Shown: positions 1 to 64,000 of the stretch, piece by piece
How the letters are laid out: every line of letters begins with the position of its first letter
Position numbering within the stretch: position 1 is the first letter of the stretch
Source: Lytechinus pictus
Lineage: Eukaryota
Assembly: GCF_037042905.1 (NCBI RefSeq)
Contig: NC_087245.1
Span: 8,682,001-8,746,000 of the forward strand
DNA: 64,000 bases
Direction: 5' to 3'
Translations under genes and position numbers: made by a program
The notes under the pieces: generated by a model
What the model was told of the DNA's origin: nothing
The model's database searches: none
What the model saw: only the letters and a program-made list of their open reading frames with translations

Positions 1-120
1 TAAAAATGGGTACTTCTTAAATCTGAGGTTTATGTAAGTTTGAACAGTGAGCAAAACATGTTCAGGCATAGTTTTGAAAAATTGGGAGGGGGGGGGTGAG
101 CAAATGATATGATTACTAAC

Positions 121-203
121 CCTGTATTCAAGAGTCCCCTGTGGCTGACTGAAGAAGCTCTTTCTCTTGCTGTTCCCATCTTTAGTGCTGCTTAAGTCAG
201 TAT
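121..203 (-). CDS. Candidate downstream exon of the minus-strand gene (DTDLSSTKDGNSKRKSFFSQPQGTLEYR)
   Basis: Acceptor gttatttgtttag, donor AGG|GTTAGT, 83 nt open in phase 1, compatible with exon 26759-26898. Confidence 0.6.
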
Positions 204-2384
204 CTAAACAAATAACAATATGTCAGAAAATAACGGAAATAATTATTTAAACTTACATGTGACTCAACTGTAGGCCCTCTGAAATACATTATGATCAGCC
301 CATGTAACACAGAAGTCCAAAGTAAAGCTTTGTTCTCTTCATTATAGACAGAGTAAACAATATGCCTTTTTACACTCTGATTTAGCCCATTTTATGCATA
401 ATTTATATATCATGAAATCAGGCCAGACTCGTTCACAATTAAACCACCATGTTTCATTTAAATATATTATCTTTTAGCATTAAATATCCTTTGATAAATA
501 AGAAAAAAAAACTTTTCTGTCAACCTAAGCAAGGAGATTTCTATTATTAATGGGAAAGCTTGTAATTTATGAATATCCTTTTATCATGTGTAACAAAGGT
601 TACAGTGCCTTGGAAAGACATGAATCCTATTGTCAAGGGAACATTCATTCCTTGAACAAGTTAAATTGTGTGCTTGACAGGACAATGTTAATTCTAACAG
701 AAGGATTCATGTCTTTCAAAGGCACCATAACCTTGCAGCACATAATAAAAATATTTGATTAAATAACAAGCTCTCATATTAATAATCCGAATCTCTTTAC
801 TTTGGTCGAATCATTTGTAGCTTTTACTTATGAAAAAAAAAATTCACTGCTGAAAGATACCATATAAAAAAAAAAAAAACAGAACAATTCAAGTAAATGA
901 ATAGATTTCAAAATTAATAGAATTCGAAAATTTTGGCAAAGATAATGAAAATATTAAAAGGAGGTTTGCTGATTAGATTCAGATTTATTTCCAACAGAAC
1001 ATAATAAACAATTAGCAAGGAGTCTGATGATCATCAATATTTGATGCCATTTGGCGCAAGCCTTTTTTTGAACCCCTGATAAAAATGTTTCATGTTCACT
1101 CAAGCATGAACGAAACTCAATTTTTAAAATGGCATTTGAAAGATATAAAAGACATTAGAGCATCTTTTAACATCAAAATATAGACATCATAATTTGAAAC
1201 AAAATTTTGATAGACTTTTCAAAACTGTCCCGTTTTTTTTATATGCACTGTATACCCCCTTCAAACTTCATTTGGAGGGGGTATAAAAACATACTGAGTG
1301 CAGATGTCCATTGGACTACAGGGATATAATGAAAAAAAAAATAAGTTTAGGGCCTAAATGATACATTCCTATCAACCTAAATAAATGGAATGGGAGATTG
1401 AATAAAAAAAGGATATATATACTGTCCCTTTTATTTTCAAATGATAGTGAAAACTTGACTAAGAATTAAACAGTTACGAAGGTAACATATTTTTTACAAT
1501 TAATTTCATGAATTTTTTTCTCAACAATCTTGAGCAATCTTGAGTGAATATCAATAAAGACATTCTATTAAAAGCAGAGTCAGTTGCCAACTCTGTCTAT
1601 AGAATACTATGTAGTTTCAAATCAATAGAACAAGGGATAAGTTGGAGCTTGAAGTAAATCACCAGTTTCATCATAAAAGAAATAAAATAACATTTGTGAA
1701 TTGCAAAGGGAGCCTACCCTCAAGCCCCCCCCCCTCGGAAATAGTATTATCCACCTGATACAGAAAATAACATGGATCCGATATGTATAGGCAGTAGATG
1801 TACACTGTAGGCAGCAGGTACTGCTCGCAGATTGAAAAATCAATACTTACCCTCAAACTATTCCATTAAAAAAATTTAATGTGTCTTTGAAGAGAAAAAT
1901 TCTGCTCTGTTTATTTTTTACATAAGATTGTAACAGACACGAGAGTCATTAAACTATTAAGCATCAATGAAAATAACGTAGTCACTTATTCTACCCAAAT
2001 AATGTAAATTTTATCCATGACTTACTTAAATAGAAAGTATCCCTGACACTAGGATTATTCTTATCTACATCCATCGCCTGAACAACTAACATGCTTCCAA
2101 CAATATTCCAAAGATTCAAATTCAAAATGGGATAGGAACATCCATTATCACCAAAACAAAAACGATGTTTATCCTAATCCTGAATCTTCAAACAAGTCAA
2201 AGCCATGATACATGCGTTCAAATTTTGTCAAAACAGAGATAATAATTCAGTATGTGAAATCACTGAACCACACTGGCCTAAACTGCTCAGATTAGGATAC
2301 AAGGTTTCCTTCCTTTGTTGTTTACAGACCTGTGCTTTTCTCTAGAAAACAGGAATAGTCTTTACAGGCAAGACCCTATTTTAA

Positions 2385-2980
2385 AGGAAAAGTCCACTCC
2401 AACAAAAAGTTGATTTGAATAAAAAGAGAAAAATCCAACAAGCATAACACTGAAAATTTCATCAAAATCTGATGTAAAATACGAAATTTATGACATTCTA
2501 AAGTTTCGCTTAATTTCACAAAACAGTTATATGCACACATCCTGGCAGGTATGCAAATGAGGAGACTGATGACATCACTCACTCACTATTTCTTTTGTAT
2601 TTTATTATATGAAATATTCCAATTTTATCCCTGTTGTCGTGTGAAACAACAATTAATTCCTCTCTGAACATGTGCAATTAGCATTGTTTAATACTATATG
2701 GTTCAATCAAGTTGGTCCTTATTGTCAAATCTGTAAAAAATGAAATATTGTATAATTCAAACAATAAAAAAAAAAGAAATAGTGAGTGAGGGACATCATC
2801 GACTGTCTCATTTGCATGTCACTGAGTTGTGCATATCACTGTTTGTGAAAAACAAGCGAAACTTTAAAATGTCATAACATTCTTATTTTACATCCGATTT
2901 TGATGAAATTTTCAGCATAATGATTGTTTGATTTTTCTCTATTTATTCAAATCAACATTTTTCTGGGGTGGACTTGACCT
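2385..2980. mobile_element. TTAA-TSD MITE (Kolobok-like), family A
   Basis: TTAA|AGG...CCT|TTAA with long imperfect TIRs; homologous to 9285-9887 and 63045-63570. Confidence 0.85.
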
Positions 2981-3211
2981 TTAAGTACACTACATTCATC
3001 TGACTAATAATGATGAATAATAATAGCTAGATTAATTTACACTTCCTCAAGAGGAATACAAAGCACACCTACAATCCTGTTCTCATCTACTTTCTTGAAC
3101 TATATTGGTAGAAACTAGTTTCATGGAACCAGTTTAAGGGATTCTCCAAGCAGTCTTGGAAGCAATCTCAGCAGTGGTCTTCTATACCAGTTTGGAAGAC
3201 CACCTTCAAAT

Positions 3212-3680
3212 CCGGGGGGGGGGGGGGGGGCAATCAAGTATATTGCTGTACACATGCATGACCAAAAAAACGCGTTTAAAGGGGTGGTTTTTTCAGCTTT
3301 GGATGCGAGCCGCTCTTGCACTCGTTAAGTATATCAAAAACAACGATTAAAAAAAGGGTGGTTTTGAAACACTGATCAATATGGTCAATTGCGGGGTCAA
3401 ACGTAGTATTAAGGGTATGTTTTGTTTTCCATAGTTTTTTTTTTTTAAGACTAGCTCAACATGTCTAGGTATTGTTTTTTCGCCAAGCTTTTTCCCTGGG
3501 GTCATATTCTGGCAACTTGTTAAGGGGCATGAATGTGTAAATAAAGCACACAAAAAACTGGTTTAGGGGGTTATTTTGCACACAGAGAAAAACTCGTTTA
3601 GGGGGTGTTTGGAAATAATTTAGTCAGGCATGTGTACAGCAATAACTCTGACTAGCCCCTCCCCCCCCCCCATACCCGTG
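3212..3680. mobile_element. CCGG-terminated MITE with ~8-bp TSD
   Basis: TIRs with poly-G/poly-C; flanks CTTCAAAT/ATTCAAAT; related to 14611-15187. Confidence 0.65.
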
Positions 3681-4639
3681 ATTCAAATATGTTATTCAAG
3701 ACCGCTTTGCCTCGCTAAGCTGTTTTCTTCATACAAGTACATGTAGGTGAAAACACAAACGTTCTTTGGGAAGCATTCAAGGAAGAACCTTGGGTGTGGA
3801 TAGTGACCAATTTGTCACTGAATTTTAGTTTAGACCTTTAATAAATGTAACGAATTTGAATTACATGTATTTGTTCAAACCCTTTTTTTTAAGGATTATA
3901 CAAGAAAAAAAATGAGAGTTATCATAAAAGGTATACATCAGAAAGGGCTAAATCCTGAAATTGAATGCCATTGATAATGATTTTATACAACAAAGAATAT
4001 AAACATGGATTATATTTGTGTACATTATTGTATGCATGCATACATGGCAGTGTCACAGAACTGTCTTCCGGGTCTGCTACAAAGAGACTATCCATGACAT
4101 TGAAGGGGGAGTTGTTCAGAAGACAACCAATGAAAATCATTATTTGGCACAATTCCATTGACCTGACTGAGACAGAATGCACATATTGACACAGTTTACC
4201 ATCAATGTCATCTGTCTGAAAGGTCATGAAGGCAGGTCCTCTTCAAGAGAATCATAAAACATAAACAAGTATGATGAAAATCATAAACATAAGATTAAAC
4301 TAAAAAGGATTCTCATAAAACTAGATAATAGAGACATTATGTATTAGTAAGTGTCATCGTTGCCCCTTGTATGACGTCAGAAACTACAACTTATTAATTC
4401 ATAGCTCTCTTTTCTTTGATTTACATCAAACCTTCAGTAATATTTTTTATCTTTATCAAACAAACTTATCATCAGAATGTGTCAATTCCTGCATGTTGGC
4501 CTGGCAGAGGGTTGATTCTAGTGCACATTATGCCAGGCACACAGGAATTGAACATTGCTGTGCACCCATGTTACACCATCAAGCCAGGCAGGGCACGATT
4601 TCCAAATTGTGATTCTGGGCAGGCAGAATTTTGTCTTAA

Positions 4640-5251
4640 AGGGGTACTCCAGGCTGAAAGTAATTATATCTATAAAACAAATAGAGTAAAATACAGAGCG
4701 AAATGCTGAAAATTTCATCAAAATCCAATAACAAATAACAATAGTTACAGAATTTTGAAGTTTAGCAACATTTAGTGAAAACAGTTCATGTACATCATCA
4801 TGAATATTCATTAGGTGGGCTGATGATGTTACATCCTCACTTACCTTTTTCTTATGTTATAATTACATGGAATCATATTTATTTCATATTTTAATAAATA
4901 TGTGTATGATATGTCTCCTTTACAATAAAAGAACTTACAGCAATGAATACCTAATGCATTAAACCCAGTTGTCAATCAAATTTTTTCAGTTCTTGGAGGA
5001 CAAAATTTGAATAAATATGATATCATATGATAAAATACAAAAGAACAAGTAGGGATATGGCATCATCAGTTAGCTCATTGAATATACATGAAGACATACA
5101 TTAAAAAAAATTCACCGAAATAATGCAAATCTTTTTAAAATGTCATAACTTTGTTATTCCATGACCAAATTTGACAAAAATTTTAGTATTGTGTTTGTCT
5201 GACTTTTCTTTATCTGTTCAAATCATATCATTTTCAGCATGGAGTACCCCA
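4640..5251. mobile_element. TTAA-TSD MITE (Kolobok-like), family B
   Basis: TTAA|AGGGGTACTCCAGGCTGAAA ... TTTCAGCATGGAGTACCCCA|TTAA. Confidence 0.8.
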
Positions 5252-6078
5252 TTAAAAAACACATGAGGGTGTTTAGTGGTACAAGAACTAGAAACAGGAA
5301 ATTTGTTTTCCTGTAATTGTACACTGAGGTACGTGATATATCCCTGGATCTATTGGAGAAATAGCTTGCCATAAATTTGAAAATTTATGTCACAGGTTTA
5401 TATTAAAGTATAAATCTCAAAACTTTTGAAAATTAGTGATTTAGAGTATCAGCGTGCTGTCATCATTTACAAGTATACTAACTGGTTCAAATCAAAGAGG
5501 TATAAAGGGACCTCCTGACACAAACTAAAACCTTAAATTAAATTCCCTTAAAACATATCTTTTTGCTCAATAATTCATTTTTCTCTTTACGACTGATTGT
5601 GTTTACTTTTGTACATGTATATAAATATTGAAAATGTAATTATTTTTTCCATTCATTTTACACCCTAATATAAAAAAAATTATGAAGAATAAAATATAAA
5701 AAAATTAAGGAAAATAATATACGTAACCAATTGAATAAAATAAAATCCTATTGTGAGCCCAATGTACATTTACTTAAAAAAAAATATATAATTAAAATAA
5801 ACACTAACATTTATCTACAAATTTATTAATATATAATCCCATTCTCCAAGTCTAGCAACCATAGCATATAGTAAAGACGGAGGCTGCAGTTATTGCCTTT
5901 GCCATTACGCTGAACACCAGGGATAGGTTCACAGCCACAATTTGTAGTCTTCTCTGCATCAGCTGTATCGCTTGCATTCAGCATAAGGGCAAGGACAATA
6001 ACTGCAGCTTCCACTTACATGTAAGTTCTATGACCACAACAGTATCATATATTCCCCAATTTCTAAAAATAGCCTGTA

Positions 6079-6735
6079 CAGTGGTGCTCAAAAGTTACCG
6101 AACCCTACACCAGAAAAAGAAACATATTTAAAGTAGTCAATTTCTGCCATGTTTTAGATATTTGATTGTAAAGTCAGGTGATAATATATTACATTCAATT
6201 TAAGTTTGCTCTTCTGGGCTTGCTGATCACTGCAGTGTTGTTGGCTACATTCAACACTTAGCATGAAGGAGAGCCCGTTCTCATTACCTTCCTAAAACTA
6301 GTTTCCTAAAAAATAGTGTGGAAAATAGTTTAATGTAAAATGAGAAAGCTCGAAGCGGTCTCGGAAGCGATCTTTCAAACCGGTTTTGAAAATCACTTCG
6401 TGATGTAGAAAATTCAAGATCGTTTTGCCTCGTTAAACTGGTTAATAGCCTAAGTGAGGACACAACTGTTCTTCAGGAAGCGATCTTCGCACATTTTGAG
6501 CGCGCTACTCCACACACTGTGTGTAGAATGTCTACGCTGCAGTATCAAATTTCGTGTGAAACATGTCACCCCATGTTCCCATGACATTACGGGTGATCAA
6601 ATGGGAATGCTAATAGAGCAATCTTCCGAACTTGTTTCATGAAACGGTTTTCAGTATAAAAGGATCGTATTGAGAACAGAGTCCGGGTGCATTTTGTGGT
6701 GGGGTCCACTATTAACTTTTGAGCACAAATTACTG
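6079..6735. mobile_element. Tc1/mariner-like MITE (TA TSD) with nested TIR element at ~6270-6683
   Basis: TA|CAGTGGTGCTCAAAAGTTA ... TAACTTTTGAGCAC..TACTG|TA; inner GAGCCCGTTCTCATTAC...GTATTGAGAACAGAGTC. Confidence 0.65.
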
Positions 6736-7601
6736 TATGTGGGCTTGGTGGAAACTAACTTAGTGGAAACCCTACATGTACCTGGGGTAGTCAGTTGGTC
6801 CTGGGATTTTGTTTGAAGGGGTGCTCACTCACATATAAAGAACTTGAAAACAAACAAAAACACAAATAGTCATCACTCCCAAATAAACACATTATAGCCC
6901 TTTTACCTTTTTTTTGAAATTTTATGGGGTGTGCTGCCCCCCCCCCCTACATTGTATATGTAGATCCACGCCTGAGTAGTACAGTATGTAATTTCATAAA
7001 CAATCAGATAGATAGGCCTCTGGAGATCTTTAAAATTTGAACTATTTGGCTCAGCAGTTGTTTCTCAATGTCCACCTACATGTAGTCTGCTAACACTTTC
7101 CACCTGTATCAGGTCTCTCTTCATCATTCCAAGTTCAAAAGTACATTTCACCTGATACACCAAAGTTTAGTCATACATGTACCCACTAAGGCTGCCAGAT
7201 GGATTGAAACCATCATTTCCATTCGCAGGGATGGGGATATTGCCAGAATCAAAACAAATTTACACTCGTTATCGATCAACCATCAGCCAGTTGATAGGAA
7301 AAGGGCATGACCTTTACTTGTATACCCAGGACATTATTGAGTAGTTTCTCATAACAAGGCTTTCTACATGTAGGTATTGTGATGTAACTGCTGCATATTT
7401 TCATGTATACGTTCATGTCGGTCTACAAGAATACATGTATATCTCTGAATCTTTTTTTCTAAAATAAATGTACACAAGTAGTTGCCCCTTTCGCTCATCC
7501 ATTAGTTTATTTACATATATTCATCATTTATACCCTTTTCTGTTCATTTGCTGCATTATCTGTTTTCTCACTTCTTTTACTTTTCATGATAGTGCTCCTT
7601 T

Positions 7602-8043
7602 CCAGGGGGGGGGGGGGGACCACTTCCATTGACAAGTGGATACCAAGTGCATCCATGGGGTTTCATAAAAGCACCCTACTAAAACAAGTATTTGCCATGT
7701 TCTGAAAATGCACCCCTGGTGTGTGAAACCCTACCCTCTATGTGTTGGAAACAAAACTGAACGGTATTCCCTTCCACATCTCACTCAAATCGGACTCAAA
7801 ACACGTAGTGTTGGGGCAATATTAAAGTATATCCTTTATATCAAAATCTACCGTAGTCTTTTTATACCCTCGCTAATTGGACTGTAAACACTGGCTTTCC
7901 CAGTGAAATGTATGCCCTTTTTCAGTATTTTGGTGTTTTTGACACCCTTTATTTACATATTTTGCCCAATCTTGAAAAAGAGATCCTTTTTATGCATTTC
8001 ATTGGACACGCAGGGTATCCACTCATCAATAATAGCCCCTCCT
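7602..8043. mobile_element. Degenerate relative of the CCCGG-terminated MITE
   Basis: Poly-G + CACTTCCATTGACAAGTGGATACC ... GGTATCCACTCATCAAT, matching ends of 14611-15187. Confidence 0.55.
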
Positions 8044-8142
8044 TATAATCATCATGCTGAACGTCAGCTCATGAAGTGGTATTTGAGATGGTTTACATCA
8101 TTTTCTCTCCTAAAAATGATACTTTCCTATAATAGCATACAC

Positions 8143-8260
8143 TGTAGCATGGTGGGTCACTGGTAGATTACCTTTATCATAAATGGGAGGCTATGGGTTC
8201 GATTACTGCCAAGTCATACCAAAGACAAATGGAACCTTCTGCTTTCTTTACTTTGAGCTA
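8143..8260 (+). mobile_element. Degenerate tRNA-derived SINE head
   Basis: A-box-like start, B-box GGTTCGATT, followed by GTCATACCAAAGAC..AATGG; no intact cloverleaf. Confidence 0.4.
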
Positions 8261-8545
8261 ATCTAGAGGTTAATAAGTACTACCATTTCATGTTATGCAT
8301 GGCCGGTTAGTAGTCTGCTGGGCAAACCCTTCACTCGAGTTAAGGGTCTGAATGTGCAGCCTACTCATGCCTTGTGTACTGAAGGCTCTCTCGCTAAACA
8401 TCAAGTTTTGTATGTGCTAGTCTTTGCGTGGAGGCACACTTATTGATCAAAGTTCCAATCAGGGTCTGTGCCTGCAGACTAGCCGGTTAGTAGGGCAGCT
8501 TCCTAATCCAAATGGCAATCCTGAGTAAATGTTAGAAAGAGATTC

Positions 8546-8693
8546 TTGTTGTTCTTGTTGTTGTTGTATTATTATTATTATTGTTGTTGTTGTTATTATT
8601 ATTATTATTATTGTTATTGTTGTTGTTGTTATTATTATTATTATTATTATTAATATCATTATAACAGTCATTATCATAATCATTATTATTATT
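8546..8693. repeat. (ATT/GTT)n trinucleotide microsatellite
   Basis: Visible tandem triplets; source of the spurious poly-Ile ORFs. Confidence 0.95.
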
Positions 8694-9284
8694 GTGATAG
8701 GTCTATTGCTAGCGATAAAGAAGCACATGCCTTCATGATCTTCCTGAGTGAAAAAATAGATAAAAAGGAAAGAAAGGAAAAAAAGGATCAATAAAAAAAA
8801 ATCACTAATTTCATCTTTGCAATTTCTTTCATTGTAACATTTTTTACAAAATGCAGCTTTAATTGGACAAGCACAAGAGACTGACTATTGTCAATGAACA
8901 TGAACTATTCCAGAATTACATGTATCAAAAACATCCTGTGCAACATAACTTTATATGCATGTAGGCCCCTATGTACTTGCAGAATGATCTCTTTACAAAT
9001 CCATCAATGTATCTGTTTAATACTGTACACCTGTACATGTACATGTACATGTAGTATGGGAAATTCATTTCCCCTTTATTTCAAAAGGAAATAAGTTTGA
9101 TAATCATAATTCATGATATGTTGATAAAAGCCAACAGTGAATGTATGTTGAAATGATTTTGGATAGAACATTCCAGATGGTACATTAATAATGTGTGTAC
9201 TGTGAAATTGCACACTTAAACATTTGTGAACATGAAATTGGTTCCCTTTCAGGCCCAACTGTAGTCTATTAATGTGCATATTAA

Positions 9285-9887
9285 AGGACAAGTCCACCCC
9301 AACAAAAAGTTGATTTGAAAAAAGGAGAAAAATCCAACAAGCAAAACACTGAAAATTTAATCAAAATCGGATGTAAAATAAGAAAGTTATGACATTTCAA
9401 AGTTTCGCTTAATTTCACAAAACAGTTATATGCACATCCTGGTCGGTATGCAAATTGGCAGACTGATGACGTCACCCACTCACTATTTCTTTTGTATTTT
9501 ATTATATAAAATATGAAATATTCTTATTTTCTCCTCCTTGTCAAGTGAAACAAAGTTTTATTTCTCCCTGAACATGTAGAATTACCATTATTTTAACAGT
9601 TTATGGTAAGATTAAGTTGGTCCTTATTGTCAAATCTGTAAAAATTGAAATATTGTATAATTCAAACAATAAAGAACAAAAGAAATAGTGAGTGATGGAC
9701 ATCAACGACTTTCTCATTTGCATATTGCTGAAATGTGCATTGAACTGTTTTGTGAAATATTGGCGAAACTTAAAAATGTCATAACTTTCTTATTTTACAT
9801 CCGATTTAGATGAAATTTGCAGCGTTATGTTTGTTTGATTTTTCTCCATCGATTCAAATCAAAAATTTTCTGGGGTGGACTTGACCT
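9285..9887. mobile_element. TTAA-TSD MITE (Kolobok-like), family A
   Basis: TTAA|AGGACAAGTCCACCCC ... GGGGTGGACTTGACCT|TTAA. Confidence 0.88.
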
Positions 9888-10683
9888 TTAATGATGCAGG
9901 CCTACGGCAGTATAAAGTTCATCAATAACATTCAAGGTCAAAGTACAATCCAGACTCCATCCCAAACCAATTGATAGAGACAAATTGAACCATCATTTAT
10001 ACAGCCTTTTCAATAAAATCAAATTATGTAAAATAAATATTAGGAAGCTACAGTATGACCTTTTAAAGTTTTACTGAATTTCTTAAAACATGTATAACAC
10101 ATGTACGTAAAGTATGAAAGTTATTGACCACCCATTTTCTGTACTGTATAGTATGAATTCAATTTTGTGATAAATTTACCTGTTCATAGAAACTTAGTCA
10201 AACCTCATAGTAAGCATGTGACATCATCAGCTCATTCAATTGAATACTGCTCATGTTGTGCACATAAACATGTTTCTACCTTTTTTATTATGAAAAAAAT
10301 GAAAGAGCGACTTTTCACTTTAATATCTGTATTCTTATTTGACTTAACATTTTTGATTAAAATCAGTGTGTTATAATAGTGTGAACTAGGCCTAATAGTG
10401 ATTGAAATTAATCATGTTCGTCATTAAAGTGGATTTAGAATATCAAATGGAGCTCTACCAAGCATACATATTGGATAGAAATACATACCATACCACACAT
10501 ACATGCATTTCATAAACTTATCGGGGAAAAGCTATATGCCACTCTTGCATCACTTGAACTATTTTGAATCTTTTAGTAATCAACTAGTCAGAGATGGATC
10601 GATAGCATAGTCGACAGAGCTGTGGATTTTATAATTTCGTGGTCCAGGTTTGATTCCCACACTGTTAGAAAATTTATCCTTAA

Positions 10684-12024
10684 AGGAAAATGAAAGGATA
10701 GATTTATTATCTGGTCATAAACTGATTACATTTCACTGATTAAAATAAAATTAAAATGAGGCAGAACGGTTTCCTATTTCCAATGATATGCCAAGTCAAA
10801 GTTATCAATATTTTGATATTTGAAAGACCCATGGAGATCGCCATTTTGCTCATACTCCCTATATCTCCGTGGGGGGTTGTGACATCAGCGACGTACAACT
10901 CGGTGTCCGACCTCGGCACTCGCCTTTGATTGCTAGCATAAAATACATGGGCCAGAGTGGTCAGAAAGGGGCACAAAATGCAGCTTTTGCCAAATTCCTG
11001 ATCCGCAGAAGAGGCCAGAAATCTCTTTAAAAAATGAGTGGCTGCACTAAAGGTGGAGAAATACAACAATTCTTCCAAATTCACGAGGAATGATGTTGTT
11101 CGTAGCGAGCATTTTACCGATTTCTTCGGCCGAGTATTGGGACTCGAAGTCGTAGGCTCGGGCCTTCTAACTAAGTTCTATTTCAATACAAACGTCCGAT
11201 AAGTTTTGTTTTACTTAAAATCGACGGTAACAAATGATAAACAACGTTAGATATATTGAAAAATAGCACAATTAACAATTTAACGATATTCAAACGGGAT
11301 AGACAACCAAACTTCCAACATAACAGTTAAGACGATCACTCGGTTCGGGGGCCGGCGGTCGGCACTCAAGGGTTCATTTCATGCTGCCGCGCACAGAAAA
11401 ATCAAGCCACAGAAGTCGTGTGTTGTGGACACCAGAAGGAAGATCCCAGCACGCGCAACCCACTAGATAGAAATCCACTGCCAAACGCGGTTCACGGTGC
11501 TGGCTTAGTACTAATACTATCCTCGCAATACGTGTGATGAGTGGGCGGCCGGGGACGGCTGTACTGTCTACGTACAAAATTAGCTTTGTCAAATTTGCCA
11601 ATTTGGATATTGTAAATAAATGTGTAAACATTTTCATCAAAACTCATCAATTTGTGTTTTAAACCATAAAATAATTTGAATAGCTTTTTGATAATATTTT
11701 CAAGTGTTTTATGTGTATATATAATTATTTCTTGTAAAAAAAGTATCTATATTATGCAAACTCGGGGTTGGTTTCAGCCTGTGACTAGCTGCACATGGGA
11801 GTTAGTACCGAGAGCAGTTGTACGTCGCTGACGTCACAATTTTGAACGAACCTCGCAACAATGGCGATCTCCATTCAGAGACTTTGAACGTGAAGAAGTC
11901 TAACTTTGAAGAGGTGGTACTCCACTCTGGGAAATCGGATTTGGGTATAAGTGGATTCATTTTGATTATCATTTACTAATATCAATGATATTATGTGGTA
12001 TTACATTTTAGGTTTCATTCTCCT
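10684..12024. mobile_element. Kolobok-like non-autonomous element (TTAA TSD), nested
   Basis: TTAA|AGGAAAATGAAA ... TTTCATTCTCCT|TTAA; inverted subterminal motif TTGTGACATCAGCGACGTACAACT / AGTTGTACGTCGCTGACGTCACAA. Confidence 0.75.
11363..11543. mobile_element. ~180-bp CAC...GTG mini-element with 9-bp TSD (Mutator-like)
   Basis: Flanks GGCGGTCGG/GGCGGCCGG; homologous to 32692-32874 and 33099-33299. Confidence 0.8.
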
Positions 12025-13541
12025 TTAAAATAAAAGAAGTTCCTGCAGCAGAGTCTCGAGAACACCTGTAATCTTACCAGATTGCGTAATCTTACAGGAA
12101 ATTGGTATTTGGTGTATGGAATCTTACAAATTTCCTTGAATAAATCACCCTTTTCCCCTTTTTAAACAGACCTGTTCTGTTAAATTGCAGAAAAAAATAT
12201 GTTTTATGAATTTACAGAATCATTCTGTTATTGCTTTCTGCAAAATCTTTTTTTTCTTCTGTAAAATCATTTTTTTTTAACAGTGCACTTGGAGCCAGGG
12301 AAAGATTACATGGGGGGGCTCAGGGCAATTTTGCCTCCAAATGCTCAAAAGAGTCCTGGAAACACAAAAAGATGCCTTGGATAATCCTTATTCATTGCAA
12401 TGTTGAAACTTATCCACTGTTGCAAATTTAGGCAGTACAGTACAGTGTTGTTGTGAAAAGTAGTTCCCGAAAATATAAAATTTGTTTGGTGTGCTATTGC
12501 CCTTTGGTATTTATTCATCACCAGGTCCCTCAGAGTGGACCTTTGGTCCTCTGGTTGATTGTTTACAAGCATTCACACTTTATTTTCTTTTTTAAAAATC
12601 ACTACCATTAAACAATTTTTATAAAAAAAAAAAAAAAACATCTTTGCCCCACCATGCCATACAGTTAATGTAGAGTATCAATCACTGCTCTCAATTAGTG
12701 CAATGAGCCATTTATTTATTGATGAGATGATAATAGCAGTACTGCATACAGCCATTCTCATTAATGTGATGCATGCAGACGATAGTAGGCATACTGTATA
12801 TTTTGTCCTACGGGTAGTTCGGTAAGTACTACTATACTGTATTGTCCTCACTCTAGTTGCCAACTCTACCACATTTTTTTTATTGTGACAAACGATTCTT
12901 ATATTTGTCTTTCCATAAAGTCTTTATAGCTTTTCATATTTGACAAACAAAAAAAAAAAATTAAAAAGGGGTACTCTAAAATGAAATTACAATATTTATT
13001 ACCAGTAAGCCAAAAAATTCAATGAGCAAAACACTGAAAATTTCATTAAAAAATCTAATACAAAATACTGATGTTACTTGAATTTCAAAGTTTGGCAATA
13101 TAGTTTGTTTTGTGAAATGCATGCCATCATCAATATGTGCAATATCATTTCCCCGTTTTCTTTTTAATATGAAATCATAGTACATGTATTTATTTTTACA
13201 CACATGAGTGAAAAAAATTTAACTTTCAGCAATGATTATCTTACACAGAAAAAAATCAGCTGTTGGCTTATTTTTTAACATTCTTGGAAGACAATTTTTT
13301 AACACAATTTCATATTTAAAAAAAATAATCCACTAAACTTTGGCTGAATATCACAAAGGTACATAGGCCTATGCCTCCCAAGACAATGGTGTGATATCAA
13401 TACTTTATAGTAAGTTTATCAAATCTAACACTCAGAAATAGCTTACTACATTCATTGCCTATGATGCATAACAATATCTACAACTCTGGAACTGAGTACT
13501 TGCCTCTCTTGGAAAATGTGCTACATACATGTAGCACATGT

Positions 13542-14433
13542 AGGGGAGAGTGGGGTAAATAAGACCACCTTTTTTATAATTCCAATTACATCTTTTTAAT
13601 GAAAAGCAGTAGAAACATGATTAAATGTCTATTACTAGATCTAGAGTAGACCGACATTATCCATTAGAAATGTAAGAACTAATCAGCCTAATTTGCATAC
13701 TAATGAGCCATAAACATTTTTGTCGGGTGGCCTTATTTGCCCCGCTAAAATGGGGAAAATGAGCTTGGGCCGCCTGATTAAAACCTATTTTACATGTACG
13801 TTGCAGTATTCGAAGTAAAAGTAGTTCAGTTGGTTTAATACAGTCACTATTACTAGTATTACACAATACCATAGTTATATACCAAAACACGTCCATTTTA
13901 GGATTACTTTATGATTTATCCTATCCAATATAATGGAAAAAAAGATTTTTGGATTGTGTTTTCTACTGTCACAGTATGTATCTATGTGTTTTATTGGTAG
14001 TGGACACATAGTAGGTCCATGATGGAAACAAGTGTGGTGATGTCTACACTGCATTTTCAAGTTTTTAAGAGATGTGACCATAGAGTTTAAACAAATCTGG
14101 GTGGCCTCATTTGCCCCATTGGATGTGTTGAATTCACAGGCATCCAGTCAGAAAAAACAAACAAAGGGAAAGTGGTGAAATTTACAACAGTTCTGGCATG
14201 CACAATAATATCTTACACAAGATAAGATAGAAGTTAATACACATTACTGGGTAGGTACAGTACTCGCCTCTCTAAAGTGGCAATGCTACCTTCAAAATTT
14301 TGATTTTGAGGTGCTACTGGGTTTGTGCTCCTCCCTGTTATGCGCACTGGGCTTTGAGACGTTCTCTGTGCTCAAAATCTGTGCTAAGGAACTGTCTCAA
14401 ATAAAGGCGACCTTATTTACCCCATTCTCCCCT
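13542..14433. mobile_element. TIR element, unclassified
   Basis: AGGGGAGAGTGGGGTAAATAAG ... CTTATTTACCCCATTCTCCCCT. Confidence 0.7.
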
Positions 14434-14610
14434 GCAAAATTAAATGTAGTATGGGTGTATTTGTTATTCCAAAGGTTTGTTATTCAAAGGTTCATTATTC
14501 AACAGGTTTAGTCCAAATATGAAAAGCAAAATTGATTAATCTAGACAACTGTGGGCTTTAATGTTCCAAATGTTATTAACATTCTGAAGGTTTAACAATT
14601 ATCTGTTTAG

Positions 14611-15187
14611 CCCGGGGGGCACTTACATTGACGATAGGATACCATGCGCGACCAAAACAACATGTAAAACTAAAAAGGATGTCTTTTTCAAGATAGGGCA
14701 CATTACGTATGTAACGTAATAAGAGTGTCAAAAACACTAAAATAATGAAAAAAGGGTATCTATTTTCGCTAAGAAATCTACGTGTTTAGGGTCAATTTTG
14801 CGAGGGTATAAAAAAATTACTTGACTAAAATGTTTAAAGGATGTACTTTTTGCCCCAACGGTCAGTACTACGTGTTTAGAGTAAGATTTGGGCGCGGTGT
14901 GGGAGGTGGGGCCGTACTAATCCCAATGATGTAGGTAAAACCGACGACTGACGTCCGTGACATAACAATTAAAATATCGCTGTACTTGTTAATAGGGGTT
15001 CAATTCAGGGAATACTTGCAAAGAGTATCGTTTTGTTTCCAATACTTGTTAGGGTACGGTTTCACACGCCAATACTTGTTAAGGGGTGCATTTTTAGAAT
15101 ATGGAAAATACGTGTTTAGGGTGATTTTTGAGACCCCATGGTCACGCATGGTATCCACTTGTCAATAGAAGTGCCCCGCCCCCCGGG
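14611..15187. mobile_element. CCCGG-terminated MITE, 8-bp TSD
   Basis: Perfect TSD CTGTTTAG on both sides; ~40-bp TIRs. Confidence 0.85.
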
Positions 15188-15977
15188 CTGTTTAGTAAAT
15201 AGTCTGATTCCTACGTGTACAGTGTATATGTGTCCACTAGTCAGAGATTGAAGGACGATGAAGAGTATTCCAAAGGCTTGTAAGACCAAATATGAAATAA
15301 GGTTTGTTATTCTGAAGGTTTGATATTAAACCTGAAAATGAAAAACAGATACAGTGTCAATTCCAGGAAAATATCATAAAATGAAATACAAATAATTTGT
15401 ACAAAAAAACCCTAAGAAAATGGAAAGGGGTCAAGGAAGCTAAGATAATGCTTTACTGGTAGGGTTCCCCATCCCCCCCCCCCCCACCTCGCCCCCAAAT
15501 CAATTACAAAAAGTGGTAAATTCTAAGAAAGTAAAATATGTATATTTTTCAAGATGATATACAATTTTTATCAAATTTTCCTTTTCTGCATATTTGACTT
15601 TTCCTGCCCCATTCATTCATAGCTATTTTGATTTTGATTCACTGCTTTGCTTGATTGCATTCTTTCAAGATTCATGTAATTAACATTCATACCTCTCAAA
15701 GTCAATGCCACTATGGAGATCTTTATCTTGTACTTGTCTGTACAACGTACATACATGTACAGTGACAACATGTATGTTTTCAAACCTTCTGTCGGAGGGA
15801 AATGAGTCAGATCAAAAGTACATGGGTTGAGGCATTATCAGAGAAGAATTATAATCATGTATCAACTTTAAAGAGAGTACAATGCAACACAGTCACACAG
15901 TCAATTCAGTGAGCAAAGGCTTCAAAAATCATAAAAAATAAATTCAATCATAAATTGTACAAGTATATTAGTTTTAA

Positions 15978-16445
15978 AGGGATCGTCCGGGCTGAAAATA
16001 TTTATATCAAATAAAGTAAAATTCACAGAGCAAACGCTGAAAATTTTATCATAATCGGATAACAAATAACGAAGTTATTGAATTGAAAAGTTTATCAATA
16101 TTTTGTGAAAATAGTTAAATGCACATCGTCATGAATATTCATTAGGTGGGCTGATGATGTCACATCACCACTTTCCTTTTTCTTACATGTACATGTATAT
16201 TATTACATGAAATCATAATTGTTTCATTTTTACATACATGAGTAAGTGGGGATATGACATCATCAGCCAACCTAATGAATATTCATAAAGACATGCCTAG
16301 AACTGTTCCACTGGAATAATGCACATCTTTAAAATTCAATAACTTTGTTATTTGTTATCCGATTTTGATCAAATTTTCAGCATTTTGCTTTGGGAATTTT
16401 ACTCTATTTATTGAGATATAAATATCTCCAGCCTGGAGCATCCCT
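15978..16445. mobile_element. TTAA-TSD MITE (Kolobok-like), family B
   Basis: TTAA|AGGGAT...ATCCCT|TTAA; long TIRs; similar to 4640-5251. Confidence 0.8.
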
Positions 16446-18028
16446 TTAAGTATCGACACACAATGGAACATTGTGAAACAAGACTGAAACCATGATCTTG
16501 ACAGACTGGCATGCTTATCAATTTTTTGGCAAATCACCAGTAGCGTATGGAAAGGAGTAGTTACAGGGGTTCAACCCCCCCCTTAAATTATTTTGAAGAC
16601 TTTTTTTGCTTGTCAATTTTTTTTTAAGGTACGAAGAGATGTAAAATTTGTGATGAAGACCTTTCTTTTTTTTTTGCTTGTCAATTTTCTGGAAATGAAT
16701 GTTTAAACTTGGGCTTTATGAGCCAGATTAATTGGAATTAATAGTTTATCTCCCTCCATTTTTTGGAAATGAATGTTTAAACTTGGGCTTCATGAGCCAG
16801 ATTAATTGGAATTAATATTTTATCTCCCTCCATTTCCCATCCTTAAAATAGACAACCCACTTTGCAATCAAACTTTACCAAATGACATGCTAGCAAGCAT
16901 TATTTACAACATCTCTGAAATAACAAATCAAGGCAGAAAGTGAGAGAGATCCTTTGACAGTTATCCCTCGATCTCATGCAAATCACCCTATATTAAGGAG
17001 TATTAAATGTGAATGTATACCGTACTGTCTCAATACACATTTTCTTTCATGGTAGTACATACTGATCTAACCCAAGTCAATAATATTTGCTCACGAAGTC
17101 ATCTTGGAAACTTGTCAGTATCCCACTTTCCCCTTTGTCACCGCTGCCTTTGCCTTTGGCAGTAAGAAAAAGTAGGCTACAGTGTACAGACCATCTCAAG
17201 GGGCCCCCACATAGAAAAGCACTGTATTTACATCCATTAGAAATGCACCTGAGGTCAGGTCCTGAAGGAAAAAAAATGGGCATAGGGAGCTTTAATGTAC
17301 AACTGTACAACCACATGATGGACACAATAGCTTGCTATACAAGACAGGCAACAACACAATGGCATATGGTTTTATTTGTAACTTTTTGGTATTACGTTTA
17401 TTCAACTTTAATCAAATATCAGATTCATTGTTTATTAGGCCTACTATTTTCTCAATTTTTTTTCTTCTAAAAAACAGTACATGTTTTAATACCATATATA
17501 CCTAACCATTTAATACGACATTCATTTTGAGAATCCCATGCTGCAGCATACCCCTTGTAGGGTCGGTCACCCTTGGCTGCAGGAAACCTTGGTAATAAAA
17601 ACTGGTATCATTCACTTCACATCTACTCAAGATAAAAAGAAGGAATGGATCTGACAGAAAATAAAGATTTACATAATGAAGAAAGTACCACAACAAGGTC
17701 CTACAATCTGGTTACTATCTATAGGTAAAACCTCATAAAACCATAATACATTTATTTGTAATGTGTATTATTTTGCTGATTGAGGATGCACTTTCATACT
17801 GTGAACAACATTTTTGTCAATACACTGCACGCAACTTGTGTGATACATGTATGTATCCTTCCCTAGGGTTTTGGTCATCTTGCTAGAAAGCCTACATGTA
17901 CAATGTAATATTACAACATGATTACAAAAAAAACATGATTATAACCTTTAGTACATGTTAATCATTATAAAAAAAATACATAATGACCTAGTACTTTACT
18001 ACTCATGACTGCAAACAGTCAAAATTAA

Positions 18029-18415
18029 AGGTAAAAGACAGAAGTTGCAGCAAACAATTATTTCATGAGAAAATCTTTTAAATCAAGGTTGATTGCCAGA
18101 ATATTATCATACATCAAGATCTGGAAAATTAAAACTTATCTTTGTAAAGTCATGAAATCTTAGCTCAAAATTGATATAATTCTGATGATCACTAACACAT
18201 AAAAGCATACATGGGACAGTGTATTGCTTTGATACCCAACATTTGATGAAATTCTGTGGTTATTTTGCTCATTTCTCAGCAATCACACATTTTCTTCCAG
18301 AGCTACATTATTTTGCACATATATTTATTTATACATACAGACATTTTGGTGGTAATTTCATTGGATTCTTTTCGAACTCCTTTTGAGATCATTATACCAC
18401 AACTGGTATTTATCT
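18029..18415. mobile_element. TTAA-flanked MITE (Kolobok-like)
   Basis: TTAA|AGGTAAAAGACAGAAGTTG ... CAACTGGTATTTATCT|TTAA, degenerate TIRs. Confidence 0.55.
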
Positions 18416-19110
18416 TTAACCCCCTCAACCTCAACTATTACGACTATTCAAGGATTCTACAACATCACACTTTGAATACCGGTATCTAGTAGAGAGGGAG
18501 AGAGAGATAGAGAGAGAGAGAAAGATTAATGGACAGATACATGTAGGATAACGCAAAAAAATGTCCCAAAGGACAGCACAAACTACTACATGTGTATACA
18601 TGAAGGCTGTTATTCAACTATCATTCATATTCAATATAAATGGAGAATTTGGAGTTCTCATACTATGTACAATACAGGCCTACATGTATGTGCATTCCCC
18701 GGATCATGTACATGTAGAGTGAAGTGTTTACTCCAATTCTCTTTCCAATAATAGTCACACTGCAAACCCCTACTCTTGATCAGCACACAAACCCATCAAT
18801 CTACCACTCAGAGTCTGAGCCAGAGTCAGAGAGAGAGAAATCCTGATGACAGTGTATACACATATCCCCATTCGGGTTGTGACGCACATGGGCTCCAGCT
18901 AAAATTACCCTCCGACGGTGATTTGGGATCTCCTTTGCTTGCCTGGCTGCAAACTGGCCATGCGCTGCAACGCAATTTATTCTGCAGGTGAAGTCCAAAT
19001 ACATACCCCCCTCCCCCTTCATCCTTGAGTCCCCTCAATACTTGTACAGTATGTACATTGATGTTACATTGTTGCCTGTGTACATGTACGTAGATCATAC
19101 ATGTACTGTA

Positions 19111-19629
19111 TGGTAGGGGGTCCTAAAGCTACGCGGGTCCTAAAGCTACGCACCACTCATCGCGCATGCAGTTTTCAATGGCAAATGCGCACTCTGTGTG
19201 TGGAACTGTGACTGCAGAGTGACGAACAATTCCTATTCATTTTTTTTCAACAGAGGCTGCAATAAATCTCTAAATGCAGAGAAAAACCAACAACTGTTTG
19301 GAATTTCGGAGTTATATTCACTTTAATTTCATATATCCTATAATAATGTGAACATATTTTAGAAGTTGAGGCACAGGAAATACTATTTTTTGCATGATAA
19401 ATCGAGTGCGTAGCTTTAGGACCCCTTCTACATTGGGTGGCGAAATCAAGAGGGGTTCCGAAAACACGGCGGGATTTTCGTATTACGTGAGTTTTGCGTT
19501 ATTTTCTTCATGGTTAATGATCTTTAGAATATTTGCCACAAATTGGTGAAAGATAATTTGTTCAAATATTGAAATTGGCATAGTTTTTATCGTTTGAAAA
19601 CAAAGTGCGTAGCTTTAGGTCCCCCATCA
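19111..19629. mobile_element. TA-flanked MITE with repeated CCTAAAGCTACGC subterminal motifs
   Basis: GGGGGTCCTAAAGCTACGC ... GCGTAGCTTTAGGTCCCCC; motif occurs four times. Confidence 0.75.
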
Positions 19630-20775
19630 TACATGTATCTGGCCTACAGGCCTATTGATATACATGTAGTCTCTCTCTCTCTTTCCTACACCTGACAGAT
19701 TTCTTTCTACATGACAGCACAGGGTATCCTCAATGTATCACAATCATACTTGAAATGTTAAAGAAATTATGTTGTTTCCCCAAAATAATAAATACATATT
19801 AAGAATGTACTGCAAGCCTACACATGTAAATCATGCATTACCAAAGGAGAAAAATGCAGACCTCATGGTAAAGATGATGGGAAAAGAGTCTTGCACACAT
19901 AATTGTGAAAAAATATAATGTATGCCGATATCATACAGTGCAAATATTGTCAGTAGTTCAACTTCAGAACTACATGTACATACATGAATCTTATGTACGA
20001 AAGCATGCTGAAGAGTATGTATGTACCGTGCACAAGCCTTCTGTATTCAAATTATGAATTGATGGCATGTACATAGAATAAAATCATTAAGCACTTAATA
20101 TCTGATACATGCATAACGTTTACAATGTCTCTTGTTTAAATGAGTTTTATTAAGGAATGCACTTGACACTATAAATTTCTCATGGAGCCTCTAAAATTAA
20201 TTCCCACAACCGTGTCACTTTGAACAATCTTGGCTGCAAATGTTTTCATGTTTGCTATTGCCAAAGAGCTCCCACCGAAATGGTTTATCGGGCAATTCTC
20301 CTGTATGCCTTGTTGAAACGATGGTCATAACCCTCAATACATGTACACTGTACATGTAAATGTCACTTACATTAAGATGTTCCTCTCATTTGTCTCTTTG
20401 TCCTTTCTGCGTATTTCATTAATTGTGCAGGTGTAAAAATAAACTTTCCAAGTGGGTGTTTCATAAAGCTGTTTGTAAGTTATGAATGAGTTTACACATG
20501 ACCTTTCTATTAAGCTGCACTATTTTTGTTCTGCATTGTAAAAACTAATGTGGACTATGTACATAATTTAACATTTTTCTTGCCAAGCTGCATCATACAG
20601 AATGCATTCGATCCAAATTAATCTAGGGTGAATTTATTATAGGGGTGTGAGTTGTGACTTGTGAGATCACAACAGGTGATGTACTGTACAATGTAACCAG
20701 GAATCAACCATACTGGTTGCTCGGTCACTATTACAGGTGTAATAACTCCATAGCTTCAGTATGCCTTCACACCTG

Positions 20776-20905
20776 GGTCCCGTAACACAAAGGTTAGCGA
20801 TTGATCGTACGCTTTATTTTTACAATTGATTGTACACTGTAGTCAATGGAATCAATCGTAGAAAAATTGTTCTACGATCATTGCTAAGTTTTGTGTTACG
20901 GGCCC
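20776..20905. mobile_element. Small hairpin MITE, CWG flanks (PIF/Harbinger-like)
   Basis: CTG|GGTCCCGTAACACAAA ... TTTGTGTTACGGGCCC|CAG. Confidence 0.7.
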
Positions 20906-23265
20906 CAGATGTCATATTTACTCATAAAACACCCTCAGCATATACATGTATATCACATTTACATTTAATAGTTCTTCTACAGGTGCTCTCTAAAAGATGA
21001 ATTTCAAGAAATTTTAGTTGACATTACACTACTGTAATATAAATATCATGTACAAAATTTGGGACTTTAAATCTTGGTGTCATATCCTGGCAAAGCAAAT
21101 GAAAATCTGTAATCGGGTCTCCGCACAAGTTCAAGCAGAAATATGAAATTTCAGGATAACCTCAATTACACAGGACAGAGGGGTGAATGCAAAAACATCT
21201 GACAATTCTCGTTTTGAAATCAAAACTAATTAAATCATGAAACAAGATGAAATGAAACCTGGGCATTCTTCAGATTTTATTGTATGTCACATCAAATGGC
21301 AATAACTATGCATTCATGTTGGATATCTATATAGGAAGGGAGTTGTTTTAATGGCTCTCCATGGCAACAAAACTGACACAAACTGCAGTAAATGTAACCT
21401 TTATTACTTCGCAGACCTATGTCAACAAGGTATACAGCCAAGCTGACACTTCATCCTTCAGTTTTTAAATGATTTTTGTTTTTCGTTCCAATCAATCAAC
21501 ATCAGGAAATAGGAAGACTGGGAAATAACCTCACCCTTGCTTATTAAAAGCATGACCAACTTTCATCAAGAAAGGTTTGTAAAGTCTAAACAAATTGTAC
21601 AAAAGTAAAATAAATTCTGTGTGCAAATAAATATTTCAATGTATCACAAAACAGAATTCCTTGCTAATACAAGATCATCAAGATGCATTATTGACCATTG
21701 ATTTGCTCCAAATACACCTCACTTGGACTTTGGCAAAGTACAATATCACACAAATAGGATTTACTGTATTGACCTGATATCTTTGCTATTTAAATATTCA
21801 CTGTTTACAAGTAACGGACACAAGATACAGAAGAAAGCAACAAGAACATGTAATGTTTTGCATTTGTCATCCAAAACTGTAGTGTACCCACCTATCTTCT
21901 GTCCCTGTGTTTAGTCTTTAAAAAGCCAGGAAAAAAAGTCCCAATCTCCTTTCACCCATGATTCTTCTTCAAACCTTTTGATGCAAAGACTCATTAAGAC
22001 AATACATGCTTGTTTGTTTTGGAGTGCATGTACATGTACCGTACTCCAAAGTATGGAAAGTTAAAACTTGAAAGAACACACTTTTTTTGAGAAAATATTG
22101 ACTGGAATCAGGAACACTATTCATGAAATGTTTACTTACAAGTAAATTACAATACAAATTTCATCCCCAACCTACTGGTCAGTGGTCACCATCTGATACC
22201 AAGAATCTGACCTTTCAGACAGAGACATGTGGTTTGAACAAAATACAGAGTTTTTAAAGGACCCCCAAAAAAAAAAAAAAAAAAAAAAAAATAGCTCCTT
22301 CTTTATCAAATACCGTATGTAGGTTTTAATATAAAGAAAGAAAGTTTGGGCAAGATAGTTTGGCAAGGATGTTCCTCCATGAACACTCTAATAAATGAAC
22401 ATACACGTACATGTACCTGTCAAATTATAAATAAAATGTCACGTAAATCATGCATTAATGACATGTTGTCATTCCAAAATAACAGTAAAAAGTGTACCTT
22501 GACATGAGGTTGATAATATTTACAGTATGTAACCTACTGTACATGCATAGAGCTATTCCATGCTACATGTGTACAACATATGAAGATCTATAGTTTTAGT
22601 TTATAAAAGAATCATATTCTCATTTTTTAAATTCACTTCAAGGATTCTACAATAGATATTAAGAATTAGAAATATAAAGGATTTAATAGTTTGCAATTAT
22701 GCAATTAATCTATTAAGCAATGAATGTATAGGAACACTCCACTTAATTTATTTTACTCAGACTCCACTTCATTACAAAGTTATTGTATGATTTTTAAAGG
22801 GCATTAAGTATTCTTTGGTGTATTTGTGTGTGTTAACAGTAAAAGTATTTGATTGACAGTGTTAATTAATCTCCTGAACTTTCTTTTCAATTTAATATTA
22901 ATTTTGAGCAAATGGAAACTAAAATAATTTGAAAAAAAGTGGAGCGCCTCTGGCAGTCACCTGCATTACGTGATTCAATACAGCAGCAGTCCTGACTTTG
23001 AAAAGGACTATAGAATAATCATTCACAAATAACACCATAAAATACTAAATGCTCATTGACCCTAAATGACAGTCATTTGACCTTGATCGTGTGACCGAAG
23101 ACTTGGGCAGGACAATCAGTGTCACTTTATTACCCTTACATGTATGTCCACATTTCATGAACTAGAGCCATAAACTTTCAAAGTTATGATGGGAATTTAA
23201 CATACTAGTACCCCTAACATGGACAAATTTCACTGACCTTGGTCATGTGACCTCAGGGGCGTAAC

Positions 23266-23452
23266 CATAGGCGGCGGAAGCGGGGACCTGTGGGGGGATA
23301 ATCCCCCCTAAATTTGTAGATGATAACCTTTTTTTTTTTTTTTTTTTGCTTGTCAAAAAACATTTGTTGGTCCCCCCTAAAATTTTGGTTGATAACCTTT
23401 TTTTTTTTTTTTGGTGGTCCCCCCCTAAATTTTTTGGCTTCCGCCGCCAATG
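23266..23452. mobile_element. Small MITE inserted in the host TIR
   Basis: CATAGGCGGCGGAAGC ... GCTTCCGCCGCCAATG; duplication GGCGTAAC/GGCGTAC. Confidence 0.75.
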
Positions 23453-23527
23453 GGCGTACAGGGGTCGGTGGCCAGGGGGGGGGCAAGAGCCAAAAATTTC
23501 CCAGTCATATTTTGGAACAGGCAATAG

Positions 23528-24851
23528 CAGGCCTCTACAAAAAAAAATTTGTCACTTGCCCTGTTGGGCAAGTGATGAAAAAATGTGCTTGCCCGATAGA
23601 AAAAACTGCTTGCCCAATTTGTTTTAAAATATTTGTTATTATGACGGCACTACTCTTATTTTTAAAGGTCATACAAACTAACAACAATTGAGAATCATGT
23701 ACAGTATAAAAGAACACACAATAAAAAGTTTATTTTCAGCAACGGAGGCCTGAGTCATTACGTTTGTTTTGAAAAAAACTTTTTGCTATTTATAAATGGG
23801 CGTTTACGGTTTTTAAAAAAAAACTTCACCAAAAGTTGCTAAAATTTCATGTTTGGCATCTTTAAATCCACGAAATGGTTATCTGTTTGCCATATTTCCT
23901 TAGAATTGTTTTGATTTAGTTGGAAATTATAAAGAAAGCCCGTGAAAAATATTCAGCTCTTTATTGACTCTGAAAAAGATCGTTTTATGATGTAAAAAAA
24001 AGTAATAATAAAATCATCAAAAGTGGAGTGGCTAAAATTTCACATTTTGCATCTTTAAATCCATGAAATGTTCATTTATTTTCCATATTTCCTTGATTTT
24101 TTTTAAAATTAGTTGGAAACTATCAAGAAAATTAAGAATATTCTACTCTCTCTTGTCTTTTCTTCATCATTTTATGTTACACTCGGTCAATATTTTTCTT
24201 TATTGTAGTCCCGCATGTAGACTTTCATGGTGTTGCAACATTAACAGAAAACGATCGTTGATCGTTTTGATCGTTTTACACTTGGTCAACACCATGAAAG
24301 TCTACATGTGGGACCACAATAATAAAAAACATTTACCGAGTGTAACATTATCATAAATCAGAGTCAAGAAAGAGCTGAATATTCTTCATTTTTTGGTAGT
24401 TTCCAACTAAATCAAAACAATTTCAAGGTAATATGGAAAATAGATGGCCATTTCATGGATTTTTGCAAAATGTGAAATTTTAGCCACTTTTGGTGTTTTT
24501 TGGGGGGCTTGCATCGGCAAATTGCGCAAGATACTGTTAGCAGCGCATGCGCAGTCATTGCACACATAGAACCTAAGATGCGATGGCACGGTTTTTCGAA
24601 CGAGGTACCTGGCGATAAATTATTGGTAATTGGCGCTGATTTTACATCAGTTTCCACTGTTGTTTGACATAATATTAGAGATACACTGTAGTTGTGATTA
24701 TCCAAAAGATATTGAAATTTAGAGGGTCTACTGATATGTTTATTATTTAATTCCAAAACAACCACTTGCCCGATCGGGCAATTGACTTTAAGAAATGCTT
24801 GCCTGCACGTCATTTTCACTTGCCCCGGGCAAGCGGGTTTGTCGCGCCCTG
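23528..24851. mobile_element. hAT-like element (8-bp TSD GGCAATAG)
   Basis: CAGG...CCTG termini, perfect TSD, repeated CTTGCCC/GGGCAA subterminal motifs. Confidence 0.8.
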
Positions 24852-26758
24852 GGCAATAGCGTCATGAGGCAAACATTTTGAGGGGGCAATATGGTGTATC
24901 GGGCAAAAATAAAAATGCGAGCGAGCGAGAAAAATTTTTGACATTTTTTTTTTTAAAATCCAATTTTGTGATAGATTTTAACATAATGTTAAAAAGATAA
25001 TATCATATTTCACCCTTCTCTCTTCTTTTTTTTGTACGCTACGGTGAACAGGATTTTTGATATGATTGTGCGCATCAGGGCAAAGCTCTATATGCTCGAG
25101 GGGGCCCATGGCGCGTGTGGCAAGAAGTAACTTAATATAAATCCCGAGCGAGCGAAGCGAGCGAGATAAAAAAAATCACCTTTTCATGAGAATCTAACAT
25201 GAAGATAGATTTTGACATGATATTCAGAAAAAAATAATACACTTTTCCTTTGCTTTTCTTTCTTTACTTCTTTTTTTGTGTGTTTGGTTGTAGAAATTAT
25301 GGGGGCCATAGTCCAAACTTATCCATACAACAGTGCTATGTGGGTGGGGTCCAGGGCGGAGCCCCGGAACCTCTTGATATTAAAGCCATTTTAAACCTTA
25401 CAGATGGCCACCAATTTTAATCAAATTGCGTGTATATTTATAAAGCTTTCAGCATTTCACACAACACATAAATTCAATATAGTTGTGTACCGTACGGTAA
25501 TTAATCATCCAAACATTTTGAGGGGGCACACATTAGCAAATGTGGAAAAATTTGTTTAAAAAAAATTTGTTTTAAGTCGCCACCGAGCGAAGCGAGCCTG
25601 AAAGAAAAAGGGTCTTTTGAAATGAAATTATAATTATGTATTTTTTCATTCATCTCATTTCGCTGCCTCCTTCATTTTCTTTTATGAAGAGCCCCCACTG
25701 CACGGGGTCTTGGACTGAGCCCCCGGTAGCTTTGGAGATTTCGCATTAAGTTTATACGACATTATGCTACATGTATATACCATCATCTTTCTTCCCGCTT
25801 GTTATCTTCAATCCTCGGCAGCCCGGTAGTGTTATCTTGTCCCTTTTCTTTATTTTCCAATTTATTCAATTCAATTCAATTTTTCAATTTATTTCATTTT
25901 CAACAGAACAAAGTAATGTGGTTGAAATAATTACAATGAACTTATACAGACAAAATAAATTGAGGCATGAACAATGATATTTATCTATAAGTAAAAGTAA
26001 AACAAAACAGAGTATATATAACTTATAAGCAAAATATCATAAACATTATAAATAAAATTTATATTTTGGCTCATTCCATTCTTCCTTCATTTTCCGCTTT
26101 TGTTTGCCTTTTTGTCATCTTTAATTTATTTCCGTCTTACTAATCATGCTAATGTATTTGCATATCGGGGAAAATTGTTTTTTTTTCACATGTTCCTCTT
26201 TCCTTCCTTTTCCTGTTTTCTTTCCGTTTTCCCTTTTTATGTTTTTTCTTAGTTTTCTTTTCCCTTTCCTTTCCCCCTTTCCTCTTTTTTTCCTATCCTT
26301 TCCCTTTCCATTTCTTTAATTCTTTATCCCCCTTTTTTTTTCTTTTTTCCCGTTTTTTTTTAATTTTCCCAGTGAACTCCACCAGAGGGGCAGCTTACCC
26401 CTCCCTGCCCCCCCCCCCCCCCCCCGCCTGTTATGCCACTGTGTGACCTGAAACTCATGCAGGATGTTCACTGCTTGATTACTAAATGTCTAAGTTTCAT
26501 AAACTAGATCCATATACGTTCAGAGTTGACATTTAAAAAACTTAACCTTGGTTTTATTTTTTTATTCCCCGAGCATAATTTAGGTTCATTGACCCTATTT
26601 TTGGCCTTTGACCTTGGTCATGTGACCTGAAACGCATAAAAGGAAACGCAAGAAAGATGTTCAGTGACATTTCAAAAAAAAATATTAGCCTTAAAAGGGT
26701 TTTGTTACAGGTATACACTACATGTTTGGATTTTCAAACTGTAAAACAGAAAACAAAC

Positions 26759-26898
26759 CTGATACATCACTGTCCGAGCGTATCTTGATGCCTCGGATAG
26801 TAACTGGCTCTGATCTCCCTGTTCCATCTCCTCTGTACGGATAACTGTCCTTCAGTCGACTGGAGAGGGCTTCCTCTCCCTCTAAATCCGTTTCATTC
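26759..26898 (-). CDS. Candidate internal exon of the minus-strand gene (NETDLEGEEALSSRLKDSYPYRGDGTGRSEPVTIRGIKIRSDSDVS)
   Basis: GC-richer non-repetitive 140-nt block, acceptor ttctttattaaaag, donor CAG|GTTTGT, open frame, phase 2 to phase 1. Confidence 0.65.
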
Positions 26899-27648
26899 CT
26901 TTTAATAAAGAAAGTTAAATATTGCTTTTTCGTTACAATGATTTTAAATATGAATAATACATGTATGAATGTACAAAAAACATGGTAATCATTTACAGGT
27001 ACACATTATTCTGATCATCTTGTATTTTTCCCACTTTTTGGCTTTAACCCTATCTAGGCGGGTATTTTTGGAGTTCATATGGCCGGGGGGGGGGGGGCCT
27101 CCCAGGCCCCCCCCCCTTGAGATCTCAGCCGTCGACTGCGCGATCGCGCCTAAAATTGGCACACGGGTTGTCTGGGACAAAATCTACAAAATTGCATAGT
27201 AATTTATTTCATACGAATTGATTTTAAGTGATTATACTACATGTAATTTATGCGTAATTAGTATGCGAAATCATACTTTTTCCTCTAACTCCCTAAATAA
27301 AGCTCTTTGTGGTGTTATTAGCAAGAGTACATGAACAAAATTGTGATATCAAATCTTTTTCTAATGTATTATATTGTTTTTTGCAATTTCTTATGTATTT
27401 CTCTGTTTTTTTTACCTTATGTTTTTCATTGTTTTTTCAATGAAAATTGTTGAGGACTCTTCTGAGATCATAAAAAGCATAAAATAAATACATTTAGACC
27501 AGCAAAACTAAAAATAATCATAAATTTATGATTTTTGGTTGAAAACACAATTTGCATTTACTTTGTACACAAAATCACGTTTTTGAGCAATTTTTGGTCT
27601 GACATGCACTTACATAATGTTGCGTAATTTCGGAACCACATACCTGGG

Positions 27649-27795
27649 CAGGGGCCGCGGAACCGGGGGGGGGGGGGGGGGGCTAAAACCGTGTACAAAA
27701 ATGACCATATGATTGTGATTTTTAGCATGGTTAGCCCCCCCACTTTTGGCTCAGCCCCCCCCCCCCCCACTTTGAAAACCGTTCCGCGGCCCCTG
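27649..27795. mobile_element. Small MITE inside a piggyBac-like fragment (TTAA|CCC at 27048)
   Basis: TIR CAGGGGCCGCGGAAC / GTTCCGCGGCCCCTG; CTGGG on both flanks. Confidence 0.7.
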
Positions 27796-28719
27796 CTGGG
27801 GGACGCAAAATTATTATTTTTGATCGAGAAATATCGCATGCAACATTAAGTTACAATAGCCCCCTACCTCTTGTAAATTTTCTTGTATTTTTGTAAGGAA
27901 GTTAACAGAACGCAAAGATAAGAGAATTTTCAGAATACCTTTTATCTCGATATGTTATCTTGCGCACATAGATATTTAGGCGTCGTTTTTAACTTACGCA
28001 TCATTATAGCTCTGACAGCATACGCGCTCAGTGAAAGTTACAAGAAAATTTACAAAAAAAGATACAAGAATTTTCAGAATACATGATTTTATTGTAACTC
28101 CAAAGATACAAGAATATTTCTCTTAAGACAATTTTCAGAATACGGCCCCAGTTTTACATGAAAAAGCAAGAGGCCAACAGATTGTTATATTACATCTATA
28201 GCAGTCCTTCACGTTTATAATTTCGTGGAGCTCAATAAATCGCTCTCCTTATTTTTTTGAGGAGCTCAATTGAGCTCCTCAGAAGCTCCTCAGAATCCTC
28301 AGAATCGCTCTCCTTGAGGAGCTCAAATAAATTCAATACAATACATGTATGATAAATTGTAGATTTTTCTTAACATCGTACATGTATATATGCAATAGCT
28401 GTGTAGCTATTAATTAATCTGTGGTGAAACCAAGCCTGGGTCAATAGTACGTTGACAAAATATCGCGCTCCACAAAGGTGGGTCCATGGAAATCGTGTTT
28501 AATGCACTCACACAACATGCGAGGTTAGTATACTAACCTCGCGCAACGCATGTCATTTCATAATGAATTTTGACGTTTTCATTCATCACACGAATGTGAG
28601 AATATGAAATACGCCTAAATCTTCACAATACACTAAATTTAGTTATCTTAATCTTCTAATGTAATCTAATTTAAAAATCAGTACGAACATATCTATAAAA
28701 ATGGATTTTAAACGCTTAC

Positions 28720-28745
28720 CTCCAAATCTCAGCCAGTAACTCCAT
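28720..28745 (-). CDS. Candidate first coding exon of an unidentified minus-strand gene (MELLAEIW+AG)
   Basis: ATG at 28745, AG|GTAAGC donor; phase 2 matches the exon at 26759-26898. Confidence 0.45.
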
Positions 28746-29055
28746 CCGATCCTTAATACTGCGGTGGAAATTACGCAAACAACAATCGAAATGCGAATTT
28801 TTCCTATCGAACAGTCTAGATTCAAGTCGCCGGCGCATAATAGGAAATCGTACCAAAAACAGGTAGCATGTCACGTGTATAATCGCTGATGGCGCTACAT
28901 CATAAAATAACGGTGAACAGCGAAAAAAATGCGGAGCGCCTAGAACGCAACCAGCAGTACAGCTGATCTGACGTCAACGACGCAAACAAGCAAGTTTATT
29001 AAATAATATCGCGCGCCCTCTCTGTGCGTATAGAGAGAACCAGCGAATCGGCCCC
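28746..29055. promoter_or_regulatory. CpG-enriched putative bidirectional promoter
   Basis: Lies between two divergent ATG+GTAAG exon candidates; E-box GTCACGTG (28870-28877), YY1-like GATGGCG, CRE TGACGTCA (28969-28976). Confidence 0.4.
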
Positions 29056-29139
29056 ATGCCTGCTTCGACATCAAGAAAAATCATTGATATAAAGTACCAG
29101 AAAGACAGAGAGGAATTGAAATTGGCTTCATATCGTTTG
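29056..29139 (+). CDS. Candidate first exon of a divergent plus-strand transcript (MPASTSRKIIDIKYQKDREELKLASYRL)
   Basis: ATG at 29056, 28 open codons, consensus donor TTG|GTAAGT. Confidence 0.35.
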
Positions 29140-29398
29140 GTAAGTTTCATATCCAAAGCTTATCTCACATTAAATAGGTATCTATTTCTAATTTTTGAAA
29201 TAGACGAATAAACGTATTGCAAGTGCCGTGCCAGTGGTTATCCTGTGCACGGCGGCGGTAATGTACCCGTACTAGGTGGTTTAATGTAAAAATTAAAGAA
29301 AAATAATACAACGAGAAAGATAAACAACTTAATATCTTAGTTCTTACTCTTCACCCGTATTTCACTCCGTGTCCATCCCTCCAATTATCCTCAAAATT

Positions 29399-29554
29399 TG
29401 TGATTTTGGGCCAGTATCTTATTCCTCACACGTATTATTCACGGCTGATTCCAAAACATCGCTCGCAGGTCAAACCGATCGCGATCGCATGCGATGTTTT
29501 GAAATCAGCCGTGAATAATACGTGTGAGGAAAAAGATACTGGCCCAAAATCACC
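29399..29554. mobile_element. Palindromic MITE (~63-bp arms), AATT flanks
   Basis: GTGATTTTGGGCCAGTATCTT... / ...AAGATACTGGCCCAAAATCAC. Confidence 0.8.
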
Positions 29555-29924
29555 AATTTTGCACTCATTCAATGAACAAGGTTATGATATAACCTTGTTC
29601 TCAGTTATATCTCCATGTGTGGCAAAATAAGGATGGCAATGTTTGGCTTATTTTCTCTTTTTCTTTTGGACAAATGCTTGATTTTTTTACACTGACAGTT
29701 TCCATTACACCTATTTGTCATACAACTTGGCCCTTAAGTAAATTTGATTCTTTAAATTATTTTTTTCTTAATTAAAAATAGAGATGAAAAATGAAAATTT
29801 TCTTGCCATATTATTTTCCACCAATAGAGGGCGTACACAAAAATATGCCCAAAATTCAAGTTTTTGAGCGCTCTAGTGAATACAAAAATTATTCCCAAGT
29901 TACTAATGAAAAATAAATTGCAAC

Positions 29925-31518
29925 CAGTGGCGTAACAGGCCGGGGGGCAGGGGGGGCAAGTTGCCCCCCCTGGCGGATTTCACCGGGAAAATAAAAGAAA
30001 AACGGGAAAAAGAAAAAAAGGAGGGAAAAAGAAAGGGAAAGGGGAAGGAAAGGGGAAAGAAAAGGAGGAAAAGGAAAGGGAAAGGGAAAAGTGAAAAGAA
30101 AACGAAGAAAAAACTTTTTTTTTAATGGAAAAGGAAGGAAAGCGGAAAATGTACGAAAGAAGAACATTTGAGAAAGAACAAATCATTCCGAAATAGGCCT
30201 ATTAGCACGGGGGGAAATAAATTGACAGATGACAAAATGGCAAATAATAGCGGGAAACGAAAGTAGAATGTAATTAGTCAAAAGCTTAATTGGAAAACAA
30301 AGATAAGGGACAAGAAAAACAAAATAATAACACGACCGGGCTGCCGATGATTGAAATTAAAGAGCGGAAAGAAAGATGGACTGCAAAAAACATTGTGCTA
30401 TAAGCTTGCTAAAGTTTATGCAAATAAGCTACCGGGGCTTTGCCCAAGACCCCACGCAGTAGGGGTTCTTCATGTATAACCTTTAAATGGCTCTATAACG
30501 CCCCCGTTCAATCACTGACATACAGGCGCTGGGGAGGGGGGGGGGTCTTGGTTCCACACCCAAGAGGAAATAAAAGAAATAATAGGAGACAACGTATAAT
30601 CAAATTAATGGAAACAATGAAATGTGTTATTTGCTGAATATAATGGAAAAATCTATTACATAATTAGAATTTAATTTCAATAGGCATTTTTTTTCCAGCT
30701 CGCTTTGCACGCTGGCAACTTTTTACTAATTTTTCCCACATTGCTATGTACTGCCCCCTCAAAATATTTGGTTCATTACGTAATTGGGTTGAATAAATGT
30801 GTTGTGTAAAAGCTATATTCTATATATGCCCGCGATTTGATTAAAATAGCGGCAATCTGCGAGGTTTAAATGGCTTTGATATCAAGAAGTTCCGGGGGCT
30901 CCGCCCCAGACCCCAACCGCACAGCACTGCGTATGGAAGGGTTGAGTCATGGCCCCAAAAAGTTCTACAAACAAGAACAAAAATAAAAAAGGAGGAAAGA
31001 TAAGCAAAGCAAAAGTGTAGAATATGATTTTATTTACTGAATATAATGTAAAAAAAATGGCTCAAAGTTAGATTCTCATGAAAAGGTGAATTTTTTCTCG
31101 CTCGCTTCGCTCGCTCGGGACTTATATAAAGCATCTTTTTAGCACATGTGCTATACAGTGCCCCTCGTTTTTTTTTGGAACTCTTCACGCTACTGCCGCA
31201 AAAAATCCTGTTCACAGTGGCATACAGACCACAAAAAAGGGAATCTAAAGAGAGAAGAGTGAAATATATTATTATCTGGATATGTCAAAATCTATCACAA
31301 AAATGGATTTTTGTATCAAAAAGGTCAAAATTTTTGCTCACTCGCTTCGTTCGCTCGCAACTTTTTTTAAAAAGTTAATTCTGCCCGATACGCAATATCT
31401 GTCCTTCTCAAGATAGTCGCCTCATTACACCATTACGCCTGTTCATACCATGATATGATATAACCGGGATATTTTTGGCTCTTGCCCCCCCTGGCCACCG
31501 ACCCCTGTTACGCCGCTG
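29925..31518. mobile_element. hAT-like non-autonomous element (8-bp TSD ATTGCAAC)
   Basis: CAGTGGCGTAACAGG ... CCTGTTACGCCGCTG with perfect TSD. Confidence 0.85.
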
Positions 31519-32691
31519 ATTGCAACTGTATGGAAATTAGTAATTTTGGAGACTAAAGTGATATTTCAATCATTTTTTAAAGTGTGTGCTCTGTACAGCA
31601 TTGGCATGCCATAGTCCACCCTGTAGATTCCCCACATGCAGGGTGGTTGCAGTGAACAAGTGCAATTTTGAGGATAACCGGAGGATGTACACAGAGTGAT
31701 ATAAGGATGAAGAGTAAGATATTAAGTTGTTTATCTTTCTCGTTATATTATTTTTCTTTAATTTTTACATTAAACATGATTTCCATGGACCCACCTTTGT
31801 GACTCGGAATGTCCGATCGAGTTCACTGTCTCGAATTTCGGGTAGGTGGAGTGTAGTGTAGCGGTAGTGGAGTGGAGCCTGCACAAACTTTGCTCGAGGT
31901 AGGGAACAACCAACATAACACTAGTACAGAGACCGAAGCCAAGGCGAAGCTTTTAGTTTTGGTCTAACAAGTATCAGTAACAACATTACTTAAAGTATAC
32001 ATCCAAAGAAAATTCACGATTTGTGATGATTATAGACAAATTATATATGAATGGAAAGGTCTTGTCTTTTTATACACAAATATGTCACTAAAAAGTCTTA
32101 TTGATGTCGTGGAAATGCAAGAAATGAAATTATTAGAGACCATTTAAGCCCCCCAGCCGCCCCCAGACCGATGAGTTCACGCAGTGAAAACAGTCGAGAA
32201 TAATGACGTCACACAATAATCGAGCTCATCATCCCTCTGTGCATAATACACTGAATCACCTTACTGACCTCTTCAATATCTTCCGAATTTACCGTTTTCT
32301 TCATGTAATGTGACATCCGAATTCTGTTTTCGACAACTTCAGACTATAAGGGAACCAGAACTGTGTTATTTTGCCCGTTTTTTATTGAATTGTGAACTGG
32401 AAAGATCGATTTTGTCCACTCGACAGTCTTCGTTGTGTTGCTCTACTAACTATTGAAAAACTCCAAGCTGCACGGTCCCATTCACTTGCTCCCGATGCAT
32501 GTTGCAGGCTACGCTGTTTGATCCAGTCAAAAGTCAAGGTAAGCATGTTTGGAAACTGTACTTGTTCTGACGATGCATTCAGGTCAGATGACAGATACAG
32601 ATCTGATATAAGTTTAGAATCATGCATTTTGGCATAACTACTATTAAAATTAAAAAGTTTTTATTTTAGAAATAATGTTTTTGCACAATTC

Positions 32692-32874
32692 CACCCAAGA
32701 GTTCATTACATGCCGCCACGCACAGAAAAATCAAGCCATAGAAGTCGTGTGTTGTGGACCCAAGAAGTGAGATCCCAGACGCCTCCAGGCTAAGCACGCG
32801 CAACCCACTAGTTAGAAATCCACTGCCAAACGCGGTTCGTGGTGCGAGGTTAGTATACTTAATACGTGTGAGTG
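32692..32874 (+). mobile_element. CAC...GTG mini-element, 9-bp TSD GCACAATTC
   Basis: Perfect 9-bp TSD; homologous to 11363-11543. Confidence 0.85.
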
Positions 32875-33098
32875 GCACAATTCCAGCAGATTTTTTCTTC
32901 AGATTTCTAAAACTGGTCAGGACTCAGGCAGGCGATTAAATTATTTAGGAGCACTGAGTGGTATGGACCATGGCTGAAAATCTGCTGTTTCAGAGGAATG
33001 TTTAAGTTTTTATTATACACAGAATTACACACCATGATGCCGATGTCATGAAGCCAGACAAATTTTCAGCAGTGATTACCCTGATTCCTGGCCAAAAT

Positions 33099-33299
33099 CA
33101 CTCACATGTATTGCGAGGTTAGTATTAGTATACTACTAGTACGTATTGCGAGGTTAGTATTAGTATACTAACCACGAACCGCGTTTGGCAGTGGATTTCT
33201 AACTAGTGGGTCGCGCGTGCTGGGATCTCACTTCTTGGGTCCACGACTTCTATGGCTTGAATTTTCTGTGCGCGGCGGCATGTAATGAACCCTTGGGTG
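33099..33299 (-). mobile_element. CAC...GTG mini-element, 9-bp TSD GGCCAAAAT, inverted orientation
   Basis: Perfect 9-bp TSD; reverse complement of 32692-32874. Confidence 0.85.
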
Positions 33300-33423
33300 G
33301 GCCAAAATTAGAGTCTGGTGTTTCTTTCTGATTAGAGTGTTGCTGCATATATGTATGCGTAATGCCTTCAACAATGAAGATAAATGCAATCTTTGTAATG
33401 ACACAGAGACTCAGAGAGCACCG

Positions 33424-33580
33424 TACCTCAAGTGATGTTCGTGTAGTCTCCACTTCACTACTGGAGTACTGCTACAGCCTACACTACGCTACACACCTAC
33501 CCGGGTAGGTGTGGCGTACATGTGCGGTAGTGTAGCGGTAGTGAAGTGGAGTGGGGCCTACACAAACATCACTTGAGGTA
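33424..33580. mobile_element. Palindromic MITE, ~8-bp TSD
   Basis: TACCTCAAGTGATGTT ... AACATCACTTGAGGTA, centre CCCGGG, flanks GAGCACCG/GAGCACCA; half-copy at ~31840-31902. Confidence 0.75.
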
Positions 33581-36500
33581 GAGCACCAGTGTTCTGAGTG
33601 GAACTTTTCAGGTGTCTATTAAAACCTACTATCATTTGTTGTTGACCGGGAATTACATGCCACCGCACGTCATCAATCATCACGATAATTAAATTCATAC
33701 TTTGATTTGATTATTTAAACTATTTCTTTTTTTCTCTCTTCTACACACAGATCTGCACAATTGCTGACTCTGGTGACTTCTGGTCTCGGCTTGCTACCTC
33801 AATCTGGGAGATTCCATCATGTCCTTTTACTATGATTTGGATATAGCCATTTTTTTCTTCACTCTTTCCAGGACCTACGGTTTGCAAGTTGTAGACTGAT
33901 AATGATACAAAAGAAAAAAATTCTTTATCAATCTTGGAAACAATTTTGAGCACAGTTTTGGAGAGAACTAAGAAATTTGACTTGGACAGGAATACAGCTT
34001 GTCAAAAATAATAACACACAATTTAAAACGAAAGAACAATTTTAATGTTACTAGGGCATTTTGCGAGAAATGTTATACTCAATCACACGTCCCAAATCAA
34101 GGGTAAGTCCTTTGATTAAACATGTAGTTGAATTGCGATTGCAACTCGACCTTATTACGCTTGAATTTGAATTTAAAACTTACGCTTGATTTGCAATTGA
34201 ACATAAGTTTCTTGCAGTGCCCCATAATTATGTTTTGTTATCAGATATTTAACGTGCTGATTTTTCTCGAAAGGTATAATATATTTGTCCTTTTAAACGG
34301 TATTTGAATATGGGTACGCCTTTTATTTGTTTTCCACAATATTTATTGCATGTATGAACAGAAGTGAAATATTTATTGTGAAGCACTGTGAATGTTGTGT
34401 GATGGTTTATCATTTTTGTTATAAGACTGAAAGCCTGGTGGATGTGAGGAAGTGGCCTGGATGAAAAAAAAGTGAACATATGTGTCCAATTACTGATTTG
34501 CATATTCTAAGACAATTTTGTTTCTGGATAAATTTTGCTATGCATTCCCTACATTAAGAGTAAAGGAGAAGTCCACGCAATCAAAAATTCATTTGAATTT
34601 AAAGAAAAATAACAAGATATTGCAGGAAATTTCATTAAAAATTTGATTCAAATTTATATAATTACTATTTTAACAGTTCCGTAAATATAACCTATTGTGA
34701 TCAGATGAAGAGTTTCCTATCGTCAAATCTGCAAAGAATAAAAAACAAAATGCCACAAAAAATAGAAACGAATGTGATGTGAGTGACAACTCTAATTTGC
34801 ATATCATTGTTTTGTGTATATGACTGTTTTGAGTAAAAACAACAAGGGAAATCACTCTATTCAAATAATTTTTAGTTGATGTGGACTTGACTTTTAACTC
34901 TACCCCTCCCATCCCAAATAAGAGTAGAAATAATCTAATCAAGAACTTGAAAATCAAAAGCAGCAATTAAGAAGCAAGATTTGATAAATACAGGTCTGAA
35001 TAGAATTTCACAAGAAAATAAAAAGAGAAAAAAAAGATGGGTAGGGACGGGGAAGGAATAAAAAAAAAATACCCAGAAAAAAAAAATTCGAGTTTCGAAC
35101 CAGGGTCCTCGCACATGACAAAACAATGGCCAACGCATTTGGCCACAGACCATCGCCCTAACAGGAAGGCATTTTTAAGATATATGAAAGAAAGTCCGCT
35201 CGCCGCTGTTTCCTAATAATGCTTCGGCAATTCAACTGCAATTTCAGTAATTTCGCGATGGATATTGCCGTGTTTTTTTTGTGCTTCCTGACTTTGCTAC
35301 TTAATGAAATTTCATAATTTTTGTTCAGTCATAAAGAAGAATGTCTATGCTTTATATTGACTATAACATTAATGTGACGCAAGTGTGATTTCTACGTGAA
35401 AATATGCTTTGTTTATTCACATATATTTCTTGAAAAAAAATAAAAATTTTAAGCTAAATATCGGTTACCAAAATACGTTAAATGTGCACTTTTTTTCACT
35501 GTTCAGTAAATTCAAACTTTTATCTATATAACAAGACCAATCTTAAGAGGAATAAACAATTCTAAGAGCAAAAAACGCTGATTGGAAAGATCGTCTCTAA
35601 TGGGCTGCTGTCAACTCAGCTGCTCACTGCTCATTGTGTGACGTCACTCAGCTGGAGCTCGCAAGAGGACCGGTGGAAGGCAGAAATATGGCATGAAAAT
35701 AAATCATTTTTGAGAGCTGATTTCTGCAATCTCTGATCACTATTTTGAAAAGTGAAGTTATATATCTGATTAGTAATACTTCCCCTTTACAATGATGACC
35801 ACATAAAGTCATTATAAAATACTTTTGATTCTTTGGATGTCTCCTTTAAACTACTTAGTAATACTTAGTTAGACTTAGAGTACAGTCGGTGATTGGGCCT
35901 TTGGCTTTGGGGATGATAGTAAAATAATGGGGATGATACTAGTAAAATGTCAGAAATTGTTAAACAAATCCCAAGAAATGACGCCGGTTATTCATGTCTA
36001 TAACCGACTGAGCTATGCTGCCTCCCCATTAATATGCTATACAAGGGGATTTAGTCCCTGTGCAATTTGAACTTCTGTATCAAAGAACTTTGATATCCCC
36101 ATTGAACATGTGTGGATAAAAATTGCATGAGCGGATAATCGTAGTGGCCTCCTGAGACAATGAATGAATCAGACACTGACCTGGATGATTTTCACGATTT
36201 CGTATTCTGATCTCTTGTAGAGTCTACTGTACATTTTTTGTATAAAAGTTAGATCTACTTACATGAGTCCTCACTTGCTGTCTGCATAAAGATTAAGATG
36301 CGGTTGAGCTTTACCGGAATATTCCAGAACTGAGCTACATTTGGCTCTGTAAAATTCCTAAAAATTCCATGTTTACGTTCATCGCATATCGATGGTTTCC
36401 AAACCCCAAAATTTAGTGGTATAGCGCCAGCTTGAGATAAAGGAATTATAGTGGCTATCGCAAGTCGCAGATATCAATAATAATTTAGTTAACAAACAAA

Positions 36501-38140
36501 CAACAAATCTAACTAGAAAATAAGATCCCAGGTACACTTACTATATAGTTTCTAACTAAGTAACTCTTAAGCGAAAAATCTAGTCACTGTTTTTTACTAG
36601 GAAAGCTAGTGAATATATAGGGCTTTATAGGCCTATCACTAGAAAATCTAGTTAGTTTGAATTAGTCAAAATAATCCACTATTGTCATTTGACTATCAAT
36701 ATTGTTATGAATATGATTGAATAGTGTCTTAATTGGATCTCTTTTACCCATGTTCTTATTTTCTTTCGCTACTTCTTCTCCCTTCACTCTCCACATCTTT
36801 TAATTTCTCTTAGCCATTAAAAAAAGAAGCTTAATACAATAATATTGATATAAAATATATATATTTCATTTACTTTGTTTATAATTTGTATTCCACGTAT
36901 AAGATTGTCTTATACAATGCGCTTAATTTACTTACATGTATTCAGTTTTATTCGAAAGCACCTAACCGTAAGATATAATTATTTACGTTATGTAAGATAT
37001 TTCTAGTTGTACTATTTCATGATATATCATGCTAAATACTTCAAGTGTGTTTATATTGTAAATAGTCTAACAAAGGGTCTACATCTTACTAGCAGAACTT
37101 GCTATTTCCGTAGATTCCTTTTACCAAACAAATGTAAAACAACTCATCTCTGTTATATGTATTTTATCTTGTTTTTTTTGGTGATAATAAACTCTTTCAT
37201 TCATTCTTTAATGCATGTATGTGTGCATTCCCAAAGTATAATAGTTGCATTTAATGTAAATATACTTGGCCTGCATGTAAGAATGAGGTGATAAAGTATT
37301 TCCAATTACAGTATGTAAATAAGGAAAATGTTAGACTGTAATAAATGACTTTTACATCCTCGTGCAAAGCCTCTTAGAAAAAAAGGAGCGCCGATTAGAG
37401 CCTTTCTTTTGCCCCATTTGGAACATTATAAGGTTCTTCCAACAAACAAACAAACAAACATGGGTAAAAGAGATCCAATTAAGACACTATTATTCAATCA
37501 TAACAATATTGATAGTCAAATTACAGTAGTGGATTATTTTGACTAATTCAAACTGGTTATAACCAACCCTTTAGAACCGTTTTCGGTTTCTATAAGGAAC
37601 CCTTCAAGGTTCTTTATAGCAAAAAACTGGAAAAGGTTCTAAACATTCCGTCAGAAGATTTTTTTATCATTCTACAAGGAACCCTTAAGGTTTTAAATAC
37701 GACCTAGGGGTTATTGGTCGTGGTAAGAACCCAAAAGGTTGTACTATGAAAAACACAAAATTGGTGACAAGTTCTGAAGTTCAAGTTCATGAAGAATGGT
37801 TCCTTATAGAACAAAAATAGGAATGTTTAGAGCAGATTTGTGCTCCTCAAAAGGTTCTACATAATGGGCCAAAGAAAGATTCTAAACTTTTTGGACACCC
37901 CCCCCCCATTCCACACATTCACACGCACAACATATTCTTGTTTGCGGCCACATTCTCGTATAACCTTTATTCTTTTTTCGTTCGGTTCCTCTGTTCGGGC
38001 ATCCTTCTTGCATTTCCTGCTCCCTTCATTTAACAAGGTGGGGGCAAGTGCCCATCGGTCCAAGATTCACAGTTGACGAGGAAAATCGTAACTACCGTAG
38101 GCTAATTTCATTCCTATATATCTCCATTGTAGGCCCATTT

Positions 38141-38339
<199 letters not shown>

Positions 38340-38548
38340 GTGAGGTAGTTGTGTTTTTTTCGAGCTCCGGTTTTTCTGGTTTTTCACTGATTTATATGAC
38401 CATTTGGTCCTTGATTTTTGTACCATTACAATTGTGTTGGGTTATAGATTGATATAGTCTCGATCCTCCTTCGTCAGGTTTACCAATTTTAGTGTTTTTT
38501 AAACACATTTTCTGTTATTTTTTGTAAGGTTTCTAGACTGGTTCGTAC

Positions 38549-40093
38549 ATGGCCAGTCAAGCAAACCAACGTAGTGTACAGGGCCAGCGTACCACAAGTG
38601 CAGCTGGCCCTTTGTTAAACAATGTAGGACATTTTAAAAATGTCACCCGTCACAATGGTGTAAGCTTTCAAGCTATTGAAAATGTAACGATACAATCTTA
38701 TATCAATGTCTTTACTACAACTATACCCGCTAATGACGTAATATCTGCCTCTCGCATCTCTAATGGTCGCATAGCTGTGTATCTAAAATCAAAAGAAGCT
38801 GTTATCAATGCTGTACAAAAAGGCCTTGAGTATGAGGGGGCCTTTCTTGAACTAACCCCCCTTGTACGGCCCACTACTCGAGTCATTTTATCTAATGTAT
38901 ACCCAGAACTACCGAATTCTGTCTTGACTGAAAATCTAGCACCTTTTTGCAAAGTTGTGTCCGACTGCAAACCAATACCTCTAGGATTTAAAGACAAACG
39001 TCTAAACCATATTATGAGTTTTAGAAGGCACGTTCAAATGTTAGTGAAACCTAACACAACACTTCCAGATAACATTAATTTCGTGTTTTCAGGTATGAAC
39101 TATCGTGTTTTTATTTCAACTGAGTCAGTCAGATGTTTTAACTGTGGTGAATTTGGTCATATTTCCCGCAATTGTAAGAAACCTCAAACAAGCACAAATA
39201 CTAATCAGTCAAAGACAAACGCTGCCCCAGTTTCAAATGACACGAGAGTGCGCCAGCGCGGATCCTCCCCGCCCCTCACTACGGTTTCGGACCCCATGCC
39301 ACCATCACCTCCCCCCTTGGCGGCAACTACAATGCCCCCACCTGTACCCACCTCCTCTGATTTCCCTAGTTTACCACCTCGTGATTGTGGGCCCCTTTCT
39401 ACCTCAGCCACCCCCTCGCGCATCAGGAAGCCTCAATCCTCCCCACTGCACATACCTCTGACATCACCTGCTCAGCCGTCCAGCAATTCAACTACCACGC
39501 CCATAGTCGTGTCCTCCAAGTCCCCTCCCCCCAAATCTATTTCTGCGTGCCCTTCGCCTGTGTGGAAAACTCCCCCATCACCTGTCCGAACTTTCTCTGA
39601 AGTTGTTTCAAAACGTAAGCAACTAACACCCGAATCAAACGAAAACAATACTACTCTTACTACACTGAAGGCCCCCTCTCCTCTTCGGAAAGTGGCCAGG
39701 AAAGCTCCCTCCTCCCAAACCGAAACCGTAGACTCTCCAACCTTAACGCAAGTCCTTGACTCCCAAACCCCCAATATCCCTCCTACCCCATCCTCCACAG
39801 TTGGAGATTCATCTACCGACACTGACTCCATGACTTGGGAAGATGCCCAAACGGATGAAGATGTCCCGAAGGAAGATGCACTCCCATTGACTCAAGGCCC
39901 CCTCTCCCAAGGCCAAATTGTGAAATTTCTGTCAAACGTAAAAGGGCGGAAAAAGCCTGCCCAGATTGCACGGAAATATACATCAAATATTCCAGGGCTA
40001 GTTAAACAATTAAAGCCCCTGAAAAACAGCCCCCTAGTAAAACGTAACATGCAGCAGAGGATATACAAATTGATCAGCACTCTGGAGAGCTAA
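38549..40093 (+). CDS. Tx1 ORF1p (nucleic-acid chaperone), 514 aa
   Basis: Tx1-like N-terminal motifs (PTTRVILSNVYP, MSFRRHVQ), zinc knuckle CFNCGEFGHISRNC (CX2CX4HX4C), long Pro/Ser/Thr-rich tail. Confidence 0.92.
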   Translation: MASQANQRSVQGQRTTSAAGPLLNNVGHFKNVTRHNGVSFQAIENVTIQSYINVFTTTIPANDVISASRISNGRIAVYLKSKEAVINAVQKGLEYEGAFLELTPLVRPTTRVILSNVYPELPNSVLTENLAPFCKVVSDCKPIPLGFKDKRLNHIMSFRRHVQMLVKPNTTLPDNINFVFSGMNYRVFISTESVRCFNCGEFGHISRNCKKPQTSTNTNQSKTNAAPVSNDTRVRQRGSSPPLTTVSDPMPPSPPPLAATTMPPPVPTSSDFPSLPPRDCGPLSTSATPSRIRKPQSSPLHIPLTSPAQPSSNSTTTPIVVSSKSPPPKSISACPSPVWKTPPSPVRTFSEVVSKRKQLTPESNENNTTLTTLKAPSPLRKVARKAPSSQTETVDSPTLTQVLDSQTPNIPPTPSSTVGDSSTDTDSMTWEDAQTDEDVPKEDALPLTQGPLSQGQIVKFLSNVKGRKKPAQIARKYTSNIPGLVKQLKPLKNSPLVKRNMQQRIYKLISTLES

Positions 40094-40147
40094 TTCCTTT
40101 TTACCTTCTCTCCATTCATTACGTACGCTCAAGTTGCTATAGCCATA

Positions 40148-43100
40148 ATGGCACTGTCAATGCTGACCCTCAACACCGGAGGATGCTCCTCCCAAACTCA
40201 AAATGCCTCCTTCCGAGTTTATGTTGAGCAAATTGCATGCAACCCGCTCGTTGTATTTTTACAGGAAACTTACCACCTTAAAGATAGCAATCCTTGCTGG
40301 AGCAACTGGTCGCATAAACCTTTTTGCTCACCCGGTATTACTCGAGGGTCAGGAGTGTCAACTTTGGTTAATAATTCTCAAGTCGATATTTTATCTACTT
40401 GTATTGTTTTTGATGGCTATATATTGTATAACAAGCTCTCCCATAATAACTGTATTTATCATGTATACAACACACTCATTCCTCAATCTGATGAAATGGC
40501 AATTAAAGCTATTAATGCCCTTAATTGTCATATATCCACCTGTTGCGAAGATAATATTGTGATTGTGGGTGATTTTAATTGCACTGAAAATCCTGCGATT
40601 GATCGTTTGTGCACGCTCACAGAACGCAGACCTAAACTTGTTACGGCTTTGCAAAATGTTCTGAATAAATCTTCTCTTTGTGATGCATGGCGTTTTCTAA
40701 ATCCAAATGAAAAGAAATTCACCTGGCAACGGCACAATCCAGCCAGTGCACAGGGCTTTTCAAAGTCTAGATTAGATCGATTTTATGTACCATCGTGTCT
40801 AGTTTCTTCTATTCATAAGTGTGAAATTATACCTTGTTCCTTATCTGACCACTCTGCAGTTTCTCTAACCTTGAAATTTCCAATACGAGCTAAAGGAAAA
40901 AGTGCATATTGGATTTTTAATAACACTCTTTTGGAAGACGAAAGTTACATTGATATTATTCGTCTTTTTTGGTCAGATTGGCAAAAAGAAAAAAATGACT
41001 TCCCGAATCTTGCATCTTGGTGGGATTTCGGCAAGGTTCATATAAAATCAATTACTCAAATGTATAGCAAAAAAATAGTACAAAGGAAAAGGCAAGCTCT
41101 AATAGAAATTAACAAAGAGATTGATAAACTTCAGAGCGCAAAAGAATCTAGCCAACAAGATAAATATACTCTCGACGAGCATAGAAATGCATTAAACTCG
41201 TTACTGAAAAATGAAGCACGCGGAGCTCTTGTGAGGTCTCGCTTTAAATACACAAATGAAACAGACTCATGCTCCAATTTTTTCTTCAACTTAGAAAAAA
41301 AGAATTCCTTATCAAAAAGTATATCCCGCATTCGGCTCGCTTCGGGACGTATTTCGGAGAACCCTTCTGAGATAAAAAATCATGTTCGGGAATTTTATGA
41401 ATCTCTTTACACTCGAAAGCCAACTGACAAGAGCGCCATCAATAGTTTACTTGTAAATATCAAGACGCTTGATCCGTCCTTATCAAAGGACCTTGAGAAT
41501 CCAATATCTGTAGAAGAACTTGATAATGCTGTCAAGCAGCTAGGCAAAAATAAGTCTCCTGGTATCGATGGACTTACCTCTGAATTTTATCATGTCTTTT
41601 GGCCCATGCTCAAAGATGATTTTCTCGAAGTTCTTACCTCCTCTCTTGAATCTGGATTTTTACCATACTCTTTTAGGAGGGCGGTCATTACTTTACTCCC
41701 CAAAAAAGGAGACCTCGCTGATATTTCAAATTGGCGTCCCGTCTCCCTCCTCAACACAGACTATAAAATTTTTGCTAGGCTGCTTGCCAGTAGGCTAAAA
41801 TCATGCATTGACCATGTTATTGGAAGAGACCAAAGTTATTGTATCCCCGGTCGTTCTATTTATGACAACATTAATCTCATTAGAGATATTTTGTTCTATG
41901 CAAACACTGATAATATTTCTTTGGCTGTATTGAACTTGGACCAGAAAAAGGCATTTGATAATGTAGATCATGTTTATTTATTCAATGTTATGAAACGCAT
42001 GGGCTTTGGAAGTCATTTTATATCTTATATACAAATTCTGTATGAAGGGGCTGAAAGCCTTATTAAAGTGTGTGGATCCCTGACAGCTCCCTTCCCCTTT
42101 GAGAAAGGAATACGACAGGGATGCCCTCTATCAGGGTTGCTATATACTCTCGCCATTGAGCCTCTCCTGAACTCACTAAGAGAGAACGTGTCAAATCATG
42201 CATTAAATATCCCTGCAATTAACAAACGTTGTGTAGTATCTGCATATGCAGACGATGTATCGATATTTGTTACAGCCGATGCTGGCTTTGAATTAGTTGA
42301 ACAAACTTACAATATGTTTAGTCTGGCCTCTGCTGCATGTTTAAATACAAAAAAATCACAAGGCCTTTGGGTCGGCCGTTGGAAAGGGCGGAATGATAAA
42401 CCCCTCAACTTTTCTTGGAATAGTGAAGGTCTCCCTTTTTTAGGAGTTCATTTAGGGAACACCTTTAATTATTCTAAACAAAACTGGATTAAATGTAAAG
42501 AAAGACTTAATAAGACTTTCATTTCGTGGTCTCGTTTATCGACCTCACTCTCATTTAAAGGCAAGGTATTGATTGCAAACCAGCTCGCTGCATCAAAAAT
42601 ATTTCATGTTCTTGCAGTTCTTTCTCCTCCTGAAAATGTATTAAACGAACTTCAGAATTTAATTGTGAATTTTATCTGGTCAAATAAGCGGCACTGGTTA
42701 AAGAAAGAAGTGTTGTATGAAAAACCTGACGAAGGAGGGCTGGGGCTAGCTTGTCTCCAAGCTCGTGTTCTAACTTACAGATTTTCGATTATTCAACGGT
42801 TTCTTTCGTTAAATTCTCATCCAGTAAATGACTTTATGGCTCATTTTCTGAGACAGTATTGTAAATTAGGATTTGATTACCATTTGTTCTTTACAAGAAT
42901 TGATCCTAAGTTTTACACAAGTCTTCCAGTTTACTATAGTGAAGTTCTGCGAGCTTGGTTGACATCTGGAGCTCGAATTGTGACACAATCCCTCTCTTTC
43001 AGCCATGCAATTAACATGCCCTTAAGTAGTTTTCATATTATTGATGCAATTGATGTTGATAATTTTTTTCCGACGCGCCTGATGGCATGCGGAGTGAAAC

Positions 43101-44005
43101 TAGTTCGCCATTTGATAAACCACTCAACCGGTCTTTGGATTGAGAGTAGCTGTCTCCAAAAGAACTTTCCAAGAGGACTTCGACAACCATCATCGCGTCT
43201 CATCGAACGTGAAACATTACTCATTCGAACTGCACTCTCTAAAGTTTTTCCTACATATTTTAATGACTCAGGCTGTCAACACGAATACTCTGATTTATTG
43301 TCTGTTCCAGTAACTCCGATCAACTTCACTCTGGCTTCTTCCGAAAATGGACTTACTGCTTCTTCTAAAGCCATCTACACAATCTACAGGAAAGAACTAG
43401 ATAACACGACAATCTCATCAAGCTCACATTGGCATGATACTGGATTTCTCGATCCATCTACAAAAGTGAACTGGCTATCTATCTATCAACTACCAACACC
43501 TAAAAAAGAGGCTGATATTCAATACAAACTCCTTCACAATATTTTACCGTCGCTCACTGTACTCCATCATCTTAATACAGACATTTCTTCTTTTTGCGGA
43601 TGGTGCGGAGAAGCAGGAACCATTCAACATCTGTTCATCGAATGTAAAGGAATTCAACCCCCTCTCAATCTTCTTCATAGACTGTTGAACAATCTCCTCC
43701 CCTCTCTCAAACTTAATTTTGACCTGTACTGGGCACTCATTCCGCATGCCAGAGGGCGTGACAGAAAGATTATCCGCCTTGCTAACTTCCTTATTATTAG
43801 TTTAAAAAGTACAATTTATTTTATGTACCGTACCTCAAATTTCACCGATCCACTTATAATTTGGTTACATCGTCTCAAAAACAGAATACTCTATGAATTT
43901 ACTTATTACAAATTATGTTCTAATATTGATGCTTTTTCACGTAAATGGTGTATGAATAGATTACTTTTTACAATTAACGAGGGCAGCATTGCATGGCTCA
44001 TTTAA
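40148..44005 (+). CDS. Tx1 ORF2p: APE endonuclease + reverse transcriptase + C-terminal zinc finger, 1285 aa
   Basis: APE motifs TLN, LQET, GDFN, SRLD, SDH; RT motifs KSPGIDGL, WRPVSLLNTDYK, LDQKKAFD, GIRQGCPLS, YADD; C-terminal CGWCGEAGTIQHLFIEC. Confidence 0.97.
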   Translation: MALSMLTLNTGGCSSQTQNASFRVYVEQIACNPLVVFLQETYHLKDSNPCWSNWSHKPFCSPGITRGSGVSTLVNNSQVDILSTCIVFDGYILYNKLSHNNCIYHVYNTLIPQSDEMAIKAINALNCHISTCCEDNIVIVGDFNCTENPAIDRLCTLTERRPKLVTALQNVLNKSSLCDAWRFLNPNEKKFTWQRHNPASAQGFSKSRLDRFYVPSCLVSSIHKCEIIPCSLSDHSAVSLTLKFPIRAKGKSAYWIFNNTLLEDESYIDIIRLFWSDWQKEKNDFPNLASWWDFGKVHIKSITQMYSKKIVQRKRQALIEINKEIDKLQSAKESSQQDKYTLDEHRNALNSLLKNEARGALVRSRFKYTNETDSCSNFFFNLEKKNSLSKSISRIRLASGRISENPSEIKNHVREFYESLYTRKPTDKSAINSLLVNIKTLDPSLSKDLENPISVEELDNAVKQLGKNKSPGIDGLTSEFYHVFWPMLKDDFLEVLTSSLESGFLPYSFRRAVITLLPKKGDLADISNWRPVSLLNTDYKIFARLLASRLKSCIDHVIGRDQSYCIPGRSIYDNINLIRDILFYANTDNISLAVLNLDQKKAFDNVDHVYLFNVMKRMGFGSHFISYIQILYEGAESLIKVCGSLTAPFPFEKGIRQGCPLSGLLYTLAIEPLLNSLRENVSNHALNIPAINKRCVVSAYADDVSIFVTADAGFELVEQTYNMFSLASAACLNTKKSQGLWVGRWKGRNDKPLNFSWNSEGLPFLGVHLGNTFNYSKQNWIKCKERLNKTFISWSRLSTSLSFKGKVLIANQLAASKIFHVLAVLSPPENVLNELQNLIVNFIWSNKRHWLKKEVLYEKPDEGGLGLACLQARVLTYRFSIIQRFLSLNSHPVNDFMAHFLRQYCKLGFDYHLFFTRIDPKFYTSLPVYYSEVLRAWLTSGARIVTQSLSFSHAINMPLSSFHIIDAIDVDNFFPTRLMACGVKLVRHLINHSTGLWIESSCLQKNFPRGLRQPSSRLIERETLLIRTALSKVFPTYFNDSGCQHEYSDLLSVPVTPINFTLASSENGLTASSKAIYTIYRKELDNTTISSSSHWHDTGFLDPSTKVNWLSIYQLPTPKKEADIQYKLLHNILPSLTVLHHLNTDISSFCGWCGEAGTIQHLFIECKGIQPPLNLLHRLLNNLLPSLKLNFDLYWALIPHARGRDRKIIRLANFLIISLKSTIYFMYRTSNFTDPLIIWLHRLKNRILYEFTYYKLCSNIDAFSRKWCMNRLLFTINEGSIAWLI

Positions 44006-44144
44006 ACATTTGATTTTATAACTCTGTGCTTGTAATCAACCTGATCTCATTTGAATGTTTATGTCAAACTATTCTTTTATTATATACCTGACTTTTGTGA
44101 TTATAATTTGTAAATAAAGTTTTCATTTGAAAAGTCAAAAAAAG

Positions 44145-44192
<48 letters not shown>

Positions 44193-44403
44193 TCGTGAGG
44201 TAGTTGTGTTTTTTTCGAGCTCCGGTTTTTCTGGTTTTTCACTGATTTATATGACCATTTGGTCCTTGATTTTTGTACCATTACAATTGTGTTGGGTTAT
44301 AGATTGATATAGTCTCGATTCTCCTTCGTCAGGTTTACCAATTTTAGTGTTTTTTAAACACATTTTCTGTTGTTTTTTGTAAGGTTTCTAGACTGGTTCG
44401 TAC

Positions 44404-45948
44404 ATGGCCAGTCAAGCAAACCAACGTAGTGTACAGGGCCAGCGTACCACAAGTGCAGCTGGCCCTTTGTTAAACAATGTAGGACATTTTAAAAATGTCA
44501 CCCGTCACAATGGTGTAAGCTTTCAAGCTATTGAAAATGTAACGATACAATCTTATATCAATGTCTTTACTACAACTATACCCCCTAATGACGTAATATC
44601 TGCCTCTCGCATCTCTAATGGTCGCATAGCTGTGTATCTAAAATCAAAAGAAGCTGTTATCAATGCTGTACAAAAAGGCCTTGAGTATGAGGGGGCCTTT
44701 CTTGAACTAACCCCCCTTGTACGGCCCACTACTCGAGTCATTTTATCTAATGTATACCCAGAACTACCGAATTCTGTCTTGACTGAAAATCTAGCACCTT
44801 TTTGCAAAGTTGTGTCCGACTGCAAACCAATACCTCTAGGATTTAAAGACAAACGTCTAAACCATATTATGAGTTTTAGAAGGCACGTTCAAGTGTTAGT
44901 GAAACCTAACACAACACTTCCAGATAACATTAATTTCGTGTTTTCAGGTATGAACTATCGTGTTTTTATTTCAACTGAGTCAGTCAGATGTTTTAACTGT
45001 GGTGAATTTGGTCATATTTCCCGCAATTGTAAGAAACCTCAAACAAGCACAAATACTAATCAGTCAAAGACAAACGCTGCCCCAGTTTCAAATGACACGA
45101 GAGTGCGCCAGCGCGGATCCTCCCCGCCCCTCACTACGGTTTCGGACCCCATGCCACCATCACCTCCCCCCTTGGCGGCAACTACAATGCCCCCACCTGT
45201 ACCCACCTCCTCTGATTTCCCTAGTTTACCACCTCGTGATTGTGGGCCCCTTTCTACCTCAGCCACCCCCTCGCGCATCAGGAAGCCTCAATCCTCCCCA
45301 CTGCACATACCTCTGACATCACCTGCTCAGCCGTCCAGCAATTCAACTACCACGCCCATAGTCGTGTCCTCCAAGTCCCCTCCCCCCAAATCTATTTCTG
45401 CGTGCCCTTCGCCTGTGTGGAAAACTCCCCCATCACCTGTCCGAACTTTCTCTGAAGTTGTTTCAAAACGTAAGCAACTAACACCCGAATCAAACGAAAA
45501 CAATACTACTCTTACTACACTGAAGGCCCCCTCTCCTCTTCGGAAAGTGGCCAGGAAAGCTCCCTCCTCCCAAACCGAAACCGTAGACTCTCCAACCTTA
45601 ACGCAAGTCCTTGACTCCCAAACCCCCAATATCCCTCCTACCCCATCCTCCACAGTTGGAGATTCATCTACCGACACTGACTCCATGACTTGGGAAGATG
45701 CCCAAACGGATGAAGATGTCCCGAAGGAAGATGCACTCCCATTGACTCAAGGCCCCCTCTCCCAAGGCCAAATTGTGAAATTTCTGTCAAACGTAAAAGG
45801 GCGGAAAAAGCCTGCCCAGATTGCACGGAAATATACATCAAATATTCCAGGGCTAGTTAAACAATTAAAGCCCCTGAAAAACAGCCCCCTAGTAAAACGT
45901 AACATGCAGCAGAGGATATACAAATTGATCAGCACTCTGGAGAGCTAA
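44404..45948 (+). CDS. Tx1 ORF1p, copy 2, intact 514 aa
   Basis: Differs from copy 1 at two residues (IPAN->IPPN, VQML->VQVL). Confidence 0.92.
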   Translation: MASQANQRSVQGQRTTSAAGPLLNNVGHFKNVTRHNGVSFQAIENVTIQSYINVFTTTIPPNDVISASRISNGRIAVYLKSKEAVINAVQKGLEYEGAFLELTPLVRPTTRVILSNVYPELPNSVLTENLAPFCKVVSDCKPIPLGFKDKRLNHIMSFRRHVQVLVKPNTTLPDNINFVFSGMNYRVFISTESVRCFNCGEFGHISRNCKKPQTSTNTNQSKTNAAPVSNDTRVRQRGSSPPLTTVSDPMPPSPPPLAATTMPPPVPTSSDFPSLPPRDCGPLSTSATPSRIRKPQSSPLHIPLTSPAQPSSNSTTTPIVVSSKSPPPKSISACPSPVWKTPPSPVRTFSEVVSKRKQLTPESNENNTTLTTLKAPSPLRKVARKAPSSQTETVDSPTLTQVLDSQTPNIPPTPSSTVGDSSTDTDSMTWEDAQTDEDVPKEDALPLTQGPLSQGQIVKFLSNVKGRKKPAQIARKYTSNIPGLVKQLKPLKNSPLVKRNMQQRIYKLISTLES

Positions 45949-46002
45949 TTCCTTTTTACCTTCTCTCCATTCATTACGTACGCTCAAGTTGCTATAGCCA
46001 TA

Positions 46003-49000
46003 ATGGCACTGTCAATGCTGACCCTCAACACCGGAGGATGCTCCTCCCAAACTCAAAATGCCTCCTTCCGAGTTTATGTTGAGCAAATTGCATGCAACCC
46101 GCTCGTTGTATTTTTACAGGAAACTTACCACCTTAAAGATAGCAATCCTTGCTGGAGCAACTGGTCGCATAAACCTTTTTGCTCACCCGGTATTACTCGA
46201 GGGTCAGGAGTGACAACTTTGGTTAATAATTCTCAAGTCGATATTTTATCTACTTGTATTGTTTTTGATGGCTATATATTGTATAACAAGCTCTCCCATA
46301 ATAACTGTATTTATCATGTATACAACACACTCATTCCTCAATCTGATGAAATGGCAATTAAAGCTATTAATGCCCTTAATTGTCATATATCCACCTGTTG
46401 CGAAGATAATATTGTGATTGTGGGTGATTTTAATTGCACTGAAAATCCTGCGATTGATCGTTTGTGCACGCTCACAGAACGCAGACCTAAACTTGTTACG
46501 GCTTTGCAAAATGTTCTGAATAAATCTTCTCTTTGTGATGCATGGCGTTTTCTAAATCCAAATGAAAAGAAATTCACCTGGCAACGGCACAATCCAGCCA
46601 GTGCACAGGGCTTTTCAAAATCTAGATTAGATCGATTTTATGTACCATCGTTTCTAGTTTCTTCTATTCATAAGTGTGAAATTATACCTTGTTCCTTATC
46701 TGACCACTCTGCAGTTTCTCTAACCTTGAAATTTCCAATACGAGCTAAAGGAAAAAGTGCATATTGGATTTTTAATAACACTCTTTTGGAAGACGAAAGT
46801 TACATTGATATTATTCGTCTTTTTTGGTCAGATTGGCAAAAAGAAAAAAATGACTTCCCGAATCTTGCATCTTGGTGGGATTTCGGCAAGGTTCATATAA
46901 AATCAATTACTCAAATGTATAGCAAAAAAATAGTACAAAGGAAAAGGCAAGCTCTAATAGAAATTAACAAAGAGATTGATAAACTTCAGAGCGCAAAAGA
47001 ATCTAGCCAACAAGATAAATATACTCTCGACGAGCATAGAAATGCATTAAACTCGTTACTGAAAAATGAAGCACGCGGAGCTCTTGTGAGGTCTCGCTTT
47101 AAATACACAAATGAAACAGACTCATGCTCCAATTTTTTCTTCAACTTAGAAAAAAAGAATTCCTTATCAAAAAGTATATCCCGCATTCGGCTCGCTTCGG
47201 GACGTATTTCGGAGAACCCTTCTGAGATAAAAAATCATGTTCGGGAATTTTATGAATCTCTTTACACTCGAAAGCCAACTGACAAGAGCGCCATCAATAG
47301 TTTACTTGTAAATATCAAGACGCTTGATCCGTCCTTATCAAAGGACCTTGAGAATCCAATATCTGTAGAAGAACTTGATAATGCTGTCAAGCAGCTAGGC
47401 AAAAATAAGTCTCCTGGTATCGATGGACTTACCTCTGAATTTTATCATGTCTTTTGGCCCATGCTCAAAGATGAATTTCTCGAAGTTCTTACCTCCTCTC
47501 TTAAATCTGGATTTTTACCATACTCTTTTAGGAGGGCGGTCATTACTTTACTCCCCAAAAAAGGAGACCTCGCTGATATTTCAAATTGGCGTCCCGTCTC
47601 CCTCCTCAACACAGACTATAAAATTTTTGCTAGGCTGCTTGCCAGTAGGCTAAAATCATGCATTGACCATGTTATTGGAAGAGACCAAAGTTATTGTATC
47701 CCCGGTCGTTCTATTTATGACAACATTAATCTCATTAGAGATATTTTGTTCTATGCAAACACTGATAATATTTCTTTGGCTGTATTGAACTTGGACCAGA
47801 AAAAGGCATTTGATAATGTAGATCATGTTTATTTATTCAATGTTATGAAACGCATGGGCTTTGGAAGTCATTTTATATCTTATATACAAATTCTGTATGA
47901 AGGGGCTGAAAGCCTTATTAAAGTGTGTGGATCCCTGACAGCTCCCTTCCCCTTTGAGAAAGGAATACGACAGGGATGCCCTCTATCAGGGTTGCTATAT
48001 ACTCTCGCCATTGAGCCTCTCCTGAACTCACTAAGAGAGAACGTGTCAAATCATGCATTAAATATCCCTGCTATTAACAAACGTTGTGTAGTATCTGCAT
48101 ATGCAGACGATGTATCGATATTTGTTACAGCCGATGCTGGCTTTGAATTAGTTGAACAAACTTACAATATGTTTAGTCTGGCCTCTGCTGCATGTTTAAA
48201 TACAAAAAAATCACAAGGCCTTTGGGTCGGCCGTTGGAAAGGGCGGAATGATAAACCCCTCAACTTTTCTTGGAATAGTGAAGGTCTCCCTTTTTTAGGA
48301 GTTCATTTAGGGAACACCTTTAATTATTCTAAACAAAACTGGATTAAATGTAAAGAAAGACTTAATAAGACTTTCATTTCGTGGTCTCGTTTATCGAACT
48401 CACTCTCATTTAAAGGCAAGGTATTGATTGCAAACCAGCTCGCTGCATCAAAAATATTTCATGTTCTTGCAGTTCTTTCTCCTCCTGAAAATGTATTAAA
48501 CGAACTTCAGAATTTAATTGTGAATTTTATCTGGTCAAATAAGCGGCACTGGTTAAAGAAAGAAGTGTTGTATGAAAAACCTGACGAAGGAGGGCTGGGG
48601 CTAGCTTGTCTCCAAGCTCGTGTTCTAACTTACAGATTTTCGATTATTCAACGGTTTCTTTCGTTAAATTCTCATCCAGTAAATGACTTTATGGCTCATT
48701 TTCTGAGACAGTATTGTAAATTAGGATTTGATTACCATTTGTTCTTTACAAGAATTGATCCTAAGTTTTACACAAGTCTTCCAGTTTACTATAGTGAAGT
48801 TCTGCGAGCTTGGTTGACATCTGGAGCTCGAATTGTGACACAATCCCTCTCTTTCAGCCATGCAATTAACATGCCCTTAAGTAGTTTTCATATTATTGAT
48901 GCAATTGATGTTGATAATTTTTTTCCGACGCGCCTGATGGCATGCGGAGTGAAACTAGTTCGCCATTTGATAAACCACTCAACCGGTCTTTGGATTGAGA

Positions 49001-49860
49001 GTAGCTGTCTCCAAAAGAACTTTCCAAGAGGACTTCGACAACCATCATCGCGTCTCATCGAACGTGAAACATTACTCATTCGAACTGCACTCTCTAAAGT
49101 TTTTCCTACATATTTTAATGACTCAGGCTGTCAACACGAATACTCTGATTTATTGTCTGTTCCAGTAACTCCGATCAACTTCACTCTGGCTTCTTCCGAA
49201 AATGGACTTACTGCTTCTTCTAAAGCCATCTACACAATCTACAGGAAAGAACTAGATAACACGACAATCTCATCAAGCTCACATTGGCATGATACTGGAT
49301 TTCTCGATCCATCTACAAAAGTGAACTGGCTATCTATCTATCAACTACCAACACCTAAAAAAGAGGCTGATATTCAATACAAACTCCTTCACAATATTTT
49401 ACCGTCGCTCACTGTACTCCATCATCTTAATACAGACATTTCTTCTTTTTGCGGATGGTGCGGAGAAGCAGGAACCATTCAACATCTGTTCATCGAATGT
49501 AAAGGAATTCAACCCCCTCTCAATCTTCTTCATAGACTGTTGAACAATCTCCTCCCCTCTCTCAAACTTAATTTTGACCTGTACTGGGCACTCATTCCGC
49601 ATGCCAGAGGGCGTGACAGAAAGATTATCCGCCTTGCTAATTTCCTTATTATTAGTTTAAAAAGTACAATTTATTTTATGTACCGTACCTCAAATTTCAC
49701 CGATCCACTTATAATTTGGTTACATCGTCTCAAAAACAGAATACTCTATGAATTTACTTACTACAAATTATGTTCTAATATTGATGCTTTTTCACGTAAA
49801 TGGTGTATGAATAGATTACTTTTTACAATTAACGAGGGCAGCATTGCATGGCTCATTTAA
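46003..49860 (+). CDS. Tx1 ORF2p, copy 2, intact 1285 aa
   Basis: About five amino-acid differences from copy 1; all catalytic motifs retained. Confidence 0.97.
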   Translation: MALSMLTLNTGGCSSQTQNASFRVYVEQIACNPLVVFLQETYHLKDSNPCWSNWSHKPFCSPGITRGSGVTTLVNNSQVDILSTCIVFDGYILYNKLSHNNCIYHVYNTLIPQSDEMAIKAINALNCHISTCCEDNIVIVGDFNCTENPAIDRLCTLTERRPKLVTALQNVLNKSSLCDAWRFLNPNEKKFTWQRHNPASAQGFSKSRLDRFYVPSFLVSSIHKCEIIPCSLSDHSAVSLTLKFPIRAKGKSAYWIFNNTLLEDESYIDIIRLFWSDWQKEKNDFPNLASWWDFGKVHIKSITQMYSKKIVQRKRQALIEINKEIDKLQSAKESSQQDKYTLDEHRNALNSLLKNEARGALVRSRFKYTNETDSCSNFFFNLEKKNSLSKSISRIRLASGRISENPSEIKNHVREFYESLYTRKPTDKSAINSLLVNIKTLDPSLSKDLENPISVEELDNAVKQLGKNKSPGIDGLTSEFYHVFWPMLKDEFLEVLTSSLKSGFLPYSFRRAVITLLPKKGDLADISNWRPVSLLNTDYKIFARLLASRLKSCIDHVIGRDQSYCIPGRSIYDNINLIRDILFYANTDNISLAVLNLDQKKAFDNVDHVYLFNVMKRMGFGSHFISYIQILYEGAESLIKVCGSLTAPFPFEKGIRQGCPLSGLLYTLAIEPLLNSLRENVSNHALNIPAINKRCVVSAYADDVSIFVTADAGFELVEQTYNMFSLASAACLNTKKSQGLWVGRWKGRNDKPLNFSWNSEGLPFLGVHLGNTFNYSKQNWIKCKERLNKTFISWSRLSNSLSFKGKVLIANQLAASKIFHVLAVLSPPENVLNELQNLIVNFIWSNKRHWLKKEVLYEKPDEGGLGLACLQARVLTYRFSIIQRFLSLNSHPVNDFMAHFLRQYCKLGFDYHLFFTRIDPKFYTSLPVYYSEVLRAWLTSGARIVTQSLSFSHAINMPLSSFHIIDAIDVDNFFPTRLMACGVKLVRHLINHSTGLWIESSCLQKNFPRGLRQPSSRLIERETLLIRTALSKVFPTYFNDSGCQHEYSDLLSVPVTPINFTLASSENGLTASSKAIYTIYRKELDNTTISSSSHWHDTGFLDPSTKVNWLSIYQLPTPKKEADIQYKLLHNILPSLTVLHHLNTDISSFCGWCGEAGTIQHLFIECKGIQPPLNLLHRLLNNLLPSLKLNFDLYWALIPHARGRDRKIIRLANFLIISLKSTIYFMYRTSNFTDPLIIWLHRLKNRILYEFTYYKLCSNIDAFSRKWCMNRLLFTINEGSIAWLI

Positions 49861-49998
49861 ACATTTGATTTTATAACTCTGTGCTTGTAATCAACCTGAT
49901 CTCATTTGAATGTTTATGTCAAACTATTCTTTTATTATATACCTGACTTTTGTGATTATAATTTGTAAATAAAGTTTTCATTTGAAAAGTCAAAAAAG

Positions 49999-50042
<44 letters not shown>

Positions 50043-50253
50043 TCGTGAGGTGGTTGTGTTTTTTTCGAGCTCCGGTTTTTCTGGTTTTTCGCTGATTTGT
50101 GTGACCATTTGGTCCTTGATTTTTGTACCATTGCGGTTGTGTTGGGTTATAGATTGATGTGGTCTCGATCCTCCTTCGTCGGGTTTGCCAGTTTTGGTGT
50201 TTTTTGGACACATTTTCTGTTATTTTTTGTGAGGTTTCTGGACTGGTTCGTGC

Positions 50254-51798
50254 GTGGCCGGTCGGGCAAGCCAGCGTGGTGTGCGGGGCCAGCGTGCCAC
50301 AGGTGCGGCTGGCCCTTTGTTAAACAATGTAGGACATTTTGAGGGTGTCACCCGTCACGGTGGTGTGGGCTTTCAAGCTGTTGAGGGTGTAACGATGCAA
50401 TCTTGTATCAGTGTCTTTACTGCAGCTGTGCCCGCTAATGACGTGGTATCTGCCTCTCGCATCTCTGATGGTCGCGTGGCTGTGTATCTGGGATCGGAGG
50501 AGGCTGTTATCAATGCTGTGCAGAAGGGCCTTGAGTATGAGGGGGCCTTTCTTGAACTGGCCCCCCTTGTGCGGCCCGCTGCTCGGGTCATTTTATCTGA
50601 TGTGTGCCCAGAGCTGCCGAATTCTGTCTTGACTGGGGGTCTAGCACCTTTTTGCAAAGTTGTGTCCGACTGCAGACCAATACCTCTGGGATTTGGGGAC
50701 AAGCGTCTGAACCATATTGTGAGTTTTGGAGGGCACGTTCAGGTGTTAGTGAAACCTAACACAACACTTCCAGATAACATTAATTTCGTGTTTTCAGGTA
50801 TGAACTATCGTGTTTTTATTTCAACTGAGTCAGTCAGATGTTTTAACTGTGGTGAATTTGGTCATATTTCCCGCAATTGTAAGAAACCTCAAACAAGCAC
50901 AAATACTAATCAGTCAAAGACAAACGCTGCCCCAGTTTCAAATGACACGAGAGTGCGCCAGCGCGGATCCTCCCCGCCCCTCACTACGGTTTCGGACCCC
51001 ATGCCACCATCACCTCCCCCCTTGGCGGCAACTACAATGCCCCCACCTGTACCCACCTCCTCTGATTTCCCTAGTTTACCACCTCGTGATTGTGGGCCCC
51101 TTTCTACCTCAGCCACCCCCTCGCGCATCAGGAAGCCTCAATCCTCCCCACTGCACATACCTCTGACATCACCTGCTCAGCCGTCCAGCAATTCAACTAC
51201 CACGCCCATAGTCGTGTCCTCCAAGTCCCCTCCCCCCAAATCTATTTCTGCGTGCCCTTCGCCTGTGTGGAAAACTCCCCCATCACCTGTCCGAACTTTC
51301 TCTGAAGTTGTTTCAAAACGTAAGCAACTAACACCCGAATCAAACGAAAACAATACTACTCTTACTACACTGAAGGCCCCCTCTCCTCTTCGGAAAGTGG
51401 CCAGGAAAGCTCCCTCCTCCCAAACCGAAACCGTAGACTCTCCAACCTTAACGCAAGTCCTTGACTCCCAAACCCCCAATATCCCTCCTACCCCATCCTC
51501 CACAGTTGGAGATTCATCTACCGACACTGACTCCATGACTTGGGAAGATGCCCAAACGGATGAAGATGTCCCGAAGGAAGATGCACTCCCATTGACTCAA
51601 GGCCCCCTCTCCCAAGGCCAAATTGTGAAATTTCTGTCAAACGTAAAAGGGCGGAAAAAGCCTGCCCAGATTGCACGGAAATATACATCAAATATTCCAG
51701 GGCTAGTTAAACAATTAAAGCCCCTGAAAAACAGCCCCCTAGTAAAACGTAACATGCAGCAGAGGATATACAAATTGATCAGCACTCTGGAGAGCTAA
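50254..51798 (+). pseudogene. Tx1 ORF1 copy 3, hyper-edited (start ATG->GTG, N-terminal ~163 codons heavily recoded)
   Basis: Frame remains open but ATG became GTG at 50254; residues shared by copies 1 and 2 are altered (SNVYP->SDVCP, MSFRR->VSFGG); identical to copies 1/2 after ~codon 164. Confidence 0.88.
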
Positions 51799-51852
51799 TT
51801 CCTTTTTACCTTCTCTCCATTCATTACGTACGCTCAAGTTGCTATAGCCATA

Positions 51853-54800
51853 ATGGCACTGTCAATGCTGACCCTCAACACCGGAGGATGCTCCTCCCAA
51901 ACTCAAAATGCCTCCTTCCGAGTTTATGTTGAGCAAATTGCATGCAACCCGCTCGTTGTATTTTTACAGGAAACTTACCACCTTAAAGATAGCAATCCTT
52001 GCTGGAGCAACTGGTCGCATAAACCTTTTTGCTCACCCGGTATTACTCGAGGGTCAGGAGTGTCAACTTTGGTTAATAATTCTCAAGTCGATATTTTATC
52101 TACTTGTATTGTTTTTGATGGCTATATATTGTATAACAAGCTCTCCCATAATAACTGTATTTATCATGTATACAACACACTCATTCCTCAATCTGATGAA
52201 ATGGCAATTAAAGCTATTAATGCCCTTAATTGTCATATATCCACCTGTTGCGAAGATAATATTGTGATTGTGGGTGATTTTAATTGCACTGAAAATCCTG
52301 CGATTGATCGTTTGTGCACGCTCACAGAACGCAGACCTAAACTTGTTACGGCTTTGCAAAATGTTCTGAATAAATCTTCTCTTTGTGATGCATGGCGTTT
52401 TCTAAATCCAAATGAAAAGAAATTCACCTGGCAACGGCACAATCCAGCCAGTGCACAGGGCTTTTCAAAGTCTAGATTAGATCGATTTTATGTACCATCG
52501 TGTCTAGTTTCTTCTATTCATAAGTGTGAAATTATACCTTGTTCCTTATCTGACCACTCTGCAGTTTCTCTAACCTTGAAATTTCCAATACGAGCTAAAG
52601 GAAAAAGTGCATATTGGATTTTTAATAACACTCTTTTGGAAGACGAAAGTTACATTGATATTATTCGTCTTTTTTGGTCAGATTGGCAAAAAGAAAAAAA
52701 TGACTTCCCGAATCTTGCATCTTGGTGGGATTTCGGCAAGGTTCATATAAAATCAATTACTCAAATGTATAGCAAAAAAATAGTACAAAGGAAAAGGCAA
52801 GCTCTAATAGAAATTAACAAAGAGATTGATAAACTTCAGAGCGCAAAAGAATCTAGCCAACAAGATAAATATACTCTCGACGAGCATAGAAATGCATTAA
52901 ACTCGTTACTGAAAAATGAAGCACGCGGAGCTCTTGTGAGGTCTCGCTTTAAATACACAAATGAAACAGACTCATGCTCCAATTTTTTCTTCAACTTAGA
53001 AAAAAAGAATTCCTTATCAAAAAGTATATCCCGCATTCGGCTCGCTTCGGGACGTATTTCGGAGAACCCTTCTGAGATAAAAAATCATGTTCGGGAATTT
53101 TATGAATCTCTTTACACTCGAAAGCCAACTGACAAGAGCGCCATCAATAGTTTACTTGTAAATATCAAGACGCTTGATCCGTCCTTATCAAAGGACCTTG
53201 AGAATCCAATATCTGTAGAAGAACTTGATAATGCTGTCAAGCAGCTAGGCAAAAATAAGTCTCCTGGTATCGATGGACTTACCTCTGAATTTTATCATGT
53301 CTTTTGGCCCATGCTCAAAGATGATTTTCTCGAAGTTCTTACCTCCTCTCTTGAATCTGGATTTTTACCATACTCTTTTAGGAGGGCGGTCATTACTTTA
53401 CTCCCCAAAAAAGGAGACCTCGCTGATATTTCAAATTGGCGTCCCGTCTCCCTCCTCAACACAGACTATAAAATTTTTGCTAGGCTGCTTGCCAGTAGGC
53501 TAAAATCATGCATTGACCATGTTATTGGAAGAGACCAAAGTTATTGTATCCCCGGTCGTTCTATTTATGACAACATTAATCTCATTAGAGATATTTTGTT
53601 CTATGCAAACACTGATAATATTTCTTTGGCTGTATTGAACTTGGACCAGAAAAAGGCATTTGATAATGTAGATCATGTTTATTTATTCAATGTTATGAAA
53701 CGCATGGGCTTTGGAAGTCATTTTATATCTTATATACAAATTCTGTATGAAGGGGCTGAAAGCCTTATTAAAGTGTGTGGATCCCTGACAGCTCCCTTCC
53801 CCTTTGAGAAAGGAATACGACAGGGATGCCCTCTATCAGGGTTGCTATATACTCTCGCCATTGAGCCTCTCCTGAACTCACTAAGAGAGAACGTGTCAAA
53901 TCATGCATTAAATATCCCTGCAATTAACAAACGTTGTGTAGTATCTGCATATGCAGACGATGTATCGATATTTGTTACAGCCGATGCTGGCTTTGAATTA
54001 GTTGAACAAACTTACAATATGTTTAGTCTGGCCTCTGCTGCATGTTTAAATACAAAAAAATCACAAGGCCTTTGGGTCGGCCGTTGGAAAGGGCGGAATG
54101 ATAAACCCCTCAACTTTTCTTGGAATAGTGAAGGTCTCCCTTTTTTAGGAGTTCATTTAGGGAACACCTTTAATTATTCTAAACAAAACTGGATTAAATG
54201 TAAAGAAAGACTTAATAAGACTTTCATTTCGTGGTCTCGTTTATCGAACTCACTCTCATTTAAAGGCAAGGTATTGATTGCAAACCAGCTCGCTGCATCA
54301 AAAATATTTCATGTTCTTGCAGTTCTTTCTCCTCCTGAAAATGTATTAAACGAACTTCAGAATTTAATTGTGAATTTTATCTGGTCAAATAAGCGGCACT
54401 GGTTAAAGAAAGAAGTGTTGTATGAAAAACCTGACGAAGGAGGGCTGGGGCTAGCTTGTCTCCAAGCTCGTGTTCTAACTTACAGATTTTCGATTATTCA
54501 ACGGTTTCTTTCGTTAAATTCTCATCCAGTAAATGACTTTATGGCTCATTTTCTGAGACAGTATTGTAAATTAGGATTTGATTACCATTTGTTCTTTACA
54601 AGAATTGATCCTAAGTTTTACACAAGTCTTCCAGTTTACTATAGTGAAGTTCTGCGAGCTTGGTTGACATCTGGAGCTCGAATTGTGACACAATCCCTCT
54701 CTTTCAGCCATGCAATTAACATGCCCTTAAGTAGTTTTCATATTATTGATGCAATTGATGTTGATAATTTTTTTCCGACGCGCCTGATGGCATGCGGAGT

Positions 54801-56551
54801 GAAACTAGTTCGCCATTTGATAAACCACTCAACCGGTCTTTGGATTGAGAGTAGCTGTCTCCAAAAGAACTTTCCAAGAGGACTTCGACAACCATCATCG
54901 CGTCTCATCGAACGTGAAACATTACTCATTCGAACTGCACTCTCTAAAGTTTTTCCTACATATTTTAATGACTCAGGCTGTCAACACGAATACTCTGATT
55001 TATTGTCTGTTCCAGTAACTCCGATCAACTTCACTCTGGCTTCTTCCGAAAATGGACTTACTGCTTCTTCTAAAGCCATCTACACAATCTACAGGAAAGA
55101 ACTAGATAACACGACAATCTCATCAAGCTCACATTGGCATGATACTGGATTTCTCGATCCATCTACAAAAGTGAACTGGCTATCTATCTATCAACTACCA
55201 ACACCTAAAAAAGAGGCTGATATTCAATACAAACTCCTTCACAATATTTTACCGTCGCTCACTGTACTCCATCATCTTAATACAGACATTTCTTCTTTTT
55301 GCGGATGGTGCGGAGAAGCAGGAACCATTCAACATCTGTTCATCGAATGTAAAGGAATTCAACCCCCTCTCAATCTTCAAGGCGGTGCTGCACCATCCCG
55401 AGTTTGCTCAATCTCGAGATTTTAGCCCGATCAGCCCTCTTCGCGATTAATCTCGAGATTCAAGAAACCCCGTCTGCACCATCCCACGAGGAGCTATATA
55501 TGCTCGAGCGAGGCAACAAGCCCGATATTCCGGGCATGCGCACTTTCGGATCTTGGAGTTTCAACGGCCCGCGCTTTTGAATAACTTCCCGCGATATGCA
55601 AGCAATGAACTCCTTTCACTAGTACTTTCGCCGAATTCAACCGGTGTTATGCAACAATCCTTTCAGCTCAGCGAGTGAAGAAGTGATGTATTCTTCGTGA
55701 AATATGATGGCGGAGTAGGAGGCAACGACAGAGAGAGAGAGAGAGAGAGGGAGAAGGAGGAAAGAAATGCTATTTGCTCACATTTTGCGAAGGAATAAGA
55801 CAACACTGCTGTCAGTGTTGTTATTGAATATGACCATCGTCGATGCGATGAGCGCCTCCCCCTTCGGTCTGGTCTCTCCCGGGGTCTCTCCCAAAATCCA
55901 TTCACTGGTGGGGACACCATCGTTGCTTATGAACGCTATTCGCATGTGTAAAGTTGACTTTCGCACGTGTTTATGTTTTGACCAAGGCGGAAGTGGAACG
56001 CGAATTGCATTATGGACTGACGTCATGAATAAATTACCCCGAGTCCAATCTCGAGTGCGTCTGCACCGACGAATTAGCGGGATAATTCGTAAAATAGCGC
56101 GCTATTTTGCAAATAAACCCGAGTTGACTTGGGATTGCAATCTCGAGATTAATCCTACGAACTAGCGCGATAATTGCGTCTGCACCGCCAACTATCTCGA
56201 GATTTTTCAGATCGGGATAATTTGCCGGATCAGAAATAGCGCGCTAATTTGAAACTTCGGGATTTTGACCTGTACTGGGCACTCATTCCGCATGCCAGAG
56301 GGCGTGACAGAAAGATTATCCGCCTTGCTAATTTCCTTATTATTAGTTTAAAAAGTACAATTTATTTTATGTACCGTACCTCAAATTTCACCGATCCACT
56401 TATAATTTGGTTACATCGTCTCAAAAACAGAATACTCTATGAATTTACTTATTACAAATTATGTTCTAATATTGATGCTTTTTCACGTAAATGGTGTATG
56501 AATAGATTACTTTTTACAATTAACGAGGGCAGCATTGCATGGCTCATTTAA
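51853..56551 (+). pseudogene. Tx1 ORF2 copy 3, interrupted after the zinc finger
   Basis: Matches copies 1/2 up to ...QPPLNL (~55378), reads into the insertion and stops at 55425; C-terminal FDLYWAL...IAWLI resumes ~56263-56551 with ~42 bp deleted. Confidence 0.9.
55380..56263. mobile_element. Non-autonomous TIR element (~0.88 kb), right TIR truncated
   Basis: Absent from copies 1/2; starts AGGCGGTGCTGCACCATCCCGAGTTT; homologous to 56572-57461; right end fused to host through AT microhomology. Confidence 0.88.
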
Positions 56552-56571
56552 ACATTTGATTTTATAACTCT

Positions 56572-57461
56572 AGGCGGTGCTGCACCATCCCGAGTTTGCT
56601 CAATCTCGAGATTTTAGCCCGATCGGCCCACTTCGCGATTAATCTCGAGATTCAAGAAACCCCGTCTGCACCATCGCAAGACAGCGATTCCTGCTCGAGC
56701 GAGGCAACAAACCCGATATTCAGAGCATGCGCACTTTCGGATCTTGGAGTTTCAACGGCCCGCGCTTTTGAATAACTTCCTGCGATATATGCAAGCAATG
56801 TACTCGTTTCACTATTACTTTCGCCGAATTCGACCGGTGTTATGCAACAATCCTCTCAGCGAGTGAAGAAGTGATGTATTCTTCGTTAAATATGATGGCG
56901 GAGTAGGAGGCAATGACAGAGAGAGAGAGAGAGAGGGAGAGAAGGAGGAAAGAAATGCTATTTGCTCACATTTTGCGAAGGAATAAGACAACACTGCTGT
57001 CAGTGTTGTTATTGAATATGACCATCGTCGATGAGCGCCTCCCCCTTCGGTCTGGTCTCTCCCAAAATCCATTCACTGGTGGGACACCATCGTTGCTTAT
57101 TAGGCAATTGATGAACGCTATTCGCATGTATAAAGTTGACTTTCGCACGTGTTTATGTTTTGACCAAGGCGGAAGTGGAACGCGAATTGCATTATGGACT
57201 GACGTCATGAATAAATTACCCCGAGTCCAATCTCGAGTGCGTCTGCACCGACGAATTAGCGGGATAATTCGTAAAATAGCGCGCTATTTTGCAAATAAAC
57301 CCGAGTTGACTTGGGATTGCAATCTCGAGATTAATCCTATACGAACTAGCGCGATAATTGCGTCTCCACCGCCAACTATCTCGAGATTTTTCAGATCGGG
57401 ATAATTTGCCGGATCAGAAATAGCGCGCTAATTTGAAAACTCGGGATGGTGCAGACGGCCC
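56572..57461. mobile_element. Non-autonomous TIR element (~0.89 kb), complete
   Basis: Imperfect TIRs with 18-bp perfect core CTGCACCATCCCGAGTTT / AAACTCGGGATGGTGCAG; inserted in the Tx1 3'UTR (ACTCT|..|TGCTTG) without a clean TSD; internal (GA)n and repeated AATCTCGAGATT palindromes. Confidence 0.9.
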
Positions 57462-57581
57462 TGCTTGTAATCAACCTGATCTCATTTGAATGTTTATGTC
57501 AAACTATTCTTTTATTATATACCTGACTTTTGTGATTATAATTTGTAAATAAAGTTTTCATTTGAAAAGTCAAAAAAAAAG

Positions 57582-57633
<52 letters not shown>

Positions 57634-57830
57634 TATTTCTTTCTTCCTTCCATCCTTTCTTTCTTTCTTTTGTTCTTTTGTTCTTTCTTTCTTTCTTTCT
57701 TTCTTTCTTTCATTTTTTTTTCTTTCTTTCTTGCTTTCTTTCTTTCTTTCTTTATTTCTTCCTTCCTTTTTTAAATTTCTTTCTTTCTTCCTTCCTTTTT
57801 AAAATTTCTTTCTTTCTTTCATTGGTTCCT
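57582..57830. repeat. (TTTC)n microsatellite downstream of the Tx1 array
   Basis: Pure next to the element, degenerating distally. Confidence 0.93.
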
Positions 57831-58333
57831 TTCCTTTCATTTTCTCTCCTTTTCCCTCTTCTTCAGTTCTAATTCTACCTCTTTCATTTACTTTTCTTTC
57901 TACCCTTGAATTCTCCTCTCTTTTTCTTATCCCCTCCTTTTTATTCAATTATACATTGTACTACTTGATCAATGGATGATAGACGTAAAACGTTTGTAGA
58001 CAAAAATGATGTTAGACATGTACCCTGATGGCGTTGAACTATAATCCGCAATAAGAGTTGGGGGCTAAACTTATTCGGGTTTTTTTTTCAAATTTAAACT
58101 CAGTTAACTTTATTAATAATCTACCAATCAATAAATCAATTAACGATAATCGGAAAAGATTTGGAGACGATTTCCTTCGAAATCACAATAAAACAAAAGT
58201 AAAACAATAAAACAACCAAGAAATACTTAAAACATATCAACAAAATCAACAATAATTTAGATTTTGAGGAAGTACAGCATCCTTCATAGTTTAATCAAAC
58301 ATAGAAAGAATAAAAATCAGTTTTTTTTAAATA

Positions 58334-58572
58334 CTCTGTAAAAACTGTGGTGTTAAAACTGACATCAGTTGGTGTTAATAGAGGACCACACCCCGAGGTG
58401 TTAAAATTACACCCTAGAGATTGAACATAACACCAAAGAGTGTAAATGTAACAACCAAAGGTGTTGTAATAACACCTATATGTGTTAAACTAACACCATC
58501 AATTTAACACCGGAGTAAAATAACTGGTGTGGTCCTCTATGTACACCGGTTAACACCACAGTTTTTGCTGTG
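58334..58572. mobile_element. Small TIR element with AACACC subterminal repeats
   Basis: AAAAACTGTGGTGTTAA / TTAACACCACAGTTTTT; TA on both flanks. Confidence 0.7.
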
Positions 58573-60076
58573 TATATTTAATCAGAGCAAACCTTTGATT
58601 TTGTGAACAAATTAACAACATTATTTAATTTTGATTTTTTTTTTGAGAATTTGGCTTTCCATTTTTTAAGACACAATGGTACATCTAATTAAAAAATGTG
58701 CATTTAAAATCATACATATATGAATATGTATTATACTCTAGAATATTGTAGAATGCCTTAAGTAATAATACAGCGATGCACGAGCACCACATAATAGCTG
58801 ATAATTTATTCCAATTATTTTGAAAACGAATATCATACCCTTTTATTAACTTACCTCTGCTCTATTCACGTCTTGTTTTTTTTTATTAGGCTGAGGTGCT
58901 GTAGTTCTCTACTCATGCAAAGTTATAATGGAGGAAAACAAATGAAGAGGAGTTTTAAATATTTTGTGTGCAATCTGAGCAATGGTTTCATCATGACTTA
59001 TGCAACTTCAAATTATTTTTAATCTTAAAAAAAAAACGAATGTGGTTTCAACTTGTTGCTTGGTTGACCGCACATTTAAAAGAGAATGAAACCCTTAAAA
59101 CCGGATGGATTTATATAACTTGAAGAAGAAAATCAAAGAAACATATCAATGAGAGTTTGGGGAAGATTGAATGAATAATAAGAATGAGCATTTTACTTGA
59201 GGTATTTAATGCTATGCAGATCCTCCAATGGACAATGTGACCAAGAACTGTTATCATGGTTAATACCCCTAACTCCCTGGTTAATGAACTTCATCATTAT
59301 TTCACTACATATTTCATTTCAATTTTCAATTTCAACTTTATCTTGCCTATGACAAGATCAAGTGTTACATGGATGCGTTGTTTGATATGCCATTATTGCC
59401 TCAACACGCAGCACTCGCGTCCTTTGGCAAGGAGTTTATCTATATATAAATAAATAAATAAATAAATAAATAAATATACATTTGCCACTCTCCACCCGGG
59501 AGGGGGGCTGTATCATGAAGCTGTTCGTAAGTTAAGAGTGACTTTATGAACGACTGGTGACCTTTCTTGCAATAAATGATATTCACCATTGAATTTTCAT
59601 TTGTGATTATTTAGCGCGTAAAAAAGTTTCACCAGTCGTTATTTAATTGGACGTTCCACAGTTATGTTTGTGCGCATCATGATCTGCGCATATTTTACAC
59701 TCTGCGCGCTGACGTCACAATGGATGAACTGGTGATTTAATCAGCTGTAGGTAATGTGTGCTGATTTTTCTCCTTATCTGCACTAACTGCAGATCTGATG
59801 TGTTATTTTATGAAGCTAATAAACTGGAATTATTCCATGGACCATTTTTTTATTCCTCTACAATTTCAAAAAAGTTTCTCTATAGTGCTGCAAAGTATGA
59901 TGAATGTGACCCCGAGTTTGAATAAATGGAAAAGTGGTTCGGAATATTTCCTCACATAGATACTGCTTTTGGCGCGTTTTCGGGTGTTTTAAGAAGCAAA
60001 TTTGCTCTAATAAGAGTGCTGATAGTTTGAAAACAAGCACATGAACCCATATTTTATAATGTTTGCACCTCTTAGG

Positions 60077-60929
<853 letters not shown>

Positions 60930-61329
60930 CTCTTAGGTATACCTTCCTCTACAACCTTGCAAAGTTTGGTGAAAATGACATGGGTTTTGAATAAAGTGCG
61001 GCATTTCTTTTACTTCTCAAGTTTTGTTATTGAAATTTGAAATTTTTGAGGTTAAATATCTTTCCCGTAATTTCAAAGAACTGAGAGTGTTGTTAGACTT
61101 AAATGAGCAAACAATTGACAGCAATATAGATAGATTATCAATCTTACGGATACAATTATTCATCATATTGCAAAATTTGATGAAATTTTCATGGATTTTG
61201 ACTGAGTAATAGGGCTTTAAACTCATTGTTATGATCTCGTGAGGTCTAAAAATGTCAAATTCATTTGGATGCGCAATTCTTAAGAACATCATCCATTTTG
61301 GGTTAACTTTGAAGCTCTATAGAAAAAAT

Positions 61330-62575
61330 CAAGCACATGGACCCATGTAAACTTGTGCATATTTAGAATATTAAGCTGCTAAAGTATCTATGTACAAAGT
61401 ATGATGAAAATGACATGGATTTTCAATGTTTGGGAGCAAGGCTACGGAACCATTCGCATTTTAGACGGTATTAACATACTTTTGCTTGTTTTCGGCGCAT
61501 TTTGGGCGATTTTCAAGCCATCTTGCTACACTTGGGACACCAATAGTTTAAAACCGAGCACATGGACCCCATATTTTTAATATCTGAATGTCTTCAGAAT
61601 ATATTCTTCTACAAATCTGGAAAGTATGATGAAAATGACATGGATTTTGAATGTTTGGGAGCGAAATATGTAACCATTTGCATTTTAGACGGTATAATCA
61701 TACTTTTTGCTTGTTTTCGGCGCAAATTAGGTGGATTGCAATATTTTCAAGCCAACTCGCAACACTTTGGACACTGATAGTTAAAAACAAGCGCATGAAC
61801 CCCAAATTGTTAATATTTAATGCCTTTAGAATATATTCCTCTACAAATCTAGAGAGTATGATGAAAATGACATGGATTTTAAATGTTAGGGAACAAAATT
61901 ACGGAACCATTCGCATTTTAGACGGTATTATTAGACTTTTGCACGTTTTCGGAGCATTTTAGGTGGATTTCAACATTTTCAAGCCAACTCGCAGCACTTT
62001 GGACACTGATAGTTTAAAAACGAGCACATGGACCCCATATTTTTGATATGTTAATGCCTTTAGAATATATTCCTCTACAAATCTAGAGAGTATGATGAAA
62101 ATGACATGGATTTTGAATGTTTGGGAGCGAAATATGTAACAATTTGCATTTTAGACGGTATTATCACACTTTTGCATGTTTTCGGCGCTTTTTATGCAAT
62201 TTTTCAAGCCAACTTGCTACACTTGGGACACCAATAGTTTAAAACGAGCACATGGACCCCATATTTTTAATATTTTAATGTCTTTAGAATATTTTCTTCT
62301 ACAAATCTGGAAAGTATGATGAAAATGACATGGATTTTGAATGTTTGGGAGCGAAATATGTAACCATTTGCATTTTAGACGGTATTATCATACTTTTTGC
62401 TTGTTTTCGGCGCACTTAAGGTGGATTACAATATTTTCAAGCCAACTCGCAACACTTTGGACACTGATAGTTAAAAACGATCACATGGACTCCATATTTT
62501 TAACTTCCTTACACCTTCGATATGCATTCCTCTACAATTTAGCCGAATTTGATAAAAATGACATGGATTTTGAAA
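61330..62575. repeat. ~230-bp tandem repeat, ~5.5 units
   Basis: GCACATGGACCCC...TGATGAAAATGACATGGATTTT...GCATTTTAGACGGTATT recurs at ~61332, 61557, 61790, 62022, 62246, 62480. Confidence 0.85.
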
Positions 62576-63044
62576 AAAAGTGCAGCGTACAAAATACTTT
62601 TTTTAATTTTTGAGTAGATTCACGTCTTTGAAGATTTGTTTTTTTTTCCGAGTTTTTGCACCATTCTTGCCAAATGAGGGCGCTGTTGACTCCGAATAGA
62701 TATAATTTTACCAATTAAAAGACTTTCTCTTACTTTGGTATACACTTTGTTATATATCTTGAAAATTTGATGAAGTTTGATGCGGTATCCACTGAGTAAA
62801 GATGATTTAAACTCATTTTGGTAAATTCGTGAGGTCTAAGAGAGGCATAATTCTTGATTGGGCAAGATTGCATATCATTCAAATACGGCGACTTTGAAGA
62901 CCCGTAGAAAAAAAATAAGCACATGAACCTATATTATTTTTTGCATTTTCATAATGCATAGATACCAAATTAACTCTCTGCAAAATTTGGTGAAAATGAC
63001 ATGGACTTCATTTTAACTGTGGAACGTCCTTAAGTCACTCTTAA

Positions 63045-63570
63045 AGGTCAAGTCCACCCACCCCAGAAAAAAATGTTGATTTGAATCAATATAGAAAAAT
63101 CCAAAAAGCATAAAGTAAAAAATTTTATCAAAATAGGATGTAAAGTAAGAAAGTTATAACATTTTAAAGTTTTGCGCATTTTACAAAATATTTATATGCA
63201 GAACTCATTGACATGCAAATGAGAGAGTTGATGATGTCCCCCACTCACTATTAATTTTGTTTTTTTTATTGTTTGAATTACACAATATTTCAATTTTTAC
63301 AAATGACCAATTGGACGGAACCACAAAATGTTAAAACAATGGTATTTCCACAATTCAGGAAAAAAATAAAACTTCTTTCACATTACCATGAGGAGAAAAT
63401 TAGAATATTTCATAATACAAAAGAAACAATGAGTGGATGACGTCACAAGTCCCCTAATTTGCATACAGACCAGGATGTGCATATAACTGTTTAGTGAAAT
63501 TTAGCGAAACTTGAATCCGAATTTGATGAAATTTTCAGTGACTTTACTTGTTGGATTTTTCTCTATTTAT
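63045..63570. mobile_element. Family A TTAA MITE, reverse orientation, one end truncated
   Basis: TTAA|AGGTCAAGTCCACCC start; homologous to 2385-2980. Confidence 0.7.
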
Positions 63571-64000
63571 ACGGTTGTTTAAAAGTTTAAACAATAGTTA
63601 TTAGAGTGACGGGCTTAAAAACGTGCTTACAATTTTGAACAGCGTTTTTACAGTGTATGCATGTGCTTAGAAAAATTGTATTAAGCGCTATAAATGTTGC
63701 ATATCATCATTATAATGAGCCCAGAAGAAAATGTTTGGGTAAGTTTTAAGTGAGAAGTTGTCGGGGAAGTTGTTCGACATCACAGATCTTGTTCGCAATG
63801 CAAATGGGAGAATCTCTAATAGCATTATAGTGTTCTTAACATTTAAATGCTCATAACTTTCTAAATGTTGTCCAGTTTTACGAAAACTTTCGTTGATCTT
63901 ATTTTTATCATTTTTCTGCTTTCATACCGGTTAACTTGTTCCAAAGTTTTATTCTCCTTCAATCCCAGTAGGAATAGACATGTAAGGCGCGGTTTTGCCT

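What the first reader, a model, noticed from the sequence alone, without database searches (positions are those of the whole stretch)
50045..50743. Genomic fossil of an ADAR hyper-edited retrotransposon RNA (~90 A->G changes in ~700 bp)
Seen in sequence: aligning copy 3 to copies 1 and 2 (offsets 11705 and 5850), every derived difference I found between 50052 and 50742 is A->G on the sense strand, about 90 by hand count. Examples: attacaattg->attgcggttg, ctaaaatcaaaagaag->ctgggatcggaggagg, actgaaaatc->actgggggtc. The rest of the copy is almost identical to its neighbours. As after T or A are changed very often, while As after G are almost always spared (I found only two exceptions, 50586 and 50636). 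Established knowledge: ADAR deaminates A to inosine in long dsRNA in dense clusters and disfavours a 5' G neighbour, and reverse transcriptase reads inosine as G. APOBEC-type editing leaves G->A instead. Inference: an inosine-rich element transcript was copied by target-primed reverse transcription and fixed in the germline, so host RNA editing became a heritable mutation in a LINE-type element. This points to ADAR acting as a mutagenic defence against non-LTR retrotransposons in this lineage.
Basis: partly seen in the sequence, partly recalled or inferred. Interest (0 to 1): 0.95.

Follow-up and report, generated by a model that had tools for sequence, protein, structure and literature searches.

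The report
ADAR-hyperedited LINE copy fixed in genome
One copy of a young jumping gene carries about ninety A-to-G changes in its first 700 bases with the fingerprint of the RNA-editing enzyme ADAR, so an edited RNA was most likely copied back into the genome, a process known from retroviruses but rarely seen this cleanly in a LINE.

Summary
Three tandem copies of a 5.85-kb non-LTR retrotransposon align without gaps. Over 5,380 aligned bases, copy 3 has 90 private changes. All 90 are A>G on the sense strand, and all lie in 50052-50742.

- 90 of 190 ancestral A are changed; 0 of 237 T are changed.
- 5' neighbour: T 40/57, A 36/63, C 12/43, G 2/27. 3' neighbour: G favoured, T disfavoured. This is the ADAR preference.
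- A is ancestral: 3,018 of 3,060 base calls in 34 other genomic copies.
- The G-rich version occurs nowhere else in the genome.
- 22 other full-length copies have 1-14 private changes each, of mixed types.
- The genome encodes an ADAR with two dsRNA-binding motifs and a deaminase domain.
- The element is a Tx1-group LINE specific for (TTTC)n microsatellites.

Best reading (0.8): an element RNA hyper-edited in a long duplex over its first ~700 nt was reverse-transcribed and integrated. The duplex partner, probably an antisense transcript, was not found. Raw reads could not be checked. A "defence" role is not shown: 1 of 37 copies is edited. This is a new member of a known kind. The scan's earlier notes hold no similar case.

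The parts
38151..38339 (+). (TTTC)n microsatellite upstream of copy 1; the target sequence of the family
   Evidence: TRF, 47 units. 20 of 20 dispersed copies have the same repeat directly upstream.
38340..44194 (+). Copy 1, unedited and full length. ORF1 38549-40093 (514 aa, CCHC knuckle); ORF2 40148-44005 (1285 aa, APE + RT + zf-RVT); (TCTT)12.5 tail 44145-44194.
44195..50044 (+). Copy 2, unedited and full length. ORF1 44404-45948; ORF2 46003-49860; (TCTT)11.5 tail 49999-50044.
50045..55378 (+). Copy 3, element nt 1-5334. Apart from the edited tract it has no private substitution.
50052..50742 (+). Hyper-edited tract: 90 A>G changes (element nt 8-698), 18 in the 5' UTR and 72 in ORF1
50254..50256 (+). 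ORF1 start codon ATG changed to GTG. 38 amino-acid changes follow up to codon 164, with no new stop. The next in-frame ATG is at 50395.
55379..56261 (+). Insertion 1 of an ~885-bp element with terminal inverted repeats (MITE-like) in ORF2 of copy 3, with loss of 42 bp of the LINE
   Evidence: 100% identical copies elsewhere; 1,532 first-look candidates
56262..56571 (+). Copy 3, continuation (equals copy 1 positions 43716-44025)
56572..57461 (+). Insertion 2 of the same MITE-like family (92.7% identical to insertion 1) in the 3' UTR of copy 3
57462..57820 (+). 3' end of copy 3 (57462-57581) and the downstream (TCTT)n microsatellite (57582-57820)

Best explanation
A full-length sense transcript of an active Tx1-group, (TTTC)n-specific LINE was held in a long, near-perfect RNA duplex over its first ~700 nt. 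The partner was most likely an antisense transcript starting about 705-720 nt inside the element. The host ADAR deaminated about half of the adenosines on the sense strand. The element's reverse transcriptase then copied the inosine-rich RNA by target-primed reverse transcription into a (TCTT)n tract, reading I as G. The new copy (copy 3) therefore carries 90 A>G changes.

Shown:
- the substitution pattern, its context bias, its polarity and its uniqueness;
- the retrotransposon nature of the element;
- the microsatellite target;
- a host ADAR gene.

Inferred:
- that the enzyme was ADAR;
- that editing took place on RNA before reverse transcription;
- that the partner strand was an antisense transcript.
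For: (1) 90 of 90 private changes of copy 3 are A>G on the sense strand, inside 691 nt of 5,334. 0 of 237 T are changed.
(2) 90 of 190 A are edited (47%), spread evenly in 50-nt bins and stopping abruptly: 9 of 20 in the last bin, then 0 of 67 A in the next 200 nt.
(3) 5' neighbour: T 40/57, A 36/63, C 12/43, G 2/27 (chi-square p 2.6e-8). 3' neighbour: G 21/34 against T 18/49 (Fisher p 0.028). Zhang et al. 2023 report the same order across metazoans (PMC9989829, passage read).
(4) A is ancestral: 3,018 of 3,060 calls at the 90 sites in 34 other copies. The edited version matches only itself; the next best hit is 87%.
(5) The other 22 full-length copies have 1-14 private changes each, of mixed type (pooled 129, of which 12 are A>G).
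(6) The tract starts at element nt 8. The 46-nt microsatellite upstream has no A, and 0 of 39 A further upstream are changed. The 5' limit therefore coincides with the start of the element RNA.
(7) The element has APE + RT. Its relatives are named Tx1. 20 of 20 dispersed copies abut (TTTC)n.
(8) The genome encodes an ADAR: one exon carries two dsrm motifs and the first half of the A_deamin domain, and the second half lies 3 kb downstream.
(9) Edited A are not enriched in the element's own predicted fold (paired 44/90 against 56/100). The element has no long inverted repeat (longest 31 nt at 77%). This points to an intermolecular duplex.
(10) Precedent: ADAR-type A>G hyper-editing has been reported in avian retroviruses (Felder 1994; Hajjar and Linial 1995, as cited in PMC8586724, passage read).
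Against: - No duplex partner was found. The antisense transcript is a prediction only.
- Raw reads could not be examined, so an assembly-level artefact is not formally excluded.
- Only one copy of 37 shows the pattern, so it is a single event.
- In human cells, ADAR1 restricts L1 without editing it, and no editing of L1 RNA was seen (PMC5224506, passages read). Editing of a LINE template is therefore not the general rule.
- The overall 3' neighbour test is not significant (p 0.17).
- Hyper-edited RNAs are usually retained or degraded (recalled knowledge), so this copy would be a rare escape.
Confidence: 0.8

Rival explanations
1. Deamination at the DNA level by ADAR in a DNA:RNA hybrid. An antisense transcript forms an R-loop with the sense DNA strand of the already integrated copy 3, and ADAR deaminates dA there.
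For: The pattern is equally strand-specific and ADAR-like. [quoted passage not shown] An antisense RNA crossing the upstream (TCTT)n tract would be purine-rich and prone to forming hybrids (inference).
Against: Editing 47% of dA over 700 nt in a hybrid is unprecedented, and dI in DNA is repaired (both recalled knowledge). The 5' limit coincides with the start of the element RNA, which a DNA-level event does not predict. Neither neighbouring identical copy is touched.
Confidence: 0.05
2. An edited RNA reached the genome by another route. Either a partial cDNA of an edited RNA replaced the 5' 700 nt of a pre-existing copy by gene conversion, or reverse transcriptase switched at about nt 700 from an unedited template to a fully edited one.
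For: The 3' limit is sharp. Outside the tract, copy 3 differs from copy 1 at only 2 of 5,244 sites.
Against: This needs an extra event. LINE cDNAs are normally truncated at the 5' end, not the 3' end (established knowledge). Dispersed copies are as close to copy 3 (3-4 differences) as its neighbour is, so nothing calls for a local donor.
Confidence: 0.05
3. Assembly or polishing artefact, for example hyper-edited cDNA or RNA reads entering the consensus of a hard-to-assemble tandem repeat.
For: The region is a tandem array of three copies about 99.8% identical to each other. Read support could not be checked.
Against: The changes are strand-, context- and region-specific, and the other 4,636 aligned bases carry no change private to copy 3. 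Sequencing errors do not give that. The copy lies in a contiguous context with its own later history of two transposon insertions.
Confidence: 0.04
4. Error-prone DNA synthesis. Either a polymerase-eta-like enzyme (WA>WG) made the first ~700 nt of the second strand, or there was a dNTP-pool bias during retrotransposition.
For: Second-strand synthesis in target-primed reverse transcription begins at the element's 5' end (established model). 76 of 120 A after A or T are changed, against 14 of 70 after C or G.
Against: Such polymerases give mixed spectra at a few per cent per site (recalled). Here 47% of A are changed, and none of the 509 C, G and T of the tract. The ranking C>G at the 5' side (12/43 against 2/27) and G>T at the 3' side fit ADAR.
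Confidence: 0.02

Closest known systems
ADAR-type A>G hypermutated avian retrovirus genomes (RAV-1, Felder et al. 1994; avian leukosis virus, Hajjar and Linial 1995). Known to me from the review PMC8586724 (passage read); the originals were not read.
   Same: dsRNA-dependent A>I editing of a retroelement RNA, read as G by reverse transcriptase and stored as DNA. Dense changes of a single type on a single strand.
   Different: Here the element is a non-LTR (LINE) element that integrates by target-primed reverse transcription. The host is an invertebrate, and the copy was found as a resident genomic copy, not in cell culture or a virus stock.
APOBEC G>A hypermutated endogenous retroelements (Knisbacher and Levanon 2016, PMC4866542, passages read; Zaranek et al. 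2010, PMC2873906, passages read)
   Same: Genomic 'fossils' of deaminase action on a retroelement, recognised as strand-biased clusters of one mismatch type relative to sibling copies.
   Different: Those arise from C>U on minus-strand cDNA, giving G>A, and are specific to vertebrates. In that screen, invertebrate genomes served as negative controls and A>G clusters were not its object. Here the change is A>G from RNA editing.
[quoted passage not shown] Only its reference entry was seen; the paper is not held.
   Same: From recall, it discusses ADAR-edited retroelement RNA being written back into mammalian genomes, which is the same idea.
   Different: I could not read it, so I cannot say how many LINE cases it documents or how clean they are. 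It concerns mammals.
ADAR hyper-editing of young repeats and of sense-antisense transcript pairs across Metazoa (Zhang et al. 2023, PMC9989829, passages read)
   Same: Young repeats, LINEs included, are the main ADAR targets. 86% of sea-urchin editing sites lie in repeats. The same neighbour preferences apply, and intermolecular sense-antisense duplexes are edited in several species.
   Different: That work describes editing in RNA only. Here the edit is hard-wired in DNA.
Tx1-group microsatellite-specific LINEs: Kibi (TC)n, Koshi (TTC)n, and crocodilian Tx1 families in (TTCC)n/(TTTC)n (Kojima 2015, PMC4494074, passages read; PMC3812793, passage read)
   Same: APE + RT ORF2 with Tx1-named relatives. 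Every copy examined abuts (TTTC)n. Tandem arrays form through insertion next to earlier copies.
   Different: The host appears to be an echinoderm. No phylogenetic tree was built, so placement within Tx1 rests on named hits at 31-34% identity.

Membership tests
ADAR hyper-editing footprint | One mismatch type (A>G) on one strand only | tested here: met
   90 of 90 private changes are A>G; 0 of 237 T are changed. 88 of 88 when tested against 22 other full-length copies.
ADAR hyper-editing footprint | Dense cluster, with up to about half of the adenosines of a long duplex changed | tested here: met
   90 of 190 A in 691 nt; 0 of 1,369 A in the remaining aligned part of the copy (50743-55378).
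ADAR hyper-editing footprint | 5' neighbour U and A favoured, G disfavoured | tested here: met
   T 70%, A 57%, C 28%, G 7%; p 2.6e-8. The rule is taken from PMC9989829.
ADAR hyper-editing footprint | 3' neighbour G favoured, U disfavoured (a weaker rule) | tested here: inconclusive
   G 62%, C 49%, A 47%, T 37%. The four-way test gives p 0.17; G against T gives p 0.028.
ADAR hyper-editing footprint | A double-stranded RNA substrate covering the edited tract | not testable with these tools
   There is no intramolecular partner: the longest inverted repeat is 31 nt at 77%, the fold z-score is -1.9, and edits are unrelated to predicted pairing. An antisense RNA would need RNA data, and no run was listed.
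ADAR hyper-editing footprint | The host encodes an ADAR (dsRBD + deaminase) | tested here: met
   15 A_deamin exon matches clustering at four chromosomal places. The exon in L037 has two dsrm motifs plus A_deamin positions 1-152.
Retrotransposed copy of an edited RNA | The G state is derived and private to one copy | tested here: met
   A in 3,018 of 3,060 calls in 34 other copies. A genome search with the edited tract finds only itself above 87%.
Retrotransposed copy of an edited RNA | The G alleles are present in raw genomic reads | not testable with these tools
   The look-up of sequencing runs listed no run.
Tx1 group of the L1 clade, microsatellite-specific | ORF2 with an APE endonuclease, reverse transcriptase and a C-terminal zinc motif; ORF1 present | tested here: met
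   Exo_endo_phos scores 22.9 bits, just under its 24.5-bit cut-off. RVT_1 scores 112 bits. zf-RVT scores 26.2 bits, under its 27.5-bit cut-off. ORF1 has zf-CCHC.
Tx1 group of the L1 clade, microsatellite-specific | Insertion into one specific repeat | tested here: met
   20 of 20 dispersed copies and all 3 window copies have (TTTC)n directly 5'. 4 of the 4 copies whose 3' end my script located have it 3' as well.
Tx1 group of the L1 clade, microsatellite-specific | Phylogenetic placement inside Tx1 | not tested
   Only named hits are available (YTX2, 'transposon TX1 149 kDa protein') at 31-34% identity. No tree was built.

The most novel reading that the evidence does not exclude
The A>G tract was written directly into germline DNA. 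ADAR deaminated deoxyadenosines of the sense DNA strand inside an R-loop formed by an antisense transcript of the integrated element, which would be natural ADAR-driven DNA hypermutation of a transposon. The data do not exclude this, because the strand, the context bias and the limits would look the same.
Probability: 0.05. Interest if true: 0.9.

Novelty: new member of a known kind. Interest (0 to 1): 0.55.

Why it matters
This is a very clean natural record that RNA editing can become a heritable DNA change through a LINE. It contains one event, 90 sites, no background noise, known polarity and sibling copies as controls.

It shows that in this animal an active LINE RNA met ADAR in a ~700-nt duplex. 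That gives a testable prediction: an antisense promoter about 700 nt inside the element, as in human L1 (recalled).

It also offers a way to map dsRNA regions of retrotransposons from genomes alone. And it shows how a single event can create a copy 13% diverged over the ~700-nt tract, which would mislead age estimates based on divergence.

It does not show that ADAR is a defence against LINEs.

Tried and rejected
- Raw-read check: the look-up of sequencing runs with the edited tract listed no run, and no RNA holder was listed. Read laying could therefore not be used.
- Intramolecular duplex: rejected. There is no long inverted repeat in the element. The fold of nt 1-706 is unremarkable (z -1.9, 1 of 20 shuffles as good). 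Edited and unedited A are equally paired in the predicted fold.
- G-rich version as an older subfamily: rejected.
- Other low-identity hits as further edited copies: rejected. The 89% hit on C5 (L031) and the 89% hit on C3 (L061) are old copies with mixed substitutions and indels.
- Other edited copies in the family: none in nt 1-2300 of 37 copies, and none over the full length of 23 copies. For those I have only nt 1-2300, plus the identity values.
- Local duplication of copy 1 or 2 as the origin of copy 3: not supported and not excluded. Copy 3 is 2 differences from copy 1, but only 3-4 from several dispersed copies.
- Literature: seven searches found no paper in the held library that reports a genomic LINE copy with an ADAR-type tract. 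The most relevant paper by title (Knisbacher and Levanon 2015) is not held, so the idea may well be in print.
- Earlier notes of this scan: no similar case.

Full report
OBSERVATION. The window holds a tandem array of three copies of a 5.8-kb element, each preceded by a (TCTT)n tract. Copy 3 starts at 50045. It aligns without gaps to copy 1 (offset 11705) and to copy 2 (offset 5850) from 49999 to 55378.

In these 5,380 columns, 101 sites vary. Ninety are A in copies 1 and 2 and G in copy 3. Nine are private to copy 2 and two to copy 1. Copy 3 has no other private change. The 90 sites lie between 50052 and 50742.

Within 50045-50745, 90 of 190 ancestral A are changed and 0 of 237 T. Outside the tract, 0 of 1,369 A are changed from 50743 to 55378. 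Also, 0 of 39 A are changed in the 117 nt that precede the A-free microsatellite. Position 50743 is not an edit; it is a change private to copy 1.

POLARITY AND UNIQUENESS. The genome (812 Mb, 368 contigs) holds about 40 copies of the 5' region: 40 were scored of 44 candidates. At the 90 sites, 34 copies outside the window read A in 3,018 of 3,060 calls, G in 20, C in 17, T in 3 and a gap in 2. One site, 50703, is A/G polymorphic in the family (22 A, 12 G).

A genome search with the edited tract finds itself at 100% and nothing else above 87% (40 scored of 43 candidates). So G is derived and private to this one copy.

I then scanned for substitutions private to single copies over the full length of 23 copies (20 dispersed and 3 in the window). 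Copy 3 gives 88 of 88 A>G. The other 22 copies have 1-14 private changes each. Pooled, these are 129 changes: T>C 31, C>T 24, C>A 13, A>G 12, G>A 12 and others. They show no cluster.

Over nt 1-2300, 37 copies were compared, and again only copy 3 shows a cluster of a single type. Two hits at 89% identity, which might have been further edited copies, are old copies with mixed changes and indels. Thirteen copies could not be fetched in full.

THE ELEMENT. ORF1 is 514 aa with a CCHC knuckle. ORF2 is 1,285 aa with an APE-type endonuclease, a reverse transcriptase and a zf-RVT motif. Named relatives of ORF2 are 'YTX2' and 'transposon TX1 149 kDa protein', at 31-34% identity.

All 20 dispersed full-length copies have (TTTC)n directly upstream of nt 1. 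The element is therefore a microsatellite-specific LINE of the Tx1 group. Families of this kind that insert into (TC)n, (TTC)n and (TTCC)n/(TTTC)n are known (PMC4494074 and PMC3812793, passages read).

Tandem pairs with different spacers occur elsewhere in the genome, at 6,570, 6,048 and 5,829 bp between 5' ends. This fits repeated insertion next to earlier copies.

Without the edited sites, copy 3 differs from copy 1 at 2 of 5,244 positions and from dispersed copies at 3-4. It carries no private substitution of any other kind, so it is young.

Copy 3 later received two insertions of an abundant ~885-bp element with terminal inverted repeats. This gives the locus a history of its own in the genome.

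In copy 3 the ORF1 start codon is GTG. Thirty-eight residues are changed up to codon 164, and no stop was created. ORF2 is cut by the first insertion.

THE FINGERPRINT.
- 5' neighbour: the edited fraction is T 40/57, A 36/63, C 12/43, G 2/27 (p 2.6e-8).
- 3' neighbour: G 21/34, C 21/43, A 30/64, T 18/49. The overall test gives p 0.17; G against T gives p 0.028.

Zhang et al. 2023 state that across metazoans the 5' neighbour strongly favours U and A and disfavours G. They also state that the 3' preference is weaker, with G favoured and U disfavoured. They find that young repeats are the main targets, with 86% of sea-urchin sites in repeats (PMC9989829, passages read).

The genome encodes an ADAR. 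One exon on contig 3 carries two dsRNA-binding motifs and A_deamin positions 1-152, and positions 145-329 follow 3 kb downstream. Further A_deamin matches lie at three other chromosomal places.

WHAT WAS THE DUPLEX. Editing of nearly half of all A, evenly over 700 nt, points to a long and nearly perfect duplex (established knowledge of ADAR). The element cannot supply it alone:
- its longest inverted repeat is 31 nt at 77%;
- the fold of nt 1-706 is ordinary (z -1.9);
- edited A are no more often paired in the predicted fold than unedited A (44/90 against 56/100).

The tract begins at element nt 8. It ends abruptly at nt 698: 9 of 20 A are edited in the last 50-nt bin, then 0 of 67 in the next 200 nt.

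The simplest reading is an overlap between the sense RNA, starting at nt 1, and an antisense RNA starting a little beyond nt 700. From recalled end effects of ADAR on duplexes, that start would be around nt 705-720. This is inference, and no RNA data could be obtained.

MECHANISM AND RIVALS. The best explanation (0.8) is that sense element RNA was hyper-edited by ADAR in that duplex, then copied by target-primed reverse transcription into a (TCTT)n tract with inosine read as G.

The rivals are:
- ADAR acting on dA of the integrated copy in a DNA:RNA hybrid (0.05). The ability is cited in PMC7693803, but this does not explain why the tract starts at the RNA's 5' end.
- A cDNA-mediated conversion or a template switch (0.05). 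This still involves an edited RNA.
- An assembly artefact (0.04). It could not be tested, but it fits poorly with a pattern that is strand-, context- and region-specific in an otherwise error-free copy.
- Error-prone second-strand synthesis of the polymerase-eta type (0.02). This would give WA>WG, but a 47% rate with none of the 509 C, G and T of the tract changed speaks against it.

COMPARISON AND NOVELTY. A>G hyper-editing attributed to ADAR has been reported in avian retroviruses (Felder 1994; Hajjar and Linial 1995; seen only as cited in PMC8586724).

Genomic 'fossils' of deaminase action are well documented for APOBEC as G>A changes. In that screen, invertebrates served as negative controls (PMC4866542; PMC2873906).

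For human L1, ADAR1 restricts retrotransposition without editing (PMC5224506).

A 2015 review by Knisbacher and Levanon, whose title names RNA editing of retrotransposons, is not held. From recall it raises the same idea for mammals.

Seven searches found no report of a LINE copy with such a tract. I therefore class this as a new member of a known kind: a known principle, shown here very cleanly for a non-LTR element in an invertebrate. Earlier notes of this scan call the genome a sea urchin's; I did not check that.

The claim that ADAR defends this lineage against LINEs is not supported by one edited copy among 37.

Noticed in passing
window 55379-56261 and 56572-57461: Two insertions of an ~885-bp non-coding element with ~23-bp terminal inverted repeats (MITE-like), 92.7% identical to each other, both in the 3' part of copy 3. 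The first comes with a 42-bp deletion of the LINE. The family is very abundant (more than 1,500 first-look candidates) and includes copies 100% identical to the first insertion.
   Followed up: partly
window 40091-40150 (the same in copies 2 and 3): ORF1 and ORF2 of the LINE lie in the same reading frame. They are separated by a single TAA and a stop-free 54-nt spacer before the ORF2 ATG. Read-through or re-initiation may link the two.
   Followed up: no
22 unedited full-length copies (L041-L060, window copies 1 and 2): Private substitutions are asymmetric between strands. T>C is 31 against A>G 12 on the sense strand (binomial p 0.006 after allowing for base content); C>T is 24 against G>A 12 (p 0.31). 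This may reflect errors made at the RNA or reverse-transcription step instead of after integration.
   Followed up: partly
L049 (G000:C9:20487912-20494112), element nt 3697-4321: Four of the eight private changes of this copy are T>C within 625 nt. This is a weak cluster of the complementary type and is too small to interpret.
   Followed up: no
whole genome, this LINE family: There are few 5'-truncated copies: 42-44 first-look candidates for 5' segments against 66 for the last 1.1 kb. Most copies are full length, with 98-100% identity.
   Followed up: partly
window 61396-62503: Tandem array of a 233-bp unit, 4.8 copies, 83% matches. It was not examined.
   Followed up: no
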